Assembly (NCBI GenBank): GCA_036381275.1
Contig: DASVDC010000128.1
Location: 18,667 to 82,666, forward strand
Direction of reading: 5' to 3'
DNA from: Pseudomonadales bacterium
GTDB taxonomy: Bacteria > Pseudomonadota > Gammaproteobacteria > Pseudomonadales > Azotimanducaceae
Length of the DNA stretch: 64,000 nt
The notes under the pieces are model-generated. The model saw only the letters and a list, made by a program, of their open reading frames with translations. It was not told where the DNA came from and ran no database searches. This document shows, piece after piece, positions 1 through 64,000 of the stretch; position 1 is the first letter of the stretch; every line of letters starts with the position of its first letter. The position numbers were made by a program, and so were the translations under genes.

Positions 1-2
1 TC

Positions 3-761
3 CGGCTCGACGGCAAGCATGTGGTCATCACCGGCGCCTCTTCCGGCTTCGGCAGTCATTTCGCCGGTGTGCTGGCCGAAGCGGGCGCGCGGGTCGTGCT
101 CGGCGCGCGGCGGGTCGAGAAGGTGCTCGATCGGGTGGAGGAGCTGAAGGCGGCCGGCTACGAGGCCGCGGGTGCCGCGCTCGACGTGCGCAGCGCCGAC
201 AGCATCGATGCGTTCTTCGATGCCGCCGAGCGCGCGTTCGGCCCGGTCGACGTTCTGGTGAACAACGCCGGCGTGGAGGCCGGTGCGAAGACCTACGTGA
301 TGATCGACGAGGCCGACTGGGACTACGTCCTCGACACCAACCTGAAGGGCGCCTGGCTCGCCGCGAAGAAGTTCACCGAGCGGGTGATCAAGCACGGCCT
401 GCCGGGCGGCAACATCATCAACGTCTCGTCGATCACCGACCGACGCACCATCAAGGGCCAGTTCCCGTACGCCGTGTCCAAGGCGGCGATGACCCGGATG
501 ACCGAGGTGATGGCGCTCGAGGCGGCGAAGCACCGGATCCGGGTCAACGCGCTGGCGCCCGGCTACATCCTGACCGACGTGAGCCGCACCCTGCTCGAGA
601 GCGACCGCGCGCCCGAGTTCATGAAGGGCATCCCGATGCGCCGGTTCGGCGAGTTCGACGACCTCGACGGCCCGCTGCTGCTGCTCGCATCGGACGCGTC
701 GAAGTACATGACCGGCTCGGTGGTGACGGTGGACGGCGGCCACGTCTGTGCATCCCTCTGA
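3..761 (+). CDS. SDR-family short-chain dehydrogenase/reductase (5' end outside window)
   Basis: The frame is open from base 3 (RLDGKHVVITGASSGFG), so the Rossmann TGxxxGxG loop sits at the window edge. NNAG and YAVSKAA (YxxxK) motifs are present. The ORF-track start at 21 is an internal GTG. Confidence 0.85.
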   Translation, partial: RLDGKHVVITGASSGFGSHFAGVLAEAGARVVLGARRVEKVLDRVEELKAAGYEAAGAALDVRSADSIDAFFDAAERAFGPVDVLVNNAGVEAGAKTYVMIDEADWDYVLDTNLKGAWLAAKKFTERVIKHGLPGGNIINVSSITDRRTIKGQFPYAVSKAAMTRMTEVMALEAAKHRIRVNALAPGYILTDVSRTLLESDRAPEFMKGIPMRRFGEFDDLDGPLLLLASDASKYMTGSVVTVDGGHVCASL

Positions 762-776
762 CCAGGAGGAACGGCA

Positions 777-1907
777 ATGAGCGACATACGCCCCTTCCGG
801 ATCGAGATTCCCGACAGCCAGCTCGACGACCTGCGCAGCCGGCTCGCGCTGACGCGCTTCCCGGAGCGCGAGACGCCGTCCGACTGGTCCCAGGGCGTGC
901 CGCTCGACTACATGCGGGAGATCAAGGCGTACTGGGAGCGCGACTACGACTGGCGCCGCGCCGAGGCCGCGATCAACGCGTTCGATCAGTTCGTCACCAC
1001 CATCGACGGGCTCGACGTGCACTTCATCCACGCGCGCGCCGCCGAGCCGGATGCGCTGCCGCTGGTGATGACCCACGGCTGGCCCGGCTCCATCGTCGAG
1101 TTCCTGAAGGTGATCGAGCCGCTGCGCAATCCCGCCGCGCACGGCGGCGACGCAGGCGATGCGTTCCACGTGATCTGCCCCTCCCTGCCCGGCTACGGCT
1201 TCTCCGGCAAGCCCACCGCGCCCGGCTGGGGCGTCGAGAAGATCGCCGATGCCTGGGCCGAGCTGATGGCGCGCCTCGGCTACGGAAGCTACGTCGCGCA
1301 GGGCGGCGACTGGGGCTCCGCGGTGACCACGGCGCTCGGCATCCGTGATCCGCAGCACTGCCGCGCGATCCACCTGAACATGGTGACCGCACGTCCGGAG
1401 CCGCTCGACGACCTCACCGAGACCGAAAAGAAAGCGCTCGCCGGGATGCAGCACTACCGCGACTGGGATTCCGGCTACTCGAAGCAGCAGAGCACCCGGC
1501 CGCAGACGCTCGGCTACGGGCTGGTCGATTCGCCCATCGGCCAGGCCGCGTGGATTCTCGAGAAGTTCTGGGCCTGGACCGACTGCAACGGCCATCCCGA
1601 GAACGCGCTCAGCCGTGACGAGATGCTCGACAACGTGATGCTCTACTGGCTGACCGCGAGCGGCGCCTCGTCCGCGCGCCTGTACTGGGAGAGCTTCGGC
1701 TCGTTCAGCGCCGGCGAGGTCGACGCGCCCACCGGCTGCAGCATCTTCCCGAAGGAGATCTTCGTCTGCTCGCGGCGCTGGGCCGAGAACCGTTACCGCA
1801 ACATCATCTACTGGAACGAGCTGGAGAAAGGCGGACACTTCGCTGCCTTCGAACAGCCGGAGCTGTTCATCGGCGAGCTGAGAAACTGCTTCCGCCTGGT
1901 GCGCTGA
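777..1907 (+). CDS. epoxide hydrolase (alpha/beta hydrolase with microsomal-EH-type N-terminal domain)
   Basis: N-terminus FRIEIPDSQLDDLRSRLALTRFP and an HGWPGS motif are typical of the family, and the length fits. AGGAGG lies 7 nt upstream of the ATG. Confidence 0.85.
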   Translation: MSDIRPFRIEIPDSQLDDLRSRLALTRFPERETPSDWSQGVPLDYMREIKAYWERDYDWRRAEAAINAFDQFVTTIDGLDVHFIHARAAEPDALPLVMTHGWPGSIVEFLKVIEPLRNPAAHGGDAGDAFHVICPSLPGYGFSGKPTAPGWGVEKIADAWAELMARLGYGSYVAQGGDWGSAVTTALGIRDPQHCRAIHLNMVTARPEPLDDLTETEKKALAGMQHYRDWDSGYSKQQSTRPQTLGYGLVDSPIGQAAWILEKFWAWTDCNGHPENALSRDEMLDNVMLYWLTASGASSARLYWESFGSFSAGEVDAPTGCSIFPKEIFVCSRRWAENRYRNIIYWNELEKGGHFAAFEQPELFIGELRNCFRLVR

Positions 1908-3844
1908 TGGCAGAGCCGCTGTGGACACCCGACCCCGCTTGCGCCGGCCGCAGCCGCATGGCGCGTTTCGCGGAGCGCGTCGGCGCGCGCACCGGGCGTG
2001 ACCTGTCGCGTTACGACGACCTGCACCGCTGGTCGGTGGAAGATCCGGCCGCGTTCTGGCAGGCAGTCTGGGAGTTCACCGGCATCATCGCGTCGCGCCC
2101 GCCCGACGCGCCGGTCGTGGACCTGGACCGGTTTCCCGGCGCACGCTGGTTCCCCGGCGCACGGCTCAACTTCGCCGAGAACCTGCTGCGCTGCCGCGAT
2201 ACCCGCCCGGCGCTGATCTCGGTGCTGGAGACCGGGGAGCGCCGCGAGCTCAGCTTCGCCGATCTGTACCGCCAGACCGCGGCGCTCGCCGCGCATCTGC
2301 GCTCGCTCGGCGTCGGGCAGGGCGACCGCGTCGCGGGATGGCTCCCGAACGTGCCCGAGGCCGTGATCGCGATGCTCGCCGCGGCGAGCCTCGGCGCGGT
2401 CTGGTCGTCCTGCTCGCCCGACTTCGGCGTGCCCGGCGCGCTCGACCGCTTCGGTCAGATCGAGCCGAAGGTGCTGTTCGCGGCGGACGGCTACGTCTAC
2501 AACGGCCGGCCGATCGACACCACGTCGAAGATGCAGGAGGTCGCCCGGCAGATACCCTCCATCGCCACGACCGTGTGGGTGTCACTGCTCGACGCGGTGC
2601 CGCCCGGCGCCGTCCGCTTCGACGCGATCACCGCCGGGGAAGATCCGCCGGCGCTCACGTTCGAGCAGCGCGCCTTCGACGATCCGTTGTACGTGATGTA
2701 CTCCTCCGGCACCACCGGAAAGCCGAAGTGCATCGTGCACGGCATCGGCGGGACGCTGATCCAGCACCTGAAGGAGCACCAGCTCCACTGCGACCTCGGC
2801 CCGGACGACACGCTGTTCTTCTTCACGACCTGCGGCTGGATGATGTGGAACTGGCTCGTCAGCGGGCTCGCGAGCGAGGCGACGCTCGTGCTCTACGACG
2901 GCTCGCCGTTCCGTCCGCGGCCCGATGCGCTGATGACCCTGGCCGAGCGCGAAGGAATCACCGTGTTCGGCGCCAGCGCGAAATACCTGTCGGCGCTGGA
3001 GAAGGCCGACCGGAAGCCGATCGAGACCCACGACCTGAAGCGGATGCGCATGCTGCTGTCGACCGGCTCACCGCTCGCTCCGGAGAGCTTCCGCTACGTG
3101 TATCGCTCGATCAAACCCGACGTGCACCTCGCCTCCATCTCCGGCGGCACCGACCTGATCTCCTGCTTCGTGCTCGGCTCGCCGCTGCTGCCGGTGTACG
3201 AAGGCGAGATCCAGTGCGCGGGCCTCGGCATGGCGGTGGACGTGTTCGACGACGACGGGCAGCCGCTGCGCGGCGCGAAGGGGGAGCTCGTCTGCACGCG
3301 GCCGTTCCCGTCTTGTCCGATCGGCTTCTGGAACGACCCCGACGGGCGCCGCTTCCACGAAGCCTACTTCGCCCGCTTTCCCGGCGTCTGGGCCCACGGC
3401 GACTTCGCCGAGATCACGGAGCACGGCGGTTACGTGATCCACGGCCGCAGCGACGCGGTGCTGAACCCCGGCGGCGTGCGGATCGGCACCGCCGAGATCT
3501 ACGCGCAGGTCGAGCAGTTCGAGGAGATCGAGGAAGCGATCTGCGTCGGCCAGCAGTGGGAAGGCGACGTGCGCGTCGTGCTGTTCGTCGTGATGCGGGG
3601 CGGCCACCGGCTCGACGAAACGCTCGCGGCGCGCATCCGCGAGGCGATCAAGACCAACGTCAGCCCGCGGCACGTGCCGGCGAAGATCATCGAGGTGCCG
3701 GAGATCCCGCGCACGCTGTCCGGCAAGATCGTCGAGCTCGCCGTACGCGACGTGATCCACGGCCGCGAGGTCGCCAATACCTCCGCGCTGGCGAACCCGG
3801 GCGCGCTCGAGCACTTCCGCAACCGGCCGGAGCTCGCGAGCTGA
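1907..3844 (+). CDS. acetoacetyl-CoA synthetase (acetoacetate-CoA ligase)
   Basis: N-terminus (RYDDLHRWSVEDPAAFWQAVW) and the AMP-binding motif YSSGTTGKPK match the family. The protein is 645 aa. The ATG overlaps the preceding TGA by 1 nt. Confidence 0.9.
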   Translation: MAEPLWTPDPACAGRSRMARFAERVGARTGRDLSRYDDLHRWSVEDPAAFWQAVWEFTGIIASRPPDAPVVDLDRFPGARWFPGARLNFAENLLRCRDTRPALISVLETGERRELSFADLYRQTAALAAHLRSLGVGQGDRVAGWLPNVPEAVIAMLAAASLGAVWSSCSPDFGVPGALDRFGQIEPKVLFAADGYVYNGRPIDTTSKMQEVARQIPSIATTVWVSLLDAVPPGAVRFDAITAGEDPPALTFEQRAFDDPLYVMYSSGTTGKPKCIVHGIGGTLIQHLKEHQLHCDLGPDDTLFFFTTCGWMMWNWLVSGLASEATLVLYDGSPFRPRPDALMTLAEREGITVFGASAKYLSALEKADRKPIETHDLKRMRMLLSTGSPLAPESFRYVYRSIKPDVHLASISGGTDLISCFVLGSPLLPVYEGEIQCAGLGMAVDVFDDDGQPLRGAKGELVCTRPFPSCPIGFWNDPDGRRFHEAYFARFPGVWAHGDFAEITEHGGYVIHGRSDAVLNPGGVRIGTAEIYAQVEQFEEIEEAICVGQQWEGDVRVVLFVVMRGGHRLDETLAARIREAIKTNVSPRHVPAKIIEVPEIPRTLSGKIVELAVRDVIHGREVANTSALANPGALEHFRNRPELAS

Positions 3845-3906
3845 CGCTCGGTTCACCGCCATCTGGTACCATGGCAGGCCCTCGTGGCCCCCGGGCGGGC
3901 AAACCG

Positions 3907-4227
3907 ATGTCGGAGCTGGGCCGTCAGTTCGTCGAGCTCGCGGAAAGCGTCTCGGAGCTCATCGTGCTGCTGGAGGAATCCGGCGATCCGTTCTGGATCC
4001 CGTACCTGCAGCGGGGCCTCGCGCAGGTGCGCGAGAACCGGCTGTCCGGCGCCACCTTCATCCTCGGCTGCTACGGCGGCGAGGACACCTTCTCCGACCT
4101 GGTCATCGCCCGGACGCTCGAGCAGAGCGACCCCGCTGCCTTCCGCGACCTGAACGCGCGCCTCAACGCATTGCGCAATCAGACCTTCGAGCGCGCCAAC
4201 GCGATCACCTCGCGCCGAGCGTGGTAG
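3907..4227 (+). CDS. hypothetical protein (106 aa)
   Basis: Only the last 106 codons of ORF-track entry 2338..4227 look protein-like (MSELGRQFVELAESVSELIVLLEESGDPFWIPYL...). The part upstream of the ATG at 3907 is an out-of-frame shadow of the CoA-ligase gene. No family recognised. Confidence 0.5.
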   Translation: MSELGRQFVELAESVSELIVLLEESGDPFWIPYLQRGLAQVRENRLSGATFILGCYGGEDTFSDLVIARTLEQSDPAAFRDLNARLNALRNQTFERANAITSRRAW

Positions 4228-4278
4228 GGGTTCATACCCTCCGCTCAATGGATTTGTAACATCCTTCGTGTTAAGTTT

Positions 4279-4632
4279 TTGGACAGCAGGAGGGCGCATA
4301 GCAGTGGGGGCATTCCCGTGTTCAAACGCAGAACGACTGATAAACGGCCGCCGGCCCGGCTTGTAGGCAATTTGTTTCACGGTATCGCCATCGAACCCGG
4401 GGACAAGGCCTGCGAGGCCGTCCGCCGGATTGCCGGCCACCGCTTCCTCAGCGAGGAGGCGCCCCGGCTGCCGCTCGACGAGTGCCAGTGCATGCAGGAC
4501 TGCCGCTGCGTCTACCGCCATTTCCCGGACCGGCGCACCGACGTCCGCCGGGACATGGACATGGGCCTGCCGTACCGGCCGGTGCCCGGCGACAAACGCG
4601 CCGGAGTCGGTCGCCGGATCACGGACGGCTGA
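4279..4632 (+). CDS. hypothetical Cys/Arg-rich small protein
   Basis: ORF with the motif APRLPLDECQCMQDCRCVYRHFPDRRTDVRR. The start is uncertain (TTG 4279 or GTG 4318). It lies in a lower-GC intergenic-looking stretch. The antisense ORF 3853..4521 looks less protein-like. Confidence 0.4.
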   Translation: MDSRRAHSSGGIPVFKRRTTDKRPPARLVGNLFHGIAIEPGDKACEAVRRIAGHRFLSEEAPRLPLDECQCMQDCRCVYRHFPDRRTDVRRDMDMGLPYRPVPGDKRAGVGRRITDG

Positions 4633-4636
4633 TCCC

Positions 4637-5101
4637 CTAGCCGACCGGCTCCTCCGATGCCGGCACGCGTTTCCGCCGCATCGGCGGATCCTTGCGGTAC
4701 CGACGCGTGAAGCGGTGGGTCAGGTGCCACGGCTGGGCTTCGCTGGTCCACAAGTGCAGCTTCGGCTTGAACCGGGACGGCTCGTCGAGCGCCCCTACCT
4801 TGACCGTACAGACCCCGGGCGAGCCGTCACTGAACGAATACAGATGCGTGCCGCAGTTGGCGCAGAACGCGCGCGTCACCAGATGCCCGGCATCCGACAG
4901 CGTGGAGAACTCGGCGGGATGGCCGCGGGTGACCCGGAACTGCGCCTTGACGGCGCCGACGACGTAGGCCGGCCCGCCGCCGGACGTGTACTGGCAGGCA
5001 CGGCAGTGGCAAGCACCTCGGAACACCAGCGGCTCGTAGAAGCCGAACCGGATCTGGCCACAGGCACAACCGCCGGTGACCTTGGTTCGCTCATCCGCCA
5101 T
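4637..5101 (-). CDS. GFA (glutathione-dependent formaldehyde-activating / CENP-V-like) family protein
   Basis: Cys-rich zinc motifs GGCACGQIRF, CHCRACQ and FCANCGTHLY are typical of the GFA domain. Confidence 0.85.
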   Translation of the reverse strand: MADERTKVTGGCACGQIRFGFYEPLVFRGACHCRACQYTSGGGPAYVVGAVKAQFRVTRGHPAEFSTLSDAGHLVTRAFCANCGTHLYSFSDGSPGVCTVKVGALDEPSRFKPKLHLWTSEAQPWHLTHRFTRRYRKDPPMRRKRVPASEEPVG

Positions 5102-5114
5102 CGGACATCATCCC

Positions 5115-6338
5115 TCACCCGCCCCCGCGGGAAGCTGCAGGGGCGCATTCTGCCATCCCCGGCCGCCGCGGCGAAGGCAGCGTAGCCAGCAGCACCCCGG
5201 AGGCGAGGTTGCAGCACGCCACCACCACGAGCGCCCAGCGGTAGCCGCCGGTGAGGTCGCGGTAGTACGAGACGAGCAGCGGTGCTGCCGCGCCGAGCAG
5301 CAGCGCGAACGGCAGCCCGGCACTGCGCACGGCGCCGAGGTAGCGGCGGCCGAAGAACGACCCCCAGATCACCTCCTGCAGCGGAATCATGCCGCCCCAG
5401 CCGATGCCGAGCAGCACGTAGGCGGCGTAGATGAGCACGAGCGCATCGAGCTCCACCGCCCCGACGATCGCCAGCAGCGACAAGCCCGTCAACGCAGCCC
5501 CCGCCGCCGCCAGCGGGCGCGGCTCGAGGCGGTCGATGAAGAAGCCCCAGATGGGCTTGGACAGCATCGCCGGAATGGAGGCGACGGTGATCGCCCAGGC
5601 AGCCTCGCTGCGGCTGAAGCCGCGGTCGCTCAGGTACGGCACCGTGTGCAGCAGCATCACGACGATGTTGATCGTGAACAGCCCGAACGCGAGCACCAGC
5701 AGGTAGAAGCTCGGCGAGCGCAGCGCCTCGGCGCGGGTCAGCGAACGTTCGTAGTCGAGCTGGGCACGCACCGCGAGTCCGCGGGCGACCTGCTCGGCGC
5801 TTCGGCCGTCGGGATGCCAGCCGTGATCCTCCGGCGTCCGTCGCATCACCAGCGCCGCCGGCAGCAGACAGACCAGCGTAACCACCCCGAGCACGACCCA
5901 GGCGCCGCGCCAGCCGAGCTCGTCCGCGAGCCAGGTCGCCGTCGGCGTCAGCACCACTCCGGCAAACGACACACCCATCGCGGCCCACGCCACCGCCTGA
6001 CCGCGCTTCTCGACGAACCATTTCGCCATCGTCACGTTGACGACCAGGTTGCCGACCAGTGCGCAGCCCACCGTGAGCAGCGCACCGTTCAGGATCAGCC
6101 AGCCGGTCAGGGTCTGCACCTGACTGTGCGCCGCCAGCACCAGCGCGAGCAGCAGCGTGCCGACGACCATCAGCGGCCGGGCGCCGAAGCGGTCGACCCA
6201 GGTGCCGATGAAGAAGCCGGCGAACCCCATCACGAACTGCCCGAGGGAGCGCGACAGCGTGTATTCCGACCGGGTCCAGCCGAGCTCCTCGATCATCGGC
6301 ACCATGAACGGGCCGAGCACGTAGCTGAACATGCCCAT
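5115..6338 (-). CDS. MFS transporter (N-terminus probably longer, see findings)
   Basis: Multi-TM hydrophobic protein with an MFS-like loop motif (GTWVDRFGARP). The first canonical start gives 407 aa, but the open frame upstream encodes a TM1-like segment (YYGWWLVGAAFVAQFFA). Confidence 0.8.
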   Translation of the reverse strand: MGMFSYVLGPFMVPMIEELGWTRSEYTLSRSLGQFVMGFAGFFIGTWVDRFGARPLMVVGTLLLALVLAAHSQVQTLTGWLILNGALLTVGCALVGNLVVNVTMAKWFVEKRGQAVAWAAMGVSFAGVVLTPTATWLADELGWRGAWVVLGVVTLVCLLPAALVMRRTPEDHGWHPDGRSAEQVARGLAVRAQLDYERSLTRAEALRSPSFYLLVLAFGLFTINIVVMLLHTVPYLSDRGFSRSEAAWAITVASIPAMLSKPIWGFFIDRLEPRPLAAAGAALTGLSLLAIVGAVELDALVLIYAAYVLLGIGWGGMIPLQEVIWGSFFGRRYLGAVRSAGLPFALLLGAAAPLLVSYYRDLTGGYRWALVVVACCNLASGVLLATLPSPRRPGMAECAPAASRGGG

Positions 6339-6539
6339 CGCGAAGAACTGGGCGACGAACGCGGCCCCGACCAGCCACCAGCCGTAGTAGACGTCAGTGA
6401 GCTTCAGTTCCGTGCCTCCGAAAGCGCGGCATTACAGCACAGCGCCGCGCCGGAGGCACCGGGCCTTACTCCAGCGCCATCGACAAGGCGGTAGACGTAC
6501 CCGGCCGAGTGCGGTAAAAGATGAGCAAATCATCTGTCA

Positions 6540-7559
6540 ATGTCGCCGATGCCCGACCTCCTCAGAGGGCTCGCGTTCACCACCGCACTCCTCGCCGCGC
6601 TGCCCGCTGCCGGCGACGGGGCGGCCAGCTTCGACATCACACCGTGCGAGAACCTGCTCGGCAACAACTACGACAGCCTCGAGCCCGCGGCCAAGGCCGC
6701 AAGGCTCAGCGCTTTCGGCGGCTGCTGGAAGCGCCGCGCCGACGCCGCCGTGAGGCACAACTACCGGACCGTTCTGTCCCGGGTGGACAACTTCCACTTC
6801 TACGGCAAGCGCCAGGCCCACGAGCAGATCTCGGCGAAGGCGGCCACTGCGAACAACGTGCTCCGGGTCCGGCAGCGCACGGAGCAGGATAGTCTTCGCC
6901 AGCGGTTCGACTCCGAGTTCCGGGCGCTCGCGATGAATCCGGGCGACGACCCTCGCGAGATGAACAAGCGCAAGGGGGAGATCAACCAGCGGAGGAAGGC
7001 CGAGCAGGCGGCGCTGCAGGCGCGGCACCGCCAGGAGCGCGAGGAGCTCCAGCGCAGCATCAGCCAATCCTACCTGACCGTCGACGAGAAGCTGGCGAGC
7101 GAAGTGCACGACGACAAGTTGAACCTGGCACGGCAACGGATCGCCGTGGAGAAAGAGATCGAGCGCCTGCACGGCCTGGCGGTGAATCCCGAAGGCCGGC
7201 TCGGCGATGGCGAGGCGGCGATGATCGGCCGGATTCAGGAGGTCGAGGGCCGCGTGACCATCACCGGCACCGACGGCCAATCGATGACGGCGAGGGTCGG
7301 CACGCCGGTGTTTCACGGCGATGTGATCGAAACGGGGATCGACGGCGCCGCGAACATCGCCTTCATCGACGAGACCGCGTTCGCCCTCAGCGAGGACAGC
7401 CGACTCGTCGTGGACGAATACGTGTACGACCCCTCGAGTGAGCCCACCTCCTCGGACTATTCGTTCCTGAAGGCCATCTTCGTCTTCACCAGCGGGCTCC
7501 TCGGCCGTGGCGACATCCAGGTGGATACGCCGATCGGCGCGATCGGAATCCGCGGGTAA
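6540..7559 (+). CDS. secreted coiled-coil protein with C-terminal FecR-like domain
   Basis: Signal-peptide-like N-terminus (LAFTTALLAALPAAG) and a charged coiled-coil middle. The C-terminal pattern GDVIETGIDGAANIAFIDETAFALSEDSRLVVDEYVY...VDTPIGAIGIRG is typical of FecR (PF04773-type) domains. Confidence 0.65.
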   Translation: MSPMPDLLRGLAFTTALLAALPAAGDGAASFDITPCENLLGNNYDSLEPAAKAARLSAFGGCWKRRADAAVRHNYRTVLSRVDNFHFYGKRQAHEQISAKAATANNVLRVRQRTEQDSLRQRFDSEFRALAMNPGDDPREMNKRKGEINQRRKAEQAALQARHRQEREELQRSISQSYLTVDEKLASEVHDDKLNLARQRIAVEKEIERLHGLAVNPEGRLGDGEAAMIGRIQEVEGRVTITGTDGQSMTARVGTPVFHGDVIETGIDGAANIAFIDETAFALSEDSRLVVDEYVYDPSSEPTSSDYSFLKAIFVFTSGLLGRGDIQVDTPIGAIGIRG

Positions 7560-7563
7560 TCGG

Positions 7564-7755
7564 GTGTTGCCGGGCCGGTTCGTCGTCGTTCTGGGCATCA
7601 CGCTGCTGACGGCGTGCGCGCCGGACCCGGGCAGCGATGCCTGGTGCGAACGCCTCGAGCGCAAACCGCTGCTCGAGTGGACGGCGGAGGAGGTGAAAAC
7701 CTACTTCGGCGTCTGCAAGGCGCCGCTCGCCCCGGAGACGGGGAGCGGGGCGTGA
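7564..7755 (+). CDS. small lipoprotein (DUF3012-like, from memory)
   Basis: GTG start 4 nt after the upstream stop. Lipobox LLTAC follows a hydrophobic leader (VLPGRFVVVLGITLLTAC-APDPGSDAWCERLERKP). About 63 aa. Confidence 0.55.
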   Translation: MLPGRFVVVLGITLLTACAPDPGSDAWCERLERKPLLEWTAEEVKTYFGVCKAPLAPETGSGA

Positions 7756-7926
7756 TCCGCCGGAACCGGGTGTAACCGATTCCGACACCTGACAAGCCGT
7801 AGCACCGGCCGCCCGGCCGCAAGCCGGCCGTCCCGCGCGAGCGCGGTTGGGCACCAGGCCCGGGCTTGTGGTATAAGCCCGTTCATAGGAACGTACGATA
7901 ACACGTCAAGAAACGGGGAGGACAGC

Positions 7927-8538
7927 ATGCGATTCAGCGCGGTTCTGAGCACGGCGCTTCTGAGCGCCGTGCTGGCGCTCCGGGCGCACGCGGATTCGCC
8001 GAGCCCCGAGCTGGTCCGGCAGATCCAGTCCGATCTCACCACGCTCGGCTACGACCCGGACCCGGCCGACGGGACGCTCGGCACCAAGACGCGTCTCGCG
8101 ATCGGTCAGTTCGAGGCCGACCACGGGTTGCCGTTCACCGGTGCCCCGTCTTTCGAGCTCGCGTTCAAGATCCACGAAGCGCTCGCGACCGGCGCCAGCG
8201 CGCCGTCGGCTCCCGCCGCGGCACCGGCCGTTCCCGCGGCACCGACGGCACCGGCGGTGCCAGCAGCACCCGCCGTGCCGGCGAAGACGGTGGCGCAGCT
8301 CCAGCAGGAGTGCTTCGCGGCAGCGCAACAGGAGCAGAGAGCGAAGAAGAAGCGCTGGACGGCGCTGTCGAACCTGGGTACCCGACTCGCGAATCGGATC
8401 GGCGGCTACGAGGCGGTGCGGGAAGTGCACGAAGCCGCCGCAACCGTGCACGACGTGTCCACCGTCGCCCAGGAGCTCGGTATCAGCGAGGACGCCGTTC
8501 AGTCGTGCATCGAGCAATCGCAGGCCGCCGGAGGATGA
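7927..8538 (+). CDS. secreted peptidoglycan-binding (PG_binding_1) domain protein
   Basis: Signal peptide, then LTTLGYDPDPADGTLGTKTRLAIGQFEADHGLPFTG (the LGY..G..DG..G..T...I..FQ...GL pattern), then an Ala/Pro-rich linker. GGGGAGG lies upstream of the ATG. Confidence 0.75.
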   Translation: MRFSAVLSTALLSAVLALRAHADSPSPELVRQIQSDLTTLGYDPDPADGTLGTKTRLAIGQFEADHGLPFTGAPSFELAFKIHEALATGASAPSAPAAAPAVPAAPTAPAVPAAPAVPAKTVAQLQQECFAAAQQEQRAKKKRWTALSNLGTRLANRIGGYEAVREVHEAAATVHDVSTVAQELGISEDAVQSCIEQSQAAGG

Positions 8539-10211
8539 GCCGGCGCACTACGCCTCGCCATCGGCCAATCGACACGGGGAAGACCTCGAGGCGAATCGCC
8601 GGGATCCTGCTCGTGCCGCTGGCGTTCGCCGCGACGGTGCCGTCGGCGTCAGCGGCCGCGACAGCTCCGCCCGAGCTGATCCAACAGATCGAGCGGGACC
8701 TCACCACGCTCGGCTATGACCCCGGCCCCGTCGACGGGTCGCTCGACAGCCGGACGCAGCTCGCCATCGCCCGATTCGAAGCCGCGAGCGGCCTGCCTTT
8801 CAGCGGGCAGCCGAGCTTCGAGCTCGCGTTTGCACTGCGCAAGGCCATCGCAGCGGGTGCGCAGACGGCGAATGCGACACCGGCCGCCGCGCCAGCCGCA
8901 TCGGGTCCTGCGAAGGCCCCGCCAGTTGCCACTCCCGCGAGCCAGGCGACCGCCGGCGACTTCGCGCGGATGGCCACGGAGTGCGAGTCGCGGGCCGCGG
9001 CCGATCATCGCTTCCGTGCGTGCGCGATGCTCTGTCGACGTGCCGCTGACAACCCGGTGCCGATCCCGGAACCGGGCCGGCCCGCCACCACCGTCGTGAA
9101 CATGGGCGCCGCTACCGCCGCGTTGCAATGCCCGCAGCAATACGAGTCGGCGGTCGCCCTCGTCCGGCAGGAAGCCGAGGCCGCAGCGGCCGAGGAAGCG
9201 AAGCTCGCCGCGGTGGATCGTTCCGCCGTCGGCGCCCCGGGACCCGGCGACTACGTGTACGCCTACGAGTACGGTCCTCACCTCAGGATCGAGGCGCCGA
9301 ACGCGCGGCTGCGCGCGATCAAGGTACCGAGCCATGCGGGCAAGCCGCGCTTCGGTTACGCGGACACGCTCGGCGTGGAAGACCGTTTCAAGAGGAACAC
9401 CCTGAGCGCCGAACAGATTGCCGCCTACAAGCAGCGCCTCGAAGAGATGCGCCTGCACCGCACCGCGTATGCGCTGCTGGTGGCGATCCGGCTCCTCGAA
9501 CCGCGCCTGCGCGACACCGACCGTTCGACGATGTACGTCGGCGGCGCGCTGGACAGGAGCAGCCCGCAGCAGGCCGAGGAGTACCAGGCGCGTCTCTTGG
9601 TGCACGCCCTTGCGGCCATCGCCACCGGCCCCGACAGCTACGGCGACTACTTCTGCGGGCCGGGAACGCAGCGCTGCCATCCGCCCACGCCCGGGATGGC
9701 CATCGGCATCGGCTGGGGCGGCGCCAGGGCGGACGAATTCGCGCAGCGCGATGCGTTCCAGACCTTCATGCGCCGCGAGTTCGACGAGCTGCTCCGATGG
9801 TCGCAGAGCGTGCCGCGCGATGCCGTGATGGTCTCGCTGGCCACCATCGGCGAATACGATTTCGACAACGGCCGGTTCACCGGCGCGTTGCACCGAGGGA
9901 TGCAGAACCGGGATCTGGTGGGTCTCGGGTCGTCACCGCTGCTGGCGCTGCGGCCGGCCGACGGCGAATCGATCAGACAGGGTACCTTCGACCTCCCGAT
10001 GCCGATCGATGAGGCGCGCTCACTCCGTGAGCGGCTGAAATCGGGTCACAACGTGCTCTACGCCGTTGCCCCGATCCGCTTCGGCGCGGCCACGCTGGAG
10101 CCCTTCCGCAGCGCCACGCTCGATTACGAGATGATCGGCTCGCGCGTGAAGCTCTACTTCGACGAAGCGCTCACCGAGGAGCTCGCCGAGGTCAGCGTGA
10201 TCTGGCGTTGA
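8535..10211 (+). CDS. secreted PG_binding_1 domain protein with large uncharacterised C-terminal region
   Basis: ATG 8535 overlaps the upstream TGA (ATGA). Signal-like N-terminus, then a PG-binding module paralogous to the previous gene (LTTLGYDPGPVDGSLDSRTQLAIARFEAASGLPFSG). The ORF-track start at 8310 would overlap the upstream gene and was rejected. Confidence 0.7.
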   Translation: MSRRTTPRHRPIDTGKTSRRIAGILLVPLAFAATVPSASAAATAPPELIQQIERDLTTLGYDPGPVDGSLDSRTQLAIARFEAASGLPFSGQPSFELAFALRKAIAAGAQTANATPAAAPAASGPAKAPPVATPASQATAGDFARMATECESRAAADHRFRACAMLCRRAADNPVPIPEPGRPATTVVNMGAATAALQCPQQYESAVALVRQEAEAAAAEEAKLAAVDRSAVGAPGPGDYVYAYEYGPHLRIEAPNARLRAIKVPSHAGKPRFGYADTLGVEDRFKRNTLSAEQIAAYKQRLEEMRLHRTAYALLVAIRLLEPRLRDTDRSTMYVGGALDRSSPQQAEEYQARLLVHALAAIATGPDSYGDYFCGPGTQRCHPPTPGMAIGIGWGGARADEFAQRDAFQTFMRREFDELLRWSQSVPRDAVMVSLATIGEYDFDNGRFTGALHRGMQNRDLVGLGSSPLLALRPADGESIRQGTFDLPMPIDEARSLRERLKSGHNVLYAVAPIRFGAATLEPFRSATLDYEMIGSRVKLYFDEALTEELAEVSVIWR

Positions 10212-10218
10212 CAGCGAA

Positions 10219-10689
10219 TTGCTCGATGGCGCTTCGCGTTCTCGGTCCGAGAACACCATCCACAGGCTCGCCGGCGCGTTGCTCGTGCCCATACCTCTGA
10301 TGATCACGGCCGGGATCTCGAACGTGTTCGGGCAGGATCCATCGCGCAGAGTTCTCTCATTCATCTTATCGAGCCTGCTCGTGCTGGCGGCCGCTCTGGC
10401 GTTTTTCATGCGCGTTTCGATCCCCCCAGGCAGAAGCAGCGGACGACAAGTTATTTTCCTTGTTTACCACGCAGCGCCTGCGTTCGTCCACCGGACGAGT
10501 ACACAAAGGGGCAAAGCCGAAGCTATTGGAGACGAGAAAAGGTCGAGCCGATGCTCACCGCCGACCGCGCAGCGCGAAGCGTTCCGGACCTTCATGCGCC
10601 GGGAATTCGTCGAGCGGCTCCGGTGGTCGGAGAGTAATCGGCTCCCGCGACGGAGCGCTCACCGAGAAGTCAGCGCGGCCACCACCTGA
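10219..10689 (+). pseudogene. possible decayed paralogue remnant / doubtful ORF
   Basis: Lower-GC stretch. Its 3' part (REAFRTFMRREFVERLRWSE) duplicates an internal segment of the upstream gene (RDAFQTFMRREFDELLRWSQ). There is no convincing start or RBS, and it overlaps the 3' end of the convergent gene. Confidence 0.3.
10567..10636 (+). repeat. 70-nt diverged direct copy of 9741..9810
   Basis: Hand alignment gives 60/70 identical bases with no gaps to the coding segment 9741..9810 of the upstream PG-binding gene. Confidence 0.75.
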
Positions 10690-11183
10690 TCGACGACGGC
10701 CTCGGCCTTCGCCCGCATCTCGTCGTCCGTCGCGTCCTGGATCGGATGCGCGACGAACACCCGCCGCGCGTCGGTCATGCCGAGCGCCTTCGCCTGAGTC
10801 TCCGCCGCATCCACGAACTCGCTGGAGGCGATGCTCACCGCCGGCCGGCCGTGGATCTCGAAGTACACCGTGTCATGCAAACTGCACGTGGTGCACGATC
10901 CTCAGTCGGCGAGTGCCTCCACCACGAAATCCGCCTCCTCGACGATGCGCCGGCGCAGGTCGTCCGGTGCCGGCTTCGTGAAGGTGGGCTTCGCGTAGCG
11001 TTTGATCGTCACCTCCGGGGCGCGCTCGGCCAGCAGCTCCGCGAGCCGGTCGAGCAGCACGTTGCCGCGCGGCTTCGAGATGTCGAGCAGCGCCACGACG
11101 CCGCCGAGGCGCTGCGGCCGCGGCGTGATCGAGCGGGTCACCGGAACGCGCTCGTCCGTCGGGTCGAGAATCGTTGTCGTCAT
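10659..11183 (-). CDS. candidate selenoprotein with U-G-S-C-x-x-C motif (UGSC-type), in-frame TGA at 10902..10904
   Basis: ORFs 10902..11183 and 10659..10880 share one frame and are separated only by TGA plus 7 sense codons. Readthrough gives ...EALAD-U-GSCTTCSLHDTVYFEIHG... (174 aa). The downstream piece lacks an ATG/GTG start or an SD. A hairpin lies just 3' of the UGA. The ATG overlaps the upstream stop (ATGA). Confidence 0.6.
10853..10901 (-). promoter_or_regulatory. SECIS-like stem-loop immediately 3' of the in-frame UGA
   Basis: At mRNA +4..+52 from the UGA: GGAUC/GAUCC (5 bp), GUGCACC/GGUGUAC (7 bp, one G-U), CGUGC/GCAUG (5 bp, one G-U), and apical loop AGUUU at +22..+26. Folded by hand only. 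Confidence 0.45.
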
Positions 11184-12763
11184 CGAGCCTCCCTGATCTT
11201 CACCGAGACCGGCTGCGAGCCGATCTCACCCGTTGCCCAGCCGTGGAACGCGCCGGAGAACTTGCCCGCTTCGGCGCCGGCCACGACGATGTGAATGTCT
11301 TCTTCCCGGCGGAACTTGGGCAGCTCGCGGCCGAGCTGCTCCGCCGTCATCCGCTCCGCCGCCTCCTTCGGCACACCCGACCCGGACGTTTCGTCCTGCA
11401 CCAGCTCGCGCAGCGGCCGGCGCGTCACCTGCTGGATCCGCGCGCGGAGCTCCGCTTTGCCCCACCCGTCGCGGTGCAACGTGTCGACGTGCTCCGGGCA
11501 GACGACCAGCAGCGCGTCGGTGGTGTAGTGCAGCTTCGGCGCGAACGCCGACTCGAGACAGAGCCCGAACGTGCCGGCGAGCTGCGCGGCGCTGCGCGAC
11601 TGCTGATCGACGAGCTGCACCGGGCCGCTGGTCATCGCGAACGCGGTGACCACGGAATCGTCCGGCGCGAACCCCCGCTCGACGTGCAGCGGCGTCCAGG
11701 GGCTGCGCTCTTCCCACTCCGCGAAGCACATCGTGAACTTCATCGGATTGCCGAGCGTGGACCGTTCGGTGCCGCCCGGGCGCGCCCCGCCGACGTTGCG
11801 CAGCACCAGGCGCAGCGCGCGGCCGATCGTCGCGTTGGCGCGATTGCCCTGACCGAGCGCGCCGAGCTTCATGTTCATGCCGATGCGGTGCCGGATCGGG
11901 CCGTTCACGACCAGCACCGGGCTCGCGCCCATCGTGGTGGCCATCACCCCGTGCGCGTTGAACGTGTCCGTGCAGACCGCCTCGAGCGCCGCGAGCACCA
12001 CCGGCAGGTACTCCGGGCGGCAGCCGGCCATCACCGCGTTGATCGCGACCTTCTCGACCGTGACCTCCGCCATGTTCGGCGGCACCACGGCGATCACTTC
12101 CTGCGGGTCGCGGTCCGTGCCCGAGAGCATCCGCAGCACCCGTTCCGGCGTCGGCGGCACCACCGGCAGCCCGTCCGTCAGACCCTGATCGAACAGGAAC
12201 TCGTGCTCGTCGTCCTGCGCGCCGATCTCGATGCGCCGCGCCCGGAGCGGGCTGTTGGCGGCCGCCGCACGCAGCCGCTCGGCCACCAGCGGATCGGCCG
12301 ACGCGGAGCCGCAGCCGGGCTGCCACGCGGGCAGCGCCGCCCAGTGACACTCCGGTTCGGGAACTTGGAGCTCACTCGCCAGATCGGCGGCGAAAGCCTG
12401 CCATTCCTCCCGCACGAACCCGACCAGCGTGCGCCGACGCGCACCCTGCGCGTCCGTCACGACCAGGGTCGGCACGATCTCGACGTCCCAGCGGAACGAG
12501 ACCGTCAGATCGGCGTCGTCCAGCACCGCGCCGCCGCCCATCTTCTGCTCGAGCAACGCGTTGTCGGCGCCGCTCTGGCCCACCACCAGAAACGGCAGCG
12601 CCGCGCCGAATGCGCGCTGCCACGAACCGAGCAACGGCAGCACCGTCTCGCAGGTCGGGCAGTCCTTCTTCACGAAGCAGACGACGGTGGGCTCGCGGCC
12701 GGTGAAGGTGTGCTCCTCCCCGTGGCCGTCGCGGAGCGTGAACGCCGGCGCTGCGTCAGGCAT
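11180..12763 (-). CDS. thioredoxin-fold (redoxin-like, CPTC) protein fused to a large uncharacterised domain
   Basis: The N-terminus AFTLRDGHGEEHTFTGREPTVVCFVKKDCPTCETVLPLL looks TlpA/AhpC-TSA-like. The remaining ~390 aa (GLTDGLPVVPPT, AINAVMAGCRPEYLP, GNRANATIGRALRL) is not assignable by me. It overlaps both neighbours (8 nt and 4 nt). Confidence 0.8.
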   Translation of the reverse strand: MPDAAPAFTLRDGHGEEHTFTGREPTVVCFVKKDCPTCETVLPLLGSWQRAFGAALPFLVVGQSGADNALLEQKMGGGAVLDDADLTVSFRWDVEIVPTLVVTDAQGARRRTLVGFVREEWQAFAADLASELQVPEPECHWAALPAWQPGCGSASADPLVAERLRAAAANSPLRARRIEIGAQDDEHEFLFDQGLTDGLPVVPPTPERVLRMLSGTDRDPQEVIAVVPPNMAEVTVEKVAINAVMAGCRPEYLPVVLAALEAVCTDTFNAHGVMATTMGASPVLVVNGPIRHRIGMNMKLGALGQGNRANATIGRALRLVLRNVGGARPGGTERSTLGNPMKFTMCFAEWEERSPWTPLHVERGFAPDDSVVTAFAMTSGPVQLVDQQSRSAAQLAGTFGLCLESAFAPKLHYTTDALLVVCPEHVDTLHRDGWGKAELRARIQQVTRRPLRELVQDETSGSGVPKEAAERMTAEQLGRELPKFRREEDIHIVVAGAEAGKFSGAFHGWATGEIGSQPVSVKIREAR

Positions 12764-13541
12764 GCATCGCCTCCAGCGCCTTCAACATGCGCTTCAACGC
12801 GAAATGCCGGTAGCTCTCCTCGATCAGCGCCCCCACCTCCGGCCAGATCACGCCGTCCTCGGCGTCCAGCGAGATCCAGCCGTTGTGGCCGATGTAGCTC
12901 GGGATCCGGTAGCGCTCGTCCATCGTGAGCTGCGTCTGCCGCTCGGGGCCCACCCAGAACTGCAGCTCGAGCCGCCGGCGATACCGGTGCGCGGTGCAGA
13001 AGGTCTTCTTGCCGGCACGCCAGCAGGGGTTGCCGAACTGGACGGCCTCGGTGACCTCGGGCAGCCTCAGGCAGCGCTCCCGCACGCCGGCGATGATTTC
13101 CTGCGCGCGTGGCGCCGACAGCGGGTCGAATTCTTCGGGATCCACGGTCGCCTGCGGCGGCTCGATATCCTTCGGTGGACCCATGCGGGCCACCAGCTCC
13201 GGCGGCGCGGAGAACGCATACGCCTCCCGCACCAGCGCGCCGATGCGCCGCCAATCGAGCCCACGGTCGAGGTGCACGCCGAGCCAGCCCCGCGGGCCCA
13301 CGTACGGCGGCACGAAGAAGTGCTCCGGCTCGGCCTCCACGTACAGTTGCTGGGCGCCCGGCGGCATGTTGAGCAACAGCGCGATGCGCCCGTCGCCGTG
13401 GTGGTTCACCGTGTACGTCGCGAAGGTGCGCTTGCCGACGCGGAAGTCCGGCATGCCGTGCGACGGCACTTCGCGGGCCTCCGGCAGCCCGAGGCACAGC
13501 TCGCGAACGGCATCGCTGATGGTCTTCCTGCGCTTCGCCAC
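12756..13541 (-). CDS. tandem MmcQ/YjbR-family domain protein
   Basis: Two repeats of the YjbR-like pattern (LPEAREVPSHGMPDFRVGKRTFA...PPYVGPRGWLGVHL and LPEVTEAVQFGNPCWRAGKKTFC...PSYIGHNGWISLD). 261 aa. Confidence 0.8.
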   Translation of the reverse strand: MAKRRKTISDAVRELCLGLPEAREVPSHGMPDFRVGKRTFATYTVNHHGDGRIALLLNMPPGAQQLYVEAEPEHFFVPPYVGPRGWLGVHLDRGLDWRRIGALVREAYAFSAPPELVARMGPPKDIEPPQATVDPEEFDPLSAPRAQEIIAGVRERCLRLPEVTEAVQFGNPCWRAGKKTFCTAHRYRRRLELQFWVGPERQTQLTMDERYRIPSYIGHNGWISLDAEDGVIWPEVGALIEESYRHFALKRMLKALEAMHA

Positions 13542-13641
13542 GTCAGCCGGCCTCCCCGAACTCGTAGGCCAAGCCTACTGCGTGGCGGCGCGCCGGAACA
13601 GGCCGCGCAGCGCTTCCGTCACCCGCCGCCGTGGCGGGCCG

Positions 13642-14112
13642 TCATGCCGGATGGCCGTAGTGTCCGTGGCGGGCGCCGTGCATCAGCCGGCGGAAATCGT
13701 CGCCGCTGATCGCGAGCAGCGTCGCCCGGTCACCGCTTTCGGCATAGATCCGATCCCGCTCCAGCAGACTCTCGTCCACCAGCACGTCGAGCCCGTACGC
13801 CTGCCCGAACGGCGGCACCGCGCCGCGGTCGCAGTCGGCGAAGATGTGCTCGACTTCGTCTTCCGTCGCGAGCCCGTAGGTATCACCGAGCTCTCTGCGC
13901 AACTCGCCGAGGTGAATCTGCTCGGTCGCCGGCAGCACCACCATCGTGCAGTGGTCGCTGTTCTCGATCACCACCCCTTTCGCGAGGTTTGCGCCCGGAA
14001 CGTGGGCCGCCTGCGCTTTCCCGGAGCTGGTTCCCGCCGGCGCGTGGGGCACGAGCTGGTAGGCGATGCCGTTCTGTTCGAGCAGCGCGCGCAGCTTGGT
14101 GGCAATGGGCAT
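13642..14112 (-). CDS. YbaK/EbsC-type aminoacyl-tRNA editing (deacylase) domain protein
   Basis: Sequence pattern KGVVIENSDHCTMVVLPA...HLGELRRELG...GAVPPFG is typical of the YbaK/ProX family. 156 aa. Confidence 0.75.
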   Translation of the reverse strand: MPIATKLRALLEQNGIAYQLVPHAPAGTSSGKAQAAHVPGANLAKGVVIENSDHCTMVVLPATEQIHLGELRRELGDTYGLATEDEVEHIFADCDRGAVPPFGQAYGLDVLVDESLLERDRIYAESGDRATLLAISGDDFRRLMHGARHGHYGHPA

Positions 14113-14181
14113 CTCGTCCTCCTCGGCTCACGATGAGCCGCTCCTGCCAATCGACGTCGGCCGGCCGCCGTCGCGGGGCGC

Positions 14182-14415
14182 TCATTGCCGGTCGACGAAA
14201 CCGCTCTTGCCCGCCGCTTCCGCGCAATGCGCACAGCAGTAGATGTCGCTGCCGGCCTGCAGCCCGTGGCCGATCACGCGGGTGCTGCAGGTGGCGCAGC
14301 GCGGCGCGAGCCTCTCGATCGCGCATTCGAAGCAATCGAACACGTGGGGCCCTTCGTCGCCCAGGGTGATGGTGAGCGCCCGGTCGTAGTCGTTTCCGCA
14401 GACCTCACATTGCAT
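14182..14415 (-). CDS. small Cys-rich putative metal-binding protein
   Basis: 77 aa containing CEVCGN, FDCFECAI, PRCATC and YCCAHCA motifs (10 Cys). I recall this as a recurrent small-protein family but without a name. Confidence 0.6.
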   Translation of the reverse strand: MQCEVCGNDYDRALTITLGDEGPHVFDCFECAIERLAPRCATCSTRVIGHGLQAGSDIYCCAHCAEAAGKSGFVDRQ

Positions 14416-14659
14416 GCTTCCCCCTGACGCGGTCGAACGGCTTGGGGAACGCTGCGGTGCAACATCCGTACCGCGGCCGCACCATCACGCGACCTTGCGG
14501 ACCCGTGGGACGGCGCGCGACCGCCACGTGCGAGGCGCCCGCATTTCTTACGCGCGTCCGGAAAATTCACTCGGGCCGGCACGATTCGCGCCCGCCGGCG
14601 CTCTCGCTTATGATCAGCCGCGGCCGGACGAGCGGCCGCAGAACAAACGGGGGAGGCGC

Positions 14660-15835
14660 ATGAGCCGGCAGGACCGCATTGCCGAGATCGCAGAACGTTA
14701 CGTCGCCGCAGGCAGCTACAGCGGTATCGAGTGGCTGGTCGAGCACAACGGCGAGCGGCTCGCGGAGGGCCGGACCGGGTACGCCGACCCCGAGCGCCGC
14801 ACGCCGATTCCGGACCGCGCCATCTACCGGATCTACTCGATGACCAAACCGCTGGTCTCGGTGCTGGCGCTTCAGCTCATCGAGCGCGGGCGGCTGCGCC
14901 TCTACGATCCGATCGCCACGTTCGACCGCCGCTTCGCGCGGCCCCGGGTGCTGCTGCCGAACGGCCAACTCCTGCCGGCCACCCGGCCGATCACCGTCGA
15001 AGACCTGCTCACCCACCGGGCCGGCTTCACCTACGAGTTCATCAGCGGCTGCCACCTGGCGCCGGCGTATCAGCAGAAGCGCATCAGCAGCGACGGCAGG
15101 TGCTCGCTGGACGAGATGATGAGCCGCCTGGCGGAGCTGCCGCTCGCGTTCCAGCCGGGCAGCCAGTTCCGCTACAGCGTCGCCACCGACGTGCTCGCGC
15201 ACGTGCTGGAGCGCGCCACCGAGCGGCCGCTGGACGAGCTGCTCGACGAGCACCTGCTGCGCCCGCTCGGCATGGAAGACACCGGATTCCACGTGCCGAA
15301 GGAGAATCGGGCCCGGCTGATGCCGATCTTCGGCGTGACCGACCTGAGCGAGCTCGCGCCGCTCGAACCGCGGCCGCACGAGCTGACGCCCGCCGACGTC
15401 GAGGACATGTACCCGTGCGACAGCCCCGGCTTCCGGCGCGGCGGGCACGGGCTGTTCTCGACGCTGGCCGATTACGCCCGCTTCGCCCGGATGCTGCTGA
15501 CCGGCCGCACGCCCGACGGCGAGGTGCTGCTGTCGCGCAAGATGCTGGAGATGATGCGCAGCAACCGCATCCCGCCGGAGCAGCTTCCGCTGACCATCGG
15601 TATGCAGCCGCTGCCCGGATACGGCTGGGGCCTCGGCGTGCGGGTGATGATCGACGTCGGCCAGGCGCAGTCGCTGACGGGCGCGGGCGAGATCGGCTGG
15701 GCCGGCGCCGCCAGCACCTACTTCTTCGTCGATCCGCGCGAGCGGCTGACCGGTGTGTTCATGACGCAGTACCTCGGCGGCACGCTGCCGATGACCGACG
15801 ACCTGCGCGCGGCCGCCTACCAGATGATCGAATGA
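14660..15835 (+). CDS. serine hydrolase, beta-lactamase/transpeptidase-like (class C-type)
   Basis: SxxK motif (YSMTKP) near the N-terminus and GGGAGG upstream of ATG 14660. The upstream part of track ORF 14414..15835 is non-coding-looking. Confidence 0.85.
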   Translation: MSRQDRIAEIAERYVAAGSYSGIEWLVEHNGERLAEGRTGYADPERRTPIPDRAIYRIYSMTKPLVSVLALQLIERGRLRLYDPIATFDRRFARPRVLLPNGQLLPATRPITVEDLLTHRAGFTYEFISGCHLAPAYQQKRISSDGRCSLDEMMSRLAELPLAFQPGSQFRYSVATDVLAHVLERATERPLDELLDEHLLRPLGMEDTGFHVPKENRARLMPIFGVTDLSELAPLEPRPHELTPADVEDMYPCDSPGFRRGGHGLFSTLADYARFARMLLTGRTPDGEVLLSRKMLEMMRSNRIPPEQLPLTIGMQPLPGYGWGLGVRVMIDVGQAQSLTGAGEIGWAGAASTYFFVDPRERLTGVFMTQYLGGTLPMTDDLRAAAYQMIE

Positions 15836-15894
15836 TCGGCCGCGGCCCGCCGGGCCGGTTTCCGATTTTCCGACGACCTCGAAAGGAGAAGCAG

Positions 15895-16365
15895 ATGTCC
15901 GAAGCTCTCGAGAAAGCCAAGGCCGCGCTGGAGCAGCGCATCGGCCAGCGCTCCGAGCCGAGCGACTGGTTCCGGATCACCCAGGAGCGGATCAACCAGT
16001 TCGCGGAGGCGACGCTGGACCACCAGTGGATCCACGTCGACCCGGAGCGCGCGAAGAACGGCCCGTTCGGCACCACCATCGCCCACGGCCAGCTCACGAT
16101 GTCCATCATGAGCTTTCTGCCGGGCGGTCGGGGCATCGGCCTGCCGCCGCTCGAAGGGCTGAAGCTCGGGATCAACTACGGCTGGAACAAAGTCCGCTTC
16201 CCGGCACCGGTCCCCGTGAACGCCGAGGTGCGCTCGAGCGGCGTGCTGAAGTCGGTGGAGATCAAGGGCAACATGCTCGAGGTGGTCAACGAGCTGACCC
16301 TCGAGATCAAGGGTCAGGACAAGCCGGGCTGCGTCGCCGAGAGCGTGCTGCGGCTGGTGTTCTGA
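15895..16365 (+). CDS. MaoC-like (R)-specific enoyl-CoA hydratase/dehydratase
   Basis: Hot-dog fold pattern (INQFAEATLDHQWIHVDPERAKNGPFGTTIAHGQLT). AAGGAG RBS. 156 aa. Confidence 0.85.
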   Translation: MSEALEKAKAALEQRIGQRSEPSDWFRITQERINQFAEATLDHQWIHVDPERAKNGPFGTTIAHGQLTMSIMSFLPGGRGIGLPPLEGLKLGINYGWNKVRFPAPVPVNAEVRSSGVLKSVEIKGNMLEVVNELTLEIKGQDKPGCVAESVLRLVF

Positions 16366-16391
16366 TACCGGCCCGAACTGTGGGCGCAACT

Positions 16392-16453
16392 TGTGGGAGC
16401 GGCCTCTGGCCGCGAACTCCGGCCGGCATTCGCGGCCGGAGGCCGCTCCCACA
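16392..16453. repeat. REP-like palindromic element, copy 1
   Basis: Arms TGTGGGAGCGGCCTCTGGCCGCGAA ... TTCGCGGCCGGAGGCCGCTCCCACA. The same element occurs at 45083..45136 and 57623..57683. It lies just downstream of the MaoC stop. Confidence 0.85.
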
Positions 16454-16523
16454 CTTCCACGACCCTATCGATTCCGCCGGCCGATGCCGCTAAAGTCGGT
16501 GGATCGCCTGTGAGGGAGGACCG

Positions 16524-17693
16524 ATGAGCGAGCTCGCCGAATTCCGCAAAGAGGTGGCCGCCTGGCTGAAGGACAACTGCCCCGAGGGGGCGCGTGGCCC
16601 CGGCCAGATCGCCACCGGCAGCAGCAAGATCAAGCTGGAGCCGGACGTCCAGCGCTGGCTCGAGCGCTGCGTCGAGCGGGGCTTCACCGCCCCGACCTGG
16701 CCGAAGCAGTACGGCGGCGGCGGGCTCTCCCCGGCCGAGGCGCAGGTCCTCTACGAGGAGATGGCGGCGATCCGCGCGCGCATGCCGCTGATGGGCATGG
16801 GCCTGTCGATGATCGGCCCCACGCTGCTCGAGTTCGGCACCGAGGATCAGAAAGCGCGGCACCTGCCGCGCATCGTCCGCGGCGAAGTGCAGTGGTGTCA
16901 GGGCTATTCGGAGCCGAGCGCGGGCTCGGACCTCGCCTCGTTGCGTACCCGGGCCGAAGACCGGGGCGACCACTTCGTGATCAACGGGCAGAAGATCTGG
17001 ACCTCCGGCGCGGCCACCGCCGACTGGATGTTCGCGCTGGTGCGCACCGATCCGGACGCGCCGAAGCACGAAGGCATCAGCTTCGTGCTCCTCACGATGG
17101 ACCAGCCGGGCGTCACCGTGCGGCCGATCCGGCTGATCTCGGGCAGCTCGCCGTTCTGCGAGACGTTCTTCGACAACGCGATCGCGAAGAAGGAGGACCT
17201 GGTCGGCGAGCTGAACAAGGGCTGGACGGTCGGCAAACGGCTGCTCCAGTTCGAGCGCTCCGGCATCGGCGGGCTATCGGGCGGTGCGCGCCGCCAGCCG
17301 AGCGAAGGGCTCGCCCGGCTCGCGAAGGAGTACGTCGGCGAAGAGAACGGCCGCATCGCCGATCCCGCCGTGCGCGCGAGCATCATCGACTTCAACATGC
17401 GTTCGCACGCGTTCCGGCTGACCGCCGCCCGCGTCAACGAGGAGAACCGTTCGGGCACGCCCGGCGAGGCCACCTCGATCTTCAAGCTGGTCGGCGCCCG
17501 CCTGCAGCAGAACGGTGCCGATCTGCGGCGTCAGCTGATGGGCACCCGCGGTCTCGGGGTGGACGGGTTCTCGCCGCGCGAGCTCGAGGCGACCACGGAA
17601 TGGCTCGCCACGAAGGCCACCACCATCTACGGCGGCAGCGACGAAATCCAGGCGAACATCATCGCGAAGCGCGTCCTCGGGCTCCCGGACTGA
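16524..17693 (+). CDS. acyl-CoA dehydrogenase family protein
   Basis: ACAD patterns (GYSEPSAGSDLASLRTRA, FVINGQKIWTSGA, and the C-terminal IYGGSDEIQANIIAKRVLGLP). Confidence 0.9.
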   Translation: MSELAEFRKEVAAWLKDNCPEGARGPGQIATGSSKIKLEPDVQRWLERCVERGFTAPTWPKQYGGGGLSPAEAQVLYEEMAAIRARMPLMGMGLSMIGPTLLEFGTEDQKARHLPRIVRGEVQWCQGYSEPSAGSDLASLRTRAEDRGDHFVINGQKIWTSGAATADWMFALVRTDPDAPKHEGISFVLLTMDQPGVTVRPIRLISGSSPFCETFFDNAIAKKEDLVGELNKGWTVGKRLLQFERSGIGGLSGGARRQPSEGLARLAKEYVGEENGRIADPAVRASIIDFNMRSHAFRLTAARVNEENRSGTPGEATSIFKLVGARLQQNGADLRRQLMGTRGLGVDGFSPRELEATTEWLATKATTIYGGSDEIQANIIAKRVLGLPD

Positions 17694-17698
17694 CGGTC

Positions 17699-18529
17699 AT
17701 GGCTTATCAGACGATCGACGTTCGGCCGCTCACCCCGCACATCGGCGCCGAGGTGGCCGGCGTCGATCTGTCCAAGCCGCTCGCGAACGAGCAGTTCAGC
17801 GAGGTCTATCAGGCCTGGCTCGACTGGAAGGTGCTGGTGTTCCGCGATCAGCACCTCGACCGGGAACAGCACAAGGCGTTCGCGCGCCGGTTCGGCCGCC
17901 TGCACGTGCACCCGATGCAGCACAGCTACGGCGGCGACCCGGAGATTCTCACCGTGAAGACCACGGCCACGTCGAAGTACACGGCCGGCAACGGCTGGCA
18001 CACCGACGTGAGCTGTGACGAGATTCCGCCGCTCGGTTCGATGCTCTACATGAAGCAGACGCCCGAGGGCGGCGGCGGTGATACGCTGTTCGCGGACATG
18101 TATCTCGCCTACGAGCTGCTGTCCGACACGATGAAGCGCATGCTGGACGGGCTCGTCGCGGTGCACGACGGCGCCCTGCCCTACCTCGGCGCCTACGGTG
18201 TCGCGCCGCCCGAGGGCCAGCAGTATCCGAAGCACGAGCATCCGGTGATCACCACGCATCCCGAGACCGGCCGCAAGGTGCTCTACGTGAACTCGGGCTT
18301 CACGTCGCACATCAAGGGCCTCGCGCCGTGGGAGAGCCGTCTGCTGCTGCAGGGGCTGTTCAATTTCATCGCCACCGAGGTGCGCCTGACGTGCCGGGTG
18401 CAGTGGCAGCCGAACACGCTGACGTTCTGGGACAACCGCTGCACGCAGCACCACGCGATCTGGGACTACCACCCCCACACCCGCCACGGGGAGCGGGTGT
18501 CCATCGTCGGTACCCAGCGGCCGGCCTGA
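17699..18529 (+). CDS. TauD/TfdA-family Fe(II)/2-oxoglutarate dioxygenase
   Basis: WHTDVS (HxD) motif and the C-terminal WDNRCTQHHA are typical of taurine-dioxygenase-like enzymes. The ATG lies 5 nt after the upstream stop. Confidence 0.9.
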   Translation: MAYQTIDVRPLTPHIGAEVAGVDLSKPLANEQFSEVYQAWLDWKVLVFRDQHLDREQHKAFARRFGRLHVHPMQHSYGGDPEILTVKTTATSKYTAGNGWHTDVSCDEIPPLGSMLYMKQTPEGGGGDTLFADMYLAYELLSDTMKRMLDGLVAVHDGALPYLGAYGVAPPEGQQYPKHEHPVITTHPETGRKVLYVNSGFTSHIKGLAPWESRLLLQGLFNFIATEVRLTCRVQWQPNTLTFWDNRCTQHHAIWDYHPHTRHGERVSIVGTQRPA

Positions 18530-18624
18530 GCCCGGCCTCCGCCGGCCGGCTCGCCTGAGCACCTGACGCCTCCCGGCACAGTCGTTGCTCCGACTCGAGT
18601 CCGACCTCATCGGAGACTCGAGCC

Positions 18625-19194
18625 ATGCTCAGGATCGCCATCATCATCGGCAGCACCCGGCCCGAACGCATCGGCGCCGCGGTCGGCGAGTGGGCCTACG
18701 CGATCGCGCGGCAACGGACGGACGCGGAGTTCGAGCTGCTCGACCTGAAGGACTTCGACCTGCCGCTGCTCGACGAGCCGCTCCCGCCCGCGATGGGGCA
18801 ATACGCCCACCCGCACACCCGGCGCTGGGCGTCGGTGGTCGCGTCGTTCGACGCGTTCGTGTTCGTCACCGCCGAGTACAACCACGGCATTCCGGGCGCG
18901 CTCAAGAACGCGCTGGACTTCGTCTATGCCGAGTGGAACAACAAGGCGGCCGGGTTCGTTTCCTACGGCAGCGCGATGGGCGTGCGCGCGGTGGAGAGCC
19001 TGCGTCTGGTGATGGCGGAGCTTCAGGTCGCCGACGTGCGTGCCCAGGTGATGCTGTCGCTGTTCACCGATTTCGAGAACATGAAGACGTTCAAGCCGGA
19101 CGCGCGCCACGAGAAGTCCCTCAACACGATGCTGGACCAGCTCGTGGCCTGGGGCGGAGCGCTGCGCGAAGCACGCGCCGGCCAGAGCGCCTGA
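18625..19194 (+). CDS. NAD(P)H-dependent FMN reductase family protein
   Basis: N-terminus MLRIAIIIGSTRPERIG and the TAEYNHGIPGALKNALD motif. Confidence 0.85.
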   Translation: MLRIAIIIGSTRPERIGAAVGEWAYAIARQRTDAEFELLDLKDFDLPLLDEPLPPAMGQYAHPHTRRWASVVASFDAFVFVTAEYNHGIPGALKNALDFVYAEWNNKAAGFVSYGSAMGVRAVESLRLVMAELQVADVRAQVMLSLFTDFENMKTFKPDARHEKSLNTMLDQLVAWGGALREARAGQSA

Positions 19195-19259
19195 CGGCCG
19201 CACCGGCGGGCCGCCGCGCCGACGGGACCGATTCGTCGGAACCGGCGCGACACGCTAAC

Positions 19260-20975
19260 ATGGGCGCTGCCGCAACGGAGAAGCGACAGCGCGTGGAACG
19301 CATCTGGATTTCGAGCTACCCCCCGGGAGTGCCGGCCGAGATCGACGCCGACGCTTTCCCGTCGCTCGCCGCCGTGCTCGAGGAGAGCGTGCGGCGCTTC
19401 GCCGACCGGCCCGCCTTCCGCAACCTGGGCGAGACCATCACGTACGCGGAGCTCGACCGCTACAGCCGCTGCTTCGCCGGCTACCTGCAGGGGCATCTCG
19501 GGCTCGGCAAGGGTGAGCGCATCGCGCTGATGATGCCGAACGTGCTGTCGTACCCGATCGCGCTGTTCGGCGCGCTGCGGGCCGGGCTGACGGTGGTGAA
19601 CGTGAACCCTCAATACACGCCCCACGAGCTCGAGCACCAGCTGAACGACAGCGGCGCCGCCACGATCGTGATCATCGAGAACTTCGCCCACGTGCTCGAG
19701 CGCTGCATCGGCCGCACGCCGGTCCGCCATGTGGTGGTCGCCACGGTGGGAGACGTGCTGCCCGCGCCCAAGCGCTGGGTGACCAGCTTCGTGGTGCGCC
19801 ACGTCAGACGGATGGTGCCCGGCTTCTCGCTGCCGGGTGCGACGGCGTTCAGGGCGGCGCTCGGGCTCGGCGCCGCCGCGCGGTTCGACCCGGTCGAGAT
19901 CGGCGGCGAGGATCTCGCGTTCCTGCAGTACACCGGCGGCACGACGGGCGTCCCGAAGGGCGCGATGCTGACCCACCGCAACCTGGTGGCGAACCTCGAG
20001 CAGGCGGCTGCGTGGCTGCGCCCGTTCCTGCGCGAATCGGGCGAAGTCGTGATCACCGCGCTGCCCCTCTACCACATCTTCGCCCTCACCGCGAACTGCC
20101 TGGTGTTCATGAAGATCGGCGGGCTGAACCATCTGATCACGAATCCGCGCGACATGCCCGGCTTCGTCAAGGAGCTGCGCGGCAGCGGTTTCACCGCGAT
20201 CACCGGCGTCAACACGCTGTTCAACGGGCTGCTGAACACCCCGGGCTTTGCCGAGCTCGACTTCTCGACCCTGCGGATCAGCCTGGCCGGCGGCACCGCG
20301 ACCCAGCGCAGCGTCGCGGAACGCTGGCGTCAGGTCACCGGCACCACGCTGATCGAAGCCTACGGCCTGACGGAAGCATCGCCGGCGGTCTGCATCAATC
20401 CGCTCGACCTCGACGAATACAACGGCACCGTCGGAATGCCGGTGCCGTCCACCGACTTGCGGATCGTGGCCGACGACGGCACGGAGGCGGAGCCCGGCAC
20501 ACCCGGCGAGCTGCTGGTCAAGGGGCCGCAGGTGATGAAGGGCTACTGGCAACGTCCGGAGGAGACGGCAGCGGTGCTCGACCCCGACGGGTGGCTGCAC
20601 ACCGGCGACGTCGCCGTCGTCTCGGAGAACGGCTACGTTCGGCTGGTCGACCGGATGAAGGACCTGATCCTCGTGTCCGGCTTCAACGTCTATCCGAACG
20701 AGGTGGAGGACGTGCTCGTATCCCACCCGGGTGTGCTCGAGGCAGGGGTGATCGGGGTGCCGGACGAGCGGACCGGCGAGGCCGTCGTCGCGCTGGTGGT
20801 GAAGCGCGACCCGGATCTGACCGCCGAGGCGCTCGAGGCGTTCTGCCGCGAGAACCTCACCGGCTACAAGCGGCCGCGGCGGATCGAGTTCGTCGACGAG
20901 CTGCCGAAGTCGAACGTCGGCAAGATCCTGCGCCGGCAGCTCCGCGACCGTTACCTGGAAGCGCCCGCGCGTTGA
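19260..20975 (+). CDS. fadD: long-chain fatty acid-CoA ligase
   Basis: The N-terminus IWISSYPPGVPAEID parallels E. coli FadD. AMP-binding motif YTGGTTGVPKGA. The C-terminal GKILRRQLRD is present. The upstream part of track ORF 18585.. is a shadow frame. Confidence 0.9.
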   Translation: MGAAATEKRQRVERIWISSYPPGVPAEIDADAFPSLAAVLEESVRRFADRPAFRNLGETITYAELDRYSRCFAGYLQGHLGLGKGERIALMMPNVLSYPIALFGALRAGLTVVNVNPQYTPHELEHQLNDSGAATIVIIENFAHVLERCIGRTPVRHVVVATVGDVLPAPKRWVTSFVVRHVRRMVPGFSLPGATAFRAALGLGAAARFDPVEIGGEDLAFLQYTGGTTGVPKGAMLTHRNLVANLEQAAAWLRPFLRESGEVVITALPLYHIFALTANCLVFMKIGGLNHLITNPRDMPGFVKELRGSGFTAITGVNTLFNGLLNTPGFAELDFSTLRISLAGGTATQRSVAERWRQVTGTTLIEAYGLTEASPAVCINPLDLDEYNGTVGMPVPSTDLRIVADDGTEAEPGTPGELLVKGPQVMKGYWQRPEETAAVLDPDGWLHTGDVAVVSENGYVRLVDRMKDLILVSGFNVYPNEVEDVLVSHPGVLEAGVIGVPDERTGEAVVALVVKRDPDLTAEALEAFCRENLTGYKRPRRIEFVDELPKSNVGKILRRQLRDRYLEAPAR

Positions 20976-21985
20976 TCTCGGCCGGCTCGATCGACCTTCG
21001 ACGACTGTTTCCGGTGCGGCCGGCCCGCGCCGGCGTTCGCTGGCTGGTCAGCCTGATCCTGCTGGTCACGCTGCTGACCGCGTTCTGGGCGTGCGGCATT
21101 TTCTCCGCCGAAGAGTTCGCCCAGGCGCCGTCCCCGGCGGGACCCGCGCTGTTCTTCAGTGTGATCATCGCGTACATCGTGCCGATCTTCGGCTACATCA
21201 GCGAGCGCACCGCGGCGGCCGTCGACGCCCTCGGGCCACTGCTGGACGAGACGGCGGAGCAGCATGCCGCCTGGTGCCGCCGGATCTACGTCAAGCCGCG
21301 ACTCTGGCTGCTGACGGTGCTCGGCATCGCCATCGCGGCCGGCCTCGCCCACAACCTCCTGCTGTTCGGCTCCCTCGATCCGCTGCTCCTCGTCCGGAGC
21401 CCGTCGGCCGCCACCTCGGCGATCGCGTGGGGCACGATGCTGGTCTGGTCGACCGTCACCTTCGTGATCGCCGCGCTGCTGGACAATGCGCTGCTGCTGA
21501 ACCGCCTCGCCGGACGGGTGCGGGTGCAGCCGTTCCATCCGATATCGCTGCGGCCGTTCGCGACCGTCGCGGTGATCTCGACCCTCGCGCTGATCGGTGC
21601 GCAGGCCGCGTTCCCGATCATGACGATCGAGGACGACATGAATCCGGCGGCCTACCTCCCCGGGCTCATCGCCACCGGCATCCCGATGCTGCTGATCGCG
21701 GCGCTGCCGGTCTGGCCGGTGCACCGGCAGCTCGCAGCGGCGAAGCGCGAGCTGCTCGCGGACGTGAACGCGCGCATTGCCGCGCTGCCGTTGCCGGACG
21801 CGGCACGGCCGGAGAGCATCGTCGCGCTCACGCAACTGCTCGCCTACCGCCGCGAGGTGATGCAGATCTCCGAGTGGCCGTTCGACGTCGGGGTGATGAC
21901 CCGGCTCGCGCTGTACCTGATCATCCCGCCCCTCACCTGGGTGGGCGCCGCGCTGATCGAGAACCTCGTCGACGCGTTCCTGTAA
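20972..21985 (+). CDS. hypothetical multi-pass membrane protein
   Basis: Several hydrophobic helices (WLVSLILLVTLLTAFWACGIF, LFFSVIIAYIVPIFGYI, ...). The start is ambiguous: TTG 20972 (overlapping the fadD stop) or GTG 21014. No family recognised. Confidence 0.55.
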   Translation: MISAGSIDLRRLFPVRPARAGVRWLVSLILLVTLLTAFWACGIFSAEEFAQAPSPAGPALFFSVIIAYIVPIFGYISERTAAAVDALGPLLDETAEQHAAWCRRIYVKPRLWLLTVLGIAIAAGLAHNLLLFGSLDPLLLVRSPSAATSAIAWGTMLVWSTVTFVIAALLDNALLLNRLAGRVRVQPFHPISLRPFATVAVISTLALIGAQAAFPIMTIEDDMNPAAYLPGLIATGIPMLLIAALPVWPVHRQLAAAKRELLADVNARIAALPLPDAARPESIVALTQLLAYRREVMQISEWPFDVGVMTRLALYLIIPPLTWVGAALIENLVDAFL

Positions 21986-21997
21986 CGGGCGTTGCCG

Positions 21998-22462
21998 CTA
22001 CAGATCCTCGGTACGCTGGTACTCCTTCGACAGACGCATCTCGTGCGCCTCGAGCTGCTGCGCGAGCGCCGCATAGGCCTCGCTGGCCTCCTCGGAGTCG
22101 CGGTTGTCCGCGAGCTCCTCGAACATCTCGCGCAGCGGCTCGTTCAGGCTCTGCAGCCACTGGATCACGTCGATACCGCTGAGCGAATTCTCGTCCGGCG
22201 GATCGAACTCGGTCGGCATCTCCACCGTGTACTGCGTATAGGTGTTCAGCAGCTTGTCGGAGCCCTCTTCCAGGACCCGCTCCACGTTGTCGAGCAGACG
22301 GCGCTGCTCGGGCGCGATGCTGTCGAGCAGCAACTGGACGCGCGCGCCGTTGTCGCGCTTCGCGAGCGCCTCGAGTGCGTCCGCGGTCGCCCGCAGATGG
22401 CGGACGGCGTGCTCCAGGACCTGTTCCCCGGTCCGGAAGGTGTAGTGTTTGTGCCGGGGCAT
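21998..22462 (-). CDS. hypothetical acidic protein
   Basis: 154-aa ORF with a GGGAG RBS, 10 nt downstream of the host-attachment-family gene. No family recognised. Confidence 0.55.
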   Translation of the reverse strand: MPRHKHYTFRTGEQVLEHAVRHLRATADALEALAKRDNGARVQLLLDSIAPEQRRLLDNVERVLEEGSDKLLNTYTQYTVEMPTEFDPPDENSLSGIDVIQWLQSLNEPLREMFEELADNRDSEEASEAYAALAQQLEAHEMRLSKEYQRTEDL

Positions 22463-22472
22463 GACTGCTCCC

Positions 22473-22910
22473 TCAGAAGAACTCGGGCACGTGCTGCTCG
22501 AGCTTATCGGCCGGCAGCGTGGTGAGCTCCTTGTCGATGGTCAATGCGACGAGATCCGCAGCAGGGGCGCTCAGATGCGCGCGAATCTGCCCGAGGAACC
22601 GCGGCGGTGCGATCAGGACCAGGCGTTCGAGCTCACCTCTGGTGCGTCCCTCCTCCAGTCGAGCCGCCACCCGCTTCGCGAAGATGGCCATCTCGTGATC
22701 CTTCGTGGTGTTCCGGTTGCCCATCGCGTGGCGGCCCGGGCCGCCCGCGTCGAAGGAGCGTCCGCCGCCCCTGTCGGTGACCAGGTCACCTTCGTGGAGC
22801 CGGTGCTCGGGGGAAAGCAGGGTATCGAATTCTTCCAGCTTGCGGTTCTTGTGCCGGTTGAACAACCGGGCCCGTGTACCGTCCGCGACGACCACCCAGG
22901 TATTACCCAT
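22473..22910 (-). CDS. host-attachment-protein family (PF10116-like) protein
   Basis: Pattern WVVVADGTRARLF...LVLIAPPRFLGQIR...L. Start placed at ATG 22910 (AAGGGGG RBS) rather than the track start at 22940. Confidence 0.65.
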   Translation of the reverse strand: MGNTWVVVADGTRARLFNRHKNRKLEEFDTLLSPEHRLHEGDLVTDRGGGRSFDAGGPGRHAMGNRNTTKDHEMAIFAKRVAARLEEGRTRGELERLVLIAPPRFLGQIRAHLSAPAADLVALTIDKELTTLPADKLEQHVPEFF

Positions 22911-23032
22911 GAGGCCCCCTTTGTCTGTCGGTTTGAACACCTACGGCGAACCCGCACGATCCATTCTCGCCATGCGCGCACGAAAGTAAAACGGCAGCGG
23001 GCTCGGGCAGGCGGTTTGACGATTGATCCGGA

Positions 23033-23593
23033 TCAACCGTGAGCGGAATCACCCTCGGGGCCGAAGGTCGGCTCCCCTTCTTCTTCTTCACGACGGAGGC
23101 GCAGGTACTCGGTTTCGAGCTGGCGGTACATGGCCAGGAGCGGAGCGGGCGGATCGAGCTCACCGTTCTTGACCGCCTGCGGGAAGTGCATCGCCAGGTG
23201 ATCGTCCTCGTAGCGCACGACGCTGCCGACGGTGCGGCATTCGAGATCGTCGAGGTTCAGCCGGATCGGCACCTCCATGCCGCGGCGCAGCGTGAGGCCG
23301 GCCACCTCGAGCTGGATGCCGGTGAGGCTGAGGTCGATGCATCGAGCGAGCAGGATCCGCGCGCCGACGCGGATCTGCACGCGGAAACCCTCCCGTATCG
23401 CATCCGGAAGGGACGCGACCGGCACCCGGAAGCCGACCCGGCGCTCGCACGCGCCGCTCTGACGCAGGAACGCCTCGAGCTGTTCGACCTGCGGCTTGGA
23501 CAGTGTGATCGGCTCCTCACGGCCACGCACCGTCAGCACCAACCCGTCCGGGTCGGTGCCGAAGGTGATGTCTCCCAGGGTCAGCCGCTGCAT
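23033..23593 (-). CDS. PilZ domain-containing protein
   Basis: RRxxxR-like (ERRVGFR) and D-x-S-x-x-G (DLSLTGI) c-di-GMP-binding signatures. Confidence 0.65.
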   Translation of the reverse strand: MQRLTLGDITFGTDPDGLVLTVRGREEPITLSKPQVEQLEAFLRQSGACERRVGFRVPVASLPDAIREGFRVQIRVGARILLARCIDLSLTGIQLEVAGLTLRRGMEVPIRLNLDDLECRTVGSVVRYEDDHLAMHFPQAVKNGELDPPAPLLAMYRQLETEYLRLRREEEEGEPTFGPEGDSAHG

Positions 23594-23697
23594 GCCACTC
23601 GAGCCGCTCGCACTTTCTCACCATGGAGCATAGACCAGTCTCGCCCGCCCGGTGGTGACGGGTGAGACAAGGAAACCGACGCCCGGATCGGGACGGA

Positions 23698-25302
23698 TCA
23701 GCGGCGCACGCGCTGGTCGCGCAGGATCTCGCGGGCGGCGTTGTGTCCCGGGATGCCGGTCACGCCGCCGCCCGGATGCGCCCCGGAGCCGCACAGGTAC
23801 AGGCCCGGCACCGGGGTGCGGTAGTCGGCAAAGCCCATCACTGGCCGGTTGCTCCAGAGCTGATCGAGAGACAGCGCGCCGTGGAAGATGTCCCCGCCCG
23901 TCAGGCCGAACTTGCGCTCGAGGTCCAGCGGCGAATGGAGCTGCCGGGCGATGATCGCGTCGCGGAAGTTCGGCGCGAACCGTGTCACCGCGTCGACGAT
24001 GGCGTCCGCCGCCTGTTCACGGCGATCGTCCCAGCTCGCCCCGCCGGGCAGCTCGAACGGGAAGTGCTGACAGAACAGGCTCGCCACGTGCCGGCCCGGC
24101 GGCGCCAGGTTGTCGTCCACGGTGGAGGGGATCAGCATCTCCACCACCGGCTCGCGCGAGAAGCCGTACCGGCGCGCATCGAGGTAGGCACGCTCGAGAT
24201 AGTCCATGGTCGGCCCGATGATGATCCCGGCCTGGTGGTGCAGGCCCACCTCCCGGCCCGGCCGGCAGGTGAAATCCGGCAGCTCGGAGAGCGCGACGTT
24301 CATCCGGAAGCTGGCCGACTCGGTGCGGTAGCTGCGGATGCGCCGCAGAAACTCACCGTCGAGGTGCCGGGCATCGACCAGCCCGAGGAACAGCCGCTTC
24401 GGCCCGACGTTGGCCGCGACGCAGCGGCCGCGCAGCACGCCGCCGTCGGCGAGACGGACGCCCGCGGCGCGGCCGCCCTCCACCAGCACCTCGGCCACCT
24501 CCGCTTCGGTTCGCACCTCGACGCCGAGCGCTTCGGCCTCGGCGCGCATCGCCGCCGTGATCGCGCCCATCCCGCCGATCGCATGGCCCCAGGCACCGTC
24601 CACGCCGTTCACCTGACCGAACACGTGGTGCAGCAGCACGTAGGCGGAACCGGGCGTCGACGGCGCGGCGAAGTTGCCTACCAAGGCGTCGAACGCGAAA
24701 GCGGCCTTGATGTGGTCCGTCTCGAACCACGCGCCCAGCACCTGGGCGGCGGATTTGGTGAACATGTCGATCACGTCGCGCCGCTGTGGCATGTCGAGCC
24801 GACGGGCCCGCAGCGCCGTGCCGCCGGCGCGCACCAGGTCGAGAAAGCCCCCGCCCACGTTCGGCGGCGTCCGCAGCAGCTCATCGCGCAGGAATCCGAC
24901 CACGCCGTCGAGCATCGCGAGATACCCCGGCAGCCGCTCGGCGTCCCGAGCGGAAAAGCGGGCGAACTCGGCCTGGGTCGCGGCGCGGTCGCGGTGGAAC
25001 GACAACGATTCCCGTTCCGACAACGGAAAGAAGTTGCTCTGCGGCCGCAGCACGATGCGCAGCCCGTGCTCGGCGAGCCGCAGCTCCTCGATGATCTTCG
25101 GATGCAGCAGGCTGACCGTGTAGCTCGCGACCGAGTTGCGGAATCCCGGATGGAACTCTTCGGTCACCGCCGCGCCGCCGACCAGATGGCGGCGCTCCAG
25201 CACCACGACCGAGCGCCCCGCCTTCGCGAGGTAGCACGCGCAGACGAGCCCGTTGTGGCCGCCGCCGACCACGATCACATCGAAATCCGCCGGCTCTGTC
25301 AT
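23698..25302 (-). CDS. phytoene-desaturase-family NAD(P)/FAD-dependent oxidoreductase
   Basis: N-terminal dinucleotide fold DVIVVGGGHNGLVCACYLAKAG and C-terminal GSGAHPGGGVTG. 534 aa. Confidence 0.85.
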   Translation of the reverse strand: MTEPADFDVIVVGGGHNGLVCACYLAKAGRSVVVLERRHLVGGAAVTEEFHPGFRNSVASYTVSLLHPKIIEELRLAEHGLRIVLRPQSNFFPLSERESLSFHRDRAATQAEFARFSARDAERLPGYLAMLDGVVGFLRDELLRTPPNVGGGFLDLVRAGGTALRARRLDMPQRRDVIDMFTKSAAQVLGAWFETDHIKAAFAFDALVGNFAAPSTPGSAYVLLHHVFGQVNGVDGAWGHAIGGMGAITAAMRAEAEALGVEVRTEAEVAEVLVEGGRAAGVRLADGGVLRGRCVAANVGPKRLFLGLVDARHLDGEFLRRIRSYRTESASFRMNVALSELPDFTCRPGREVGLHHQAGIIIGPTMDYLERAYLDARRYGFSREPVVEMLIPSTVDDNLAPPGRHVASLFCQHFPFELPGGASWDDRREQAADAIVDAVTRFAPNFRDAIIARQLHSPLDLERKFGLTGGDIFHGALSLDQLWSNRPVMGFADYRTPVPGLYLCGSGAHPGGGVTGIPGHNAAREILRDQRVRR

Positions 25303-25395
25303 CTGCTGCTCCGAATCGAACGATCCTCCGCCCGCTGTGCCGCTTGTTCGGATTGGCGTATCGTCGGCCTCCTACCAGTGTGAACGGAGGACAGG

Positions 25396-26259
25396 GTGCG
25401 ACTGACGGGGAAGGTTGCCGTGATCACGGGCGGCGCGAGTGGCATGGGTAAGGCCAGCGTACTCAGGTTTCTCGCGGAAGGTGCCCGCGTCTTGGTGGCG
25501 GATTATAACGCGGCCACCGGCGCGGCCACGATCGAGGAGGCGGCCGCGGCCGGCTACCGCGACGCGGTCGACTTCATCCGCACCGACGTCGCCCGCGAAG
25601 CCGACGTGGAAGCGATGATGCAACGCGCGCTGAAGCGTTTCGGCCGGCTCGACGTGGTGTTCAACAACGCGGGCGTGGGCGGCGCGATCGGACCGCTGAC
25701 GGAGACCACGGTGGCGGATTGGGACTACACGATGGACGTGCTCGCGAAGGGCGTGTTCCTCGGCATCAAACACGCGGCGCGCGTGCTGCGCGCGCAGGGC
25801 CAGGGCGGCTCGATCATCAACACCTCTTCGGTCGCCGCGCTGTCGGGCGACGGCGGGCCGCTGGTCTACTCCGCCGCCAAGGCCGCGGTGCTGAGCCTCA
25901 CCCGCTCCGCGGCCGTGGAGCTCGCCCGCGACCGGATCCGGGTCAATGCGATCTGTCCCGGCTTCATCGCGACACCGCTCGCCGAGCTCGGCCGGCCCGA
26001 CGAGACCCGCGCCCGATTCGCCGACGCGCAGCCGTGGCCGGATTTCGGCCGCGGCGAGCACATCGCCGGCGCGGCGTTGTTCCTGGCGAGCGACGACGCC
26101 GAATTCGTCACCGGCGAGGCGTTGGTGGTGGATGGTGGACTGACCGCCGCGGGGCCCGAGCTGTCGAAGAAGTTTCCGCGCAGCTCCGCCCGGGATGCCC
26201 GGGTCAGCGGCGTCACGAAGGGCAGCACCGGCGAGCCGCCGGAACTGCGGAAGCTCTGA
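25396..26259 (+). CDS. SDR-family oxidoreductase
   Basis: GKVAVITGGASGMG, NNAG, and YSAAKAA (YxxxK). GTG start with a GGAGGA RBS. Confidence 0.9.
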   Translation: MRLTGKVAVITGGASGMGKASVLRFLAEGARVLVADYNAATGAATIEEAAAAGYRDAVDFIRTDVAREADVEAMMQRALKRFGRLDVVFNNAGVGGAIGPLTETTVADWDYTMDVLAKGVFLGIKHAARVLRAQGQGGSIINTSSVAALSGDGGPLVYSAAKAAVLSLTRSAAVELARDRIRVNAICPGFIATPLAELGRPDETRARFADAQPWPDFGRGEHIAGAALFLASDDAEFVTGEALVVDGGLTAAGPELSKKFPRSSARDARVSGVTKGSTGEPPELRKL

Positions 26260-26268
26260 CGTCGGCGC

Positions 26269-26481
26269 TCAGGCGCCCGGCCGCTGCTCGCCGGAGTCCG
26301 GGAGCTCCGTCATGGTGATCTCCGGCACCTCGAGCGTCTCCAGCACCTCGGCCAGCGGCAGTACCTGCGGCGCCGCCCCATCGGCGGTGGCCAGCACGCG
26401 GGTACCCTCGCAGCGCACGATGGTCCAGCGCACGCCGCGGCGCCGGAATGCCTGCCCGACCAGTGAGTCGTATCCGCTCAT
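26269..26481 (-). CDS. hypothetical small protein (70 aa)
   Basis: ORF with GAGGAGG 8 nt upstream of the ATG. No family recognised. Confidence 0.45.
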   Translation of the reverse strand: MSGYDSLVGQAFRRRGVRWTIVRCEGTRVLATADGAAPQVLPLAEVLETLEVPEITMTELPDSGEQRPGA

Positions 26482-26553
26482 CGCTGATACCTCCTCGTCC
26501 GGACCACTGTAGCGCGCGGACGAACCCCCGGCTGACCGGCCGTCGGCATTCTG

Positions 26554-27195
26554 CTACCGCTCGGCAGGTGGAGGCGCGGCTTCCGGGTCGACCCCCGCAC
26601 CGAGGGCCGTCAACGCCGCGTGGTGTGCCTGGATCAGCTCCGCCTCGATCTCCGTCAACAGGCGGAACTGACCGAGGAAGTTGGTCGCGAAGGTACGCTG
26701 CACGTCGGGATCGTCCGCCCGCTGGCGCTGCGCCGACGCGGTGGCGAGCATCGTCAGATTCGCGTCCATCAGCGCGTAGCCGGCCCGCCGATAGACGTCG
26801 ATGGTGGCATACGTGCGCGACAGCTCGAGCAGCATCGGGTATTCGATCAGATTGGTGAGGCCCGTGCTGCCGAGCGCCCGCCAGGCGGCCTCCGACACCT
26901 GCACACCCGGTACGTATTGCACGTCGCCGTCCGCCGGCTCGTAATCCTGCTCGAGCCGCTGAACCATCGCGGAATTCGCGGCGTGCAGCCGCTGCAGCAG
27001 CGCCAGATTCTCCGTCAGCTCGTGACGTACGTTGCCGAGGGCGGCGGACAGACGCTCCCGGTCGTCCGCCGCCTGCTGCCACTCGGATACCGCGAGCGCC
27101 AGCAGCACGCCGAGCACGATGGCACCGATCTCCAGCGCGACGCGGGCGAGCGCGCGGGCGATCCAGCTCGGTCGTCGGGGGATCGAATCATTCAT
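26554..27195 (-). CDS. hypothetical N-terminally membrane-anchored protein
   Basis: Single TM (ALEIGAIVLGVLLALAV) followed by a helical soluble part. Start at ATG 27195 (alternative 27213). The track start at 27348 is a shadow extension. Confidence 0.5.
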   Translation of the reverse strand: MNDSIPRRPSWIARALARVALEIGAIVLGVLLALAVSEWQQAADDRERLSAALGNVRHELTENLALLQRLHAANSAMVQRLEQDYEPADGDVQYVPGVQVSEAAWRALGSTGLTNLIEYPMLLELSRTYATIDVYRRAGYALMDANLTMLATASAQRQRADDPDVQRTFATNFLGQFRLLTEIEAELIQAHHAALTALGAGVDPEAAPPPAER

Positions 27196-27236
27196 CGCGG
27201 CGGAGTGTACCATTCGCCCAAACGGAATCGACGCCG

Positions 27237-27617
27237 ATGAACTACGACGACGCCCGCGCCTACCTCGCCGGCAAGCCCGAAGCGGTGGAAGACTTTCCGT
27301 TCGGGCCCGACGTGCGCGTGTTCCGCATCCGCGGGCGCCTCTTTGCACTGCTGATGACGCGGCACGGCCAGGATCAGGTGAACCTCAAGTGCGATCCGGA
27401 AGAGGCCCTCGCGCTGCGCGACATCTTCGACGCGGTGCGGCCCGGTTACCACATGAACAAGGCGCACTGGAACACGGTGCTGCTCGACGGCTCGATTCCG
27501 CGCGGCGAAATCGAGCGGATGATGGATCGCTCGTACGCGCTGGTGGTGCGCTCGCTGCGCAAGGCGGATCGGATCGCGCTCGAGGTGCGGCACGGGCGGG
27601 ACGCCCTCTACCGTTGA
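27237..27617 (+). CDS. MmcQ/YjbR-family DNA-binding-like protein
   Basis: Pattern AYLAGKPEAVEDFPFGPDVRVFRIRGRLFALL...GYHMNKAHWNTV is typical of YjbR. 126 aa. Confidence 0.8.
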   Translation: MNYDDARAYLAGKPEAVEDFPFGPDVRVFRIRGRLFALLMTRHGQDQVNLKCDPEEALALRDIFDAVRPGYHMNKAHWNTVLLDGSIPRGEIERMMDRSYALVVRSLRKADRIALEVRHGRDALYR

Positions 27618-27657
27618 CGAGCCGCTCCACGCACGGCGTGAGCGCCCGCCGGGGACG

Positions 27658-28911
27658 TCAGGCTTGCGCCTCCACCTCGTCCTCGTCGACGAAATCGAGG
27701 TTCACGGTCGCCGGGCTGAGCAGCGTCCCGGTCACGTCCCGCGCGCGGCGCATCGCTCCTTCGCCGAAGCGCTCCGCGACGGCATCGAGCACGGCTTCGA
27801 GACGCCGCTGCCGGGCGCCGTCGTCGAACAGGCCGAGCTGCAGCGGCCGGCCGACGTGCTCGAGATCGAACGCCGCGAGCCCCACCAGCCGGAACGGACC
27901 CGGGTGCGGAAACTTGTCGAGCAGCTCGAGGGCGGCGGCGTACAGGTCACCGCCGGCATCCGTCGGCAGCACGTGCCGCTGCCGCGACAGCAGCTTGAAG
28001 TCGGTGGTCTTCAGCCGGATCCGCACGCCGTGCGCGAGGTATTGCTTGCGCCGCAGGCGCCGGCCGAGCCGATCGGCCGCGCGCGCGAGATGCCGGGCGA
28101 TCTCGCGGCGGTCGGCGATGTCGCGGGTCAGTGTGCGGTCGGAGCCCATGCTGCGCGCCACCCGGCGCCGCGCGACCGGCCGCGGATCCTCGCCGCGGGC
28201 CAGCGCGAGGAAATGAGCGCCGAGATTGCCGAGCGCGTCGAGCTGCTCCGGCGACGCGCGTGTGAGGTCACCGATGCGGTGGAAACCGGCGTCCTGCAGG
28301 CGCTTCTGCGTGACCGGTCCGGCGCCCCAGAGCCGCTCCACCGGCAGCGGGGCGAGCCACTCCGCGGCCCGACCCGGCGGCACGACCTGGATGCCGTTGG
28401 GCTTCGCGAGGCCGCTCGCCACCTTGGCGACGTACTTGGTGCCGGAGATGCCCACCGAGGCCGGAAGCCCCGTGGCGTCGCGAATCGCTTCCCGGAGCCG
28501 AACCGCCATCTTCTCCGGCGGCCCGAACAGGTGCTCGGCGCCGCTCATGTCGACGAACGCCTCGTCCAGGCTGATCGCTTCCACCTTCGGCGAGAAGTCC
28601 GCCAGCACCTGCATCAGCCGCCGGGAGACCGCTTCGTAGCGGTCGAAACGCGGCGGCACCACCACCGCGTGCGGGCAGCGTTCGAGCGCCCACGCCATCG
28701 GCATCGCGCTGCCGACCCCGAACGGGCGGGCTTCGTAGCTGGCGGTCAGCACCACGCCGCGGCCGCTGCGCGGGCCGACCAGCACGGGACGGCCGCGCAG
28801 CGCAGGGTCGTCGAGCTGCTCCACGGCGGCGTAGAACGCATCCATGTCGGCGTGGGCAATGATGGCGGGCCAGGTGCGCGGCAGCATGGCAGGGTCGGCC
28901 TGGACGGACAT
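27658..28911 (-). CDS. dinB: DNA polymerase IV
   Basis: Y-family motifs (IAHADMDAFYAAVE, LSLDEAFVD, SVGISGTKYVAKVAS). Confidence 0.9.
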   Translation of the reverse strand: MSVQADPAMLPRTWPAIIAHADMDAFYAAVEQLDDPALRGRPVLVGPRSGRGVVLTASYEARPFGVGSAMPMAWALERCPHAVVVPPRFDRYEAVSRRLMQVLADFSPKVEAISLDEAFVDMSGAEHLFGPPEKMAVRLREAIRDATGLPASVGISGTKYVAKVASGLAKPNGIQVVPPGRAAEWLAPLPVERLWGAGPVTQKRLQDAGFHRIGDLTRASPEQLDALGNLGAHFLALARGEDPRPVARRRVARSMGSDRTLTRDIADRREIARHLARAADRLGRRLRRKQYLAHGVRIRLKTTDFKLLSRQRHVLPTDAGGDLYAAALELLDKFPHPGPFRLVGLAAFDLEHVGRPLQLGLFDDGARQRRLEAVLDAVAERFGEGAMRRARDVTGTLLSPATVNLDFVDEDEVEAQA

Positions 28912-28917
28912 ACAGTA
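28900..28917 (-). promoter_or_regulatory. SOS (LexA) box-like site overlapping the dinB start codon
   Basis: The minus strand reads TACTGTATGTCCGTCCAG (CTGT-N8-CCAG). The left half-site is perfect. The right half has one mismatch to ACAG, the same CCAG variant I recall in the E. coli dinB box. Confidence 0.45.
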
Positions 28918-28945
28918 GACCGTCCGGCCGACCGCTGCAATGGCG

Positions 28946-29644
28946 TCAGGCGGCTTCGCCCGGGCCTCCGGTGATGCGGCGCATCACCCGGGCGGTGAGC
29001 GCATCGCAACGCGCGCCGGCGAACTCGTAGACGTGCGCGCCGGCGGCCTGGAGGTCGCGGCGACAACGCTCGCGCAGCAGGCGCTTCGCGCGGAAGTAGC
29101 GGGTCTTCACGGTCTTTTCGTTGAGGGCCAGCACCTCGGCGGTCTCGCGCACGCTCAGTCCCTCCACCGCGCGCAGCACGAAGACCACGCGAAAAGCCGG
29201 CGGCAGGCGGTCGATGGCGGCCTCGAGCATCGCGCCGAGGCGCGCGCTCGACAGTGCCTGCTCCGGACCTGGCGCCAGATCGCCATCCTCGTGTTGCATG
29301 CCTTCCATCACGGCTGTCTCGTAGGCTGCCTCGCGCCGCTGCTCGCGCAGCATCGCGTAAGCCTGATTGCGGACGATCACGTGCAGCCACGTGGCGAAGC
29401 CCTGGGGGCCGCGGAACGCCGCAAGATGAGTGAACGCGCTGACGTAGGCCTCCTGCACCACGTCGAGCGCCCGCTGATCGTCACCGACGATGCTGCGTGC
29501 GAGCCGGTACAGGCGCTGGTTGTAGCGCCGGATCAGCACCTCGAACGCCTGCACCTCGCCGGCCAGCACCCGCGCGACGACGCTGCCGTCGTCCCGCGGC
29601 TCGGGCACCGCCGGCGCCACGCGCTTCTCAGCCACCGATGCCAT
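28946..29644 (-). CDS. ECF-type RNA polymerase sigma-70 factor
   Basis: Region 2 (FEVLIRRYNQRLYRLARSIVGDDQRALDVVQEAYV) and region 4 (GLSVRETAEVLALNEKTVKTRYFRAKRLL), followed by a ~45-aa C-terminal tail. Confidence 0.85.
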   Translation of the reverse strand: MASVAEKRVAPAVPEPRDDGSVVARVLAGEVQAFEVLIRRYNQRLYRLARSIVGDDQRALDVVQEAYVSAFTHLAAFRGPQGFATWLHVIVRNQAYAMLREQRREAAYETAVMEGMQHEDGDLAPGPEQALSSARLGAMLEAAIDRLPPAFRVVFVLRAVEGLSVRETAEVLALNEKTVKTRYFRAKRLLRERCRRDLQAAGAHVYEFAGARCDALTARVMRRITGGPGEAA

Positions 29645-30035
29645 TGCAATACTCCCTGTTCGCGTGTTGCAGATACTCGATCACTGCGCGCCGATCCTCC
29701 GGATCGGCGATGCCGGCGAAGCCCATGGTGGTGCCCGGTACCCGATCGAGCGGCGCCGCGAGAAACCGGTCCAGGCTCTCCGCGTTCCAGACAATGCCCG
29801 AATCCGCCAGCGCCGGCGAGTACTGGTAGCCGGGGTCGGTGCCGGCGCGGCGGCCGATCAGCCCGCAATGCCGCGGGCCGGTGCGGTGCACGGTGAGCGA
29901 ATGACAACCGATGCAGCGCTGGTACACGTTCTCGCCGCGTACCAGCAGCTCATCGGCCGCATCCGCCGCCAAGGCACCGCCCGCGGCGCCGGCGAGCAGC
30001 CAGAGCAGCAGGCGGCCGATGCGGGCACCCTTCAT
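29628..30035 (-). CDS. c-type cytochrome (class I)
   Basis: Signal peptide, haem motif CIGCH and a downstream Met ligand region (PGTTMGF). It overlaps the sigma-factor start by 17 nt. Confidence 0.8.
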   Translation of the reverse strand: MKGARIGRLLLWLLAGAAGGALAADAADELLVRGENVYQRCIGCHSLTVHRTGPRHCGLIGRRAGTDPGYQYSPALADSGIVWNAESLDRFLAAPLDRVPGTTMGFAGIADPEDRRAVIEYLQHANREYCNGIGG

Positions 30036-30037
30036 CG

Positions 30038-30622
30038 CTACGAGAAGAACGCGCCGGGTACCGGATCGAGCCCGAGCACCTGGCGCAGCACCGCCCAGTG
30101 CATGGCCTCGTCGGCCAGGATGCTGGCGGCCGCGCCGGACAGCGTGCGGTCGGCGAAGAGCGGAATGGCACCCGCATAGGCGCTCACCGCGCCGCGCTCC
30201 AACCCCGCGGCGAACTCGAGCACGTCACGCTCGCTCTCGAGCTTGTCTACCGGAAACGCGTACTCGGCCTTCGGTTCGGCCGGCTGTCCGCCGAGCTTGC
30301 GCACGGCGCCCGCGAGCGCGTCGACGTGCTGCTTGTGATGCGACTGGAACGCGATCGCAGTGGGCGCCACCGCCTTCGTGAGCAGTCCGCTGTCGGCGCC
30401 GAGCTGATACGCCGCAACCGCCTCGTGCTCCGCGGCCACGGCGGTGTTCAGGATGCGGATGTCCTTCTGCACGTCCGCGTCGCCCACGTCCGCCAGCGCA
30501 GACGACAGGCCCAGACCCGAGACCACCGCGACCCCGGCGGCCGAGAGCGTCGTTCCGGCCGTGGTCTGCAGGAAGCGCCTCCGTGAATTCTGGAAGGCGG
30601 AATGAAACTGCTTGTGCCGCAT
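30038..30622 (-). CDS. Tat-signal ferritin-like domain protein
   Basis: Twin-arginine leader SRRRFLQTTAG. Di-iron-like helices (AAEHEAVAAY ... QSHHKQH ... ADEAMHWAVL). Start set at ATG 30622, because the track start at 30694 overlaps the LysR gene end. Confidence 0.7.
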   Translation of the reverse strand: MRHKQFHSAFQNSRRRFLQTTAGTTLSAAGVAVVSGLGLSSALADVGDADVQKDIRILNTAVAAEHEAVAAYQLGADSGLLTKAVAPTAIAFQSHHKQHVDALAGAVRKLGGQPAEPKAEYAFPVDKLESERDVLEFAAGLERGAVSAYAGAIPLFADRTLSGAAASILADEAMHWAVLRQVLGLDPVPGAFFS

Positions 30623-30683
30623 CGCATCGTCTCCTGTGGCGAAAGTTGCCCGAGAGATGGACGAGGCGGAGAAAAGGTTCCCG

Positions 30684-31553
30684 CTATCGCTCAACGCCTC
30701 TTCCGCCGAGCTGCTGCGCGGTGCTGCGGACCAGGTCGACGAGCTTCGCGGTCGGATCGTCCGGCTCGGTCGGATGGACGACGTAGGCCGGCAGCGTGAA
30801 GCCCGGCACGTCGCGGCGCCGGTGCAGCGCGCTGCGCGCGAGCGCGTCGCCGACCAGGCGCAACGGGAAATAGCCGGCGCCGCCGTGCGCCAATATGTGC
30901 TGCAGCCCGAGCCAGCCGACGTTCACGCTGAGCGCGGCGCCGGGGTAGTCCGGAAACGTGGCGCTGTGCCGAGCGGCGAACTCCGGCCCCCAGTCGACGT
31001 AGACGTAACCCTCCTCCGGCACCGTGGCCGCGTCCGGCACGGTAGATACGTACACGAGCGTTTCCTCGAACAGCGGCTCGACCACCAGGCCCGGGCGTTG
31101 ATGCGGCGCGTACATCACGCCGATGTCGAGGCGCCCCTCGAGCAGCCCCTGCATCAGCTCGTCTTCGAAGCCGATCTCACTGCGCAGCGCGACGTCCGGC
31201 GCTTCCTGCCGCACCCGCGGCAGCAGCGCGAGCAACAGGCTTTCCCACAGCCCGAGCCGGCCGCCGATGGTCACGCTGGCGGCAAAGCCCCGCGGCACCC
31301 CGATTTCCTGCCGGACCCGTTCCACCGTCCGCACCAGCGTGGTGGCGTGGGCCTGGAACCAGCGCCCCTGCGGCGTCAGCACCGCACCGCCCTTGTTGCG
31401 GACGAACAGCCGGCAGCCGAGCTGATCCTCCAGCGCGGCGATGCGCGTGCTGACGGTGGACTGGGTCACGAACAGCCGGGCCGCGGCGGCGCTGAAGTTT
31501 CCCGAGGCGACCACCGTGAGGAAGGTGCGGGCGAGCTCTGTGTCCATTTTCAT
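30684..31553 (-). CDS. LysR-family transcriptional regulator
   Basis: N-terminal wHTH (LARTFLTVVASGNFSAAAARLFVTQSTVSTRIAALE) and an LTTR substrate-binding domain. 289 aa. Confidence 0.9.
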   Translation of the reverse strand: MKMDTELARTFLTVVASGNFSAAAARLFVTQSTVSTRIAALEDQLGCRLFVRNKGGAVLTPQGRWFQAHATTLVRTVERVRQEIGVPRGFAASVTIGGRLGLWESLLLALLPRVRQEAPDVALRSEIGFEDELMQGLLEGRLDIGVMYAPHQRPGLVVEPLFEETLVYVSTVPDAATVPEEGYVYVDWGPEFAARHSATFPDYPGAALSVNVGWLGLQHILAHGGAGYFPLRLVGDALARSALHRRRDVPGFTLPAYVVHPTEPDDPTAKLVDLVRSTAQQLGGRGVER

Positions 31554-31585
31554 CGACCATGTCGATATAAACGGCCGAAATTTAT
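31552..31585. promoter_or_regulatory. candidate LTTR operator (two adjacent inverted repeats)
   Basis: ATCGAC-CAT-GTCGAT (31552..66, abutting the LysR ATG) and ATAAA-N9-TTTAT (31567..85, T-N11-A type) lie in the divergent intergenic region. Confidence 0.35.
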
Positions 31586-31653
31586 CGCTATCTAAATGGA
31601 AAAGCCAGGTTTAGCTTGAGAGTTGTCTGGACGACGCCCTCAGGAGGCTCGAA

Positions 31654-31770
31654 ATGTCCTTGCTGACCAACGACGAAGACCGTCACACCGTACACAACAT
31701 GGGAGTCCTGTTGCTCGTCCTCACGGGGATGGTGGGGCTCCTGACCCTGGCCGCCGCGGTACTCAGCTGA
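31654..31770 (+). CDS. small (38 aa) single-TM protein, not in the ORF track
   Basis: AGGAGG lies 6 nt upstream of the ATG. Product: MSLLTNDEDRHTVHNMGVLLLVLTGMVGLLTLAAAVLS. It is divergent from the LysR gene and upstream of the cytochrome c'-like gene. Confidence 0.4.
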   Translation: MSLLTNDEDRHTVHNMGVLLLVLTGMVGLLTLAAAVLS

Positions 31771-31846
31771 TCCCGTTGCGGCGCCGCATGACGCGGCGCT
31801 GTCGCGCCCTGTTATGCTCGGCCGGTACCCGCCGTGGAGCCGGACG

Positions 31847-32344
31847 ATGCGGTGGACCCGCAACCTTCTGCTGGTCGGATCGATGCTGCTGCCTTGCGGC
31901 CCGCTGCTCGACGCGGCGGAACCGGAGACCTCCTCTTCCGCTGAGCCGAACCTGAGCCCGGATGTGCGGGAGCTGCTTCGATCGGAGATGCGGGAGGTCG
32001 CGGCCGGGGTGCAGACCATCGCCGCGGCCCTGCCGATCGGCGGCTGGGAAAGCGTCCACGACACCGCCCGGCGGATCCACGACAGCTACATCATGAATCG
32101 GGCCCTCACCGATGCGCAGGCGCGGGAGCTCGAGCAGGCGTTGCCGGCGCAATTCGTGGCGCTCGATCAGGCACTGCATGCGCGTGCGCTGAAGCTTGCG
32201 GAAGCCGCGCACCAGCACGACGCCGAGCAGGCGGCGTTCCACTTCTCGCGAATGCTGGAGACGTGCGTCGCGTGTCACGCGCAGTTCGCGCACGGCCGGT
32301 TTCCGGGGCTCGAGGCGGTGGAGGCGGTGGAGCATCGTCACTGA
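31847..32344 (+). CDS. cytochrome c'-like (class II, C-terminal CxxCH) protein
   Basis: Signal peptide (RNLLLVGSMLLPCG), a four-helix-like sequence, and a single haem motif CVACH near the C-terminus. Confidence 0.65.
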   Translation: MRWTRNLLLVGSMLLPCGPLLDAAEPETSSSAEPNLSPDVRELLRSEMREVAAGVQTIAAALPIGGWESVHDTARRIHDSYIMNRALTDAQARELEQALPAQFVALDQALHARALKLAEAAHQHDAEQAAFHFSRMLETCVACHAQFAHGRFPGLEAVEAVEHRH

Positions 32345-32422
32345 AGGAGCGCTCGCACAACCGCTTCACTAACAAGATTACAAACGAATAGTCACATCCC
32401 AAGCTTGTTTCCGACGTCTTGT

Positions 32423-32442
32423 TACTGTATATTAATACAGTA
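32423..32442. promoter_or_regulatory. LexA (SOS) box upstream of the integrase gene
   Basis: TACTGTATATTAATACAGTA compared with the E. coli consensus TACTG(TA)5CAGTA. Both half-sites are perfect. The site lies 20 nt upstream of the integrase ATG, just 5' of the GGAGGA RBS. Confidence 0.7.
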
Positions 32443-32462
32443 TCCAAGCGGAGGATCGAAAG

Positions 32463-33683
32463 ATGGGCAGACGCCGCCGTCGCACCTTGCCGAAGTACCT
32501 CGAGCGACATCCCCTGAACGGTTGCTACTATTACAAGAACCCCTCGATGCCTCAGAAGGCGAACCTCGGCACGGTGGAAGCCGACGCCGTCGACGTCGCC
32601 AATCGGCTCAATACCCAGTTCGAGCGCGACCGGTCGAGGCGCGACGCCATCGCCCGAGCCAGTGAGCGACTCGACGGTGTGCGTTTCGAGCCAGCCTTCA
32701 CCGCGTTCGTCGAGAAATACATCCGGGACTATCGCCTCAAGTCCAGCACCGCCGCTCGCCTTCGGCAGCGCCGCGATCGACTCAACGCGCACTTGGGCAA
32801 CACCAGCCTGTCGCTGGTGGACACCCAGGCGCTGCGGGAGGTGATCGCCTCATCCAGCCAATTCGAGCAGACGAAGCTGCGGACGCTGCTGTCCCGATTC
32901 TTCCAGTACGCGATTTCGGTAGGCGCCTATCCCGGTTCTTTCGCGAATCCGGTCGACAACCTCTACGTCGACCCGAATCCTCCCAAGCGGCGAACGCGAA
33001 TGACCCTGGCGCAGTTTCGAGCGATCCACGACGCGGCCCCTGAATGGCTGCAGTGGTTGATGACGCTCGGTATCCATCTGGCGCTGCGACGCGTCGACCT
33101 GGTGAATCTACGCTTCGACGACATCGCCGGTGACCGGATCGTCAGTCCGATCCGCAAGACCGACAGCGACGCCCGCGGCAGCGAGTCGATCAGCGTCGAC
33201 TTTCCGATCCATCGCGACGTTCGTGCGGTATTGATCAAGGCTCGGCGCTCGAGCCTCGCGAACGGCCGCTGCCCATTCATCATCCACCGCACGCCGGACA
33301 GAAAGACCAAGCGCGCCGCGGACGCGATGCGGCTCGGGCGCATGGAACATCCGGCTCAGGTTCTTCCCGAGTATGCGAGCAAGGCCTTCGCGAAGGCTCG
33401 AGCCCTCGCAACCGAGAGGACGACCCACTTCGCCGGCCTCGAAGAGCGGGACATGCCTACGCTGCACGAGATCCGGGCGCTCTCGTCGTACCTGTACGCG
33501 GTGGCGGGTTACGACGTCGATGCGGTGCAAGACCTGATGGCCCACACCGATCCGGACATGACGCGGGCGTATCAGAAGGGGCATGCCCGCAAGGTCGTTC
33601 GGGTCGAGATGATACTGCCGTTCGGCATTCGCGACCCGGACCCGGAGATTCGGGAGGCCCGGGCGCGCTACGCCGTCGCCTAG
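32463..33683 (+). CDS. int: lambda-family tyrosine recombinase / phage integrase
   Basis: The arm-binding N-terminus MGRRRRRTLPKYLERHPLNGCYYYKNP parallels lambda Int. Catalytic signature R (LALRRVDL), HxxR (HEIRALS), H..Y (AHTDPDMTRAY). Confidence 0.9.
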   Translation: MGRRRRRTLPKYLERHPLNGCYYYKNPSMPQKANLGTVEADAVDVANRLNTQFERDRSRRDAIARASERLDGVRFEPAFTAFVEKYIRDYRLKSSTAARLRQRRDRLNAHLGNTSLSLVDTQALREVIASSSQFEQTKLRTLLSRFFQYAISVGAYPGSFANPVDNLYVDPNPPKRRTRMTLAQFRAIHDAAPEWLQWLMTLGIHLALRRVDLVNLRFDDIAGDRIVSPIRKTDSDARGSESISVDFPIHRDVRAVLIKARRSSLANGRCPFIIHRTPDRKTKRAADAMRLGRMEHPAQVLPEYASKAFAKARALATERTTHFAGLEERDMPTLHEIRALSSYLYAVAGYDVDAVQDLMAHTDPDMTRAYQKGHARKVVRVEMILPFGIRDPDPEIREARARYAVA

Positions 33684-33689
33684 AGAGTT

Positions 33690-33711
33690 TTCTCTAAGAA
33701 TTCTCTAAGAG
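33690..33711 (+). repeat. tandem 11-bp direct repeat (possible integrase arm-type sites)
   Basis: TTCTCTAAGAA-TTCTCTAAGAG lies between the integrase stop and the tRNA 3' end. It is preceded by the inverted TAGAGA-gttt-TCTCTA. Confidence 0.5.
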
Positions 33712-33754
33712 CACGACCCAGATGCGTCTTAAGCTATTGAAAATAAAGGGGATT

Positions 33755-33830
<76 letters not shown>

Positions 33831-34016
33831 GTGGGGAGCGTATTGTGCCCAATGCGGTAGGAAATACAAGCGCCTGCCGCCCCTTCGAAGACCGCTCCGC
33901 TGGCGGCGCCGGATAGCCCGCACGGAGTCCTGTCCGACCGCCCTCGCCGCCCGATTGCTCCCGCCGCCCGCGCGGTCTAGTTTGATCGTCCACACCCGGG
34001 AGCGAGGGGCACGACC

Positions 34017-34436
34017 ATGGATGCTTTCGCGAGCGCGAAGGGGTTCTTTCAGGCCTGTGAGGCGCCCGAAGGTTGGTCAGGGTGCCGGCAGTACGTCGCT
34101 GACGGCGCCACCTTCAGTGCGCAGGCGGATCCGTTAACGGACGTGCGCACGGTGGAAGCGTACTGCGAGTGGATGAAACAGTTCGGCACCGTCATCGCTC
34201 CGGGGGCCACCTACGATCTGCACAGCGCGAGCTTCGACGAGCGAACCCGCACGGCCGTGTTCTTCGCGACCTTCCACGCGAAGCACTCCGGTGAGGGAGG
34301 ACCGATGCCGCCCACCGGCCGCGAAACCCACACCGACTACGTGTACGTTCTGCAGATGAACGACGCCGGCCAGGTCGCGCAGATGACGAAGATCTGGAAC
34401 GCCAATTGGGCGATGCGGGAGCTCGGCTGGCTCTGA
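34017..34436 (+). CDS. SnoaL-like / NTF2-fold (ester-cyclase-like) protein
   Basis: 139 aa, assigned on size and pattern (…AVFFATFHAKHSGEGGPMPPTGRETHTDYVYVLQMNDAGQVAQMTKIWN). The assignment is tentative. Confidence 0.6.
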   Translation: MDAFASAKGFFQACEAPEGWSGCRQYVADGATFSAQADPLTDVRTVEAYCEWMKQFGTVIAPGATYDLHSASFDERTRTAVFFATFHAKHSGEGGPMPPTGRETHTDYVYVLQMNDAGQVAQMTKIWNANWAMRELGWL

Positions 34437-34601
34437 TCCGGCACGCGCCGCTGCGCTGATCCCCTGCGCGAGGTCACGACCCGAGCGGGCCCGACGCGTC
34501 CGTGCGGCGCCCGCGGCTCGGCACGCCCCCGACCTGCTACAATCGCCGCCGGTCGCGCGCGCGGCCAACCGGAGCCGATCGCCACGGGAGGGGGAGTCGT
34601 C

Positions 34602-36128
34602 GTGAGCGCCGCGACCTGGACCATCGTTGCCTATCTGACCGTCGTCACGCTGCTCGGCGTCTATCTCACGCGCCGCAACCGCAGCTCCGCCGACTGGGCC
34701 ACCGCCAGCGGCGGTATGGGCGTCTGGATGATCGCCGCCGGCATCGCCGGCACCCGCATCGGCGGCGCGGGCTCGTACGGCGTCGCCGGCGACGTGATGA
34801 GTAGCGGCATCTGGAACGTCTGGTACGGCATCAACACGTTCTTCGCGTTGGCGTTGGTCGGCTTGTTCTTCGCGGTGCCCTACCGCCGCCTCGGGCTCAC
34901 CACCATCGGCGAGCTGTTCGTGCGCCGCTTCGGCCGTGCCCGCGGCGCGGTGCTGACGAGTCTCTGCGTGCAGACCGAATACCTGGTGGTGAACGTGATT
35001 GAGCCGCTGCTGATCGGCGTGATCGTCAGCAACGTCACCGGGATCCCGCTGTGGGCCGGGATCCTGATCGGCGCGTTCGTGATCATCTCCGCCACCGCTT
35101 CCTCGGGTCTCCGGGGCACCGCGCTCACCAACATCATCCACTGCGCCGTGATCATCGGCGGCCTTGGGCTCGTCGCCTGGGCCGGTATGGCGCAGATGGG
35201 CGGCTGGGCCGAGGTCGCCGAACGCGTCGACGCGCAGCTCGCCGCGGCGGGTACCGATGCGGCGAGCTGGTGGAGCTTCGTCGGCCTCGGCTGGTTCCCG
35301 ATCATCGCGATGTTCTTCAGCGCGACGATTCACACCCCGGCCGCGTCCGTGTACGTCAACTACTCGAGCTCGGCGCGGCACGAGAGCATGCTCGTGCCGT
35401 CGTTCCTGCTCGCCGGCGTGCTCGCCGCGGCGATGCCGTTTCTCGCCGCCTTGATCGGTATGGAAGCGCTGGCCCGCTATGGCCCCGACGCCGGCATTGC
35501 CGGCTACGCCAGCGTCACGCAGATCGCGCTCGACACCGGCCCGCTGATCGGCGGCGTGGCGCTCGCGGCGGTGCTCGCCGCGCTGATCTCCTCCGGCGCC
35601 CCGATCCTGCTGGCCAGCTCGACGATGTTCGTCAACGACTGGATCCCCGGCTCCGAGCGATTCTCCTCGTCGCAGAAACTGCGCGCGTACCGCTTGACGT
35701 CGGTGATCTACGGTCTGCTCGCCGCGGCCATCGCCAGCGTGTTCGGCTACTTCCTCGGCACCGCCTCGGTGCTCGAATGGCTGCTGCTCGGGTTCGCGAT
35801 GGTGGTCCCGCCGGCGATCGCGATCGGCTACGTGTTCTACGTCCCCTCCACCACCGAGGCGGGCGTCTTCTGGGGCATCGCCAGCGGTTACGGGCTCGGG
35901 CTCGCCGCGTGGGCCGTGAACGAGACGCTCCTCGGGCTGGAGGTGGACGTGGCGTCCTACTTCACGACGCTCGTCCCGCTGGTGGTGATCCCGGCGGTGT
36001 CCGCGCTGACCCGCAGCGCCGGTCCGGACCCTCTCGCCGAGCCCTTCTATCGCCGCCTGCGCACCCCGGCCGAGCGGCCGGATGCCGGTCTGCTGCCGAC
36101 GGCCGCCGATGCGCCCCGTGGGCATTGA
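34602..36128 (+). CDS. sodium:solute symporter (SSS) family transporter
   Basis: About 13 TM segments, with an N-terminal pattern (YLTRRNRSSADWATASGGMG) typical of SSS. GTG start with a GGGAGGGGG RBS. Confidence 0.85.
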   Translation: MSAATWTIVAYLTVVTLLGVYLTRRNRSSADWATASGGMGVWMIAAGIAGTRIGGAGSYGVAGDVMSSGIWNVWYGINTFFALALVGLFFAVPYRRLGLTTIGELFVRRFGRARGAVLTSLCVQTEYLVVNVIEPLLIGVIVSNVTGIPLWAGILIGAFVIISATASSGLRGTALTNIIHCAVIIGGLGLVAWAGMAQMGGWAEVAERVDAQLAAAGTDAASWWSFVGLGWFPIIAMFFSATIHTPAASVYVNYSSSARHESMLVPSFLLAGVLAAAMPFLAALIGMEALARYGPDAGIAGYASVTQIALDTGPLIGGVALAAVLAALISSGAPILLASSTMFVNDWIPGSERFSSSQKLRAYRLTSVIYGLLAAAIASVFGYFLGTASVLEWLLLGFAMVVPPAIAIGYVFYVPSTTEAGVFWGIASGYGLGLAAWAVNETLLGLEVDVASYFTTLVPLVVIPAVSALTRSAGPDPLAEPFYRRLRTPAERPDAGLLPTAADAPRGH

Positions 36129-36146
36129 GGGGTGCGCCCCGTCGAA

Positions 36147-36182
36147 GGCATGAAATCTGCAGCAGGCATGGAATCTGCAACG
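36147..36182 (+). repeat. tandem 18-bp direct repeat in the intergenic region
   Basis: GGCATGAAATCTGCAGCA / GGCATGGAATCTGCAACG (16/18 identical), about 80 nt upstream of the carbohydrate gene cluster. Confidence 0.6.
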
Positions 36183-36263
36183 ACGGCGGCAGACAATGGC
36201 GCCCCGAGAGGCAGTCGGCACCGAACCGACTGATTTGCCCGGCGGGCAGACACTAAGGGACTG

Positions 36264-37667
36264 ATGAGACCATCCACACTGTTCGTACCGGTGGAGAGCC
36301 GCGTCCGCGAGTTGGACGCAAAGGTGCTGCTGTCGGCGGTTGCCGCCGAGCGCGGCTTCCCGGTGGTGATGGGCTCCCGCCAGGAGCTGAATTTCGCGAT
36401 CCCCCGGATGCCGCAGGGCGTGTTCTTCGCGAAGAGCATGCGCTTCACCAGCGATCTGATGACCGGCCTGCTCCAGGGACTCGGCCATCACATCGTCGCG
36501 ACCGACGAGGAGAGCCTCGTACGCTTCTCCTCCCCCGAGTATTACGGCTGGCGCTTCTCCCCGGGCACGTTCCGGCCGCTGCGCCATCTGTTCGCGTGGG
36601 GGGAAGACGACGCCGCGCTGTTCCGCTCCTATCCGGGCCGCAGCGAGTCCACCGCCGTCCACGTCACCGGCAACCCGCGGGTCGACCTGCTGCGCGAGGA
36701 CGTGCGCGGCATCTTCCAGCCGGAGGCGGACGAGCTGCGGCGCCGGCATGGCCGGTTCATCCTGATCAACACGAACTTTCCGTTCGTGAATGCGTTCGTG
36801 AAGGAGCTGAACCTGATCCTGCGGAGCGGCGGCGAGCCCCGGGTGAGCCGCACCGGCCACGGCATGAGTCTCGAGTTCGCGCTCGGCATGGAACGCCACG
36901 TCCAGGCGATCTTCCAGGCGTTCGCGGACCTGATGCCGAAGCTCTCGCGCGCGTTCCCGGACCATACCGTGGTGCTGCGCCCTCACCCGTCCGAGGATCA
37001 CGACGTGTGGCGCCGGATCACCGCCGGACTCGACAACGTGCAGGTGCTGCACGACGGCAACGTGGTGCCGTGGCTGATGGCGTGCGACGTGCTGCTGCAC
37101 AACGGCTGTACCACCGCGGTGGAGGGTGCGCTGCTCGGCACGCCGGCAATCGCGTACCGTCCTGTACAGGCTGCCTGCTACGACTACCACCTGCCGAACA
37201 ATCTGAGCGTGCAGACCTTCACCGAGGACGCGACGCTCGATGCGATCGCCGAGGTACTGAGCGGCCGCAGCCGCGGCATCGCGGCCGACGAGCGTAAGCG
37301 TGTGCTGTCGCCGCACATTGCGCTGCAGCCGGAGAAGCTGGCCGCCGAGCGCATCGTCGACGTGCTTGAAGCGGACGGCTACCTCGAGCGCAGCCCCGCA
37401 CGGCCGAACCGGCTCCGCCGTCTGCGCAGTTGGGTGGTCACCCAGGTGCGCACCGGCGTGAAACGCTTCAACCGGCTGCGCCCGAACCACCGCAACAGCC
37501 TCGCGTACCTGCGGCACCGGTTCCCGCCGCTGACCACCGAAGACGTGGAGAATCGGCTGCAGTCGCTGCGCGAGCGGCTGCATCGATTCGACGGCATCCG
37601 GGCTCGGCCGGTGGGGCCGGACCTGTTCGCGATCGAGCGCGCCGGCCTGCGGGTACCGGAATCGTGA
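36264..37667 (+). CDS. surface-carbohydrate biosynthesis protein (TIGR04396-like, from memory)
   Basis: 467-aa protein starting FVPVESRVRELDAKVLL. The assignment rests mainly on my recollection that this family accompanies NeuB/cytidylyltransferase pairs. Its stop overlaps a possible GTG start of the next gene. Confidence 0.5.
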   Translation: MRPSTLFVPVESRVRELDAKVLLSAVAAERGFPVVMGSRQELNFAIPRMPQGVFFAKSMRFTSDLMTGLLQGLGHHIVATDEESLVRFSSPEYYGWRFSPGTFRPLRHLFAWGEDDAALFRSYPGRSESTAVHVTGNPRVDLLREDVRGIFQPEADELRRRHGRFILINTNFPFVNAFVKELNLILRSGGEPRVSRTGHGMSLEFALGMERHVQAIFQAFADLMPKLSRAFPDHTVVLRPHPSEDHDVWRRITAGLDNVQVLHDGNVVPWLMACDVLLHNGCTTAVEGALLGTPAIAYRPVQAACYDYHLPNNLSVQTFTEDATLDAIAEVLSGRSRGIAADERKRVLSPHIALQPEKLAAERIVDVLEADGYLERSPARPNRLRRLRSWVVTQVRTGVKRFNRLRPNHRNSLAYLRHRFPPLTTEDVENRLQSLRERLHRFDGIRARPVGPDLFAIERAGLRVPES

Positions 37668-37678
37668 ACGACGCCGCA

Positions 37679-38401
37679 ATGAAGCCGGAACGCCCGCCGC
37701 GCGGCGTGCTGGCGCTGATCCCGGCACGCAGCGGCTCGAAGTCGGTGCCGCACAAGAACATCCGCCCGTTCGCGGGCAAGCCGATGCTCGCGCATTCCAT
37801 CGAGCACGCGCACGCGGCGCGCTGCGTCGACCGGGTCATCGTCAGCACCGACAGCGAGCAGTACGCCGAGATCGCCCGGTCGTACGGCGCGGAAACCCCG
37901 TTCCTGCGCCCGGCCGAGCTCGCCGCCGACGACTCCACCGATCTCGTGGTGTTCCGCCATGCGCTCGACTGGCTCCGGGAGCACGAGCGGTGGCAACCGG
38001 AGATCGTCGTGCACCTGCGGCCCACCTACCCGACGCGGAACCCAGCGGACATCGACCGGGTGGTGGATATCCTGCGCGCGGACGAGACGCTCGACTCGGT
38101 GCGCACGGTGGCGCCGGCGCCGGCGACGCCGTTCAAGATGTGGCTGCGCGGCGAGGACGGGCTGCTCACGCCGGTCGTCGACCGCGGCGACGAAGCGTAC
38201 AACAGGCCGCGGCAGGCGCTGCCCCCGGTTTTTCTGCAGAACGCCTGCATCGACGCGGTGCGGTCGCGGGTGATTCTGGAGCAGCACTCCATGACCGGTC
38301 GGCGCATCTACGGCTACGTGCTCGACGAGAACCTGGACATCGACACTCCGGAGGATCTGGAAGTCGCACTGGCCAGCATGGAGACCCGTCGCGGGTCATG
38401 A
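37679..38401 (+). CDS. acylneuraminate (nonulosonate) cytidylyltransferase family protein
   Basis: The N-terminus LALIPARSGSKSVPHKNIRPFAGKPMLAHSI is the CMP-NeuAc/KDO synthetase signature. An alternative GTG start at 37664 overlaps the upstream stop. Confidence 0.85.
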   Translation: MKPERPPRGVLALIPARSGSKSVPHKNIRPFAGKPMLAHSIEHAHAARCVDRVIVSTDSEQYAEIARSYGAETPFLRPAELAADDSTDLVVFRHALDWLREHERWQPEIVVHLRPTYPTRNPADIDRVVDILRADETLDSVRTVAPAPATPFKMWLRGEDGLLTPVVDRGDEAYNRPRQALPPVFLQNACIDAVRSRVILEQHSMTGRRIYGYVLDENLDIDTPEDLEVALASMETRRGS

Positions 38402-39930
38402 CGAAGCAGGGAATTCCGATGCAGAACGCTCTTCAAAACGCCGCGTTCAACGGCTTGTTCATCTTCGAGATGGCGAACAACCACCAGGGCTCCGTGGCCC
38501 ACGGTCGCCGCATCATCGACGCGATGGCCGACATCGCGTCGCGCCACGGCATCCGCGGCGCGGTGAAGTTCCAGTACCGTGATCTCGACACCTTCATCCA
38601 TCCCGACTATCGCGAGCGCGACGACGTCGCCCACATCCCGCGCTTCCTCAGCACGCGCCTCACGGACGACGACTTCCGGACGCTGATCGAGCACGTCCGG
38701 GGCTCTGGCCTCGTGCCCGTGGTCACGCCGTTCGACGAGGCATCGGTGCAGAAGTGCCTCGATCACGGCGTCGAGATCATCAAGATCGCCTCCTGCAGCG
38801 CCACCGACTGGCCGCTTCTCGAAGCGGTGGCGTCCACCGGCAAGCCGGTGATCGCGTCCACCGGCGGTGTGCCGGTTCACGACATCGACAAGCTGGTGAG
38901 CTTCTTCCAGCACCGCTCGGTGCGCTTCGCGCTGATGCATTGCGTGTCCATCTACCCGACGCCGAACGACTGCCTGCAGATGAGCTTCCTCGCGAAGATG
39001 AAGAGCCGCTATCCGGGCGTCCCGATCGGCTATTCGGGCCACGAAGATCCGGACAACCGTGAGGTGGTCGTCGCCGCGATCGCGAAGGGTGCCGATCTGC
39101 TCGAGCGCCACGTCGGGGTCGCGACGGACACGATCACGCTGAACAAGTACTCGATGAACCCGCAGCAGACCGATGCCTGGGTGGCGGCGGCGCTCCGCGC
39201 CCGGGCGATCTGCGGTGACGGCGGGCCGAAGCAGGTCACCGAGGAAGAACGGGAATCGCTACGTTCGCTCGAGCGCGGCGTCTACGCGAGAAGGCCGATC
39301 CGCGCCGGGCAACCGATCGAGCCGGGCGACGTGTTCTTCGCGATGCCGCGCCAGCCCGGGCAGCTCACCTCCGGCGAGTTCGGCCGTTACCGCGCCACGT
39401 TCCACGCGTCCCGCGACTACGCGCCCGGCGAGGCGCTGACGGAACGTGCGAGTGACGACCCGGTGCTGGACGTGCGCGAGGCGCTGCACGACGCGAAGGG
39501 CATGCTGTACGAGGCCCAGATCAAAATCGGCGAGACGGATCAGGTCGAGCTCTCCCACCACTACGGCATGGAGCGGTTCCGCGAGGTCGGCGCCGTGTTC
39601 GTCCACGTGGTGAACCGCGAGTACTGCAAGAAGCTCGGCGTGATGCTGCCCGGTCAGCGCCATCCGGTGCACCGCCACCAGCGGAAGGAAGAGACCTTCC
39701 AACTGCTCTGGGGCGATCTGTCCGTGCAGCGGGACGGCGAGGTGTTCGATCTGCAGCCCGGTGACAAGCTGGTGATCGAGCGGGGAATGCCGCACGCGTT
39801 CTGGAGCCGCAACGGCGGCATCTTCGAGGAGATCTCCACCACCGACGTGCGCGGCGATTCGCTCTACGAGGACGCCGCGATCAACCGCCTGGATCCGATG
39901 CAGCGGAAGACGTTCCTCGAATCCTGGTGA
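38398..39930 (+). CDS. N-acetylneuraminate-synthase-family (NeuB-like) protein with SAF domain and C-terminal cupin
   Basis: NeuB core (IFEMANNHQGS...VKFQ...IKIASCS...GYSGHE), a SAF-like segment (ARRPIRAGQPIEPGDVFF), then a cupin (GQRHPVHRHQRKEETFQLLWG...GMPHAFW). ATGA overlap with the upstream gene. Confidence 0.85.
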   Translation: MTKQGIPMQNALQNAAFNGLFIFEMANNHQGSVAHGRRIIDAMADIASRHGIRGAVKFQYRDLDTFIHPDYRERDDVAHIPRFLSTRLTDDDFRTLIEHVRGSGLVPVVTPFDEASVQKCLDHGVEIIKIASCSATDWPLLEAVASTGKPVIASTGGVPVHDIDKLVSFFQHRSVRFALMHCVSIYPTPNDCLQMSFLAKMKSRYPGVPIGYSGHEDPDNREVVVAAIAKGADLLERHVGVATDTITLNKYSMNPQQTDAWVAAALRARAICGDGGPKQVTEEERESLRSLERGVYARRPIRAGQPIEPGDVFFAMPRQPGQLTSGEFGRYRATFHASRDYAPGEALTERASDDPVLDVREALHDAKGMLYEAQIKIGETDQVELSHHYGMERFREVGAVFVHVVNREYCKKLGVMLPGQRHPVHRHQRKEETFQLLWGDLSVQRDGEVFDLQPGDKLVIERGMPHAFWSRNGGIFEEISTTDVRGDSLYEDAAINRLDPMQRKTFLESW

Positions 39931-39955
39931 TGCGCGAAGTCGCGCAGCCGGGCCG

Positions 39956-41644
39956 CTACGAGAGCTCGGCGCCGTAGCGCTCCCGCGCCGCCTGCGCCGA
40001 GACGAGCCCGGCCCGCAGATCCTCGGCGAGCCGCTCCGGCTCCCGCCGCGACGGATCGCCGATGCCGCCGCCCCCGGGCGTTTCCATCACCAGCACGTGC
40101 CCCCCCGGAACCTCGTCGCGGCCCTTGCCGCGGAGCACCGTTTGCCGGCCCTCCGCGTCGCGCAGGTAGACCCGACCCGGAGCGCCCGCGGCGCCGCCCT
40201 GCCGGCCTCGAGCCGGATGCTGCACCCGGTCGAACATCTTCGAAACCACGAACGGCGCACCGTCGCGGTGGCCGACCTCGATCACCTGGCCGAGGCCGCC
40301 GCGCAGCTCGCCCGGCCCGCCGGAGTCGATGCGGTACTCGCGCCGCCAGATCACGAGCGGCGTGGTCACCTCGTTCACCTCGGTGGGCGTGGTGCGTACG
40401 CCCGACGGGAACGCGGTGGTGGAGAGCCCGTCCTTGCCCGGCCGCGCCCCGGTGCCGCCGTTGTAGATCGGGTTGGTCACGAACGGCACGTGCGCGTCGC
40501 CGCGCCCCTCGGCGTGGCCGCTGCGGAACACCGGATTCCAGATGCACGACGCGCCCTCCGCGGGCACCCGCCCCGGTAGTACCTGGTCGAGGCACCCGAG
40601 AATCACGTCCGGCAGCATCTGCCCGAGCGCGTGACGGGCCGATACCGCGCGCGGCGGACGGGCGTTCAGGATCGAGCCCTCCGGCGCGGTCACCCGGATC
40701 GTGCGCAGCGAACCGGCGTTGTTGGGCACGTCGTTGCCCACCACGCAGCGCACGCCGAACGACGCGTAGGCTTCCGTGTACGGCATTGGGACGTTGATGC
40801 CGTACGGCGACTCGGGCGACGTGCCGGCGAAATCCACCAGGATCCCGTCGCGCGCGATGACCAGGCGGCAAACCAGATCGATCGGCGTGTCGTAGCCGTC
40901 GACGCGCATGCGGTTCTCGTATTCGCCCGGCGGCAACGCGGCGATCTCGTCGAGCATGGCCTGCTCGGACAGCGCGAGGATCTCGCCGCCCGCCCGTTCG
41001 AGCCCGTCGAGACCGAAGTCGTCGAGCATCTCGACGAGCTGTGCCGCGCCACTGTCGTTGCACGCGGCGAGCGAGTACAGATCGCCCTCCGCCACCACCG
41101 GATCGCGGACGTTGCGGGCGATGATCCGGAGCAGCGTCTCGTCCCGCCGGCCTTCGCGGAACAGATGCATGATCGGGATCTGCAGGCCTTCCTCGTAAAG
41201 GTCGTTGGCATCCGGGCCGAAGCCGCGCCCGCCGACGTCGGCGATGTGGCTGGTCGACGCGAACAAGGCGACGCACCGGCCGCGATGGTAGACGGGGGTC
41301 ACCACCGTGAAGTCGTTCAGGTGTCCGGTCCCGTCCCAGGGGTCGTTGGTCAGCAGCACGTCGCCCGGCTTCAGGCTCTCGAGCGCATGGGCGCGCAGGA
41401 ACTTGCCGACCGACGCCGCCATCGCGTTGACGTGACCCGGCGTACCGGTGACCGCCTGCGCGAGCATGCGCCCCTCGGTATCGAACACGCCGGCCGACAG
41501 GTCGCCGGCTTCACGCACCACCGTCGAGAACGCGGTGCGCATCAGCGTCTGGGCCTGCTCCTCGACGATCGCGAGCAACCGGTTCCAGACGAGTTGGGTC
41601 TCCAGCCGGGCGAGCCCGGCCTTCGGATCGCGCTCGCGGTTCAC
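39956..41644 (-). CDS. hyuB: hydantoinase B / oxoprolinase family protein
   Basis: Family pattern (LVWNRLLAIVEEQAQTLMRTAFSTVVREAGDLSAGVFD). GTG 41644 overlaps the HyuA stop (GTGA). Confidence 0.9.
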   Translation of the reverse strand: MNRERDPKAGLARLETQLVWNRLLAIVEEQAQTLMRTAFSTVVREAGDLSAGVFDTEGRMLAQAVTGTPGHVNAMAASVGKFLRAHALESLKPGDVLLTNDPWDGTGHLNDFTVVTPVYHRGRCVALFASTSHIADVGGRGFGPDANDLYEEGLQIPIMHLFREGRRDETLLRIIARNVRDPVVAEGDLYSLAACNDSGAAQLVEMLDDFGLDGLERAGGEILALSEQAMLDEIAALPPGEYENRMRVDGYDTPIDLVCRLVIARDGILVDFAGTSPESPYGINVPMPYTEAYASFGVRCVVGNDVPNNAGSLRTIRVTAPEGSILNARPPRAVSARHALGQMLPDVILGCLDQVLPGRVPAEGASCIWNPVFRSGHAEGRGDAHVPFVTNPIYNGGTGARPGKDGLSTTAFPSGVRTTPTEVNEVTTPLVIWRREYRIDSGGPGELRGGLGQVIEVGHRDGAPFVVSKMFDRVQHPARGRQGGAAGAPGRVYLRDAEGRQTVLRGKGRDEVPGGHVLVMETPGGGGIGDPSRREPERLAEDLRAGLVSAQAARERYGAELS

Positions 41645-43743
41645 GATCGTTCCTCCGATGAATCCGTCCGCTCCAGCACCAGGTGACCCCACGCGTCCAC
41701 CCGGAACGAGAAACCGTCGCTGACCAGCGTCGTCGTCTGGTCTTCGATCACGAGCGCCGGCCCCTGTCCCCGATGACCCGGTTCGAGCGCCTCACGCAAG
41801 AACCAAGCGGCCTCGCGCGGTGCGTTGCGACGCGCATCGAACAGCCGACAGGTCCCGGCCGCCCGGGCCGCGACGGTGGCCGGTTGCGGCCGGGGCGACG
41901 GCGGCGCCGGCTCGCGCGCCGTCAGGCTCAGCGTCCAGCTCAGGATCTCGACGTCGAGCCCCGGGATCAGCCGTCCGTAGAGGCGCCGGTACTCCGCGTC
42001 GAACGCGTCGCGCAGCGCGGCCGCGTGATCCGGTGTCAGCTCGCCGGGCGGCACCGGCACGGCGATCTCGTAGCCCTGCCCGAGGTAGCGCATGTACGCA
42101 CGGCGGCTCTCGCGCCAGCCGCCCTCCGGTGCCGCGGCGCGCACCACCGCCGCCGCCTCGTCGTACATCTCGGCCATCACCTCGTTCGCGGCCGCGGCAT
42201 CGAACGCGGACAGCCGCTGGTAGCGGCTGCGCACCACCTCGTAGCTGACCGGCGCCAGCAGAAAGCCGATCGCCGAGCCCACCCCTGCGCCCTGCGGCAC
42301 CACGATCCGGTCGATCCGGAGCTTGTCGGCGAGCTCCGCTGCGTGCAGGGGCGCCGCGCCGCCGTAGGCCACCAGCGTGCGGCCGGCCGCCTGGGTGCCC
42401 CACTCCGTCGCATGCGCCCGCGCGGCCGCCGCCATGTTCTCGTCGACGATCTGCGCGACGCCGTAGGCGCTCTGCTCCGCACCGAGACCTTGCACTTCAC
42501 CGATCCGCCGCACCAGCGCTTCCCGGGCCGCCGCACCGTCGAGCCGCAGCCGCCCGCCGGCGAAACGTTCCGGCTGGATGCGGCCGAGCACGACGTCGGC
42601 GTCGGTCACCGTCGGCTCGCGGCCGCCGCGGCCGTAGCAGGCGGGGCCGGGCTCGGAACCGGCGCTCGCCGGACCGACCCGGATGCGCTGCAGCTTGTCG
42701 ACGCTCGCGATGGAGCCGCCGCCGGCGCCGATCTCCACCATCTCGATCACCGGAATCCGCACCGGCAGGCCGCTGCCCTTCTTGAACCGGTAGACCCGGT
42801 CGACTTCGAACGAGCGGGAGAGTTGCGGCCGGCCGTGGTCGATCAGACAGATCTTCGCGGTGGTGCCGCCCATGTCGAACGACAGCACCCGGTCGAACCC
42901 GCATTCGGCGGCCACGCGAGACGCCAGAATCGCGCCGCCCGCGGGGCCGCTCTCCACGAGGCGGATCGGGTACTCGGCGGCGGTGGCGAGCGTCGTGAGG
43001 CCCCCGCCGGAGGTCATCAGCAGCACCGGACAGCCGAGGCCGAGGTCGGCCAGCTGCCGCTCGAGGCTCGAAAGATAACGGGCCATCAGCGGCTTCACGT
43101 ACGCGTTCGCGCAGGCAGTGGACAGGCGCTCGTACTCACGGATCTCCGGGCAGACGTCCGACGACAAGGTGATCGACACATCCGGCAGCGCATCCCGCAG
43201 AAACGCCGCGACCCGCTGCTCGTGCGCGGGGTTCGCGTACGAGTGCAGCAGGCCCACCGCGATGCTCTCCACGCGCTCGGCGCGCAGCACCGGCACCAGC
43301 GCCTCGAGCGAGCCGAGCTCCAGCGGCCGCAGCACCGCGCCGCCGGCGCCGATCCGTTCCCGCACCGGCAGGCGCAGCCAGCGCGGCACCAGCGGCGCCG
43401 GGCGATCGATCTGGATGTCGTACTGCTCGAAGCGGTTCTCGAAGGCCATCTCCAGCGCGTCACGATGCCCTTCGGTGGTGAGCAGCGCCGTCACGGCACC
43501 GCGCCGCTCGATCAGTGCGTTGGTGGCGAGCGTGGTGCCGTGCAGCAGCAGGCCGATTTCCGCCGGTGCGGCACCGGCCTGCTCCAGCACCTGGCGGATG
43601 CCGGCGAGCACACCGTTTGCCGGGTCGTCGTAGGTGGTCAGCACTTTGGTGGTGCACGGCAGGGCCCCGTCCAGGCCTTCGAGGACCACGTCCGTGAACG
43701 TGCCGCCGATGTCGACGGCCAGGCGCCGTTTGGGTCGACTCAT
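41641..43743 (-). CDS. hyuA: hydantoinase A / oxoprolinase family protein
   Basis: N-terminus RLAVDIGGTFTDVV. About 700 aa. Start at ATG 43743. Confidence 0.9.
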   Translation of the reverse strand: MSRPKRRLAVDIGGTFTDVVLEGLDGALPCTTKVLTTYDDPANGVLAGIRQVLEQAGAAPAEIGLLLHGTTLATNALIERRGAVTALLTTEGHRDALEMAFENRFEQYDIQIDRPAPLVPRWLRLPVRERIGAGGAVLRPLELGSLEALVPVLRAERVESIAVGLLHSYANPAHEQRVAAFLRDALPDVSITLSSDVCPEIREYERLSTACANAYVKPLMARYLSSLERQLADLGLGCPVLLMTSGGGLTTLATAAEYPIRLVESGPAGGAILASRVAAECGFDRVLSFDMGGTTAKICLIDHGRPQLSRSFEVDRVYRFKKGSGLPVRIPVIEMVEIGAGGGSIASVDKLQRIRVGPASAGSEPGPACYGRGGREPTVTDADVVLGRIQPERFAGGRLRLDGAAAREALVRRIGEVQGLGAEQSAYGVAQIVDENMAAAARAHATEWGTQAAGRTLVAYGGAAPLHAAELADKLRIDRIVVPQGAGVGSAIGFLLAPVSYEVVRSRYQRLSAFDAAAANEVMAEMYDEAAAVVRAAAPEGGWRESRRAYMRYLGQGYEIAVPVPPGELTPDHAAALRDAFDAEYRRLYGRLIPGLDVEILSWTLSLTAREPAPPSPRPQPATVAARAAGTCRLFDARRNAPREAAWFLREALEPGHRGQGPALVIEDQTTTLVSDGFSFRVDAWGHLVLERTDSSEERS

Positions 43744-43747
43744 CCCG

Positions 43748-45076
43748 TCAGGCCCCGCTGCCGTCGGTCGACCGCGCCCCGTTGACGAGCGTGGCGGCAT
43801 CGGCCTCCCGGACGGCCGACGGCTGTCCGTCCAGGTGCCACAGGCTCGCCAGCGCCGAGATCATCACCGCGATGGTGAGCATCGCGGCCCCGCAGATCAA
43901 CAGCGCACCCTGCGGGCCGACCTGCTCCACCAGGAAGCCGTTCAGCAGCGCACCGATCGGGCCCGCGCCGAAGAACGAGAAGGAATAGAAGCTCATCACG
44001 CGGCTGCGCTGCGTGAGCGGTGCCTGCTCCTGCATGATGGTGCGCGACATCGTCATCGCGATGCCGCCGCAGGCGCCCCACAGAAACAGCGTGAGCAGAT
44101 AGACCGGGAACGACGGCGCCAGCGCGGCGACGGCCAGCATGGTCCCGCCGATCGCCTGCGCGAGCAGCAGCGCGCGCCCCTGGCGCCGCACGTCGCCGAA
44201 GCGCAGCAGCAGGATCACGGTGCTGAACAGACCCAGGCTGTTCGCCGCGTTCATCAGACCGAGCTCGGTGGCGGAACCGGCGTACACTTCGCGCACCAGG
44301 ATCGGCATCGTGACGATGTACGAGCCCATGAAGAAGAACGCCATCGCCGCGTTCTGCACGACGATCATGCGCATCGGCGGCGACGAGAACACGGTTCGCC
44401 CGCCCTCCCGCAGCGAGCGCAGCAGCGGCGCCGCCGGCAGGTCCGCGCCGTGGCGCTCGTTGCGGATACGGGCGAGGCCGAACGCGCCGACCACCAGCAC
44501 CAGCGCCTGAATCAGCAGGATCGGCTCCGCACCGGAGACGTCGGCGAGCGATGCGACGACGAAGCCGACCACCTGCAGCCCGAACTGGAACAGGCTCGTC
44601 AGCACCACCGCCCGCTGCACGCGGCCTTCCGCCACCTGGCTCAGCAGCCCGTCGCGCGCCGGCGTCACGAACGCCTGCGCACAGCCCATCAGCACCGCGT
44701 AGCCGATCATCGCGGCGAAGGTCAGCCGGTCCGTGGCCACCACCGCGAGCAGCAGCAGCGGCGACAGCGCCGCGAGCGACTGCGCGAGCAGCGCGACCCG
44801 CCGGGCGCCGAAGCGGTCCGCGTAGCTGCCGCCGATCAGGATCAGCAACGTCCCCGGGAGCAGCAGCGACATCTGCGCGACGCCGATCTTCTCCGGTGTT
44901 TCGCGCAGCACCATGGTCACGAGCCACGCGAACATCACGCCCTGCATGCCGAAGGCGAGAAACCAGCTTCCCGTGCCAGCCAGGTAGTAATGCAGTGGAC
45001 GCATCCAGGGCTCGTCTCGCAGCGATGGCCGTGCCCGCAACGGGCGTTTCTCGGCGGGAACTGGCGAGTCTAGCAT
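43748..45076 (-). CDS. MFS transporter
   Basis: 12-TM-like hydrophobic profile. The start is ATG 45076 or 45004. The track start at 45169 would run through the REP element and was rejected. Confidence 0.8.
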   Translation of the reverse strand: MLDSPVPAEKRPLRARPSLRDEPWMRPLHYYLAGTGSWFLAFGMQGVMFAWLVTMVLRETPEKIGVAQMSLLLPGTLLILIGGSYADRFGARRVALLAQSLAALSPLLLLAVVATDRLTFAAMIGYAVLMGCAQAFVTPARDGLLSQVAEGRVQRAVVLTSLFQFGLQVVGFVVASLADVSGAEPILLIQALVLVVGAFGLARIRNERHGADLPAAPLLRSLREGGRTVFSSPPMRMIVVQNAAMAFFFMGSYIVTMPILVREVYAGSATELGLMNAANSLGLFSTVILLLRFGDVRRQGRALLLAQAIGGTMLAVAALAPSFPVYLLTLFLWGACGGIAMTMSRTIMQEQAPLTQRSRVMSFYSFSFFGAGPIGALLNGFLVEQVGPQGALLICGAAMLTIAVMISALASLWHLDGQPSAVREADAATLVNGARSTDGSGA

Positions 45077-45082
45077 CGCTGC

Positions 45083-45136
45083 TGTGGGAGCGGCCTCCGG
45101 CCGCAAATCGGTTCGCGGCCGGAGGCCGCTCCCACA
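45083..45136. repeat. REP-like palindromic element, copy 2
   Basis: TGTGGGAGCGGCCTCCGGCCGCAAA-tcgg-TTCGCGGCCGGAGGCCGCTCCCACA, in a divergent intergenic region. Confidence 0.85.
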
Positions 45137-45240
45137 ACGCCCCCACAAAAAAGAGGCCAGCCCCCACACGGTTCGACGCTACCGCCGCCACAGGCCCGGT
45201 ACTACAATTCCGGCCCCTTGGGAGGCGCACGGGGCACGAC

Positions 45241-45720
45241 GTGACGCGGACGCGTTGGGGGCTTTGGCTGGTGGCGCTGATCGCCGCGGCAGCCGTCTGG
45301 TCGCAGCCGGAGACGGTCGGCCGGCCACCGCTGCTCGACTCCCGCGTCTATCTGCAGATCTCCCCCGACGGGCAGGACGATCTCGAGGCGCTGTTCCAGG
45401 CGCTCGAGGACTCCGTCGCCGCGAACGAGCCGCAGAGCGACCCGGTGATCATCGTGCTGCACGGGCCGGAGGCGGAGCCCTTCATCCGCGCGAACTACCT
45501 CGCGCACCGGAGCCTCGTCGACCGCGCCGCGAAGCTGCAGGCGTTCAACCGCATCGAGCTGCGCATGTGCGAAACCTGGCTGCGCCGGAACGGCTACGAC
45601 GAGGACGATCTGCTGCCGTTCGTGCGCACGGTGCCGTTCGCGCCGGCCGAGGTGGAGCAGCTCGAGCGCCACGGCTACGTGCGCTTCCATCCCGACATGA
45701 CGCGGCGCTCGATGCTGTAG
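45241..45720 (+). CDS. hypothetical exported protein
   Basis: GTG start and a signal-like leader (WGLWLVALIAAAAVWS). 159 aa. No family recognised with confidence. Confidence 0.5.
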   Translation: MTRTRWGLWLVALIAAAAVWSQPETVGRPPLLDSRVYLQISPDGQDDLEALFQALEDSVAANEPQSDPVIIVLHGPEAEPFIRANYLAHRSLVDRAAKLQAFNRIELRMCETWLRRNGYDEDDLLPFVRTVPFAPAEVEQLERHGYVRFHPDMTRRSML

Positions 45721-45753
45721 CCGCCGGCTCCCTGCCCGGCCGTTGAGCGGCCT

Positions 45754-45772
45754 GATGTTACTTCGTATCATC
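45754..45772. promoter_or_regulatory. Zur-box-like imperfect palindrome
   Basis: GATGTTAC-TTC-GTATCATC lies 21 nt upstream of ATG 45793. It matches the remembered consensus ATGTTATAWTATAACAT at 12/17 positions. Confidence 0.3.
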
Positions 45773-45792
45773 GCGCCGGCCAGGAAGCCGCG

Positions 45793-46080
45793 ATGAGCCC
45801 GACCCGACGAATCCGCCGAACACCGCTCGCCCTGCTGCTCTGGGCCGGCGCGCTGCTGTTCGGCCAGACCGCGGCGCTCGCGCACCAGCACCTGGACGAT
45901 GCGCCGGGAACCACCTGCGTCGTCTGCACGTTCGCGCAGGCCGAAACCGCCGCCTGCGATGCGGCACAGGTCGTCGTTCCACCCGCGCGCTCCCTGCGCA
46001 CCACGTTCGCTCCCGACGGCGGCCGCTTCGAAGCGGCGCCCGTTCGCCACTTCCAGTCCCGCGCGCCGCCGCGCGGCTGA
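45793..46080 (+). CDS. small exported protein with HxH and CxxC motifs (DUF2946-like, tentative)
   Basis: Signal peptide, then AHQHLDD...TCVVCTF. It is positioned directly upstream of a TonB-dependent receptor, as such small proteins often are. Confidence 0.45.
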   Translation: MSPTRRIRRTPLALLLWAGALLFGQTAALAHQHLDDAPGTTCVVCTFAQAETAACDAAQVVVPPARSLRTTFAPDGGRFEAAPVRHFQSRAPPRG

Positions 46081-46174
46081 TCCAGTCGAAACCACCCGGC
46101 GCGCGCCGGCGACTCCGCTCGCCGTGCGTGCGCGTTCCGAGTCCCTGGATCGCCCGCGAAACTGGAGCACCGCC

Positions 46175-48250
46175 ATGAAGCCCATACGAGCCGCTACGGC
46201 AACTCTCGGCTGTCTCGCCATCGCCGTGGCCTGCAGCGCCACCGCCGAGGCACCGCGTCCCATCGAGCAGGTCGTCGTCACCTCGCACCCGCTTTCCGCC
46301 GAGGGTCTCGCGCTCTCCACCGAGGTGCTGGAGCGCGAAGAGCTCGCTCGCAAGCTCGAGAGCAGCGTCGGCGAGACGGTCGGCCGGGAGCCCGGCGTGC
46401 ACGCCGCCAGCTTCGGACAGGCGGCGAGCCGACCCGTGATCCACGGCCTGTCCGGACCACGGGTGCGGCTGATGGAGGACCGGATCGATGCGCTCGATGC
46501 GTCCGTCACCAGCGCCGACCACGCGGTGACCATCGAGCCGTTCGTCGCCGACCGCATCGAGGTGCTCAAAGGGCCGAGCACGCTGCTGTACGGCTCCGGC
46601 GCGATCGGCGGGGTGGTCGACGTGCACACCGGCCGCATTCCCCACGAGCAGGCGGCCGCGCCGCTGTCCGGGCGCCTCGAAGGGCGTCTCGGCGACAACG
46701 GCGACCGCCGCACGGCCGCCGCCCGGCTCGACGGGGGAGGCGGTGCGCTGGCCTGGCATCTCGACGGTTTCACGCGCGAGGCGGAGCCGTACGACATCCC
46801 CGGGTTCGCCGAATCCCGACGGCTGCGGGCGCTGGAGGCGCAGACCGGCGACGATCACGAGCCCGCTCGGGGCCGGCTTCCGGGCAGCGATCTCGAGTCG
46901 CGGGGGGGCGCCGCCGGGTTCTCGGTGATCGGTGAGCGCGGCTTCGCGGGGATGGCCATCAGCCGACTCACGGCGGACTACGGGTTGCCGGGCGGGCATG
47001 GGGATGGCCATCACGGAGATCGCGATCCGGAGATCGCTCCTGCGGAGGGGGCGGGGGGTGGGCACGGCGAGGACGACGTGCCGCGGGTCGACCTCGCGCA
47101 GACGCGGCTCGATCTGGAAGCCGCGCTCGCCGACCCGTTCCCCGGCATCGAGAGCGTGAACCTGCGGGTCGGCGTGAACGACTACCGCCACCGCGAGCGC
47201 GAAGCCGACGCCGTGGCCACCCGGTTCGACAACGACGCGCTGGAGGCGCGCATCGAGCTGACGCATCGGCCCGTCGGCGACTGGCGCGGCGCGGTCGGGC
47301 TGCAACTCACCGACCGCGACTTCTCGGCGCTGGGCGAGGAAGCCTTCATCGCACCGGTCGAGACCCGCTCGCTCGGCCTGTTCTGGGTCGGCGAGCGGTC
47401 GTTTCCGGCGTTCGATCTCGAAGGCGGTATCCGCCTCGAACGGGTCGAGGTCGATTCCTCCACCGGCGCACACGAGCGCTTCGGAGCCGGCGCCGCGTCG
47501 CTCGGCCTGATCCTGCCCTTCGGCGAGGCCTGGTCGCTCGGACTGCTCGCGGACTACGCGGTGCGCGCGCCGATCGCGGAGGAGTTGTACTCGTTCGGTC
47601 CGCACCTGACGACGCGATCGTTCGAGGTGGGGAATCCGGACCTCGACCCGGAACGCGTCGTCAGCGCCGCGGTGAACCTGCGCTATGCCGGGGCGCGCTG
47701 GTTTCTCGATACCACCGCGTACTACAACCGCTTCGCCGACTTCATCTACCAGGCGCCCGCCGGCACCGTGCGCGACGGTCTGCCGGTGTTCGCCTACCGC
47801 CAGGACGATGCGCACTTCGCCGGCCTCGATGCCGAAGTGCGCGCCACCGTGGCCGAGTGGCGCGGCGGCCTGCTCGAGCTGTCGGCTCGCTTCGATACCG
47901 TTTCCGGCACCGTGGACGTGACCGGCGACGACGACCTGCCGCGGCTGCCGCCCACCCGCTACGGGTTCGGGCTGCGCGCCGCGTGGGGTCCGGTGCGCGG
48001 CAACATCGAGCACGTCCGGGTGCGCGCGCAGCGTCACGTCGCCGACCACGAGCTGCCGACCGACGCCTACGCGGATCTGCGCGCCTTTCTTGGCGCCGAT
48101 CTGTCGCTCGGGCATGGACTCGAGGCGACGCTGTTCCTGCAGGGACGGAACCTCACCGACGACGAGCAGCGTCAGCACACCTCGTACGTCAAGGATCTCG
48201 CGCCGTTGCCGGGACGTACCGTGGAGGCCGGATTGCGGCTTCGCTTCTGA
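46175..48250 (+). CDS. TonB-dependent outer-membrane receptor (ZnuD-like, His-rich loop)
   Basis: Signal peptide and plug-domain motifs (VVVTS..., IEVLKGPSTLLYGSGAIGGVV). His/Asp-rich insert GGHGDGHHGDRDPE...GGGHGEDD. C-terminal ...GLRLRF. Adjacent to a Fur-family gene. Confidence 0.9.
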   Translation: MKPIRAATATLGCLAIAVACSATAEAPRPIEQVVVTSHPLSAEGLALSTEVLEREELARKLESSVGETVGREPGVHAASFGQAASRPVIHGLSGPRVRLMEDRIDALDASVTSADHAVTIEPFVADRIEVLKGPSTLLYGSGAIGGVVDVHTGRIPHEQAAAPLSGRLEGRLGDNGDRRTAAARLDGGGGALAWHLDGFTREAEPYDIPGFAESRRLRALEAQTGDDHEPARGRLPGSDLESRGGAAGFSVIGERGFAGMAISRLTADYGLPGGHGDGHHGDRDPEIAPAEGAGGGHGEDDVPRVDLAQTRLDLEAALADPFPGIESVNLRVGVNDYRHREREADAVATRFDNDALEARIELTHRPVGDWRGAVGLQLTDRDFSALGEEAFIAPVETRSLGLFWVGERSFPAFDLEGGIRLERVEVDSSTGAHERFGAGAASLGLILPFGEAWSLGLLADYAVRAPIAEELYSFGPHLTTRSFEVGNPDLDPERVVSAAVNLRYAGARWFLDTTAYYNRFADFIYQAPAGTVRDGLPVFAYRQDDAHFAGLDAEVRATVAEWRGGLLELSARFDTVSGTVDVTGDDDLPRLPPTRYGFGLRAAWGPVRGNIEHVRVRAQRHVADHELPTDAYADLRAFLGADLSLGHGLEATLFLQGRNLTDDEQRQHTSYVKDLAPLPGRTVEAGLRLRF

Positions 48251-48303
48251 CCACCGCCGCGCAGCCGAGGGTATACTCGGCCACGCGCCACGGGGTCGTC
48301 GTC

Positions 48304-48762
48304 ATGCTGCAGAAGACATCCTGCCGGTCCGATGAAGCGGAACTGCTCGCTCACGCCGAGTCCGTCTGCGCGGAGCAGCGGGTCGCGTTGACGCCGATCC
48401 GGCGGGACGTGTTCGCGCTGCTCTGCCGGCACGATCGGCCCGTCGGCGCCTACGAGCTACTCGCGGAGCTGAAGCAGACGCGGCCGAACGCGGCGCCGGT
48501 CACCGTCTACCGCGCGCTCGAGTTCCTGCTCGGCGTCGGGCTCGCGCACCGCGTGCACACGCTCAACGCATTCACCGCCTGCCGCGGCAACGAGTCGCCG
48601 CATCGGGGGCTGATGCTGGTCTGCAGCAAGTGCTCTCAGGTGATCGAGGTCGACGACCGCGGGGTGGAATCGTCGATCCGGCGTTCCGCGGCCGACCGGG
48701 CGTTCGCGACCGGCGACGAGCCGGTGGAAGTGGTCGGCACCTGCGCCGATTGTCAGCGCTGA
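48304..48762 (+). CDS. zur: Fur-family transcriptional regulator, probably Zur
   Basis: Fur-fold wHTH (VYRALEFLLGVGLAHRV) and Cys motifs CSKC ... CADC. The zinc-type receptor context supports Zur. Confidence 0.8.
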   Translation: MLQKTSCRSDEAELLAHAESVCAEQRVALTPIRRDVFALLCRHDRPVGAYELLAELKQTRPNAAPVTVYRALEFLLGVGLAHRVHTLNAFTACRGNESPHRGLMLVCSKCSQVIEVDDRGVESSIRRSAADRAFATGDEPVEVVGTCADCQR

Positions 48763-49163
48763 AACGAGCGCAACGCGGTCAGCCGCAGGTTGACCACGTG
48801 GGCAAACGCCAGAATGCCCGCGCCGACCAGCGTCAGCGCCGCCTCCAGTGCCGTTCCGAACAGATGCGCGGCGGCGACCGCCATCACGAGCAGGCCCACG
48901 CCGCCCACCGTGACCACCAGCCAGACCCCGTGACGCCGGACGCCGGCGTACAGCGCCGCGCCGGAGATCCCCGCCGCCAGCACGAACAGGAACCAGTGCA
49001 CCGTGGTCTCGGTCTCCCCGAGCCACACCGCGAGCGAAGGAGCCGCGACCAGCGCAATCGGTAACGCCAGGCAATGCACCAGGCAGACCGCGGACAGCGC
49101 GAGACCTGCCAGATCCCATTTGCGGTAGCGATCCTCCGACCGATTCAAGTCGACCTCGTGCAC
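48753..49163 (-). CDS. MerC-domain-like membrane protein
   Basis: Four TM helices, with LSAVCLVHCLALP in the first. GTG start. The 3' end overlaps the zur 3' end by 10 nt (convergent). Confidence 0.6.
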   Translation of the reverse strand: MHEVDLNRSEDRYRKWDLAGLALSAVCLVHCLALPIALVAAPSLAVWLGETETTVHWFLFVLAAGISGAALYAGVRRHGVWLVVTVGGVGLLVMAVAAAHLFGTALEAALTLVGAGILAFAHVVNLRLTALRSFQR

Positions 49164-49181
49164 ACGGGGCGGCTGGGCGCA

Positions 49182-49198
49182 ACGTTATAATATATCGC
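49182..49198. promoter_or_regulatory. Zur-box-like palindrome in a divergent promoter region
   Basis: ACGTTATAATATATCGC matches the remembered consensus ATGTTATAWTATAACAT at 13/17 positions. It is the AT-richest spot between 49163(-) and 49243(+), and also contains a TATAAT hexamer. Confidence 0.45.
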
Positions 49199-49242
49199 CG
49201 CACCCGGGTCTATGCTTCAGAAAAAACGAGGCTCCGGGGCCG

Positions 49243-49971
49243 ATGCTCGCGACCTTGCTCAAATGGACGATGCTCGCCAGCCTGCTGCTGTTGCCGGTGG
49301 CCTGCTGGAACGCCGACGTGCTGGCGGACGGGGTGACGCCGCTGCCCGCGCTCGGCCGGGAGCCCGAGCAGACGCCGATCGAACAGCCGCCGTTCCGGGT
49401 CAGCCAGGGCGGCGTGGACTACGAGGTCACGCCGCTGTTCCGGTATCGGCTGCACGGGCTCGTGGTCTCGCGCCGCACGCACGACGGCGAGCGGATGCTG
49501 CACCGGCGCTGGAACGATCATCTGAACGTGGCCGACGTCTGCGTGGTCTGGGGCGACAACGCGACGGCCGACCTCTCCGCGTTCGAGTTCTGGAGCGGTC
49601 AGTTCACCTGCTTCTTCGAGACGCATGACCCCGCCGCCTGGCGACGCTTCCGCCCGGATCAGATTTCCAACAATCACCTGCTGTCGGACGATCCGTGGCT
49701 GCGCGAGCGCATCGCGGCGCTGCGCGTCGGCGATCAGATCCGCCTCGAGGGCTACCTCGCGAGCTATCGCAACGACAGCGGGTTCGAACGCGGCACCTCG
49801 GTGGTGCGCACCGATACCGGCAACGGCGCCTGCGAGACCGTCTACGTCACCGGCTTCGACGTGCTGCAGGACTCGCCGTCGATCTGGCCGGACGTGCAGC
49901 GTCTCGCCGGCTTCGGCCTGATCGGCAGCGTGCTGCTGTGGGTGCTCGCGGCGCTGCGCGACTGGGTCTGA
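49243..49971 (+). CDS. hypothetical exported protein with C-terminal TM anchor
   Basis: Signal peptide (LASLLLLPVACW), a Cys/Trp/His-containing soluble part and a C-terminal helix (FGLIGSVLLWVLAAL). No family recognised. Confidence 0.6.
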   Translation: MLATLLKWTMLASLLLLPVACWNADVLADGVTPLPALGREPEQTPIEQPPFRVSQGGVDYEVTPLFRYRLHGLVVSRRTHDGERMLHRRWNDHLNVADVCVVWGDNATADLSAFEFWSGQFTCFFETHDPAAWRRFRPDQISNNHLLSDDPWLRERIAALRVGDQIRLEGYLASYRNDSGFERGTSVVRTDTGNGACETVYVTGFDVLQDSPSIWPDVQRLAGFGLIGSVLLWVLAALRDWV

Positions 49972-49980
49972 CCGGGCCAA

Positions 49981-51522
49981 TCAGCGCGGCCGCTCGGCCG
50001 CGATCCAGTCGAACAGCGTCGGCAGGTGCCGGCGCAGCTCCGGCGCCAGATAGGCGAAGTTCATCCCCCGGTCGATCAGCTCCCAGTACTGCGGCCGCTC
50101 GTCGGTCTCGAGCCCGTGCCGCAGCCGGCGCAGGCGCTCCGGCCGCTCCGGCGCGAGATCCCGCGCGATGCGCCGCGCCCGTTCGTGCTGGCCGCGCGCG
50201 AGCAGCATCGTCGCGGTTCGGATCTGCGCCCGGCGCACGCCGAGCAGGCTCTCCTCCTCGGCCTCCTCGCGAACCTCCTGATCGAGCTCGAGCAGCCGAT
50301 CGAGCAGCGCATCCACCACCGCGTCGTCGCGATCGAGCGCTGCCGCCAGGAGCTGCGCCAGATCGTGCGCCGCGGTCTCGAGCAGGAACGGCATACCCGC
50401 CCGGTAGGCGAGCTGCCCGTAGTAACCGAGGTGACCGGCGATCTCTTCGACGCGCGCCGCGTCCGGCACCGCGAGCAGCGCTTCGGCCACCAGCCGATAC
50501 TGGTTCTGCACGTAGTACGCGGTGCGCATGTCCTTGGCGTTCAGCGCGGTGCGCAGATAGCTGTTGAACGCACGAACGCAGACGGTCATCAGCTCCGGCC
50601 GCCTGAGCCCCGGCCCCACGGCGAGCCGCCGGGTCTGGATCGCGATCAGGTTGGCGACGTCGCGAAGCTGCCCCGTGCTCTGCCCGACCAGCGCCACCAG
50701 CCGCCGCAGCACCTTGGTCTCGAGCCAGACGCCGTGCGTCGCGATCTCCTCCAGCGTCTCGTCGGCCAGCGCGACGAAGTCCGGATCGCGGGCGAGGTTC
50801 TCGCCGATCGCGAACCATTCCGCCTGCAGCTCGCCCCGAAGCGCGTGCTGGTGCTCGATCAGCGCCGCGAGCGCGTCCACCGCCGCCATCGCGATGTCGC
50901 GGTCGCCGCGCACCACTGCGCTGCGGGCGACGTCCTGCAGCTCGTCCACCGCACGGCAGACGGCCTCCTGCGCCACGGCGGCGCGGCCGCCCGGCGCCCG
51001 CCGCATCACCCGCACGGCGTTCGCGTGGATCTTGTCGATGATGCTGATCGGCGACAGGAAGTTGAACACGTAGTAGACGTACGGCAGCAGCGACAGCAGG
51101 GAGACGGTCACCAGCGTCATCGTCACGACCGAACCTCTGGCGCCCCTCTCCGCGGCACTGCCGAGCCACGGGCCGAACCATAGGCACTGGAGCGTCGTGA
51201 TCACGAACAGTCCGAGCACCAGCAGGTTCGCCGGCTCGCGCACGAACAGTCGGGTGATCAGGTGGCTGTAGCGGTTCGCGGCCAGTTCGACGACGATGGC
51301 CACCACGGTGACGGCGATGGCCAGCACCGCCGCGACCACCTCGGCGGACCCCGCCAGCGCCTCCCGCAGCCGTCCACCGAGCAGCAACCCCCGCCAGGGG
51401 ATGCCGTCGGCGGCGGCCGATGCGACCAGGAGCAGCCCGGCCACGACGGCCAGCCCGACGAACGCGCCGAGCGGCCGCAGCGCGCCCGGCTCGCCCGACC
51501 GCCTTCCCGAGGTCCTGCTCAA
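49981..51522 (-). CDS. DUF2254-like membrane protein
   Basis: Four N-terminal TM helices and a large helical cytoplasmic domain. The only start compatible with the upstream gene is TTG 51522, which overlaps its TGA (TTGA). Confidence 0.7.
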   Translation of the reverse strand: MSRTSGRRSGEPGALRPLGAFVGLAVVAGLLLVASAAADGIPWRGLLLGGRLREALAGSAEVVAAVLAIAVTVVAIVVELAANRYSHLITRLFVREPANLLVLGLFVITTLQCLWFGPWLGSAAERGARGSVVTMTLVTVSLLSLLPYVYYVFNFLSPISIIDKIHANAVRVMRRAPGGRAAVAQEAVCRAVDELQDVARSAVVRGDRDIAMAAVDALAALIEHQHALRGELQAEWFAIGENLARDPDFVALADETLEEIATHGVWLETKVLRRLVALVGQSTGQLRDVANLIAIQTRRLAVGPGLRRPELMTVCVRAFNSYLRTALNAKDMRTAYYVQNQYRLVAEALLAVPDAARVEEIAGHLGYYGQLAYRAGMPFLLETAAHDLAQLLAAALDRDDAVVDALLDRLLELDQEVREEAEEESLLGVRRAQIRTATMLLARGQHERARRIARDLAPERPERLRRLRHGLETDERPQYWELIDRGMNFAYLAPELRRHLPTLFDWIAAERPR

Positions 51523-52781
51523 CGGCCGCCCCCGTCGATTCGCACGCCGTCGCGGAACGTGCAGCGCACTTCCGCGAACGCCGCCGGATCGGCGATCGGA
51601 TCGGCGCCGAGCACCACGATGTCCGCCGCGAGGCCGGCATCGAGCCGCCCGCGCCGGTCGCTTTCGTTCCAGCGCGCCGCCGGCGCGGTGGTGAGCGATT
51701 CGAGGATCTGCATCGGCGTGAGCCCGGCGTCCGCCATCAGCGCGAACTCGTCCGCGGGATCGGCATCGGACATGTAGCCGACGTCGGTGCCGAACAGGAT
51801 CTGGCCGCCGGCCGCGGCGAAGCCGCGGAGCTGCGCGAACGTCGCCTCGACGAGCCGTTGCCGGATCGCGTCGGGCGGCGATTCCTTGTCGAGCTCGTAG
51901 TGCCAGAGCTTCAGCGTGGGCACGAGCGACACGTCGTGCTCGACGAGCTGCCGAACGAGCGGCTCGGGCCAGGCGCTCTCGACGCCGAGCGTGGTGTGCA
52001 CGAGAACGTCGACGCCGGCGTCGAGCGCGGTGCGAATCCCCTCGACGTCGGTCGGATGCGCCATCGCCAGCTTGTCGTGCCGGTGGGTCTCGTCGGCCGC
52101 GCCGCGGGCGATCGGCCCGGCCATCCGCCGGATACTGCCATCCGCCTGCGGCGTCGCGACGAACAGCTTCGTACCGTCGGCTCCCGCCTCGAGGTTGTCC
52201 CGGACGACGGCGACGGCGTCGCTGGGCGTCGCCGGCTGAGGCATGCGGTCCAGCAGCTCCTTCGGGTAGTCGGCGAGATAGGCCGGGATCCCGTCGACCG
52301 GAAACAGCGGGTTGCCGACGGTGAGGATGCGAGGGCCGAGCAGTTCGCCCCGCTCGATCCGCGCACGCAGCGCCAGCGTGTTGTCGCGATCGGAACCGGT
52401 GTCCACCACCGTGGTGAAGCCGTGCTGCGTGAGCATGCCCGTGAGCGCCTGCTGCAGGCGCGCGGCCGGCGCGGTCGCGGCCCCCGCGAACTCCGCGCCG
52501 GTAAAGTGCACGTGGCTGTTCTGGAAGCCGGCGACCACGAACCCGCCGCCGCACTCGGATTCACGCGCGCCGGCCGGGATCGATACCGCTTCCCGCCCGC
52601 CGACGGCAGCGATCCGGCCGGCGCGGACCACCACCACGCCGTCCTCGATCGGCGCGGCGTCGGGTGCCGGATAGACCTTCGCGCCGCCGAGCACCCAGGC
52701 TCGATCGGCGTCGGGCGCCGCCGCGTGCAGCGGCACGCCGAACGAGCCGGCGATCAGCATCAGCAGGGTTCGGATCGGCAT
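51519..52781 (-). CDS. secreted amidohydrolase-family metallohydrolase
   Basis: Signal peptide, the HxH motif (FQNSHVHFT), and downstream H/D ligand regions (VLVHTT, LFGTDVG). Confidence 0.85.
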   Translation of the reverse strand: MPIRTLLMLIAGSFGVPLHAAAPDADRAWVLGGAKVYPAPDAAPIEDGVVVVRAGRIAAVGGREAVSIPAGARESECGGGFVVAGFQNSHVHFTGAEFAGAATAPAARLQQALTGMLTQHGFTTVVDTGSDRDNTLALRARIERGELLGPRILTVGNPLFPVDGIPAYLADYPKELLDRMPQPATPSDAVAVVRDNLEAGADGTKLFVATPQADGSIRRMAGPIARGAADETHRHDKLAMAHPTDVEGIRTALDAGVDVLVHTTLGVESAWPEPLVRQLVEHDVSLVPTLKLWHYELDKESPPDAIRQRLVEATFAQLRGFAAAGGQILFGTDVGYMSDADPADEFALMADAGLTPMQILESLTTAPAARWNESDRRGRLDAGLAADIVVLGADPIADPAAFAEVRCTFRDGVRIDGGGR

Positions 52782-52857
52782 CGCGTTGTCTCCCCCGTTG
52801 GCAGCGGCCCGGCGGATCGCTCCGGTCGGGCTCGCGTGGAATCGTAACCCATCGATT

Positions 52858-53952
52858 TCACGAGGCGCTCTGGAAACTGACGCTCTTGACCAGCGCGAAC
52901 ACGGACGAACCCGGCTCGAGGCGCAGCGCCTCCACCGCGGCCCGGGTCAGCCGTGCCCTTATGCGCGCGCCGGTGAGCTGCACCCACACCTCGGCGAACG
53001 CCGGTTCGTCCCCTTCGAGCACTTCCTCCACGCGCCCCGCGAGTACGTTGCGGATGCTGAGCCCGACCGGCCGCTCGGTTGCGATCGCGACATCGCGGGC
53101 GCGGATGCGCAGGCGCACCGCCGCGCCGGCCGGCACGCGGTCGATCAGCGGCAAGGTCAGCACGTCGCCGCCGAGATCGACGTGGGTCAGGTGCAGCCGC
53201 CGGTCGTGATCGGTGACCCGTCCTTCGACCAGCACGCCGGCCTCGAAACGCCCGGTCAGCGGCTGCAGGTCGAGGCGCTCCATCACCGCGGCGGCCGTAC
53301 CGTGCATCTGCACGCGCCCCTCCGCGAGCACCAGCATGTCGTCCGCGACCGTCGCCACCTCGTCGATGTCGTGACTCACGTAGAGCGCCGGCAGGCCGAA
53401 GCGCTTCGGGATCGACTGCAGATACGCGAGCACGTCGGCCTTGCGCTCCCGATCGAGACCGGTCAGCGGCTCGTCGAGCAGCAGCAGCCGCGGCGCCCGC
53501 AGCAGCGTGCGGCCGAGCGCGACCCGGCGCCGTTCGCCGCCGGACAGCGCCTGCACCCGGCGGTCGAGCAGCGGCGCGAGGTCGAGCGCTTCCACCACCG
53601 CGTCGAAACCGATGCCGCCAACACCTCGGTTACGCCGCGCGGCGTAGGCGAGGTTGCCGGCCACGTCACGGTGCGGGAACAGGCGATCGTCCTGGAACAT
53701 GAAGCCGACCGGCCGGCGGTGCGGCGGCCGATCGATGCCGGCCGCCCGGTCGAGCCAGACGTCCGAGCCGAGCGCGATGCGTCCGCGCACCGGGCGCTCG
53801 AAGCCGGCGATCGCCCGCAGCAGCGTGCTCTTGCCGCTGCCGCTCGGGCCGAACACGGCCGTGAACCCGGCGAGCGGCAGCGTCTCGTTCACGCGCAGGC
53901 TGAACGCCGGCAGGTCGATCTCGACGCGCAGCTCGAGCGGCTCAACCGACAT
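52858..53952 (-). CDS. modC: molybdate ABC transporter ATP-binding protein
   Basis: Walker A GPSGSGKST, signature LSGGERRRV, Walker B LLLLDEP, and a C-terminal TOBE/Mop-like domain. Overlaps modB by 11 nt. Confidence 0.9.
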   Translation of the reverse strand: MSVEPLELRVEIDLPAFSLRVNETLPLAGFTAVFGPSGSGKSTLLRAIAGFERPVRGRIALGSDVWLDRAAGIDRPPHRRPVGFMFQDDRLFPHRDVAGNLAYAARRNRGVGGIGFDAVVEALDLAPLLDRRVQALSGGERRRVALGRTLLRAPRLLLLDEPLTGLDRERKADVLAYLQSIPKRFGLPALYVSHDIDEVATVADDMLVLAEGRVQMHGTAAAVMERLDLQPLTGRFEAGVLVEGRVTDHDRRLHLTHVDLGGDVLTLPLIDRVPAGAAVRLRIRARDVAIATERPVGLSIRNVLAGRVEEVLEGDEPAFAEVWVQLTGARIRARLTRAAVEALRLEPGSSVFALVKSVSFQSAS

Positions 53953-54613
53953 GCAGCGGATACCGGCGATTCACCACGTAGACGACCAGCAGCACCAGGA
54001 ACGAGAACGCGAGCAGCCCGCCGGCCAGCACGTGGGCGTCGAAATAGCGCAGGGTCTCCACGTGCTCGTAGATCGCGATCGACACGACCCGCGTCTGACC
54101 CGGGATGTTGCCCCCGACCATCAGCACCACGCCGAACTCGCCGATCGTATGGGCGAACGTGAGCACGCAGGCGGTGAGGAAGCCGCGCGACGCGAGCGGC
54201 ACCGCGACGCTGAAGAACGCATCGAGCGGCGATGCACCGAGGCTCGCGGCCGCTTCCACCGCACCGCGCCCCACCGCTTCGAACGCGCTCTCGAGCGGCT
54301 GCACCATGAACGGCAGCGAATAGAGCAACGACGCCACCACCAGACCGGTGAACGAGAACGTCAGGCTCGTGCCGGTGATGCTGACCCAGAAGCTGCCGAG
54401 CGGCGCCGTGGGGCTGAGCAGAATGAGCAGGTAGAAGCCGAGCACCGTCGGCGGCAGCACCAGCGGCAGCGCGGTCACCGCTTCCACCGCCGGCTTCAGG
54501 CGCGAGGAGGTGCGCGCGAGCCACCACGCGAGCGGCGTACCGAGCAGCAGCAGGAGCAGCGTGGTGACCGCAGCGAGCTGCAGCGACAGCCAGACCGGGC
54601 CGAGATCGGTCAC
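53942..54613 (-). CDS. modB: molybdate ABC transporter permease
   Basis: The N-terminus LGPVWLSLQLAAVTTLL...ALPLVLPPTVLGFYLL parallels E. coli ModB. GTG start at 54613. The upstream part of the track ORF is a shadow frame. Confidence 0.9.
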   Translation of the reverse strand: MTDLGPVWLSLQLAAVTTLLLLLLGTPLAWWLARTSSRLKPAVEAVTALPLVLPPTVLGFYLLILLSPTAPLGSFWVSITGTSLTFSFTGLVVASLLYSLPFMVQPLESAFEAVGRGAVEAAASLGASPLDAFFSVAVPLASRGFLTACVLTFAHTIGEFGVVLMVGGNIPGQTRVVSIAIYEHVETLRYFDAHVLAGGLLAFSFLVLLVVYVVNRRYPLHVG

Positions 54614-54864
54614 GTCAGCGCGCGCCGCAACCGAACCTCGATCACCGCACGCACCGCAAGACTGCGTGCCACACGTATTCCCCCGCCGTTCGCCAACGCC
54701 CCGCCTCCTGTGCCGCCGCCGTCCGGTGCGCAAGGGTAACCGGCCGCGCCCCGGAACGCAGCCGCCGAGCCGCGGCGCTGCGCCGCGACGCTCCGCCGCG
54801 GCCGATTTGCCCCTCACCGGAGCGCTGGCTATTCTGCCGCCTTTGCCGAGACCCGGAGACGAAG

Positions 54865-57609
54865 ATGAAGCTCACCCGGCTGGTGCTGGCCGTTTCTGCG
54901 CTCGGATGCGCCGCCAGCCTCGCGGCGGAAAGCCTGCCGATCCCGGACATCCCCTACCAGAAGTTCGTGCTCGACAACGGTCTCACCCTGATCGTTCACG
55001 AGGATCACAAGGCGCCCATCGTCGCCGTGAACGTCTGGTACCACGTCGGCGCGAAGAACGAGAAGCCGGGCAAGACCGGCTTCGCGCACCTGTTCGAGCA
55101 CCTGATGTTCAACGGCTCCGAGCACTACAACGACGACTACTTCAAGCCGTTCGACCGCGTCGGCGCCACCGAGATGAACGGCACGACCAACTCCGACCGC
55201 ACCAACTACTTCCAGAACGTGCCGAAGACGGCGCTCGACATGGCGCTGTGGATGGAATCGGACCGCATGTGCTGCATGCGTGCGGCGGTGGATCAGGCCA
55301 AGCTCGACGAGCAGCGCGGCGTGGTGCAGAACGAGAAGCGGCAGGGCGAGAACCAGCCCTACGGCGACGTGTTCAACCTGATTCAGGAGAACACCTATCC
55401 CGCAGGCCACCCCTACGACGGCACCGTGATCGGCTCGATGGAGGATCTGAACGCCGCGACGCTCGAGGACGTGCACGGCTGGTTCGATACCTATTACGGT
55501 CCCAACAACGCGGTTCTGGTGGTGGCCGGTGACGTCGACGCCGAGCACGTGCTCGAGCGCGTGAAGCACTACTTCGGCGGCATCCCGCCGGGCCCGCCGA
55601 TCGAGCGCCACGAAGCCTGGGTAGCACCGCGGAGCGATTCGCACCGCCAGGTGATCCAGGACCGGGTGCCGCAGGCGCGCATCTACCGCACCTGGAACGT
55701 GCCGGAGCGCACCAGCCCCGAGTTCGACCGCCTGCGCCTGTTCGCCGACGTGCTCGGCAACGGCAAGAACTCCCGCCTCTACGAGCGGCTGGTCTACGAC
55801 CGGCAGATCGCCACCGACGTCGGCGTGCTCGCGTTCGGCCGCGAGCTCGGCAGCCTGCTGATCGTGTTCGCGAGCGCGAAGCCCGGGGAGAGCCTCGACG
55901 AGGTGGAGCAGGCGATGGACGAGGAGATCGAACGCCTGCTCGACGAGGGCTTCGACGACGGCGAGCTCGACCGGGTGAAGACGCGGCTGTTCGGCGAGGT
56001 GATCCGCGGCATGGAGCGGGTCGGCGGCTTCGGCGGCAAGTCGGACCTGCTCGCCGAGAGCGAGGTGTACGACGGCTCCCCGGACGGCTACAAGCGCCAT
56101 CTGCAGACGCTGCGCGACGCCGACGACGAGAGCGTGATCGAAACCGCGCGGCGCTGGCTCGCCCACGGAACCTACACCCTCGAGGTGCACCCGTTCCCGG
56201 CGCTGAAGGCGGCGAACGTGACGGTGGATCGAAGCGGTATTCCCTACCCCCGGCAGCAGCCGGAGGTGGATTTTCCGAGCTTCGAGCGCGCGACCCTCGC
56301 CAACGGGCTGGAGCTCGTGGTCGCGAACTGGCCGGCGGTACCCGTGGTGGAGCTGTCGCTGGTCGTGGATGCCGGCTACGCGGCGGATGCCGTCGGCGAA
56401 GGCGGGCAGAAGCTCGGCACCGCCAATCTCACGATGAACATGCTCGACGAAGGCGCCGGGAAGCTCGATGCGCTCGAGATCGCGGCCCGCCTCGACCGGC
56501 TCGGCGCCCGGCTCGATCTCGGCGCGGGCCTCGATACCGCCTTCGTGAACGTGTCGGCGCTGAAGACCAACCTGGAGCCCACGCTCGATCTGTTCGCGGA
56601 CGTGGTGCTCGAACCAACCTTCCCGGCCGCCGAGCTGGAACGGCTGCGGCAGCAGACCCTCGCGGCGATCCAGCAGGAGATGACCCGACCGCAGACCATA
56701 GCGCTGCGCCTGTTCCCGCAGCTCGTCTACGGCCAGGGACACGCCTATGCGATGCCGTTCACCGGTTCCGGCACGCTGGATTCCGTGCGCAGCATCACCC
56801 GCAACGACCTGGTCGGCTATCACCGAACCTGGTTCAAGCCGAACAACGCCACGCTGATCGTCACCGGCGACATCACGATGGCGGAAGCGCGGCCGCTGGT
56901 GGAGCGGCACTTCCGCAACTGGCGGCGCGGCGACGTGCCGCCGAAGCCGGTCGGGCCGGTGCAGCCGGCGGACGGATCGCGCGTCTACGTCGTAGACCGC
57001 CCGAATTCCGAGCAGTCGATCATCATCGCGGGCCACGTGGTCCCGCCCTACGACCATCCGGCGCGTCTGGCGCTGGAGGCCGCCAACAACGTGCTCGGCG
57101 GCAGCTTCTCGGCGCGGGTGAACATGAACCTGCGCGAGGACAAGCACTGGTCCTACGGCGCGCGCAGTCTCATCGCGAACGCGCGCGGACCGCAGCCCTT
57201 CTTCGTGTTCGCGCCGGTGCAGACCGACCGCACCGCCGAGTCGATGGTGGAGATCCATCGGGAGCTGCTCGGCATCGCCGGCGACGAGCCCCCGACACCG
57301 GAAGAGGTGGACAAGGTCAAGGATCAGAACACGCTCACCCTTCCCGGGCGGTGGGAGACCCAGAGCGCCGTGCTCGCGTCGATCAGCGAGATCGTGCGCT
57401 ACGGCCTGCCCGACGACTACTGGAAGCGGTATCCGGAACGGGTGCGCGCGCTCGACGTGGCGGCGGTGAGCTCCGCGGCGGCGCAGCACATCCACCCGCG
57501 CCGGCTGGTCTGGGTGGTGATCGGCGACTGGCAGAAGATCCGTCAGGCCGTGCAGGAGCTGGAGCTCGGCCCGATCCAGCAGCTCGACGCGAGCGGCCAG
57601 CCGCTGTAG
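54865..57609 (+). CDS. M16-family (pitrilysin/insulinase-like) zinc peptidase, double-unit
   Basis: Signal peptide, inverted zinc motif HLFEHLMFNGSEHY (HxxEH), and a second inactive M16 half. 914 aa. Confidence 0.9.
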   Translation: MKLTRLVLAVSALGCAASLAAESLPIPDIPYQKFVLDNGLTLIVHEDHKAPIVAVNVWYHVGAKNEKPGKTGFAHLFEHLMFNGSEHYNDDYFKPFDRVGATEMNGTTNSDRTNYFQNVPKTALDMALWMESDRMCCMRAAVDQAKLDEQRGVVQNEKRQGENQPYGDVFNLIQENTYPAGHPYDGTVIGSMEDLNAATLEDVHGWFDTYYGPNNAVLVVAGDVDAEHVLERVKHYFGGIPPGPPIERHEAWVAPRSDSHRQVIQDRVPQARIYRTWNVPERTSPEFDRLRLFADVLGNGKNSRLYERLVYDRQIATDVGVLAFGRELGSLLIVFASAKPGESLDEVEQAMDEEIERLLDEGFDDGELDRVKTRLFGEVIRGMERVGGFGGKSDLLAESEVYDGSPDGYKRHLQTLRDADDESVIETARRWLAHGTYTLEVHPFPALKAANVTVDRSGIPYPRQQPEVDFPSFERATLANGLELVVANWPAVPVVELSLVVDAGYAADAVGEGGQKLGTANLTMNMLDEGAGKLDALEIAARLDRLGARLDLGAGLDTAFVNVSALKTNLEPTLDLFADVVLEPTFPAAELERLRQQTLAAIQQEMTRPQTIALRLFPQLVYGQGHAYAMPFTGSGTLDSVRSITRNDLVGYHRTWFKPNNATLIVTGDITMAEARPLVERHFRNWRRGDVPPKPVGPVQPADGSRVYVVDRPNSEQSIIIAGHVVPPYDHPARLALEAANNVLGGSFSARVNMNLREDKHWSYGARSLIANARGPQPFFVFAPVQTDRTAESMVEIHRELLGIAGDEPPTPEEVDKVKDQNTLTLPGRWETQSAVLASISEIVRYGLPDDYWKRYPERVRALDVAAVSSAAAQHIHPRRLVWVVIGDWQKIRQAVQELELGPIQQLDASGQPL

Positions 57610-57622
57610 CCGCCGCATCAGC

Positions 57623-57716
57623 TGTGGGAGCGGCCTCCGGCCGCGAAGGCAATCAGAGTTCGCGGCCGGAGGCCGCTCCCACAAGAGGCCGCTCCTACAG
57701 GAGCGACGCTCCTGCA
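57623..57716. repeat. REP-like palindromic element, copy 3, plus adjacent variant half-repeats
   Basis: TGTGGGAGCGGCCTCCGGCCGCGAA...TTCGCGGCCGGAGGCCGCTCCCACA (57623..57683), followed by GCTCCTACAGGAGCGACGCTCCTGCAG, a variant of the same GGAGCG core. Confidence 0.85.
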
Positions 57717-57802
57717 GCTTGGAATTGCACGGCAGGAATCGGAGCGCGATGCTGCTTTGCGGTGATTAACCTCCACGCTGAATTCAGCGAAGGTACGAGA
57801 CG

Positions 57803-58882
57803 ATGATCACCGAAACCCAGATGCGCGAAGCGATCCGCGGCCGCGATGCCGCCTACGACGGCCGGTTCGTGTACGCCGTGATCACGACCGGCGTCTACTG
57901 CCGACCGTCCTGCGCGGCCCGCCCCGCCCGGCCGGAGAACCTGCGCTTCTTTGCCGACGGCGCGTCCGCCGAAGCCGCCGGCTTCCGCCCGTGCAAGCGC
58001 TGCCGGCCCGACCAGCCGGCGCCGCGGCTCGAGGCGCTGACCGAAGTCGCCCGGTACATCGAGCAACACAGCAGCGCACGCCTTCCGCTCGCCGATCTCG
58101 CGTCGCGGGCGGGCCTGTCGCCGTCGCGCTTCCAGCGCGCCTTCAAGGCGGCGTTCGGGGTGTCACCGAAGGCCTTCCAGGACGCGGCGCGCCTGCGCGA
58201 GCTGAAGTCCGCCCTGAAGCAGGGTGAGGATGTCGCCGGCGCCATCTACGGTGCCGGGTTCGGCTCCACCAGCCGGGTCTACGGCCGGGCCGCGCACAAC
58301 ATCGGCATGACGCCGAGCGCGTACCGGGCCGGCGGCGCCGGCGAGCGGATCGCCTACGCGGTCCGGGAGACCGCGTTGGGCCACCTGTTACTCGCGGCGA
58401 CCGAGCGCGGCGTCTGCTTCGCCGAGTTCGGAGAGGATCCCGCCGCGCTGCGCGCGCGGCTCGAGGCGGAGTTTCCGCAGGCAGAGCTCGAGCCTTCGCC
58501 TCGTGAGCGTTCGGCGGAGCTCGACGCGTGGCTCGATGCGCTCGCCGCCCACCTCGATGCCGAAGGCCCGCGGCCGGAGCTGCCGCTCGATCTGCGCGGC
58601 ACGGCGTTTCAGATCAAGGTCTGGCGGTTCCTGATGCAGGTGCCCGAGGGCGAGGTGATGAGCTACGGCGAAGTCGCCGCCGGCATCGGCCAACCCACGG
58701 CGGTACGCGCGGTCGCATCCGCGTGCGGCGCGAATCGGGTGGCCGTGCTGGTGCCGTGCCATCGGGTGCTGCGCGGCGACGGCGGCATCGGCGGCTACCG
58801 CTGGGGCGTCCCGCGCAAACGCGCGCTGCTGGCCCGGGAGCGGGCCCGCCGGAGCGCCGCCCAAGGCGGGGCCGGCCGATGA
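57803..58882 (+). CDS. ada: bifunctional Ada: methylphosphotriester/AraC-type regulator plus O6-methylguanine-DNA methyltransferase
   Basis: N-Ada zinc site (CRPSCAARP...CKRCRP), an AraC HTH and the C-terminal active site PCHRV. Confidence 0.9.
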   Translation: MITETQMREAIRGRDAAYDGRFVYAVITTGVYCRPSCAARPARPENLRFFADGASAEAAGFRPCKRCRPDQPAPRLEALTEVARYIEQHSSARLPLADLASRAGLSPSRFQRAFKAAFGVSPKAFQDAARLRELKSALKQGEDVAGAIYGAGFGSTSRVYGRAAHNIGMTPSAYRAGGAGERIAYAVRETALGHLLLAATERGVCFAEFGEDPAALRARLEAEFPQAELEPSPRERSAELDAWLDALAAHLDAEGPRPELPLDLRGTAFQIKVWRFLMQVPEGEVMSYGEVAAGIGQPTAVRAVASACGANRVAVLVPCHRVLRGDGGIGGYRWGVPRKRALLARERARRSAAQGGAGR

Positions 58883-59589
58883 ATGCGTCGGTGCGGCGCC
58901 TCACCGAAGCCGACTGGAGCGCGGTGGGCGAAGCGCTCGACCGCGACGGCTTCGCGACGCTGCCGCCGCTCCTCGACGGCGGCGAGTGCCGCCGGCTGCG
59001 TGACTGCTTCGACGACGATGCGTTGTTCCGCTCCACCGTGGACATGGCGCGCTTCAATTTCGGCCAGGGGACTTACCGATACTTCGCCTATCCGCTGCCG
59101 GCCGGGGTGCGGGCGCTGCGCGAAGCGCTCTACCCGCCCCTCGCGCGCATCGCGAACACCTGGGCGGAGCGGCTCGGGCAACCGGCCGACTGGCCGTCGT
59201 CGCTCGCCGGGCTGACCGAGCTGTGCCACCGCGAAGGTCAGACGCGACCGACGCCGCTGCTGCTGCGTTACCGGGCGGACGACTACAACTGCCTGCACCA
59301 GGACCTGTACGGCCCGATCCACTTCCCGCTGCAGGTGATCGTGCTGCTCTCCGAGCCCGGCCGGGATTTCACCGGCGGTGAGCTCGTGCTCGTGGAGCAG
59401 CGGCCGCGCATGCAGTCACGGCCGATGGTGGTCCCGCTCACGCTCGGCGCGGCCGCGGTGATACCGGTGAAGGAGCGGCCGCGGCTCGGCACCCGGGGCC
59501 ATCACCGGGTGCAGATGCGCCACGGCGTGAGCCGAGTGCGGTCCGGCTCGCGGATCACGCTCGGGGTGATCTTCCACGACGCCCGCTAG
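58879..59589 (+). CDS. 2OG-Fe(II) oxygenase superfamily protein coupled to ada
   Basis: ATGA overlap with ada. HxD (LHQDL) and a distal His (HGVSRV), plus an R-x-S/T-like 2OG site (SRITLGVIFHDA). Confidence 0.75.
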   Translation: MNASVRRLTEADWSAVGEALDRDGFATLPPLLDGGECRRLRDCFDDDALFRSTVDMARFNFGQGTYRYFAYPLPAGVRALREALYPPLARIANTWAERLGQPADWPSSLAGLTELCHREGQTRPTPLLLRYRADDYNCLHQDLYGPIHFPLQVIVLLSEPGRDFTGGELVLVEQRPRMQSRPMVVPLTLGAAAVIPVKERPRLGTRGHHRVQMRHGVSRVRSGSRITLGVIFHDAR

Positions 59590-59696
59590 CGCCGCCGCGG
59601 CCCCTCGACGCGGCGCCGGTACCCGGCGCTCGACGCCCGTTCCGTTGCCGGCGCGGGGGAAGGGTTGCGATACTCCGCTCGACTGAGCGGGGGACG

Positions 59697-61028
59697 ATGG
59701 GCGTGAAGCACGAGGCCGGCGTCGGCGTGCGAGCAGGGTTGGCGCTGCTGCTGATCGCGAGCGTGCTCGGCTGCGGCGGCGGCGGCTCGGACGACCGTCG
59801 CGGCCAGAACCCGCCGCCGGCGGCGCCGCCGGGCGGCACGGACGTGGTGGCGACCCACGCCTATCGGGCCGGCTCGCCCTATGCCGACGTGCTGCGCGAC
59901 TGCACGTACGCCGGAGACGCGACGCGCTCGTGTACGCTCGCGACGCTGCCGTTCCTCGGCATGGACGCGCCCGACCCGACGATCGCCGACGTGATGTCGC
60001 GCGCACTCGTCTCGCACGATTGGATGGGCGCGAACCTCGAAGCCGTGCTGGGGCGGCTTCCGGACGATGTCCTGCCGCTGTTCCGCTCGATCACCGCCGT
60101 CGTGATCGCGAGCGACATCCGCCCCGCCCACTACGATCCCGACACCGGCGCCATTTACCTGGACCCGGAGTTCCTGTGGCTGACGGTGGCCGAGCGCAAC
60201 ACCGTATCGACGGAGCCGGACCCGCGCAGCGGCTTCGGCCTGGATCTGCAGTTCGAGATGCCCTGGCGATACGTGCGCGACAACCAGCGGCTCACGGTGT
60301 TCCTGAACGCCGACGGATCGCGCGACCTCGAGCAGATCGAGGAGATCATGGCGTATCTCCTCTATCACGAGCTCGCCCACGCGGTGGATTTCATGCCGCC
60401 GGAGCGCCTCGGCGCGCTCGCCCGCAACCTGACGGTGCCCGGGGCGCTGAGCCAGCAGCCGCGCCTCTCGACGGAGTTCCAGGCCGAATGGCCGCTGCAG
60501 TCGACTCTGCTGAAGCAGCTCGCCGCGGTGTCGTTCCTCGGCGAGGATTCGACCGCCCAGCAGCGGGCATTGCAGCCTTCGGACCTGGTCGCGGAATTCG
60601 AGAACGACGGCGCGGTGCAGTACTACGCGTACACCACCCGCTTCGAGGACTTCGCGGTGCTGTTCGAGACCGCGATGATGAAATGGCATTTCGGCTACGA
60701 CAAAGACACCGCGATCACGAGCCGGCCCGCATCCGGCGGTACCAACGCGGCGATCGTGTCCTGGGGCACCCGCGGCCGCCTCGGCGAGCTGCCGGTCTAC
60801 AACCGGGTTCGGGCCGTGGCGGAGCGGATCTACCCCGGCGACCTGGACGCGTTCCACGCCTTCCTCGACAACGAGCCGACCACGCCGCCCCGAATGCGTG
60901 AGGGCGAAACCTGGGGAGCCAACCTGGTGCTCGACGGCGTCGCGATGACGAGCCGGGCGCGCGCGGCCGGCACCGATGCGGCCGGACGCCGGCCCGACTA
61001 CTTCCTGGAGCGCGTTCGAATCCGCTGA
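59697..61028 (+). CDS. lipoprotein with HExxH motif (putative zinc metallopeptidase)
   Basis: Lipobox IASVLGC-GGGG and a single LYHELAHAVDF motif. 443 aa. No family recognised. Confidence 0.6.
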   Translation: MGVKHEAGVGVRAGLALLLIASVLGCGGGGSDDRRGQNPPPAAPPGGTDVVATHAYRAGSPYADVLRDCTYAGDATRSCTLATLPFLGMDAPDPTIADVMSRALVSHDWMGANLEAVLGRLPDDVLPLFRSITAVVIASDIRPAHYDPDTGAIYLDPEFLWLTVAERNTVSTEPDPRSGFGLDLQFEMPWRYVRDNQRLTVFLNADGSRDLEQIEEIMAYLLYHELAHAVDFMPPERLGALARNLTVPGALSQQPRLSTEFQAEWPLQSTLLKQLAAVSFLGEDSTAQQRALQPSDLVAEFENDGAVQYYAYTTRFEDFAVLFETAMMKWHFGYDKDTAITSRPASGGTNAAIVSWGTRGRLGELPVYNRVRAVAERIYPGDLDAFHAFLDNEPTTPPRMREGETWGANLVLDGVAMTSRARAAGTDAAGRRPDYFLERVRIR

Positions 61029-61044
61029 CGCTCGCGCTCAGCGG
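61022..61044. terminator. hairpin between convergent genes (weak bidirectional terminator candidate)
   Basis: CCGCTGA-cgctcgcgc-TCAGCGG (7-bp stem) contains both stop codons. There is no U-tract. Confidence 0.25.
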
Positions 61045-61394
61045 TGCACCAGCTCGGTGAAGCCACCGTAGATCATGCGCTTGGCGTCGAACGGCATGTT
61101 CTCGGGCTCCATCTTCATACGCGGATCCTTCATCACCGCGTCGAGGATGCGGTCACGCGCCTCGCGGGATTCGTAGACGATCCACGCGAAGACGACCGTC
61201 TCGTCGTCCTTCAGATCCACGCTCTGCGGGAACGAGGTGAGCTCGCCCGGCTTCACGTCGTCTGCGATGCACTCGACGTAGTCCAGCGCTCCGTGCTCCC
61301 GCCAGACCTGGCCGGCGAGATCGGCGATTTCGCGGTACGCCTCGACGTTCTTTTTCGGCAGGGGCAGCACGAACCCATCGACATAGCGTCCCAT
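61038..61394 (-). CDS. DUF1428-family protein
   Basis: MGRYVDGFVLPLPKKNVEAYREIA...FDAKRMIYGGF matches my memory of the DUF1428 (YbaA-like) pattern. 118 aa. Confidence 0.8.
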   Translation of the reverse strand: MGRYVDGFVLPLPKKNVEAYREIADLAGQVWREHGALDYVECIADDVKPGELTSFPQSVDLKDDETVVFAWIVYESREARDRILDAVMKDPRMKMEPENMPFDAKRMIYGGFTELVHR

Positions 61395-61546
61395 TGAACT
61401 GTCTCCTCCGTAACGTGGCGTGATCTGGTCGAGCGGCGCGAGCGGAAATCGACAGTCGCCGCGGCGCCGGGTATACCACCGCCCGACGGGAGGCTTAGAC
61501 TACACTACGCGCAGTCGAGGACGGTGTACCCCTCAGGCGGATCGTC

Positions 61547-63325
61547 ATGCCGGATCGAAGCCAAGCTCCCTCCGCCGGACCGACGTTGCTGGTGGTCGAC
61601 GACGATGACCAGATCCGCCGCCTGATCGCGATCGCCCTGGCCCCTCTGAAGCCCCGTCTGCTGCTCGAAGCCGACAACGGTGTCGCCGCTCAGCGACACC
61701 TCCGGCACACACCCGTGGACGTGGTGATCACCGACGTGGTGATGCCCGAAATGGACGGACACGAGCTGATGCGTTGGGCCCAGGAACACAGCCCCGGGCC
61801 GCTCTGGATCGTGCTCTCCGGGCTCGATACGTTCGACGCGGCGGTAGAAGCGCTGCAGCTCGGCGCCTTCGACTTCCTGGTCAAGCCGCTGCGCGTCGGC
61901 CGGCTGCGGGTCGCGGTGCGCAACGCGCTCGACCAGATCCGGCTGCGCCGTGACCGGGAACGCCTGTATCACGAGCTCGAGCAGCGCAACGCGCAGCTCT
62001 CGCGCCAGGTCACCCAACTCACCCACCTGTGCCGGATCCTGGAGGATCAATCGGAACGGATCCGCGAGGACCTGGCCCGCGCCGAGGTCATCCAGCGGGC
62101 GCTGTTGCCGCAACAGCCGCCCCGCCTCGACGGCTGGAACGTCGAGACGCTGTACCGGCCCGGCCGTCACGTCGGCGGGGATCTGTACGACATCGTGCTG
62201 CTCGACGACCGCCACCTCGGCCTGATACTGGCGGATGCGGCCGGCCACGGTGTCGCCGCCGCGATGCTGTCGGTGCTGCTGAAACACCGCTTGCGCCTGC
62301 GCGACCCGGCGACCGGCGCGCCGCTCGAGCCCGCCGAGGTGCTGCGCCACGCGAACCGGGCGCTGCGCGAGGACGATCCCGCCCCGGGTGCGTTCATCAC
62401 CGCGGTGTACGTGCTGCTCGACCGCGTGACCGGGCGGGCGCGTCTCGCCGCCGCCGGTCATCCGCCGACGGTCTGGATCCACCGGGGCGAGGGCCGCTTG
62501 CTCGACCGCACCGGACCGGCCCTCGGTCTCACCGCGGACGCGCACTACGATCAGCAGGAGGTGACGCTGGATCACCGCGACCGGCTGTTGCTCTACACCG
62601 ACGGTCTGCTGGACGGCGGACCGAGCGCGCCGACCCACGACGAGCTCATCGAAGCGCTGACCCGCCCCGACGGGAACCGGGTCGAGCTGCTGCGCGCCTT
62701 CCACGAGGCAGCCACGCGCGATGCGAGCCACGACCCGGACGACGTCACGCTGATCCTGCTGGAGCGGGCCGAGGGCGTCAGCCGGTTCGACGACACGAGT
62801 CCGGCCGAGCGGCGCGCCGAGGTTCCTCCCGCGCCGGAGCCGCTGCGCATTCTGCAGGGGGAATCCGCTGGGCGCGGCTTCGTGTCGATCGGCGGCACCG
62901 GGTCGTGGATGCGCTGCCAGGTGCTCTACGAGGCGGTGGAGGCGCTGGCAGCGCGGCATGCGGAGGTGGTGATCGATCTGGACGGCTGTGACTACCTCGA
63001 CAGCACCTGCCTCGGCACGCTGTACGAGCTGGTGGCCGCCCACGACGGCGCGATTCGGCTGCAGCGGGTACCGGCGCGGCTACGCGAGCTGTTCGAGGAG
63101 CTCAGCATGGACGCGGTGCTCGACCGCATCCGGCCCGACCCGCTGCCCCCTCCGGAGGCCATGGAGCCGGTCGAGCGCAGCCCGGAAGACCCCGCCGAGC
63201 AGGCCCGACGCCTGCTCGCCGCCCACGAGATCCTGGCGTCGCTGAGCGACGACAACCGCGAGCAATTTCAGCACGTGGTGAACACGCTGCGTGAGGACCT
63301 GCGCGCGCTCGGGCGGGGGCTCTGA
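61547..63325 (+). CDS. response-regulator receiver / PP2C (SpoIIE-type) phosphatase / STAS-domain fusion protein
   Basis: REC (LLVVDDDD...DVVITDVVMPEMDG...K), PP2C/SpoIIE (GGDLYD...LADAAGHGVAAA...YTDGL...DDVTLILL), and a C-terminal STAS-like segment (VVIDLDGCDYLDSTCLGTL). Confidence 0.85.
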   Translation: MPDRSQAPSAGPTLLVVDDDDQIRRLIAIALAPLKPRLLLEADNGVAAQRHLRHTPVDVVITDVVMPEMDGHELMRWAQEHSPGPLWIVLSGLDTFDAAVEALQLGAFDFLVKPLRVGRLRVAVRNALDQIRLRRDRERLYHELEQRNAQLSRQVTQLTHLCRILEDQSERIREDLARAEVIQRALLPQQPPRLDGWNVETLYRPGRHVGGDLYDIVLLDDRHLGLILADAAGHGVAAAMLSVLLKHRLRLRDPATGAPLEPAEVLRHANRALREDDPAPGAFITAVYVLLDRVTGRARLAAAGHPPTVWIHRGEGRLLDRTGPALGLTADAHYDQQEVTLDHRDRLLLYTDGLLDGGPSAPTHDELIEALTRPDGNRVELLRAFHEAATRDASHDPDDVTLILLERAEGVSRFDDTSPAERRAEVPPAPEPLRILQGESAGRGFVSIGGTGSWMRCQVLYEAVEALAARHAEVVIDLDGCDYLDSTCLGTLYELVAAHDGAIRLQRVPARLRELFEELSMDAVLDRIRPDPLPPPEAMEPVERSPEDPAEQARRLLAAHEILASLSDDNREQFQHVVNTLREDLRALGRGL

Positions 63326-63342
63326 CCCCCCCAAACGCAGGA

Positions 63343-63358
63343 GCGATCTCCAGATCGC
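63343..63358. terminator. short hairpin between convergent genes
   Basis: GCGATCT-CC-AGATCGC lies between the stops at 63325(+) and 63366(-). There is no U-tract. Confidence 0.25.
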
Positions 63359-63365
63359 GATCGGC

Positions 63366-63839
63366 TCAGTGCTCCGGCGCCACGCGCTTGCGGGCCCGCT
63401 CGCCGTGCACTTCGCTCACTTCCCCCGCCGGCGAACCATCCAGATTCAGGCGCATCGCCCCCGGCTCGCTCATCGCCCGCTGGTACGAAGGCATCGCCGT
63501 CCAGCGCGCGAGAAAGCGCCGCAGAAAGCGCCGGCTGACGTGCAGCCGCTCCGCGACCGGATAAAGCTGTTTGTGGATGCCGATCGCGAGCGGCACGGGC
63601 TTGTCCGGATTCCATAGGTCGGGCGCCTCGCCTTGCAGCTCGGCGAGAAAGCGCTCGTCCGAAACCGTTTTGAACACCGGAGCCTGCACCACTTTCGCGC
63701 TGGCAGCCGACTTGGCTTTCGCCACGGCCTTGGCCATCGCCGCCGATTTCGGCGTCACCGGCGTGCTTGCCTTCACGGTCGGACGCTTCGGCTCGCGCCG
63801 CGGCCGCTTCAGTGTCAATACGGGTTTGGGTTCGTTCAC
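63366..63839 (-). CDS. ProQ/FinO-domain RNA-chaperone-like protein
   Basis: Lys/Ala-rich N-terminus, then the FinO-type pattern PLAIGIHKQL...RRFLRRFLARW...Y......G..R.NLDGSPAGEV. GTG start at 63839 with GGGAGGA 6 nt upstream. The track start at 63998 was rejected. Confidence 0.7.
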   Translation of the reverse strand: MNEPKPVLTLKRPRREPKRPTVKASTPVTPKSAAMAKAVAKAKSAASAKVVQAPVFKTVSDERFLAELQGEAPDLWNPDKPVPLAIGIHKQLYPVAERLHVSRRFLRRFLARWTAMPSYQRAMSEPGAMRLNLDGSPAGEVSEVHGERARKRVAPEH

Positions 63840-64000
63840 GCGCGTCCTCCCGGAATGTGGTTCACGGGGTCCCTGAAGAGAAGTGGAAAGACGGAATCGC
63901 TGCAAGGATTCTGCCACTTCGCCGTGGGAAATGCTCGCGCGCCGATCGACCCGTGCGCCGCGCCGAGGGGGATATACTCGCCGCTCGGGCGCAGCCAATC

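What the first reader, a model, noticed from the sequence alone, without database searches (positions are those of the whole stretch)
10659..11183. An in-frame UGA fuses two apparent ORFs into one U-G-S-C-x-x-C selenoprotein candidate with a SECIS-like hairpin
Seen directly: minus-strand ORFs 10902..11183 and 10659..10880 share one frame. They are separated only by TGA (10902..10904) and 7 sense codons. Read through, the junction is ...VVEALAD-U-GSCTTCSLHDTVYFEIHGRP..., so the 'stop' sits exactly in a redox-type U-x-x-C-x-x-C motif. The 7 'intergenic' codons themselves encode the Cys pair. The downstream piece has no ATG/GTG start and no Shine-Dalgarno (the track begins it at a TTG), so independent translation is unlikely.

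Directly 3' of the UGA the mRNA can form an interrupted 17-bp stem-loop at +4..+52. Its parts are GGAUC/GAUCC, GUGCACC/GGUGUAC and CGUGC/GCAUG, with apical loop AGUUU at +22..+26. That distance and the GU-containing loop resemble bacterial SECIS elements.

From memory: RefSeq uses the product name 'UGSC family (seleno)protein' for a computationally defined family of unknown function. I cannot verify membership here.
Basis: partly seen in the sequence, partly recalled or inferred. Interest (0 to 1): 0.85.

Follow-up and report, generated by a model that had tools for sequence, protein, structure and literature searches.

The report
UGSC-family selenoprotein gene with SECIS
The two small ORFs are one gene for a selenocysteine-containing protein of the already catalogued UGSC family; its function is still unknown, but it is consistently paired with a thioredoxin-like partner gene.

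Summary
Minus-strand 11183..10659 is one reading frame with a single in-frame TGA (10904..10902). Read through, it gives ALAD-U-GSCTTC.

With U replaced by C, the product passes NCBIfam's curated cut-off for NF041046 'UGSC family (seleno)protein' (163.7 bits against 125). It also matches Pfam PF24696 over its full length.

In the best 80 species genomes kept from a scan that confirmed 490 relatives, the aligned codon is TGA in all 80, and the downstream frame is conserved. In the window, 37 of 44 predicted genes stop at TGA, so the codon is not reassigned.

The hairpin after the UGA meets every criterion of the published bacterial SECIS model. Its apical stem-loop shows no synonymous variation across 81 sequences.

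The selenocysteine-insertion genes could not be checked for this genome, and none lie in the 64 kb window. In three related loci, selB and tRNA-Sec sit directly upstream of the same gene pair.

Findings beyond the catalogue entry:
- A 527-aa partner gene (a TlpA-like thioredoxin domain plus a ~340-aa domain with no Pfam, NCBIfam or PDB match) lies directly upstream in 76 of 80 loci. In other genomes that unannotated domain is fused to UGSC.
- The predicted UGSC fold is flavodoxin-like, not thioredoxin-like.

Verdict: real, correctly interpreted, a member of a known family whose function is unknown.

The parts
10659..11183 (-). Complete coding sequence of the UGSC-family selenoprotein: 174 residues including Sec94, plus the terminal TGA stop at 10659-10661.
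   Evidence: One frame with a single internal TGA. NF041046 163.7 bits and PF24696 165.1 bits, full-length matches.
10902..10904 (-). In-frame UGA, read as selenocysteine (codon 94).
   Evidence: TGA at the aligned codon in 80 of 80 related species loci and in L084-L087. The Cys form L082 has TGT.
10884..10904 (-). Codons for the U-G-S-C-T-T-C motif (UxxCxxC), the presumed redox centre.
   Evidence: G, S, C, T, T and C are invariant in 81 sequences. In the AF2 model of the Cys homologue the motif lies between strand 3 and helix 3.
10853..10901 (-). SECIS-like stem-loop of 49 nt, starting 1 nt after the UGA.
   Evidence: MFE -19.2 kcal/mol, z = -2.8. Per-helix pairing across 76 distinct sequences: 76%, 89% and 100%.
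10874..10888 (-). Apical SECIS hairpin CGUGCA-GUU-UGCAUG (6 bp, loop G-U-N). This is the presumed SelB-binding part. The loop is at 10880-10882.
   Evidence: Pairs in 76 of 76 sequences. Codons +5 to +7 have 0 bits of synonymous entropy and codon +8 has 0.27 bits, against roughly 0.9-2.3 bits at most other 4- and 6-fold codons. RNAalifold keeps this helix. It fits the bSECIS model criteria.
11188..11194 (-). Shine-Dalgarno AGGGAGG, 4 nt before the UGSC ATG and inside the end of the partner gene.
   Evidence: Read from the sequence.
11180..12763 (-). Partner gene, 527 aa. Its TGA stop overlaps the UGSC start (ATGA).
   Evidence: Directly upstream on the same strand in 76 of 80 loci, at 52-74% identity, and also in L082 and L084-L087. 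At least 8000 homologues.
12359..12763 (-). Partner N-terminal TlpA/ResA-like thioredoxin-fold domain (residues 1-135), with invariant C35-P-T-C38 at 12650-12661.
   Evidence: Foldseek against ResA: TM 0.72-0.79 normalised to the target. Profile against PDB ResA: E = 4.8e-7. Invariant columns in A4.
11183..12181 (-). Partner C-terminal domain of about 340 aa with no annotation in Pfam, NCBIfam or PDB (called 'X domain' here).
   Evidence: No Pfam hit at E <= 10 and no PDB sequence hit. 5428 cluster representatives. Fused to the UGSC N-terminal half in 11 of 20 representatives tested.
12756..13541 (-). YjbR-domain gene whose stop overlaps the partner start by 8 nt. This is a local operon neighbour only.
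   Evidence: Pfam YjbR, E = 2.1e-29. Present in only 5 of 80 related loci.

Best explanation
**What it is.** Window 11183..10659 (minus strand) is a single gene for a 174-residue cytoplasmic selenoprotein of the UGSC family.

**How the UGA is decoded.** The UGA at 10904..10902 is decoded as selenocysteine. A SECIS stem-loop inside the coding sequence begins 1 nt after the UGA. Its conserved apical hairpin (6 bp, loop G-U-N, 19 nt after the UGA) is the kind of element that SelB·GTP·Sec-tRNA(Sec) binds to out-compete release factor 2. This step is inferred from the established bacterial mechanism.

**The protein.** Sec94 heads a U-G-S-C-T-T-C motif. In the predicted flavodoxin-like alpha/beta fold, the motif sits at the end of strand 3 and the start of helix 3.

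**Operon context.** The gene is translationally coupled (ATGA overlap) to an upstream 527-aa protein. That protein carries a TlpA/ResA-like thioredoxin domain (CPTC) and an unannotated ~340-aa domain with conserved cysteines.

**Most likely function (inferred, not shown).** The three modules form a selenol/thiol redox relay.
1. The ~340-aa domain binds or acts on an unknown substrate.
2. The Sec/Cys centre of UGSC supplies the reactive selenolate and cycles through a selenenyl-sulfide with Cys97 or Cys100.
3. The thioredoxin-like domain re-reduces it.
For: **Family membership.**
- NF041046 at 163.7 bits, above the 125-bit cut-off; PF24696 over positions 1-171 of 172.

**The UGA is translated.**
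- TGA in 80 of 80 species loci, followed by an invariant GSCTTC.
- pN/pS is 0.23 downstream of the TGA and 0.31 upstream.
- TGA is the normal stop in 37 of 44 window genes, and this is the only gene with an in-frame TGA.
- Natural Cys forms exist: P0006, and P0007 whose locus L082 has TGT.

**SECIS.**
- It meets all four criteria of the bSECIS model quoted in PMC13188914. These are a 3-9 nt loop, a 4-16 bp upper stem, G in the first two loop positions (here A-GUU-U, matching N1-G[G|U]-N-N2), and 16-37 nt spacing (here 19) with MFE <= -7.5 (here -19.2).
- The apical helix pairs in 76 of 76 distinct sequences.
- Thr ACG, Cys TGC and Ser AGT have zero synonymous entropy in 81 sequences, and Leu TTG has 0.27 bits. 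Most other 4- and 6-fold codons have roughly 0.9-2.3 bits.
- The middle helix shows compensatory changes at three pairs. In the window itself C-G becomes G-C and U-A becomes C-G.

**Link to the Sec machinery.**
- L086 reads selA-selB-tRNA-Sec-partner-UGSC.
- L061 has selA upstream on the opposite strand, then selB-tRNA-Sec-partner-UGSC.
- L074 reads selB-tRNA-Sec-partner-UGSC.

**Partner.**
- Directly upstream in 76 of 80 loci.
- The X domain is fused to UGSC in 11 of 20 cluster representatives tested. In 9 of the 11 the protein ends at UGSC profile position 92, which is the Sec codon.
- The thioredoxin fold of the N-terminal domain is supported.

**Fold.**
- AF2 model of the Cys homologue: pLDDT 86.6, five beta-alpha units. 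The best PDB matches are lumazine synthase, flavodoxin and chromate reductase.
Against: - No selA, selB, selD or tRNA-Sec lies in the 64 kb window, and the rest of the genome could not be searched.
- There is no experimental evidence of selenium incorporation for this gene. The papers read here describe the family as computationally predicted and of unknown function.
- The apical helix is almost invariant, so it gives no true covariation. Its only change is G-U to G-C. RNAalifold's covariation term is only -0.34 kcal/mol.
- The outer helix is poorly conserved (76% paired).
- A Cys-form gene keeps the same hairpin. Nucleotide conservation there is therefore not proof of present SECIS use. It is the known 'remnant SECIS' pattern described in PMC1794560.
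- The redox-relay function is inference from motifs, fold, synteny and fusions. No substrate is known.
- Foldseek TM-scores for UGSC are low (0.35-0.49).
Confidence: 0.88

Rival explanations
1. The TGA is a real stop. The locus encodes a 93-residue protein, and the downstream 80 codons are an untranslated remnant or a separately initiated 73-residue protein starting at the TTG.
For: Gene callers split it this way in the window and in most database entries, which are ~95-100 aa proteins ending in ALAD. No Sec machinery is visible in the window.
Against: The seven codons between the TGA and the TTG encode an invariant G-S-C-T-T-C-S in 81 sequences. The TTG codon is GTG, CTG or ATG in relatives, where it encodes Leu, Val or Met at a variable position. 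Purifying selection is at least as strong after the TGA as before it. Both family profiles (Pfam 172 positions, NCBIfam 147) span the stop. Cys homologues are read straight through. No Shine-Dalgarno sequence lies at a usable distance from the TTG.
Confidence: 0.03
2. The UGA is read through without selenium. Trp or Cys would be inserted by near-cognate or suppressor decoding, or Cys by SelB carrying Cys-tRNA(Sec), or the organism has a reassigned TGA.
For: Some database entries translate the position as W (P0002, P0004), presumably under an alternative-code call. Selenium incorporation has not been shown.
Against: TGA terminates 37 of 44 genes in the window and is in-frame nowhere else, so the code is not reassigned. 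A SECIS-type hairpin under strong synonymous constraint follows the codon. selB and tRNA-Sec are linked to the operon in three loci. The position aligns with Cys, not Trp, in natural non-Sec forms.
Confidence: 0.04
3. The gene is a decaying pseudogene in this particular genome, which would have lost the Sec trait, even though the family is real elsewhere.
For: The Sec machinery is unverified for this genome. One relative (L083/P0001) has GGA at the site together with a frameshifted partner gene, which shows that such decay or assembly error occurs.
Against: The window copy has an intact frame, GC3 of 0.89-0.95 on both sides of the TGA, an intact partner gene with ATGA coupling and a Shine-Dalgarno sequence, and a hairpin kept by two compensatory pair changes. 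It is 81-82% identical to the closest relatives with mostly synonymous differences. An identical copy occurs in an independent assembly (L081).
Confidence: 0.05

Closest known systems
UGSC family (seleno)protein: NCBIfam NF041046, Pfam PF24696; the 'UGSC-containing protein' of Zhang and Gladyshev (PMC1976440, PMC2398784)
   Same: Full-length profile match above the curated cut-off. U-G-S-C motif at the aligned position. Sec forms far outnumber Cys forms: 255 against 21 in the GOS dataset per PMC2398784, and TGA in 80 of 80 loci here. SECIS lies directly after the UGA. Fusion with an unknown domain ('Unknown_1') was reported in 2008 and is seen here as X-domain-UGSC fusions.
   Different: Nothing about the gene itself differs. 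The literature calls the family 'likely Trx-like fold' (PMC2398784, PMC13188914), whereas the AF2 model here is flavodoxin-like, with no thioredoxin-fold match among the 50 best matches listed. The two-gene arrangement with a TlpA-like-plus-X partner and the selB-tRNA-Sec linkage are not mentioned in the papers I could read.
Bacterial SECIS elements (the E. coli fdhF type and the bSECIS consensus model behind bSECISearch)
   Same: A stem-loop inside the coding region immediately 3' of the UGA. Small apical loop with G then U in its first positions. 19-nt spacing. 6-bp upper stem.
   Different: The sequence is family-specific. No Rfam family matched at gathering threshold. SelB binding was not tested.
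Glycine reductase selenoprotein B (GrdB) and D-proline reductase PrdB
   Same: The same UxxCxxC spacing of Sec and two Cys (PMC13188914). Each selenoprotein works with a larger substrate-handling partner and is re-reduced through thioredoxin-type chemistry.
   Different: No detectable sequence similarity: no Pfam GRDB hit at E <= 1 in 31 family members. Different size. The organisms here are mostly aerobic Pseudomonadales-type bacteria, not amino-acid fermenters. This is a resemblance of motif only.
TlpA/ResA/CcmG thiol-disulfide oxidoreductases (closest to the partner's N-terminal domain)
   Same: Thioredoxin fold with a CxxC motif. TM 0.72-0.79 to ResA. Database names such as 'TlpA family protein disulfide reductase'.
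   Different: TlpA/ResA are membrane-anchored and periplasmic-facing. The partner has no evident signal peptide or membrane anchor at its N-terminus (by inspection). It also carries an extra ~390 residues that include the unannotated X domain.

Membership tests
UGSC family (seleno)protein (NF041046 / PF24696) | Whole-protein score above the curated NCBIfam cut-off (equivalog model) | tested here: met
   163.7 bits against a 125-bit cut-off; residues 29-172 on profile positions 4-147 of 147.
UGSC family (seleno)protein (NF041046 / PF24696) | Full-length Pfam PF24696 match | tested here: met
   165.1 bits against 25; residues 4-172 on profile positions 1-171 of 172.
UGSC family (seleno)protein (NF041046 / PF24696) | U/C-G-S-C motif at the aligned position, with Sec/Cys pairs among homologues | tested here: met
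   ALAD-U-GSC in the window and in 80 loci. CGSC in P0006 and P0007, and TGT in L082.
Bacterial selenoprotein gene (Sec-decoded UGA) | In-frame UGA with a conserved, selected downstream reading frame | tested here: met
   80 of 80 loci have TGA. pN/pS is 0.23 downstream.
Bacterial selenoprotein gene (Sec-decoded UGA) | SECIS fitting the bSECIS model: 3-9 nt loop, 4-16 bp upper stem, G in loop position 1 or 2, 16-37 nt spacing, MFE <= -7.5 kcal/mol | tested here: met
   Loop GUU, 6-bp stem, 19-nt spacing, -19.2 kcal/mol. Conserved in 76 of 76 sequences.
Bacterial selenoprotein gene (Sec-decoded UGA) | Covariation support for the SECIS helices | tested here: inconclusive
   The apical helix is invariant apart from G-U to G-C. 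The middle helix has three pairs with compensatory changes but 11% unpaired cells. The alifold covariation term is -0.34. Support comes instead from synonymous-site constraint.
Bacterial selenoprotein gene (Sec-decoded UGA) | selA, selB, selC (tRNA-Sec) and selD in the same genome | not testable with these tools
   None in the 64 kb window, and the rest of the genome is not available. In related loci L086, L061 and L074, selB and tRNA-Sec lie directly upstream of the operon. selA is also present in L086 and L061.
Bacterial selenoprotein gene (Sec-decoded UGA) | Selenium shown in the protein (75Se labelling or mass spectrometry) | not testable with these tools
   This needs an experiment.
Thioredoxin-fold oxidoreductase (as the literature suggests for UGSC) | Thioredoxin fold (beta-alpha-beta-alpha-beta-beta-alpha) carrying the redox motif | tested here: not met
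   The AF2 model of the Cys homologue P0007 (pLDDT 86.6) is five beta-alpha units. The 50 best PDB matches listed are mostly flavodoxin-like (lumazine synthase, flavodoxin, chromate reductase) and include no thioredoxin fold. Caveats: a predicted model of a 53%-identical homologue, with TM-scores of only 0.35-0.49.
GrdB/PrdB selenoprotein family (Pfam GRDB) | Sequence homology to GRDB | tested here: not met
   No GRDB hit at E <= 1 in any of 31 members. Only the UxxCxxC spacing is shared.

The most novel reading that the evidence does not exclude
UGSC is the selenium-bearing redox subunit of a widespread, uncharacterised enzyme system. The system's core would be the unannotated ~340-aa 'X' domain: 5428 cluster representatives and no Pfam, NCBIfam or PDB relative. 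In different lineages this core is served by a fused thioredoxin-like domain, by a separate UGSC protein, or by a fused UGSC domain. In some genomes the operon is welded to selB-tRNA-Sec. That would suggest the Sec trait there is maintained largely for this one system. UGSC would also have to be reclassified from 'Trx-like' to a flavodoxin-like selenoprotein fold.
Probability: 0.45. Interest if true: 0.5.

Novelty: new member of a known kind. Interest (0 to 1): 0.3.

Why it matters
**For annotation.** This is a standard selenoprotein mis-call. Two 'hypothetical' ORFs should be merged into one UGSC-family selenoprotein.

**For biology.** The family is one of the most abundant predicted selenoprotein families in aquatic metagenomes, and a 2026 review still lists it as uncharacterised. 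The context found here gives a concrete, testable handle on its function. That context has three parts:
- an obligate partner with a thioredoxin-like domain plus an unannotated domain;
- frequent fusion of that domain to UGSC;
- occasional linkage to selB and tRNA-Sec.

None of this changes the basic classification of the finding.

Tried and rejected
- **PDB sequence searches.** UGSC gave nothing meaningful. For the partner, the single-sequence search gave only two weak hits, neither significant. The profile search gave only thioredoxin-domain hits.
- **Foldseek of the whole partner model.** It was swamped by thioredoxin-domain matches, so the X domain's fold relatives remain unknown.
- **Pfam on the X domain at E <= 10.** No hit. 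NCBIfam: none.
- **Rfam at gathering threshold.** Only tRNA-Gly matched, and no SECIS family.
- **Homology to GrdB/PrdB.** Suggested by the UxxCxxC motif, but not supported.
- **Conserved neighbours other than the partner.** TauD-family dioxygenase, acyl-CoA dehydrogenase and MFS transporter genes recur only among related Pseudomonadales loci and at variable positions. I treat this as lineage synteny, not functional linkage.
- **The YjbR gene overlapping the partner start.** It is present in only 5 of 80 loci.
- **Figure S1 of the 2008 paper (UGSC/Unknown_1 fusion).** It is held only as an image, so I could not confirm that Unknown_1 is the X domain.
- **Promoter and terminator scan around the operon.** Nothing above chance.
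Full report
**1. Observation**

On the minus strand, window 11183..10659 translates as one frame of 175 codons with a single internal stop. That stop is TGA at 10904..10902, codon 94. The junction reads ...EEADFVVEALAD*GSCTTCSLHDTVYFEIHGRP.... The mechanical ORF list splits this into a 93-aa ATG-started ORF (10902..11183) and a 73-aa TTG-started ORF (10659..10880) in the same frame.

A scan of all six frames looked for coding-like sequence (GC3 > 0.82) continuing on both sides of an in-frame TGA. It found this site and no other in the 64 kb window. TGA is the ordinary stop of 37 of 44 predicted genes in the window, so the codon is not reassigned.

**2. Family membership**

With U written as C, the product scores 163.7 bits on NCBIfam NF041046, 'UGSC family (seleno)protein'. 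This is an equivalog model with a curated cut-off of 125 bits. The product also scores 165.1 bits on Pfam PF24696 'UGSC', covering profile positions 1-171 of 172. Both profiles span the stop codon.

The family appears in the literature as the 'UGSC-containing protein'.
- It was first mentioned in 2007 as unpublished data, present in Hyphomonas neptunium (PMC1976440).
[quoted passage not shown] - A 2026 review still lists it among families identified computationally whose functions remain largely uncharacterised (PMC13188914).

**3. Is the UGA translated?**

A protein search returned mostly 95-100-residue proteins that end in ...ALAD, which are the same gene cut at the TGA. It also returned a few full-length proteins carrying C, W, G or R at the site.

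The best 80 loci come from Pseudomonadales and other Gammaproteobacteria, Binataceae, Dehalococcoidia and other Chloroflexi, and Phenylobacterium and other Caulobacterales.
- In all 80 the aligned codon is TGA and the frame continues as GSCTTCS[LV]HD.
- Four more divergent loci (L084-L087) show the same.
- Comparing the window with these loci, the median pN/pS is 0.23 for the 70 codons after the TGA and 0.31 for the 60 codons before it.
- The natural Cys form P0007 (locus L082) has TGT at the site.

**4. The hairpin**

Counting the T of TGA as position 1, the mRNA folds into three helices.

| Element | 5' arm | 3' arm | Paired across 76 distinct sequences |
|---|---|---|---|
| Lower helix | GGAUC (4-8) | GAUCC (48-52) | 76% |
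| Middle helix | GUGCACC (9-15) | GGUGUAC (36-42) | 89% |
| Upper helix | CGUGCA (17-22) | UGCAUG (26-31) | 100% (76 of 76) |

The loop is GUU (23-25). MFE is -19.2 kcal/mol and z = -2.8.

The bacterial SECIS consensus quoted in PMC13188914 has four requirements. The window meets all four.

| Criterion | Required | Window |
|---|---|---|
| Apical loop | 3-9 nt | 3 nt (GUU) |
| Upper stem | 4-16 bp | 6 bp |
| Spacing and stability | 16-37 nt from the UGA; MFE <= -7.5 kcal/mol | 19 nt; -19.2 kcal/mol |

Across the 76 distinct sequences, the upper helix changes only from G-U to G-C. In the middle helix, three pairs show changes on both sides. The window itself carries two of these compensations (C-G to G-C and U-A to C-G), tied to a Trp-to-Tyr change at codon +13.

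Because the apical helix is nearly invariant, formal covariation is weak. RNAalifold keeps that helix with a covariation term of only -0.34 kcal/mol.

The stronger evidence is synonymous-site constraint. In 81 sequences:
- Thr(+5) is always ACG.
- Cys(+6) is always TGC.
- Ser(+7) is always AGT, one of six possible codons.
- Leu(+8) is TTG in 95%.
- Other invariant Ser, Ala, Leu, Pro and Gly codons in the same gene use 4-6 codons, mostly with 1.2-2.3 bits of entropy.

The third loop base varies (U, G, C, A) while G-U is fixed. The constraint therefore falls exactly on the part of a SECIS that SelB would recognise.

One caution applies. The Cys-form gene in L082 keeps the same hairpin. This matches the 'remnant SECIS' pattern described for recent Sec-to-Cys conversions in PMC1794560. 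It also shows that sequence conservation alone does not prove present use.

**5. Selenocysteine machinery**

The window has one tRNA (Gly) and no Rfam hit beyond it. Pfam scans of 41 window proteins found no SelA, SelB or SelD. tblastn with SelA and SelB from L086 found nothing in the window.

Indirect support is strong, however.
- Locus L086 reads selA-selB-tRNA-Sec(UCA)-partner-UGSC.
- The Phenylobacterium locus L061 has selA upstream on the opposite strand, then selB-tRNA-Sec-partner-UGSC.
- The Phenylobacterium locus L074 reads selB-tRNA-Sec-partner-UGSC.

**6. Surroundings: a conserved partner**

The UGSC ATG (11183..11181) overlaps the TGA stop of an upstream 527-aa gene (11180..12763) as ATGA. 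A Shine-Dalgarno sequence, AGGGAGG, lies 4 nt upstream of the ATG. A homologue of that gene, 52-74% identical, sits directly upstream on the same strand in 76 of 80 loci. It is also there in L082 and L084-L087. Four loci (three Chloroflexi-lineage MAGs and one unclassified bacterium) lack it at that position.

The partner's parts are as follows.
- **N-terminal 135 residues.** A TlpA/ResA-type thioredoxin fold with invariant C35-P-T-C38. Foldseek TM is 0.72-0.79 normalised to the target, and the profile hit to ResA has E = 4.8e-7. Databases name the whole protein 'TlpA family protein disulfide reductase' on that basis.
- **Linker.** It carries an invariant P-G-C151-G.
- **Last ~340 residues ('X domain').** No Pfam hit even at E <= 10, no NCBIfam hit and no PDB sequence relative. 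Yet the domain has 5428 cluster representatives at E <= 1e-3.

I tested 20 representatives with other architectures. In 11 of them the X domain is followed by the UGSC N-terminal half. In 9 of those 11 the protein ends at UGSC profile position 92, which is the Sec codon. These are X-UGSC fusion selenoproteins cut short by gene callers. They are probably the 'UGSC/Unknown_1' fusion of the 2008 paper, although I could not confirm that identity because the figure is held only as an image.

Other neighbours are lineage-specific synteny, not conserved linkage. These are the TauD-family dioxygenase, acyl-CoA dehydrogenase, MFS transporter and the YjbR gene that overlaps the partner start.

**7. Fold**

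The model has pLDDT 86.6 and pTM 0.82. It has five beta-alpha units, with the C/U-G-S-C motif between strand 3 and helix 3.

The best PDB matches are lumazine synthase, flavodoxins, chromate reductase and dipicolinate synthase B. These are flavodoxin-like three-layer sandwiches. TM-scores are only 0.35-0.49, and no thioredoxin fold appears among the 50 best matches listed.

This disagrees with the 'Trx-like fold' label in the literature. The disagreement rests on a predicted model of a homologue.

**8. How it most likely works**

Shown:
- It is one gene.
- The UGA is under selection to be read through.
- A SECIS-type element is under RNA-level selection.
- It belongs to the UGSC family.
- It is coupled to the partner by operon structure and, in other genomes, by fusion.

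Inferred from the established bacterial mechanism:
- SelB·GTP·Sec-tRNA(Sec) binds the apical hairpin and delivers Sec at the UGA.

Inferred from motif, fold position and context:
- Sec94 with Cys97 and Cys100 (UxxCxxC) forms a selenol/thiol redox centre at a helix N-terminus.
- That centre works with the X domain, which would handle an unknown substrate.
- The centre is recycled by the CPTC thioredoxin-like domain.

The same UxxCxxC spacing occurs in glycine reductase GrdB (PMC13188914). There is no detectable homology to that family.

**9. Rivals**

Three rivals remain and are each unlikely:
- a genuine stop with a dead or separately started tail;
- selenium-independent readthrough;
- a pseudogene in a genome that has lost the Sec trait.

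The evidence against them is the invariant inter-ORF codons, the selection pattern, normal TGA usage elsewhere in the window, the intact coupled operon, and an identical copy in an independent assembly. They cannot be fully excluded without the whole genome or an experiment.

**10. Verdict**

It is a further member of a catalogued selenoprotein family, so its novelty is low. The remaining interest lies in the family's unknown function. Three results here make that function more testable: the partner and fusion evidence, the selB-tRNA-Sec linkage, and the flavodoxin-like fold prediction.

Noticed in passing
window 11183-12181 (-), C-terminal part of the 527-aa partner: A ~340-aa domain with no Pfam, NCBIfam or PDB sequence match, yet 5428 cluster representatives. 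It occurs alone (~345-375 aa), behind a thioredoxin-like domain (~520-550 aa), as apparent tandem repeats judged from protein length and number of matched stretches (~710-740 aa), and fused to UGSC.
   Followed up: partly
L086 1-5528; L061 144-5815; L074 2-4135: The Sec machinery is physically joined to the operon. L086 reads selA-selB-tRNA-Sec-partner-UGSC. The two Phenylobacterium MAG loci read selB-tRNA-Sec-partner-UGSC, and L061 also has selA on the opposite strand upstream.
   Followed up: yes
L082 1229-1294: A natural Cys form (TGT) of UGSC keeps the SECIS-like apical hairpin CGTGCAGTGTGCACG and the partner gene upstream. It looks like a recent Sec-to-Cys conversion with a remnant SECIS.
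   Followed up: partly
L083 8509-10543: A 70%-identical relative (P0001) has GGA (Gly) in place of TGA, and its partner gene is split by a frameshift. This is either decay of the system or indel and substitution errors in that assembly.
   Followed up: partly
L084 and L085 2100-5531: Two partner paralogues precede UGSC: a full 535-aa Trx-plus-X protein, then a 375-aa X-domain-only protein.
   Followed up: partly
window 32463-33830: A phage-type integrase gene (32463-33683, +) lies next to the only tRNA in the window, tRNA-Gly(GCC) at 33755-33830 (-). This may be the edge of an integrated element.
   Followed up: no
window 22473-22940 (-): A 155-aa protein matches Pfam Host_attach and baeRF_family12, a bacterial release-factor-like family. 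It lies about 11 kb from the recoded UGA, and no link to it was found.
   Followed up: no
window 16524-18511 (+): An acyl-CoA dehydrogenase gene is followed by a TauD/TfdA-family dioxygenase gene. Similar genes recur near UGSC in about 22-28 related loci at variable positions, which looks like lineage synteny.
   Followed up: partly
window 12756-13541 (-) and 27237-27617 (+): There are two YjbR-domain genes. The first (261 aa, with the YjbR domain matched twice) overlaps the partner start by 8 nt but accompanies UGSC in only 5 of 80 loci.
   Followed up: partly
window 8310-10211 (+): A 633-aa ORF with a peptidoglycan-binding domain lies convergent to UGSC. It did not pass my GC3/GC2 coding filter and is covered by many overlapping ORFs. 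The same gene is called as 558 aa in the independent contig L081.
   Followed up: no
window 37990-43800: A NeuB-plus-cupin fusion protein (646 aa) is followed on the opposite strand by a hydantoinase/oxoprolinase B and A gene pair.
   Followed up: no

What the first reader, a model, noticed from the sequence alone, without database searches (positions are those of the whole stretch)
10659..13541. Translationally coupled operon of a tandem-YjbR protein, a thioredoxin-fold fusion with a large unassigned domain, and the UGSC selenoprotein: candidate uncharacterised thiol/selenol redox system
Three minus-strand genes (13541->12756, 12763->11180, 11183->10659) overlap by 8 nt and 4 nt (ATGA), so they are almost certainly co-translated.

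- The 527-aa middle protein starts with a redoxin/TlpA-like thioredoxin fold carrying CPTC (VVCFVKKDCPTCETVLPLL). It continues with ~390 aa that I cannot place in any characterised family. Conserved-looking blocks are GLTDGLPVVPPTPERV, AINAVMAGCRPEYLPVVL, GNRANATIGRALRLVLRN and KFTMCFAEWEE.
- The first protein is a duplication of the MmcQ/YjbR fold, which has no established function. A third, single YjbR gene sits at 27237..27617.
- The last gene is the Sec candidate.

Inference: a CxxC thioredoxin fold next to a U-x-x-C-x-x-C partner suggests an electron or selenium relay acting on an unknown substrate bound by the large domain. I know of no experimental description of this combination.
Basis: partly seen in the sequence, partly recalled or inferred. 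Interest (0 to 1): 0.75.

Follow-up and report, generated by a model that had tools for sequence, protein, structure and literature searches.

The report
Thioredoxin-fused partner of UGSC selenoprotein
A small selenium-containing protein of unknown function (UGSC) almost always sits next to, or is fused with, one large uncharacterised protein domain. Here that domain carries its own thioredoxin module, which points to a widespread, unstudied two-part redox enzyme.

Summary
Three overlapping minus-strand genes encode a tandem-YjbR protein, a 527-aa thioredoxin-fold fusion, and a UGSC-family selenoprotein with an in-frame TGA followed by a SECIS-like hairpin.

The conserved unit has two genes, not three.
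- UGSC lies directly downstream of the fusion gene in 80 of 80 related genomes, and 77 of 77 covered loci carry TGA.
- Starting from UGSC instead, the large domain lies directly upstream in 60 of 69 informative metagenome loci.
- The two are fused into one ORF, in either order, in 26 of the 150 best family representatives.
- The YjbR gene accompanies the pair only in the five closest relatives.

The about 350-aa domain has no Pfam, NCBIfam or PDB sequence match. A confident model (pTM 0.86) has no significant PDB fold match.

Where the thioredoxin domain is not fused, trxA/trxB genes or a ferredoxin:thioredoxin-reductase domain can take its place.

In nine alphaproteobacterial loci the pair sits inside the selA-selB-selC(-selD) cluster. 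Cys-type versions occur in haloarchaea and an actinobacterium.

Best reading: a thioredoxin-driven two-subunit Sec/Cys reductase, organised like glycine or proline reductase, with an unknown substrate. The UGSC family is known; the obligate partner and the thioredoxin link are, in the literature I could search, essentially undescribed.

The parts
11180..12763 (-). Gene for the 527-aa fusion protein: Trx-fold domain, Cys-containing linker, and large uncharacterised domain. It is the first gene of the conserved two-gene module.
   Evidence: ORF. More than 8000 homologues share enough words to be scored, and the best 120 are full-length at 63-89% identity. Relatives were found in 554 genome stretches.
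12359..12763 (-). N-terminal thioredoxin-fold domain (residues 1-135), ResA/TlpA-like, with no signal peptide
   Evidence: Foldseek matches ResA 1su9_B at E 1.3e-8 and target TM 0.79. A PDB profile search hits ResA over residues 4-119 at E 6e-7. V97-P98, the position of the Trx cis-proline, is invariant. The N-terminus MPDAAPAFTLRDGHGEE has no hydrophobic stretch.
12650..12661 (-). CPTC redox motif (C35-P-T-C38) of the thioredoxin domain
   Evidence: Read. C35, P36, T37 and C38 are invariant in 57 homologues.
12239..12358 (-). Linker (residues 136-175) with the invariant P-G-C151-G-S, specific to the Trx-fused subfamily
   Evidence: W141, P145, G150, C151, G152, S155, D157 and P158 are invariant. 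The linker HMM matches representatives that carry the Trx domain. pLDDT is 70-93 up to about residue 170, then low for 171-199.
11183..12238 (-). Large uncharacterised domain (residues 176-527), the conserved partner of UGSC. Motifs: TDGLPVVPPT, AINAVMAGC(248)RPEY, GNRANATIGRALRL, EWEE, PEH(425).
   Evidence: No Pfam or NCBIfam match. No PDB sequence match at E<=10. The model has pLDDT 84.7 and pTM 0.86. The best PDB fold match has E 4.8e-3 and TM 0.26-0.30. There are 5522 representatives of 50%-identity clusters at E<=1e-3. Conserved residues are listed.
12020..12022 (-). Codon of Cys248 (MAGC), the one cysteine conserved across the whole domain family
   Evidence: Invariant in alignment A3. 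At least 90% conserved in the 96-member diverse alignment A6.
10659..11183 (-). UGSC-family selenoprotein gene (174 aa including Sec94), overlapping the upstream gene by ATGA
   Evidence: Translation. PF24696 at E 2e-48 and NF041046 above its cutoff. It lies immediately downstream of the fusion gene in 80/80 loci.
10902..10904 (-). In-frame TGA read as selenocysteine (U94) in the motif U-G-S-C-T-T-C
   Evidence: TGA is at this codon in 77/77 genome loci and 80/80 metagenome loci. Cys occupies the position in non-Sec homologues, e.g. CGSCSSC and CGSCTSW.
10863..10896 (-). SECIS-like hairpin starting 6 nt after the UGA: a 7-bp lower helix, a 6-bp upper helix and a GUU apical loop
   Evidence: Window fold of -20.7 kcal/mol, z-score -1.9. 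The consensus structure has 3 pairs with compensatory changes. 95.6% of cells are paired against 91.4% in shuffles (0/500 reach it). The covariation score is 0.175 against 0.101 (0/500), and slid controls reach at most 55%. The upper helix is nearly invariant even at synonymous sites.
12756..13541 (-). Tandem-YjbR (MmcQ/YjbR) gene, overlapping the fusion gene by 8 nt. It is a lineage-specific upstream neighbour, not part of the conserved module.
   Evidence: Pfam YjbR with two stretches, E 2e-29. It is found beside the pair only in L001-L004, and about 2 kb away in L005, of 80 loci.

Best explanation
**What it is.** The conserved unit is a two-protein cytoplasmic redox enzyme. The large uncharacterised domain (residues 176-527) is the body of the enzyme and most likely holds the substrate. 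Its family-wide conserved residues are C248, R308, R315, E349 and H425. The small UGSC protein is the redox subunit. Its Sec94, at the start of U-G-S-C-T-T-C, acts as the nucleophile or reductant and ends the cycle as a selenenyl-sulfide with C97 (possibly involving C100).

**Electron supply.** In this window the electron donor is built in. The N-terminal thioredoxin domain (CPTC), perhaps through linker C151, re-reduces UGSC. The thioredoxin domain would itself be recharged by thioredoxin reductase and NADPH. The three-part logic matches glycine reductase and D-proline reductase: a substrate-binding subunit, a small UxxC selenoprotein subunit, and thiol-based reducing power.

**What is unknown.** The substrate is unknown. 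Variable catabolic neighbours hint at a small organic acid or similar metabolite. These neighbours include LysR regulators, CoA-transferases, acyl-CoA dehydrogenases, SDRs, TauD and transporters.

**Shown versus inferred.**
- Shown: gene pairing, gene fusions, Sec decoding signals, the Trx fold, and substitution of the fused Trx by separate Trx-system genes or an FTR-type domain.
- Inferred: physical complex formation, direction of electron flow, the roles of individual residues, and the nature of the substrate.

The YjbR gene is a local neighbour only.
For: **Pairing**
- UGSC lies directly downstream of the fusion gene in 80/80 genome loci. Spacing runs from -6 to +121 nt, with one at 191.
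- The stand-alone domain in Methylomirabilota is also followed by Sec-UGSC.
- In UGSC-centred metagenome loci the domain is directly upstream in 60 of 69 informative cases.

**Fusions**
- 26 of the 150 best representatives carry UGSC and the domain in one ORF, 13 in each order. 27 of the 96 members of alignment A6 hit PF24696.

**Electron supply**
- The Trx fold and invariant CPTC are established.
- 39 of 150 representatives carry the Trx domain and/or the linker.
- One (P0152) carries a ferredoxin:thioredoxin-reductase catalytic domain instead.
- Arthrobacter has the order trxB-trxA-domain-UGSC, Roseovarius has domain-UGSC-trxB, and Variovorax has trxB two genes upstream.
- A TrxB-like gene lies within the fetched 6-kb flanks in 6 of 80 gammaproteobacterial loci.

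**Redox motif**
- [U/C]-G-S-C is kept in both Sec and Cys forms.
- Profile-profile alignment with GOS PrdB/GrdB-like selenoproteins places Sec on Sec. Scores are hhalign 52% probability at E 1.4e-4 and 23.5% at E 8.6e-4.

**Real selenoprotein**
- Conserved TGA plus a SECIS-like hairpin with covariation.
- selA, selB and tRNA-Sec lie beside the pair in 9 of 9 alphaproteobacterial loci.

**Enzyme-like domain**
- Invariant polar residues are present, and the model is confident at pTM 0.86.
Against: - No complex was modelled and no coordinates were available, so contact between U94, C248 and CPTC is not shown.
- The domain has no detectable relative of known function, so 'substrate-binding catalytic subunit' is an inference.
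- The similarity of UGSC to GrdB/PrdB is weak. No UGSC member hits PF07355 by hmmscan, even at E<=10.
- No member of the domain family hits the PrdA/GrdE family.
- Seven of 69 UGSC loci lack an adjacent domain gene, and at least one domain gene (Haladaptatus) lacks an adjacent UGSC.
- Neighbouring genes are too variable to name a pathway.
- The conserved C248, H425, E349 and D197 could equally be metal ligands.
Confidence: 0.55

Rival explanations
1. The pair is a thiol/selenol-based protective or repair system, such as a peroxidase or a reductase of oxidised proteins or disulfides. It would not be a metabolic reductase of a small molecule. UGSC would be the peroxidatic or repair selenoprotein, the Trx domain its recycler, and the large domain a docking or specificity module.
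For: - Most prokaryotic selenoproteins of this size are thiol oxidoreductase-like (PMC2398784, PMC13188914).
- The family is very abundant in aerobic surface-water bacteria.
- In most gammaproteobacterial loci the pair stands alone, with a divergent upstream gene and no fixed pathway neighbours.
- A fused Trx domain is typical of repair enzymes such as Trx-MsrA/B fusions (background knowledge).
Against: - A 350-aa partner with many invariant Arg, His, Glu and Asn residues is more than a docking module needs.
- The plasmid-borne copies I inspected sit in inducible-looking catabolic islands with LysR regulators, transporters and CoA-transferases.
- No peroxiredoxin or Msr signature is found outside the Trx domain.
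Confidence: 0.2
2. The module works in selenium metabolism itself, as a selenium relay. It would capture, reduce or deliver selenium to SelD, with the Sec/Cys motif carrying Se. This is one of the two roles (electron or selenium relay) that the first reader suggested.
For: - In 9 of 9 alphaproteobacterial loci the pair lies beside tRNA-Sec, with selA and selB within 6 kb. In 6 of the 9, selD is also within 6 kb.
- In L077 and L080 the pair sits directly between tRNA-Sec and an Ndh-SelD fusion gene.
- In Paracoccus ferrooxidans a cysteine desulfurase gene, a TusA gene and selB are nearby.
Against: - No sel genes lie within 6 kb in 71 gammaproteobacterial loci, in the window, or in the two Methylomirabilota-type contigs I inspected (L081, L082).
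- Cys-type pairs occur on replicons of haloarchaea and on an Arthrobacter plasmid. That haloarchaea lack the Sec trait is background knowledge.
- Selenoprotein genes commonly travel with the Sec machinery simply because they are its clients (background knowledge).
Confidence: 0.08
3. This is a three-component system in which the tandem-YjbR protein is a functional partner of the Trx-fusion and UGSC proteins.
For: - The YjbR gene overlaps the fusion gene by 8 nt in the window.
- It is adjacent, on the same strand, in the four closest relatives L001-L004.
Against: - It is absent from 75 of 80 related loci, and in L005 it lies 2 kb away.
- The upstream neighbour is on the opposite strand in 53 of 75 loci.
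- YjbR was not seen beside the pair in any Methylomirabilota, alphaproteobacterial, actinobacterial or archaeal context I inspected.
Confidence: 0.05
4. There is no selenoprotein. The TGA is a true stop, 10902..11183 and 10659..10880 are two small unrelated ORFs, and the adjacency to the fusion gene is accidental.
For: Gene callers split the gene at the TGA in public assemblies, for example into 93 aa and 73 aa in L082 and into 95 aa and 80 aa in Paracoccus ferrooxidans.
Against: - A single Pfam/NCBIfam model spans both halves.
- TGA is conserved in frame in 157 of 157 loci.
- Cys replaces it in other lineages.
- A SECIS-like hairpin with covariation follows it.
- Fusion proteins exist.
Confidence: 0.01

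Closest known systems
UGSC-containing protein family (PF24696 / NF041046), including the 'UGSC/Unknown_1 fusion' noted by Zhang and Gladyshev 2008 (PMC2398784)
   Same: - The third gene is a clear member, by HMM scores, the UGSC motif and a Sec-encoding TGA.
[quoted passage not shown]
- A fusion to an unnamed conserved domain was recorded in that paper.
   Different: - The literature I could search gives no function, no partner analysis and no thioredoxin link.
- Here the partner is defined as a domain of about 350 aa and shown to be near-obligate. It is also shown to be Trx-fused or Trx-associated.
- Identity of 'Unknown_1' with this domain is inferred, because the figure is held only as an image.
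Glycine/sarcosine/betaine reductase (GrdE/GrdB with GrdA) and D-proline reductase (PrdA/PrdB)
   Same: - The architecture matches: a large substrate-binding subunit plus a small selenoprotein subunit, with Sec in a UxxC(xxC) motif just after a beta-strand.
- Grd takes its electrons from thioredoxin and thioredoxin reductase, whose genes are encoded with grd genes (background knowledge). Prd is regenerated by PrdC (PMC11229817).
- A weak profile-profile alignment of UGSC with marine PrdB/GrdB-like proteins puts Sec on Sec.
   Different: - UGSC does not reach PF07355 by HMM.
- The large domain shows no similarity to PrdA/GrdE, and there is no evidence of a pyruvoyl group or self-cleavage.
- There is no GrdA-like second selenoprotein.
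- The hosts are aerobic Proteobacteria, Methylomirabilota, an actinobacterium and haloarchaea, not Stickland fermenters.
- Cys forms are common.
ResA/TlpA/CcmG-type thioredoxin-fold thiol-disulfide oxidoreductases (the usual database name for the 527-aa protein)
   Same: - Residues 1-135 adopt this fold (TM 0.79 to ResA).
- They carry an invariant CxxC and the conserved proline.
   Different: - ResA and TlpA are membrane-anchored extracytoplasmic reductants for cytochrome maturation. This protein has no signal or anchor sequence.
- Three quarters of this protein is an unrelated domain.
- The Pfam score is below the gathering threshold (20.3 against 26).
- The annotation 'TlpA family protein disulfide reductase' describes only a quarter of the protein.
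Reductases with a fused dedicated thioredoxin domain, e.g. Neisseria PilB/MsrAB with an N-terminal Trx domain (background knowledge)
   Same: An N-terminal Trx-fold CxxC domain is fused to a catalytic body whose active-site (seleno)cysteine must be re-reduced after each turnover.
   Different: - The catalytic body here is split between a new domain and a separate small selenoprotein.
- There is no sequence relationship to Msr enzymes.

Membership tests
UGSC family (PF24696 / NCBIfam NF041046) | HMM score above the curated cutoff across the whole protein | tested here: met
   PF24696 scores 165.1 bits (cutoff 25) over residues 4-172. NF041046 scores 163.7 bits (cutoff 125).
UGSC family (PF24696 / NCBIfam NF041046) | [U/C]-G-S-C motif at the conserved position | tested here: met
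   The window has U94-G-S-C97-T-T-C100. The same motif occurs in 76 of 77 genome loci, with UGSCTSC in the other one.
Bacterial selenoprotein gene (Sec decoding) | In-frame UGA conserved among homologues, with Cys in some homologues at the same site | tested here: met
   TGA is found in 77/77 and 80/80 loci. Cys occupies the site in the Arthrobacter, Roseovarius, Natrinema and Variovorax homologues.
Bacterial selenoprotein gene (Sec decoding) | SECIS stem-loop immediately downstream of the UGA | tested here: met
   The hairpin lies at 10863..10896. 95.6% of cells are paired, 3 pairs show compensatory changes, and 0 of 500 shuffles reach the observed covariation. SelB binding cannot be tested with these tools.
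Bacterial selenoprotein gene (Sec decoding) | Sec machinery (selA, selB, selC, selD) present in the same genome | not testable with these tools
   None is in the 64-kb window, and the rest of the genome is not available. In alphaproteobacterial relatives the machinery is adjacent to the pair.
Thioredoxin-fold TlpA/ResA-like oxidoreductase (N-terminal domain only) | Thioredoxin fold with a CxxC motif at the helix N-terminus and a conserved cis-proline | tested here: met
   Foldseek matches ResA at E 1.3e-8 and TM 0.79. CPTC and V97-P98 are invariant.
Thioredoxin-fold TlpA/ResA-like oxidoreductase (N-terminal domain only) | Pfam family score above the gathering threshold | tested here: not met
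   AhpC-TSA scores 20.3 bits against a cutoff of 26. MauD scores 21 bits against 188.6.
Thioredoxin-fold TlpA/ResA-like oxidoreductase (N-terminal domain only) | Membrane anchor or signal peptide, indicating extracytoplasmic location | tested here: not met
   The N-terminus MPDAAPAFTLRDGHGEEHTF has no hydrophobic segment. This was judged by eye; no predictor was run.
GrdB/PrdB selenoprotein B family (PF07355 GRDB) | HMM match to PF07355 | tested here: not met
   No hit at E<=10 for the window UGSC protein or for 8 diverse UGSC members.
GrdB/PrdB selenoprotein B family (PF07355 GRDB) | Remote homology of the Sec-containing beta-U-helix-beta core | tested here: inconclusive
   hhalign against GOS PrdB/GrdB-like sequences gives 52% probability at E 1.4e-4. 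With deeper alignments it gives 23.5% at E 8.6e-4. Sec aligns with Sec in both.
GrdB/PrdB selenoprotein B family (PF07355 GRDB) | Partner is a pyruvoyl proprotein of the PrdA/GrdE family | tested here: not met
   None of the 96 diverse members of the partner domain hits a PrdA/GrdE-type family at E<=0.1. Self-cleavage or a pyruvoyl group cannot be tested here.
MmcQ/YjbR family (PF04237), first gene | Two YjbR domains in one chain | tested here: met
   PF04237 at E 2.1e-29 with two stretches, the best at residues 158-245. Self-similarity of the two halves shows in tblastn.
Known anti-phage defence systems (PADLOC) | Any of the three proteins matches a defence-system model | tested here: not met
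   No PADLOC hit at E<=0.01.

The most novel reading that the evidence does not exclude
The UGSC protein and its large partner are a previously unrecognised class of thioredoxin-dependent selenocysteine (or cysteine) reductase. It would be distantly derived from the GrdB/PrdB selenoprotein lineage but paired with a substrate-binding subunit of a new fold. It would carry out a reductive bond cleavage on a still unknown metabolite in aerobic marine and soil bacteria and in haloarchaea. That would explain why UGSC is among the commonest selenoproteins in the ocean and why it travels with the Sec machinery.
Probability: 0.3. Interest if true: 0.8.

Novelty: new variant of a known kind. Interest (0 to 1): 0.62.

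Why it matters
[quoted passage not shown] It is also one of the selenoprotein genes (with FDH) reported to carry the recoded UAG Sec codon in Geodermatophilaceae (PMC5330540).

**What this adds.** UGSC almost always works with one defined partner domain that has no Pfam family. That partner is wired to the thioredoxin system, whether fused, encoded alongside, or replaced by an FTR-type domain. An orphan selenoprotein thereby becomes a testable enzyme system. Cultured hosts are available (Sulfitobacter, Roseovarius, Paracoccus, Arthrobacter, Natrinema), and natural Cys forms exist that are easy to express.

**Annotation.** The current database name for the 527-aa protein, 'TlpA family protein disulfide reductase', covers only a quarter of it. 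The split ORFs of UGSC are a recurrent annotation error.

**If the analogy holds.** If the parallel with glycine and proline reductase is correct, Sec-dependent reductive chemistry would extend from anaerobic fermenters to aerobic bacterioplankton.

Tried and rejected
- **Fold search of the full-length model.** It returned only thioredoxin-fold hits. I re-predicted the C-terminal domain alone and searched again. Nothing was significant. The best hits were class I fumarate hydratase, cyanuric acid hydrolase/barbiturase and PrpD, at TM <=0.30. I treat these as noise, or at most a hint of small alpha/beta subdomains.
- **Family libraries for the large domain.** Pfam, NCBIfam and PADLOC found nothing. 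This included scanning 96 diverse members one by one at E<=0.1. Only fused accessory domains appeared.
- **PDB sequence searches.** Profile searches with the domain and with UGSC found nothing meaningful.
- **UGSC as a GRDB (PF07355) member.** hmmscan was negative and hhalign was weak. I kept this as an analogy, not as family membership.
- **'Unknown_1' of the 2008 paper.** The supplementary figure panel is stored as an image, so the sequence could not be compared.
- **First metagenome scan.** An over-diverse UGSC alignment failed because it had no conserved stretch. I repeated the scan with a narrower alignment.
- **Complex model and residue distances.** The proximity of U94, C248, C151 and CPTC therefore could not be examined.
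- **Search for a common pathway in the neighbourhoods.** Neighbours vary by lineage. They include an acyl-CoA dehydrogenase, TauD, MFS, SDR, DUF2461, DUF3047, DUF6282, CoA-transferases and phosphosulfolactate synthase. No single pathway emerges.
- **Sigma-70 promoter and terminator scan.** It was uninformative in this 69% G+C region.

Full report
**1.

- On the minus strand there are three ORFs: 13541..12756 (261 aa), 12763..11180 (527 aa) and 11183..10659.
- The overlaps are ATGCCTGA (8 nt) and ATGA (4 nt).
- The third ORF has an in-frame TGA at codon 94. Read through, it gives ...EALAD-U-GSCTTCSLHD....
- Pfam finds two YjbR stretches in the first protein (E 2e-29).
- The middle protein gets only a sub-threshold AhpC-TSA match, at its N-terminus.
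- The third protein gets a full-length UGSC match: PF24696 at E 2e-48, and NF041046 at 164 bits against a cutoff of 125.
- The separate YjbR gene at 27237..27617 is also real.

**2. UGSC is one selenoprotein gene**

- In 80 genome loci that encode a relative of the 527-aa protein, every locus has a UGSC gene. All 77 loci that cover the site have TGA at the same codon, followed by GSCTTCS in 76 and GSCTSCS in 1.
- A UGSC-centred scan of metagenome contigs gave TGA in 80 of 80.
- Homologues from Arthrobacter, Roseovarius, Natrinema and Variovorax have Cys at that position, for example CGSCSSC and CGSCTSW.
- A hairpin begins 6 nt after the UGA, at 10863..10896.
  - Its upper helix and GUU loop are almost invariant at the nucleotide level, even at synonymous sites.
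  - Its lower helix shows compensatory changes at three pairs.
  - 95.6% of cells are paired, against 91.4% in shuffles (0 of 500 reach it). Slid controls reach at most 55%.
- This is what a bacterial SECIS looks like.
- The window holds no tRNA-Sec gene and no selB relative, and selA and selD were not searched for there. The rest of the genome is not available.

**3. The conserved unit is two genes, not three**

- UGSC lies immediately downstream of the fusion gene, on the same strand, in 80 of 80 loci.
- The intergenic spacing runs from an overlap of a few nt to 121 nt, with one case of 191 nt.
- The tandem-YjbR gene is adjacent only in the four closest relatives (L001-L004). In L005 it is 2 kb away, and it is absent from the other 75 loci.
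- In 53 of 75 loci the nearest upstream gene is on the opposite strand.
- YjbR is therefore a recent local neighbour. Its 8-nt overlap in this window does not indicate a shared function.

**4. The large domain is an independent, widespread unit**

- A full HMMER scan with residues 135-527 found 5522 representatives of 50%-identity clusters at E<=1e-3, and 3859 at E<=1e-10.
- Architectures among the best 150 representatives:

| Architecture | Count |
|---|---|
| Domain alone (about 340-370 aa) | 74 |
| N-terminal Trx domain and/or linker | 39 |
| Fused to UGSC in the same ORF (13 in each order) | 26 |
| Split or tandem domain matches (several true tandems of about 710 aa) | about 11 |

- Many of the fusions are truncated exactly at the Sec codon by gene callers.
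- The stand-alone form from Methylomirabilota/Rokubacteria (46% identical) is also followed directly by a Sec-type UGSC gene.
- In the UGSC-centred metagenome loci the domain gene is directly upstream in 60 of 69 informative cases. Two more are displaced or fragmentary, and seven have none in the available flank.
- Rosetta-stone fusions plus synteny across phyla make a physical and functional partnership very likely.
- The 'UGSC/Unknown_1 fusion' mentioned in 2008 (PMC2398784) is probably this domain. The alignment is held only as an image.

**5. What the domain is**

- It has no Pfam, NCBIfam or PADLOC match. This holds even when 96 diverse members are scanned singly at E<=0.1.
- It has no PDB sequence match at E<=10.
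- AlphaFold2 gives a confident alpha/beta model (pLDDT 84.7, pTM 0.86).
- Foldseek against the PDB finds nothing at E<=1e-3. The best match is class I fumarate hydratase at E 4.8e-3, probability 0.54 and TM 0.26-0.30.
- Residues conserved across the whole family include the TDGxPxxPPT motif, C248 in MAGC, R308, N310, R315, E349, W356 and H425.
- This pattern resembles an enzyme active site or a metal site, not a scaffold.

**6. The link to thioredoxin**

- Residues 1-135 of the window protein are a ResA-like thioredoxin fold. Foldseek gives E 1.3e-8 and TM 0.79, and the PDB profile search gives E 6e-7.
- CPTC and the cis-proline position are invariant.
- There is no signal peptide, so unlike ResA or TlpA the protein is cytoplasmic.
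- A linker with the invariant PGC151GS follows the Trx domain.
- Where the Trx domain is missing, the thioredoxin system often appears as separate genes:
  - trxB-trxA-domain-UGSC in Arthrobacter, with trxA overlapping the domain gene by 4 nt;
  - domain-UGSC-trxB in Roseovarius;
  - trxB two genes upstream in Variovorax.
- One representative (P0152) has a ferredoxin:thioredoxin-reductase catalytic domain (CPC...CPC...CHC) in the place of Trx.
- A TrxB-like gene lies within the fetched flanks in 6 of 80 gammaproteobacterial loci.
- The Arthrobacter UGSC carries a C-terminal NifU-like CxxC domain.
- These interchangeable electron-input modules indicate that the pair needs dithiol reducing power.

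**7. The link to the Sec trait**

- All nine alphaproteobacterial loci with enough upstream DNA have a tRNA-Sec gene close to the fusion gene. In eight it is within about 250 nt, and in L068 it is about 2 kb upstream. The nine are Sulfitobacter, Phenylobacterium, Hyphomonadaceae and unnamed MAGs.
- All nine have selA and selB within 6 kb, and six also have selD within 6 kb. The selD in L077 is an Ndh-SelD fusion by Pfam, and relatives covering both parts occur in L073, L074 and L080.
- The order and orientation of these genes differ between loci.
- Paracoccus ferrooxidans has selB 3.3 kb away.
- No such linkage exists in the 71 gammaproteobacterial loci or in the window.
- Cys-type pairs occur on haloarchaeal replicons and on an Arthrobacter plasmid. 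I therefore read the linkage as 'main client of the Sec machinery', not as a role in selenium metabolism.

**8. Mechanism proposed**

- This is a two-subunit reductase. The large domain binds the substrate, and UGSC supplies the Sec/Cys nucleophile from [U/C]GSC.
- The resulting selenenyl-sulfide is re-reduced by the fused Trx domain, or by free Trx and TrxB.
- The closest working analogy is glycine reductase and D-proline reductase. Each has a large substrate-binding subunit and a small UxxC selenoprotein subunit. For Grd, thioredoxin-system genes sit in the operon (background knowledge). For Prd chemistry, see PMC11229817.
- A profile-profile comparison of UGSC with marine PrdB/GrdB-like selenoproteins (Dataset S1 of PMC2398784) aligns Sec with Sec, together with the flanking strand-helix-strand.
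- That comparison reaches only 52% probability at E 1.4e-4, and 23.5% at E 8.6e-4 with deeper alignments.
- hmmscan does not connect UGSC to PF07355, and the partner domain shows no PrdA/GrdE signal.
- So the system may work like Grd/Prd, but I do not file it as a member of that family.
- The substrate is unknown. Neighbours are lineage-specific and include LysR regulators, TRAP/TTT/MFS transporters, CaiB-type CoA-transferases, acyl-CoA dehydrogenase, SDR and TauD. In haloarchaea DUF6282 sits next to the pair, and phosphosulfolactate synthase turns up in two unrelated hosts. Together these hint at catabolism of a small organic acid or sulfonate, no more.

**9. Novelty and verdict**

- UGSC is a known, uncharacterised selenoprotein family.
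- This window holds an ordinary member of a very large family, so the locus itself is not exceptional.
- In the literature I could search, the following are not described beyond a one-line mention of a fusion in 2008:
  - the near-obligate partner domain, which has no family assignment and no fold relative in the PDB;
  - its modular coupling to thioredoxin-type electron donors;
  - its embedding in the sel gene cluster of Alphaproteobacteria.
- I rate it a new variant of a known kind (Sec-dependent, thioredoxin-linked reductases), with interest 0.62.

Noticed in passing
L077 2488-11522; also L044, L067, L068, L071, L073, L074, L078, L080: In nine alphaproteobacterial loci the Trx-fusion/UGSC pair sits inside the selenium-utilisation cluster. 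L077 reads selA - selB - tRNA-Sec - fusion gene - UGSC - Ndh-SelD fusion - rhodanese protein (SelU-like?). Gene order and orientation differ between loci, but the linkage persists.
   Followed up: yes
P0152 (470 aa; protein representative, no locus): A ferredoxin:thioredoxin-reductase catalytic-chain domain (PF02943, CPC..CPC..CHC) is fused N-terminally to the large domain, in the position where the thioredoxin domain sits in the window protein.
   Followed up: partly
P0138, P0154, P0156, P0164, P0239 (about 710 aa): These proteins consist of two tandem copies of the large domain. Whether UGSC genes accompany them was not checked.
   Followed up: no
L164 3638-6812 (Arthrobacter sp. ERGS1:01 plasmid): A compact trxB-trxA-domain-UGSC operon in an actinobacterium. 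Its Cys-type UGSC (CGSCSSC) has an extra C-terminal NifU-like CxxC domain. A phosphosulfolactate synthase gene lies just upstream, and one is also near the pair in Natrinema zhouii (L170 847-1314).
   Followed up: partly
L163 4463-7009, L170 3315-5848, L169 1-650: In haloarchaeal replicons a DUF6282 gene directly follows the UGSC-domain pair (Natrinema, two records). One also lies about 3.3 kb upstream of a domain gene that has no UGSC neighbour (Haladaptatus). This is a possible third component in archaea.
   Followed up: no
L105, L108, L137, L141, L150, L151, L154: Seven soil-metagenome UGSC (TGA) genes have no large-domain gene in the available flank. In L137 and L151 an ORF resembling the DUF3047 gene that precedes the domain gene in L081/L082 lies upstream of UGSC. 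The resemblance was judged by eye from the sequence, with no Pfam run.
   Followed up: partly
window 13642-14112 (-) and 14182-14415 (-): Upstream of the YjbR gene, on the same strand, are two further genes. One is a YbaK-type aminoacyl-tRNA editing-domain gene (PF04073). The other is a 77-aa cysteine-rich ORF (CxxC...CxxC...CxxC...CCxxC) with no Pfam match. Whether they belong to the same transcript is unknown.
   Followed up: partly
P0160 (619 aa): A domain-UGSC fusion with long low-complexity Ser/Ala-rich insertions, ending exactly at the Sec position. It may be a eukaryotic (algal) version; UGSC is listed among algal selenoproteins in PMC7539508.
   Followed up: no
window 21-6338 and 16524-17693; L001-L080 flanks: Several window neighbours recur near the pair in related Pseudomonadales loci. 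These are an SDR, an epoxide-hydrolase-like gene, an MFS transporter and an acyl-CoA dehydrogenase-like gene. A TauD-family dioxygenase recurs in 23 loci. This looks like lineage synteny rather than a defined pathway.
   Followed up: partly
L082 6065-6589; L167 3378-3947: Public gene calls split UGSC into two small 'hypothetical proteins' at the Sec codon. The 527-aa protein is commonly named 'TlpA family protein disulfide reductase'. Both are recurrent annotation problems.
   Followed up: yes

What the first reader, a model, noticed from the sequence alone, without database searches (positions are those of the whole stretch)
32423..32442. Near-consensus LexA box directly upstream of a tRNA-associated lambda-type integrase
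TACTGTATATTAATACAGTA has perfect CTGT/ACAG half-sites, including the flanking TA...TA, with the correct 8-bp AT-only spacer. It ends 20 nt before the integrase ATG, just upstream of its GGAGGA RBS. LexA binding there would occlude the promoter or the 5' UTR.

LexA control is well established for integron integrases. It is not the usual arrangement for lambda-family island or prophage integrases, which are normally controlled through repressor/excisionase circuits. Here no repressor, Xis or other element genes are visible. A DNA-damage-induced solo recombinase at a tRNA-Gly att site is therefore unusual.
Basis: partly seen in the sequence, partly recalled or inferred. Interest (0 to 1): 0.6.

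Follow-up and report, generated by a model that had tools for sequence, protein, structure and literature searches.

The report
SOS-controlled solo integrase at tRNA-Gly
A near-perfect binding site for the DNA-damage repressor LexA sits on the promoter of a lone lambda-type integrase gene next to a glycine tRNA gene, and the same arrangement recurs in about three quarters of related genomes, so this cargo-less recombinase is very probably switched on by DNA damage.

Summary
TACTGTATATTAATACAGTA lies at 32423-32442, 20 nt before the integrase ATG. It is the best LexA-type site in the whole 4.77-Mb genome (27.1 bits; about 2e-6 such sites expected by chance).

The host has one lexA. CTGT-N8-ACAG-type boxes lie upstream of lexA, recA, imuA-imuB and dinB.

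The box overlaps the -10 of a promoter-like frame, TTGTTT-17-TATATT. The 83%-identical relative keeps the same frame.

Of 26 distinct orthologous loci, all at the 3' end of tRNA-Gly(GCC), 19 carry a box of at least 15.8 bits upstream of int. None of 3383 control windows reached 15 bits. Only the half-sites, a -10-like TAT, the RBS and the ATG stay fixed.

The protein is a lambda-Int-type recombinase with an arm-binding domain and intact catalytic residues. dN/dS is 0.07-0.21.

It has no Xis, repressor or cargo. In one genus the whole insert is about 1.6 kb between tRNA-Gly and tRNA-Cys, and relatives show intact empty sites.

Verdict: a real, conserved LexA operator on a solo integrase. This extends the integron-type SOS control to a lambda-type, tRNA-linked family. 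What the induced enzyme recombines is unknown.

The parts
32405..32410 (+). Putative -35 hexamer TTGTTT of the int promoter
   Evidence: Read by eye. The same TTGTTT-17-TAnAnT frame is kept in the 83%-identical relative L079 although the spacer between differs. The tool's stricter consensus scan did not call a promoter here.
32423..32442 (.). LexA (SOS) box TACTGTATATTAATACAGTA
   Evidence: It is the best PSSM site in the genome (27.1 bits). Equivalent boxes occur upstream of orthologous int genes.
32428..32433 (+). Putative -10 hexamer TATATT, inside the LexA box
   Evidence: It lies 17 bp after TTGTTT. L079 has TACAAT and L007 has TATACT at the same position in the box.
32451..32456 (+). Ribosome-binding site GGAGGA, 6 nt before the ATG
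   Evidence: GGAGG is invariant in the alignment of nine orthologous upstream regions.
32463..33683 (+). int: lambda-type tyrosine integrase, 406 aa
   Evidence: PF00589 and phrog_1 integrase. A family profile matches lambda Int 1z1b residues 9-229, including the arm-binding domain. The AlphaFold model's best PDB matches are full-length lambda Int. R209, K232, H335, H361 and Y370 are invariant and R338 is at least 90% conserved. dN/dS is 0.07-0.21.
33681..33710 (+). Putative arm-type Int sites: TAGAGA (inverted), then two tandem 11-bp-spaced copies of TTCTCTAAGA (33690-33699 and 33701-33710)
   Evidence: The double repeat ATTCYCTRAGA x2 sits at a conserved position shortly before the tRNA 3' end (44-64 bp in this window) in all 17 loci printed, whether it falls inside or outside the int ORF. 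These are the only exact copies in the genome. Int binding is inferred.
33755..33830 (-). tRNA-Gly(GCC), the attachment-site gene; its 3' end faces the int stop codon
   Evidence: ARAGORN. It is the only tRNA-Gly(GCC) found in the assembly. Nearly all orthologous int genes abut the same tRNA.

Best explanation
The palindrome is a functional operator for the host's LexA repressor. It sits on the -10 region and transcription start of the int promoter. In undamaged cells LexA occupies it and keeps the integrase gene off. The site is the closest to consensus in the genome, so repression should be tight and induction late.

When DNA damage, or incoming single-stranded DNA, activates RecA, LexA cleaves itself and the promoter opens. 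A lambda-type tyrosine recombinase is then made. Its arm-binding domain probably recognises the tandem TTCTCTAAGA repeats next to the 3' end of tRNA-Gly(GCC).

The gene is what is left of, or all there ever was of, a very small integrative element: promoter, int, arm sites and the tRNA 3' end. In this genome it has no excisionase, no repressor and no distal att repeat.

Shown here by computation:
- the site and its rarity;
- the host SOS motif;
- conservation of the box across orthologs;
- the protein's family and its selective constraint;
- the insertion/empty-site polymorphism.

Inferred: LexA binding, SOS induction, the arm sites, and what the induced enzyme recombines.
For: The site and the host motif:
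- The site scores 27.1 bits, the best in the genome, with 2e-6 expected by chance.
- There is a single lexA, preceded by three tandem CTGT-type boxes.
- Boxes also precede recA, imuA-imuB, dinB and a radical-SAM gene.
- The lexA genes of five other int-carrying genomes have CTGT-type boxes too.

The promoter:
- The frame TTGTTT-17-TATATT, with the box over the -10, is conserved in L079 as TTGTTT-17-TACAAT.
- This is the same layout described for intI promoters (PMC3108266, read).

Conservation:
- 19 of 26 distinct orthologous loci carry a box of 15.8-28.7 bits at most about 100 nt before the int start.
- None of 3383 control 250-bp windows reached 15 bits.
- The box occurs in all three clades of the int tree.
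- In nine aligned upstream regions the invariant columns cluster in the CTGT/ACAG half-sites with a few spacer T's, a -10-like TAT, GGAGG and the ATG.

The protein is functional:
- Catalytic residues are conserved.
- dN/dS is 0.07-0.21.
- It has the lambda Int fold, including the arm-binding domain.
Against: - There is no experimental evidence of LexA binding or induction.
- The automatic sigma-70 scan called no promoter here, because the -35 matches only 3 of 6 positions.
- Seven orthologous loci lack the box, so LexA control is not obligatory for the family. Four of them have a PIN or DUF2442 gene directly upstream on the same strand.
- In this genome the enzyme has no visible partner site. 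No distal att repeat was found, and there are no other copies of the arm motif. Derepression might therefore have no recombination outcome.
Confidence: 0.85

Rival explanations
1. The LexA box is real, but the module is a dead remnant in this genome. The integrase has no substrate left, and the SOS control is a fossil of a once-mobile element with no present function.
For: No distal att repeat was found in the contig. No Xis or cargo is present. No second copy of the arm motif exists in the genome. The displaced tRNA fragment has decayed in relatives.
Against: The ORF is intact with all catalytic residues. dN/dS is 0.07-0.21 even between loci whose distal repeat has decayed. The box here matches the consensus at 18 of 20 positions and is conserved while its flanks are not. 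Int is at least as conserved as the neighbouring UvrC and PgsA.
Confidence: 0.1
2. The palindrome is the operator of another protein, either an element-encoded CI/Cro-type repressor or Int itself, and only resembles a LexA box.
For: Integrase genes are often autoregulated or controlled by element repressors, for example KplE1 intS (PMC2951348, listed).
Against: No repressor gene is near in any locus. The conserved positions are exactly the LexA half-sites, with a free AT-rich spacer. The same motif precedes the host's lexA, recA, imuA and dinB. The putative Int arm motif TTCTCTAAGA is a different sequence.
Confidence: 0.03
3. It is a chance AT-rich palindrome in an AT-rich spacer, or an RNA hairpin or terminator of the upstream cytochrome c' gene.
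For: The bare 8-base core occurs by chance in 31% of shuffled windows. The spacer is locally AT-rich.
Against: Chance expectation for the full site is 4e-8 in this spacer even at 45% GC. The site recurs in 19 independent loci whose spacer sequences differ and are not self-complementary. No terminator was called there.
Confidence: 0.01

Closest known systems
LexA-repressed integron integrase promoters (intI1, V. cholerae intIA; Guerin et al. 2009; Cambray et al. 2011, PMC3108266)
   Same: An E. coli-type LexA box overlaps the -10 of a tyrosine-recombinase gene. The box is phylogenetically widespread in the family and has been lost in some lineages. The recombinase stands alone, without an excisionase.
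   Different: The protein here is lambda-Int-type with an arm-binding domain, not IntI. Lambda Int gives the top PDB matches, and VchIntIA 2a3v is only rank 16. No NCBIfam model matches. There is no attI or cassette array. The site of action is the 3' end of a tRNA gene.
[quoted passage not shown] 2014, PMC3998124)
   Same: A non-integron integrase gene with a LexA site. That site was shown to bind LexA in vitro. The authors suggested that SOS control may extend to some phage integrases.
   Different: It is a single Gram-positive metagenomic site bound by B. subtilis LexA, which recognises a different motif. No family-wide conservation, tRNA context or cargo-less architecture was described.
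LexA repression of ccrC1 in SCCmec (Liu et al. 2017, PMC5397144)
   Same: The host LexA directly represses the recombinase gene of a chromosomal element, linking DNA damage to its recombination (listed; abstract only read).
   Different: ccrC1 is a serine recombinase in Staphylococcus. The element carries cargo (mecA) and is not tRNA-linked.
Lambda-type tRNA-inserting prophages and genomic islands (lambda Int, PDB 1z1b/5j0n; P4-type islands)
   Same: The fold, the N-terminal arm-binding domain, tandem arm-type repeats beside the core, insertion at a tRNA 3' end, and a displaced tRNA fragment as the distal repeat.
   Different: Those elements respond to SOS indirectly, through a cleavable element repressor (CI, SetR), and need Xis. 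Here there is no repressor, Xis or cargo. The whole insert is about 1.6 kb, and host LexA acts directly on Pint.

Membership tests
Gammaproteobacterial LexA operator (SOS box) | 16-bp CTGT-N8-ACAG palindrome with an AT-rich spacer and a high score against known LexA sites | tested here: met
   TACTGTATATTAATACAGTA matches the 20-bp consensus at 18 of 20 positions and scores 27.1 bits.
Gammaproteobacterial LexA operator (SOS box) | The host encodes LexA and uses this motif at core SOS genes | tested here: met
   One lexA (PF01726) with three tandem boxes upstream. Boxes precede recA, imuA-imuB, dinB and a radical-SAM gene.
Gammaproteobacterial LexA operator (SOS box) | The site lies within or overlaps the promoter of the regulated gene | tested here: inconclusive
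   By eye the box covers the -10 of TTGTTT-17-TATATT, a frame conserved in L079. In another clade the box lies 8-9 nt upstream of a conserved TATCCT. The consensus scan called no promoter, and no transcription start site is known.
Gammaproteobacterial LexA operator (SOS box) | Conservation upstream of orthologous genes (phylogenetic footprint) | tested here: met
   19 of 26 distinct loci against 0 of 3383 control windows. The half-sites are invariant in the alignment.
Gammaproteobacterial LexA operator (SOS box) | LexA binding, and RecA/LexA-dependent induction by DNA damage | not testable with these tools
   This needs EMSA, reporter or RNA work.
Lambda-type (arm-binding) tyrosine integrase | Catalytic R-K-H-R-H-Y residues and the PF00589 domain | tested here: met
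   PF00589 at 31.9 bits against a 27.1-bit cut-off. R209, K232, H335, H361 and Y370 are invariant, and R338 is at least 90% conserved, in 30 homologs.
Lambda-type (arm-binding) tyrosine integrase | N-terminal arm-type DNA-binding domain | tested here: met
   The family profile aligns residues 6-226 to lambda Int residues 9-229 (E = 2e-14). The model has a three-stranded sheet plus helix at residues 13-69. Matches include 1z1b over about 400 columns, and 1kjk and 2wcc.
Lambda-type (arm-binding) tyrosine integrase | Arm-type sites beside the core | tested here: inconclusive
   Conserved tandem 11-bp repeats (TTCTCTAAGA x2, plus an inverted copy) lie shortly before the tRNA 3' end in all loci. 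Binding was not tested.
Integrative element (prophage / genomic island) at a tRNA gene | Flanking direct repeats (attL/attR) derived from the tRNA 3' end | tested here: not met
   No repeat of 12 nt or more, and no convincing local alignment, was found in the window or contig. In relatives L009, L010, L012 and L016 a decayed 29-30-nt copy is present.
Integrative element (prophage / genomic island) at a tRNA gene | Excisionase, repressor, or cargo/transfer genes | tested here: not met
   The window neighbours are cytochrome c', LysR, ferritin-like, cytochrome c, an ECF sigma factor and dinB on one side, and SnoaL and a symporter on the other. Relatives are flanked by tRNA-Cys or housekeeping genes.
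Integrative element (prophage / genomic island) at a tRNA gene | Presence/absence polymorphism with intact empty sites | tested here: met
   In one genus 4 of 61 sampled genomes carry int. In 9 of 10 genomes without it, tRNA-Gly and tRNA-Cys lie 12-81 bp apart. In the host's own genus 2 of 19 carry it, and G012 and G018 have tRNA-Gly without int.
Integron (IntI + attI + cassettes) | IntI-family integrase | tested here: not met
   No NCBIfam model matched at E <= 0.01. The structural best hits are lambda Int, and 2a3v (VchIntIA) is rank 16.
Integron (IntI + attI + cassettes) | Adjacent cassette array with attC sites | tested here: not met
   In relatives the upstream neighbour is tRNA-Cys within about 300 bp. 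Otherwise it is an ordinary gene. No formal attC search was run.

The most novel reading that the evidence does not exclude
The integrase may no longer be the tool of a mobile element. It may be a retained, host-controlled enzyme. The arguments:
- It persists as a 1.6-kb, cargo-less, Xis-less insert whose distal att copy decays.
- The gene, its arm sites and its LexA operator meanwhile stay under selection.
- Its divergence tracks that of the neighbouring uvrC and pgsA, and it is more conserved than they are at depth.

It could be an SOS-triggered 'gatekeeper' of the tRNA-Gly integration hotspot. In that role it would capture or evict integrase-less DNA carrying a matching site, a lambda-type analogue of the integron platform.

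Alternatively, the module could be the smallest autonomous integrative element known: a promoter, int and att only.
Probability: 0.2. Interest if true: 0.8.

Novelty: new variant of a known kind. Interest (0 to 1): 0.6.

Why it matters
Direct LexA control of a site-specific recombinase is the textbook explanation of how stress speeds up gene capture in integrons. Outside integrons, the literature searched here gave only scattered single cases.

This finding is a whole family of lambda-type, tRNA-linked integrases in which the same control has been kept across at least three clades and several bacterial families. In this family the integrase stands alone.

Two things become testable. First, whether SOS-gated recombination is a general solution to the cost of carrying an active integrase. 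Second, why a cargo-less integrase is kept under purifying selection at a tRNA hotspot that other elements also use. In one relative, a 23.7-kb prophage with an unrelated integrase sits in tandem at the same site.

The family is small, and its sites score highly with a PSSM built from E. coli LexA sites. It therefore looks readily testable in laboratory E. coli.

Tried and rejected
- **Promoter scan.** The automatic promoter/terminator scan of 32300-33900 gave no promoter and no plus-strand terminator. The promoter assignment therefore rests on inspection and on conservation in L079.
- **Distal att repeat.** Exact 12-mers and local alignment found nothing in the window or contig.
- **Left boundary of a possible island.** Same-genus genomes have different genes between dinB and tRNA-Gly, so no boundary could be drawn. 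One relative's stretch is withheld and reads as N.
- **Phage origin.** There are no relatives in IMG/VR. The best phage integrase hit is 30% identical.
- **Distant homologs.** Homologs at 30-37% identity have no LexA box, so the box is specific to this ortholog group.
- **Resident Int serving the tandem element in L016.** Rejected: that 23.7-kb prophage has its own unrelated integrase and a Xis-like gene.
- **Integron reading.** Rejected.
- **Wide taxon samples.** A class-wide sample (0 of 400) and a family sample (1 of 150) gave no further loci.

Full report
**1. The observation**

The window reads TACTGTATATTAATACAGTA at 32423-32442. GGAGGA follows at 32451-32456, and the ATG of a 406-codon ORF (32463-33683) is at 32463. 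The ORF carries the Phage_integrase domain (PF00589). Its stop codon lies 71 bp from the 3' end of tRNA-Gly(GCC), which is at 33755-33830 on the minus strand.

The bare core CTGT-N8-ACAG is weak evidence by itself. It occurs once against 0.35 expected, and 31 of 100 shuffles had a match. The full site is strong evidence:
- The genome is 69% G+C and contains only 15 cores.
The int site gives 27.1 bits, the best site in the 4.77-Mb assembly. The next is 22.0, and only 12 sites reach 12 bits.
- Under the genome's composition, 2e-6 sites of that score are expected. For the 118-bp spacer the figure is 4e-8 even at 45% G+C.

**2. The host's SOS system uses this motif**

- The assembly has one lexA. 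It is preceded by three tandem boxes: CACTGTATGGAGTTTCAGCC, TACTGTATAGACTGACAGGC and CACTGTATGGACGATCAGGC.
- The other top PSSM sites lie before recA, imuA-imuB (two boxes), dinB (inside this window at 28898-28917), a radical-SAM gene and two DUF222/HNH paralogs.
- The lexA genes of five other genomes that carry the integrase also have CTGT-type boxes.
- RecA's best named relatives are MAGs labelled Pseudomonadales.

**3. Position in the promoter**

TTGTTT (32405-32410), a 17-bp spacer and TATATT (32428-33) form a sigma-70-like frame whose -10 lies inside the box. The closest relative (83% identical protein, L079) has TTGTTT-17-TACAAT in the same register. Its box, TACTGTACAATCATACAGCA, lies 19 nt before the ATG, although the sequence between the hexamers differs.

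The automatic scan did not call this promoter, because the -35 matches only 3 of 6 positions. The assignment is therefore an inference. A box over the -10 is the layout reported for intI promoters (PMC3108266).

**4. Conservation**

Orthologs at 56-83% identity came from genome, metagenome and assembly collections. Nearly all abut tRNA-Gly(GCC) in the same orientation.

- 19 of 26 distinct loci have a site of 15.8-28.7 bits upstream of int. None of 3383 control 250-bp windows from the same loci reached 15 bits.
- One example is L084, with TACTGTATATTTATACAGTA at 28.7 bits.
- The box is found in all three clades of the tree. It sits 12-37 nt before the start in the window's clade and in L017, and 55-66 nt before it in a Steroidobacteraceae-labelled clade.
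- In that clade the invariant non-coding columns cluster in the half-sites with some spacer T's, a TAT of a -10-like TATCCT 8-9 nt downstream, GGAGG and the ATG.
- Of the seven box-less loci, four have a PIN or DUF2442 gene directly upstream on the same strand. This suggests promoter replacement.
- Distant homologs at 30-37% identity have no box.

**5. The protein**

- A profile of 30 homologs aligns residues 6-226 to lambda Int residues 9-229, which includes the arm-binding domain.
- The AlphaFold model (pLDDT 74) has an N-terminal three-stranded sheet plus helix. Its best PDB matches are full-length lambda Int. The integron integrase 2a3v is rank 16.
- R209, K232, H335, H361 and Y370 are invariant.
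- Pairwise dN/dS is 0.07-0.21.
- Two tandem copies of TTCTCTAAGA, spaced 11 bp apart, plus an inverted copy at the stop codon, lie at 33681-33710.
- The same double repeat (ATTCYCTRAGA x2) is present in every locus printed, inside or outside the ORF.
- It has no other exact copy in the genome. I read these repeats as arm-type sites.

**6. Architecture**

No Xis, repressor, phage or transfer gene is near. In long contigs of relatives the gene lies between ordinary genes on one side and tRNA-Gly-pgsA-uvrC on the other.

In one genus (L009, L010, L012, L016) the insert is about 1.6 kb between tRNA-Cys and tRNA-Gly. It ends in a decayed 29-30-nt copy of the tRNA-Gly 3' end that runs through the T arm. 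Nine of ten same-genus genomes without int have the two tRNA genes 12-81 bp apart. These are intact empty sites.

The gene is patchy:
- 2 of 19 genomes in the host's genus;
- 4 of 61 and 2 of 61 in two other genera;
- 1 of 150 in one family sample;
- 0 of 400 in a class-wide sample.

Yet Int identity tracks UvrC and PgsA identity across seven loci: r = 0.96 and 0.94 over 21 non-independent pairs. At depth Int is more conserved, at 62-70% against 51-57% for UvrC.

In the window's genome pgsA is followed directly by tRNA-Cys on another contig. The only tRNA-Gly(GCC) is the one beside int. No distal repeat is found.

**7. Mechanism and what remains open**

The best-supported reading is classical. 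LexA represses Pint, and DNA damage or incoming single-stranded DNA derepresses it. That the enzyme is then made is inferred, and its substrate in this genome is unknown.

A fossil reading is weakened by purifying selection and by the near-perfect box. A different-regulator reading and a chance reading are effectively excluded.

**8. Comparison and novelty**

- Direct LexA control is established for integron integrases (PMC3108266).
- It is reported for ccrC1 of SCCmec (PMC5397144).
- It has been shown by EMSA for one gut-metagenome XerD-type phage integrase (PMC3998124).
- Lambda-type elements normally sense SOS through their own repressor.

This is therefore a new variant: a conserved, lambda-type, tRNA-linked, cargo-less integrase family under direct LexA control. 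My four literature searches found no description of such a family. That is not proof of absence.

Noticed in passing
window 28898-28917: A weaker LexA-type site (minus strand TACTGTATGTCCGTCCAGGC, 12.8 bits) overlaps the start codon of dinB (27658-28911, minus strand; IMS family). dinB and tRNA-Gly are also a few kb apart in G012, a genome of the same genus, and near int in L088.
   Followed up: partly
outside the window: genome contigs C143:39463-39482 and C126:2868-2887: Two paralogous DUF222/HNH-endonuclease-like genes are each preceded by a strong LexA box (TACTGTACAAAAAAACAGTA at 22.0 bits; TACTGTATGTCTGTACAGTT at 21.1 bits). They are the next-best SOS sites in the genome after int. The naming is by reading the sequence only; no family search was run.
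   Followed up: no
window 33708-33718 and 33800-33810: An 11-nt stretch of the int-tRNA spacer (AGAGCACGACC) is the exact reverse complement of part of the tRNA-Gly body (GGTCGTGCTCT). In L007 both sides change together (CACAACC / GGTTGTG), with one mismatch. The meaning is unknown: a core-type site, trailer-tRNA pairing, or chance.
   Followed up: no
outside the window: contig C159:471-1300: In this genome pgsA is followed directly by tRNA-Cys with no tRNA-Gly between them, unlike in the relatives. The only tRNA-Gly(GCC) in the assembly is the one next to int. The pgsA flanks carry REP-like palindromes (CTGTGGGAGCGGCCTCCGGCCGCGAA...).
   Followed up: partly
L016 genome (G616:C39:282500-310500): A 23.7-kb prophage-like insert, with an unrelated integrase and an excisionase-like HTH gene, sits in tandem between the LexA-boxed int and the complete tRNA-Gly. 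It is bounded by an identical tRNA 3' half of at least 46 nt that ends in the anticodon loop. L015 shows the same truncation. The tRNA-Gly gene is thus a hotspot used by unrelated integrases at a different sublocation.
   Followed up: partly
L011, L013, L033, L082, L089 (relatives): Toxin-antitoxin-type genes (PIN/VapC, HepT-MNT, DUF2442) are the only accessory genes repeatedly found next to this integrase. Where a PIN or DUF2442 gene lies directly upstream on the same strand, the LexA box is missing.
   Followed up: partly
L067 (G007:C56, same genus): The stretch to the left of the tRNA-Gly remnant in this close relative reads as N (withheld), so that empty or occupied site could not be compared.
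   Followed up: no
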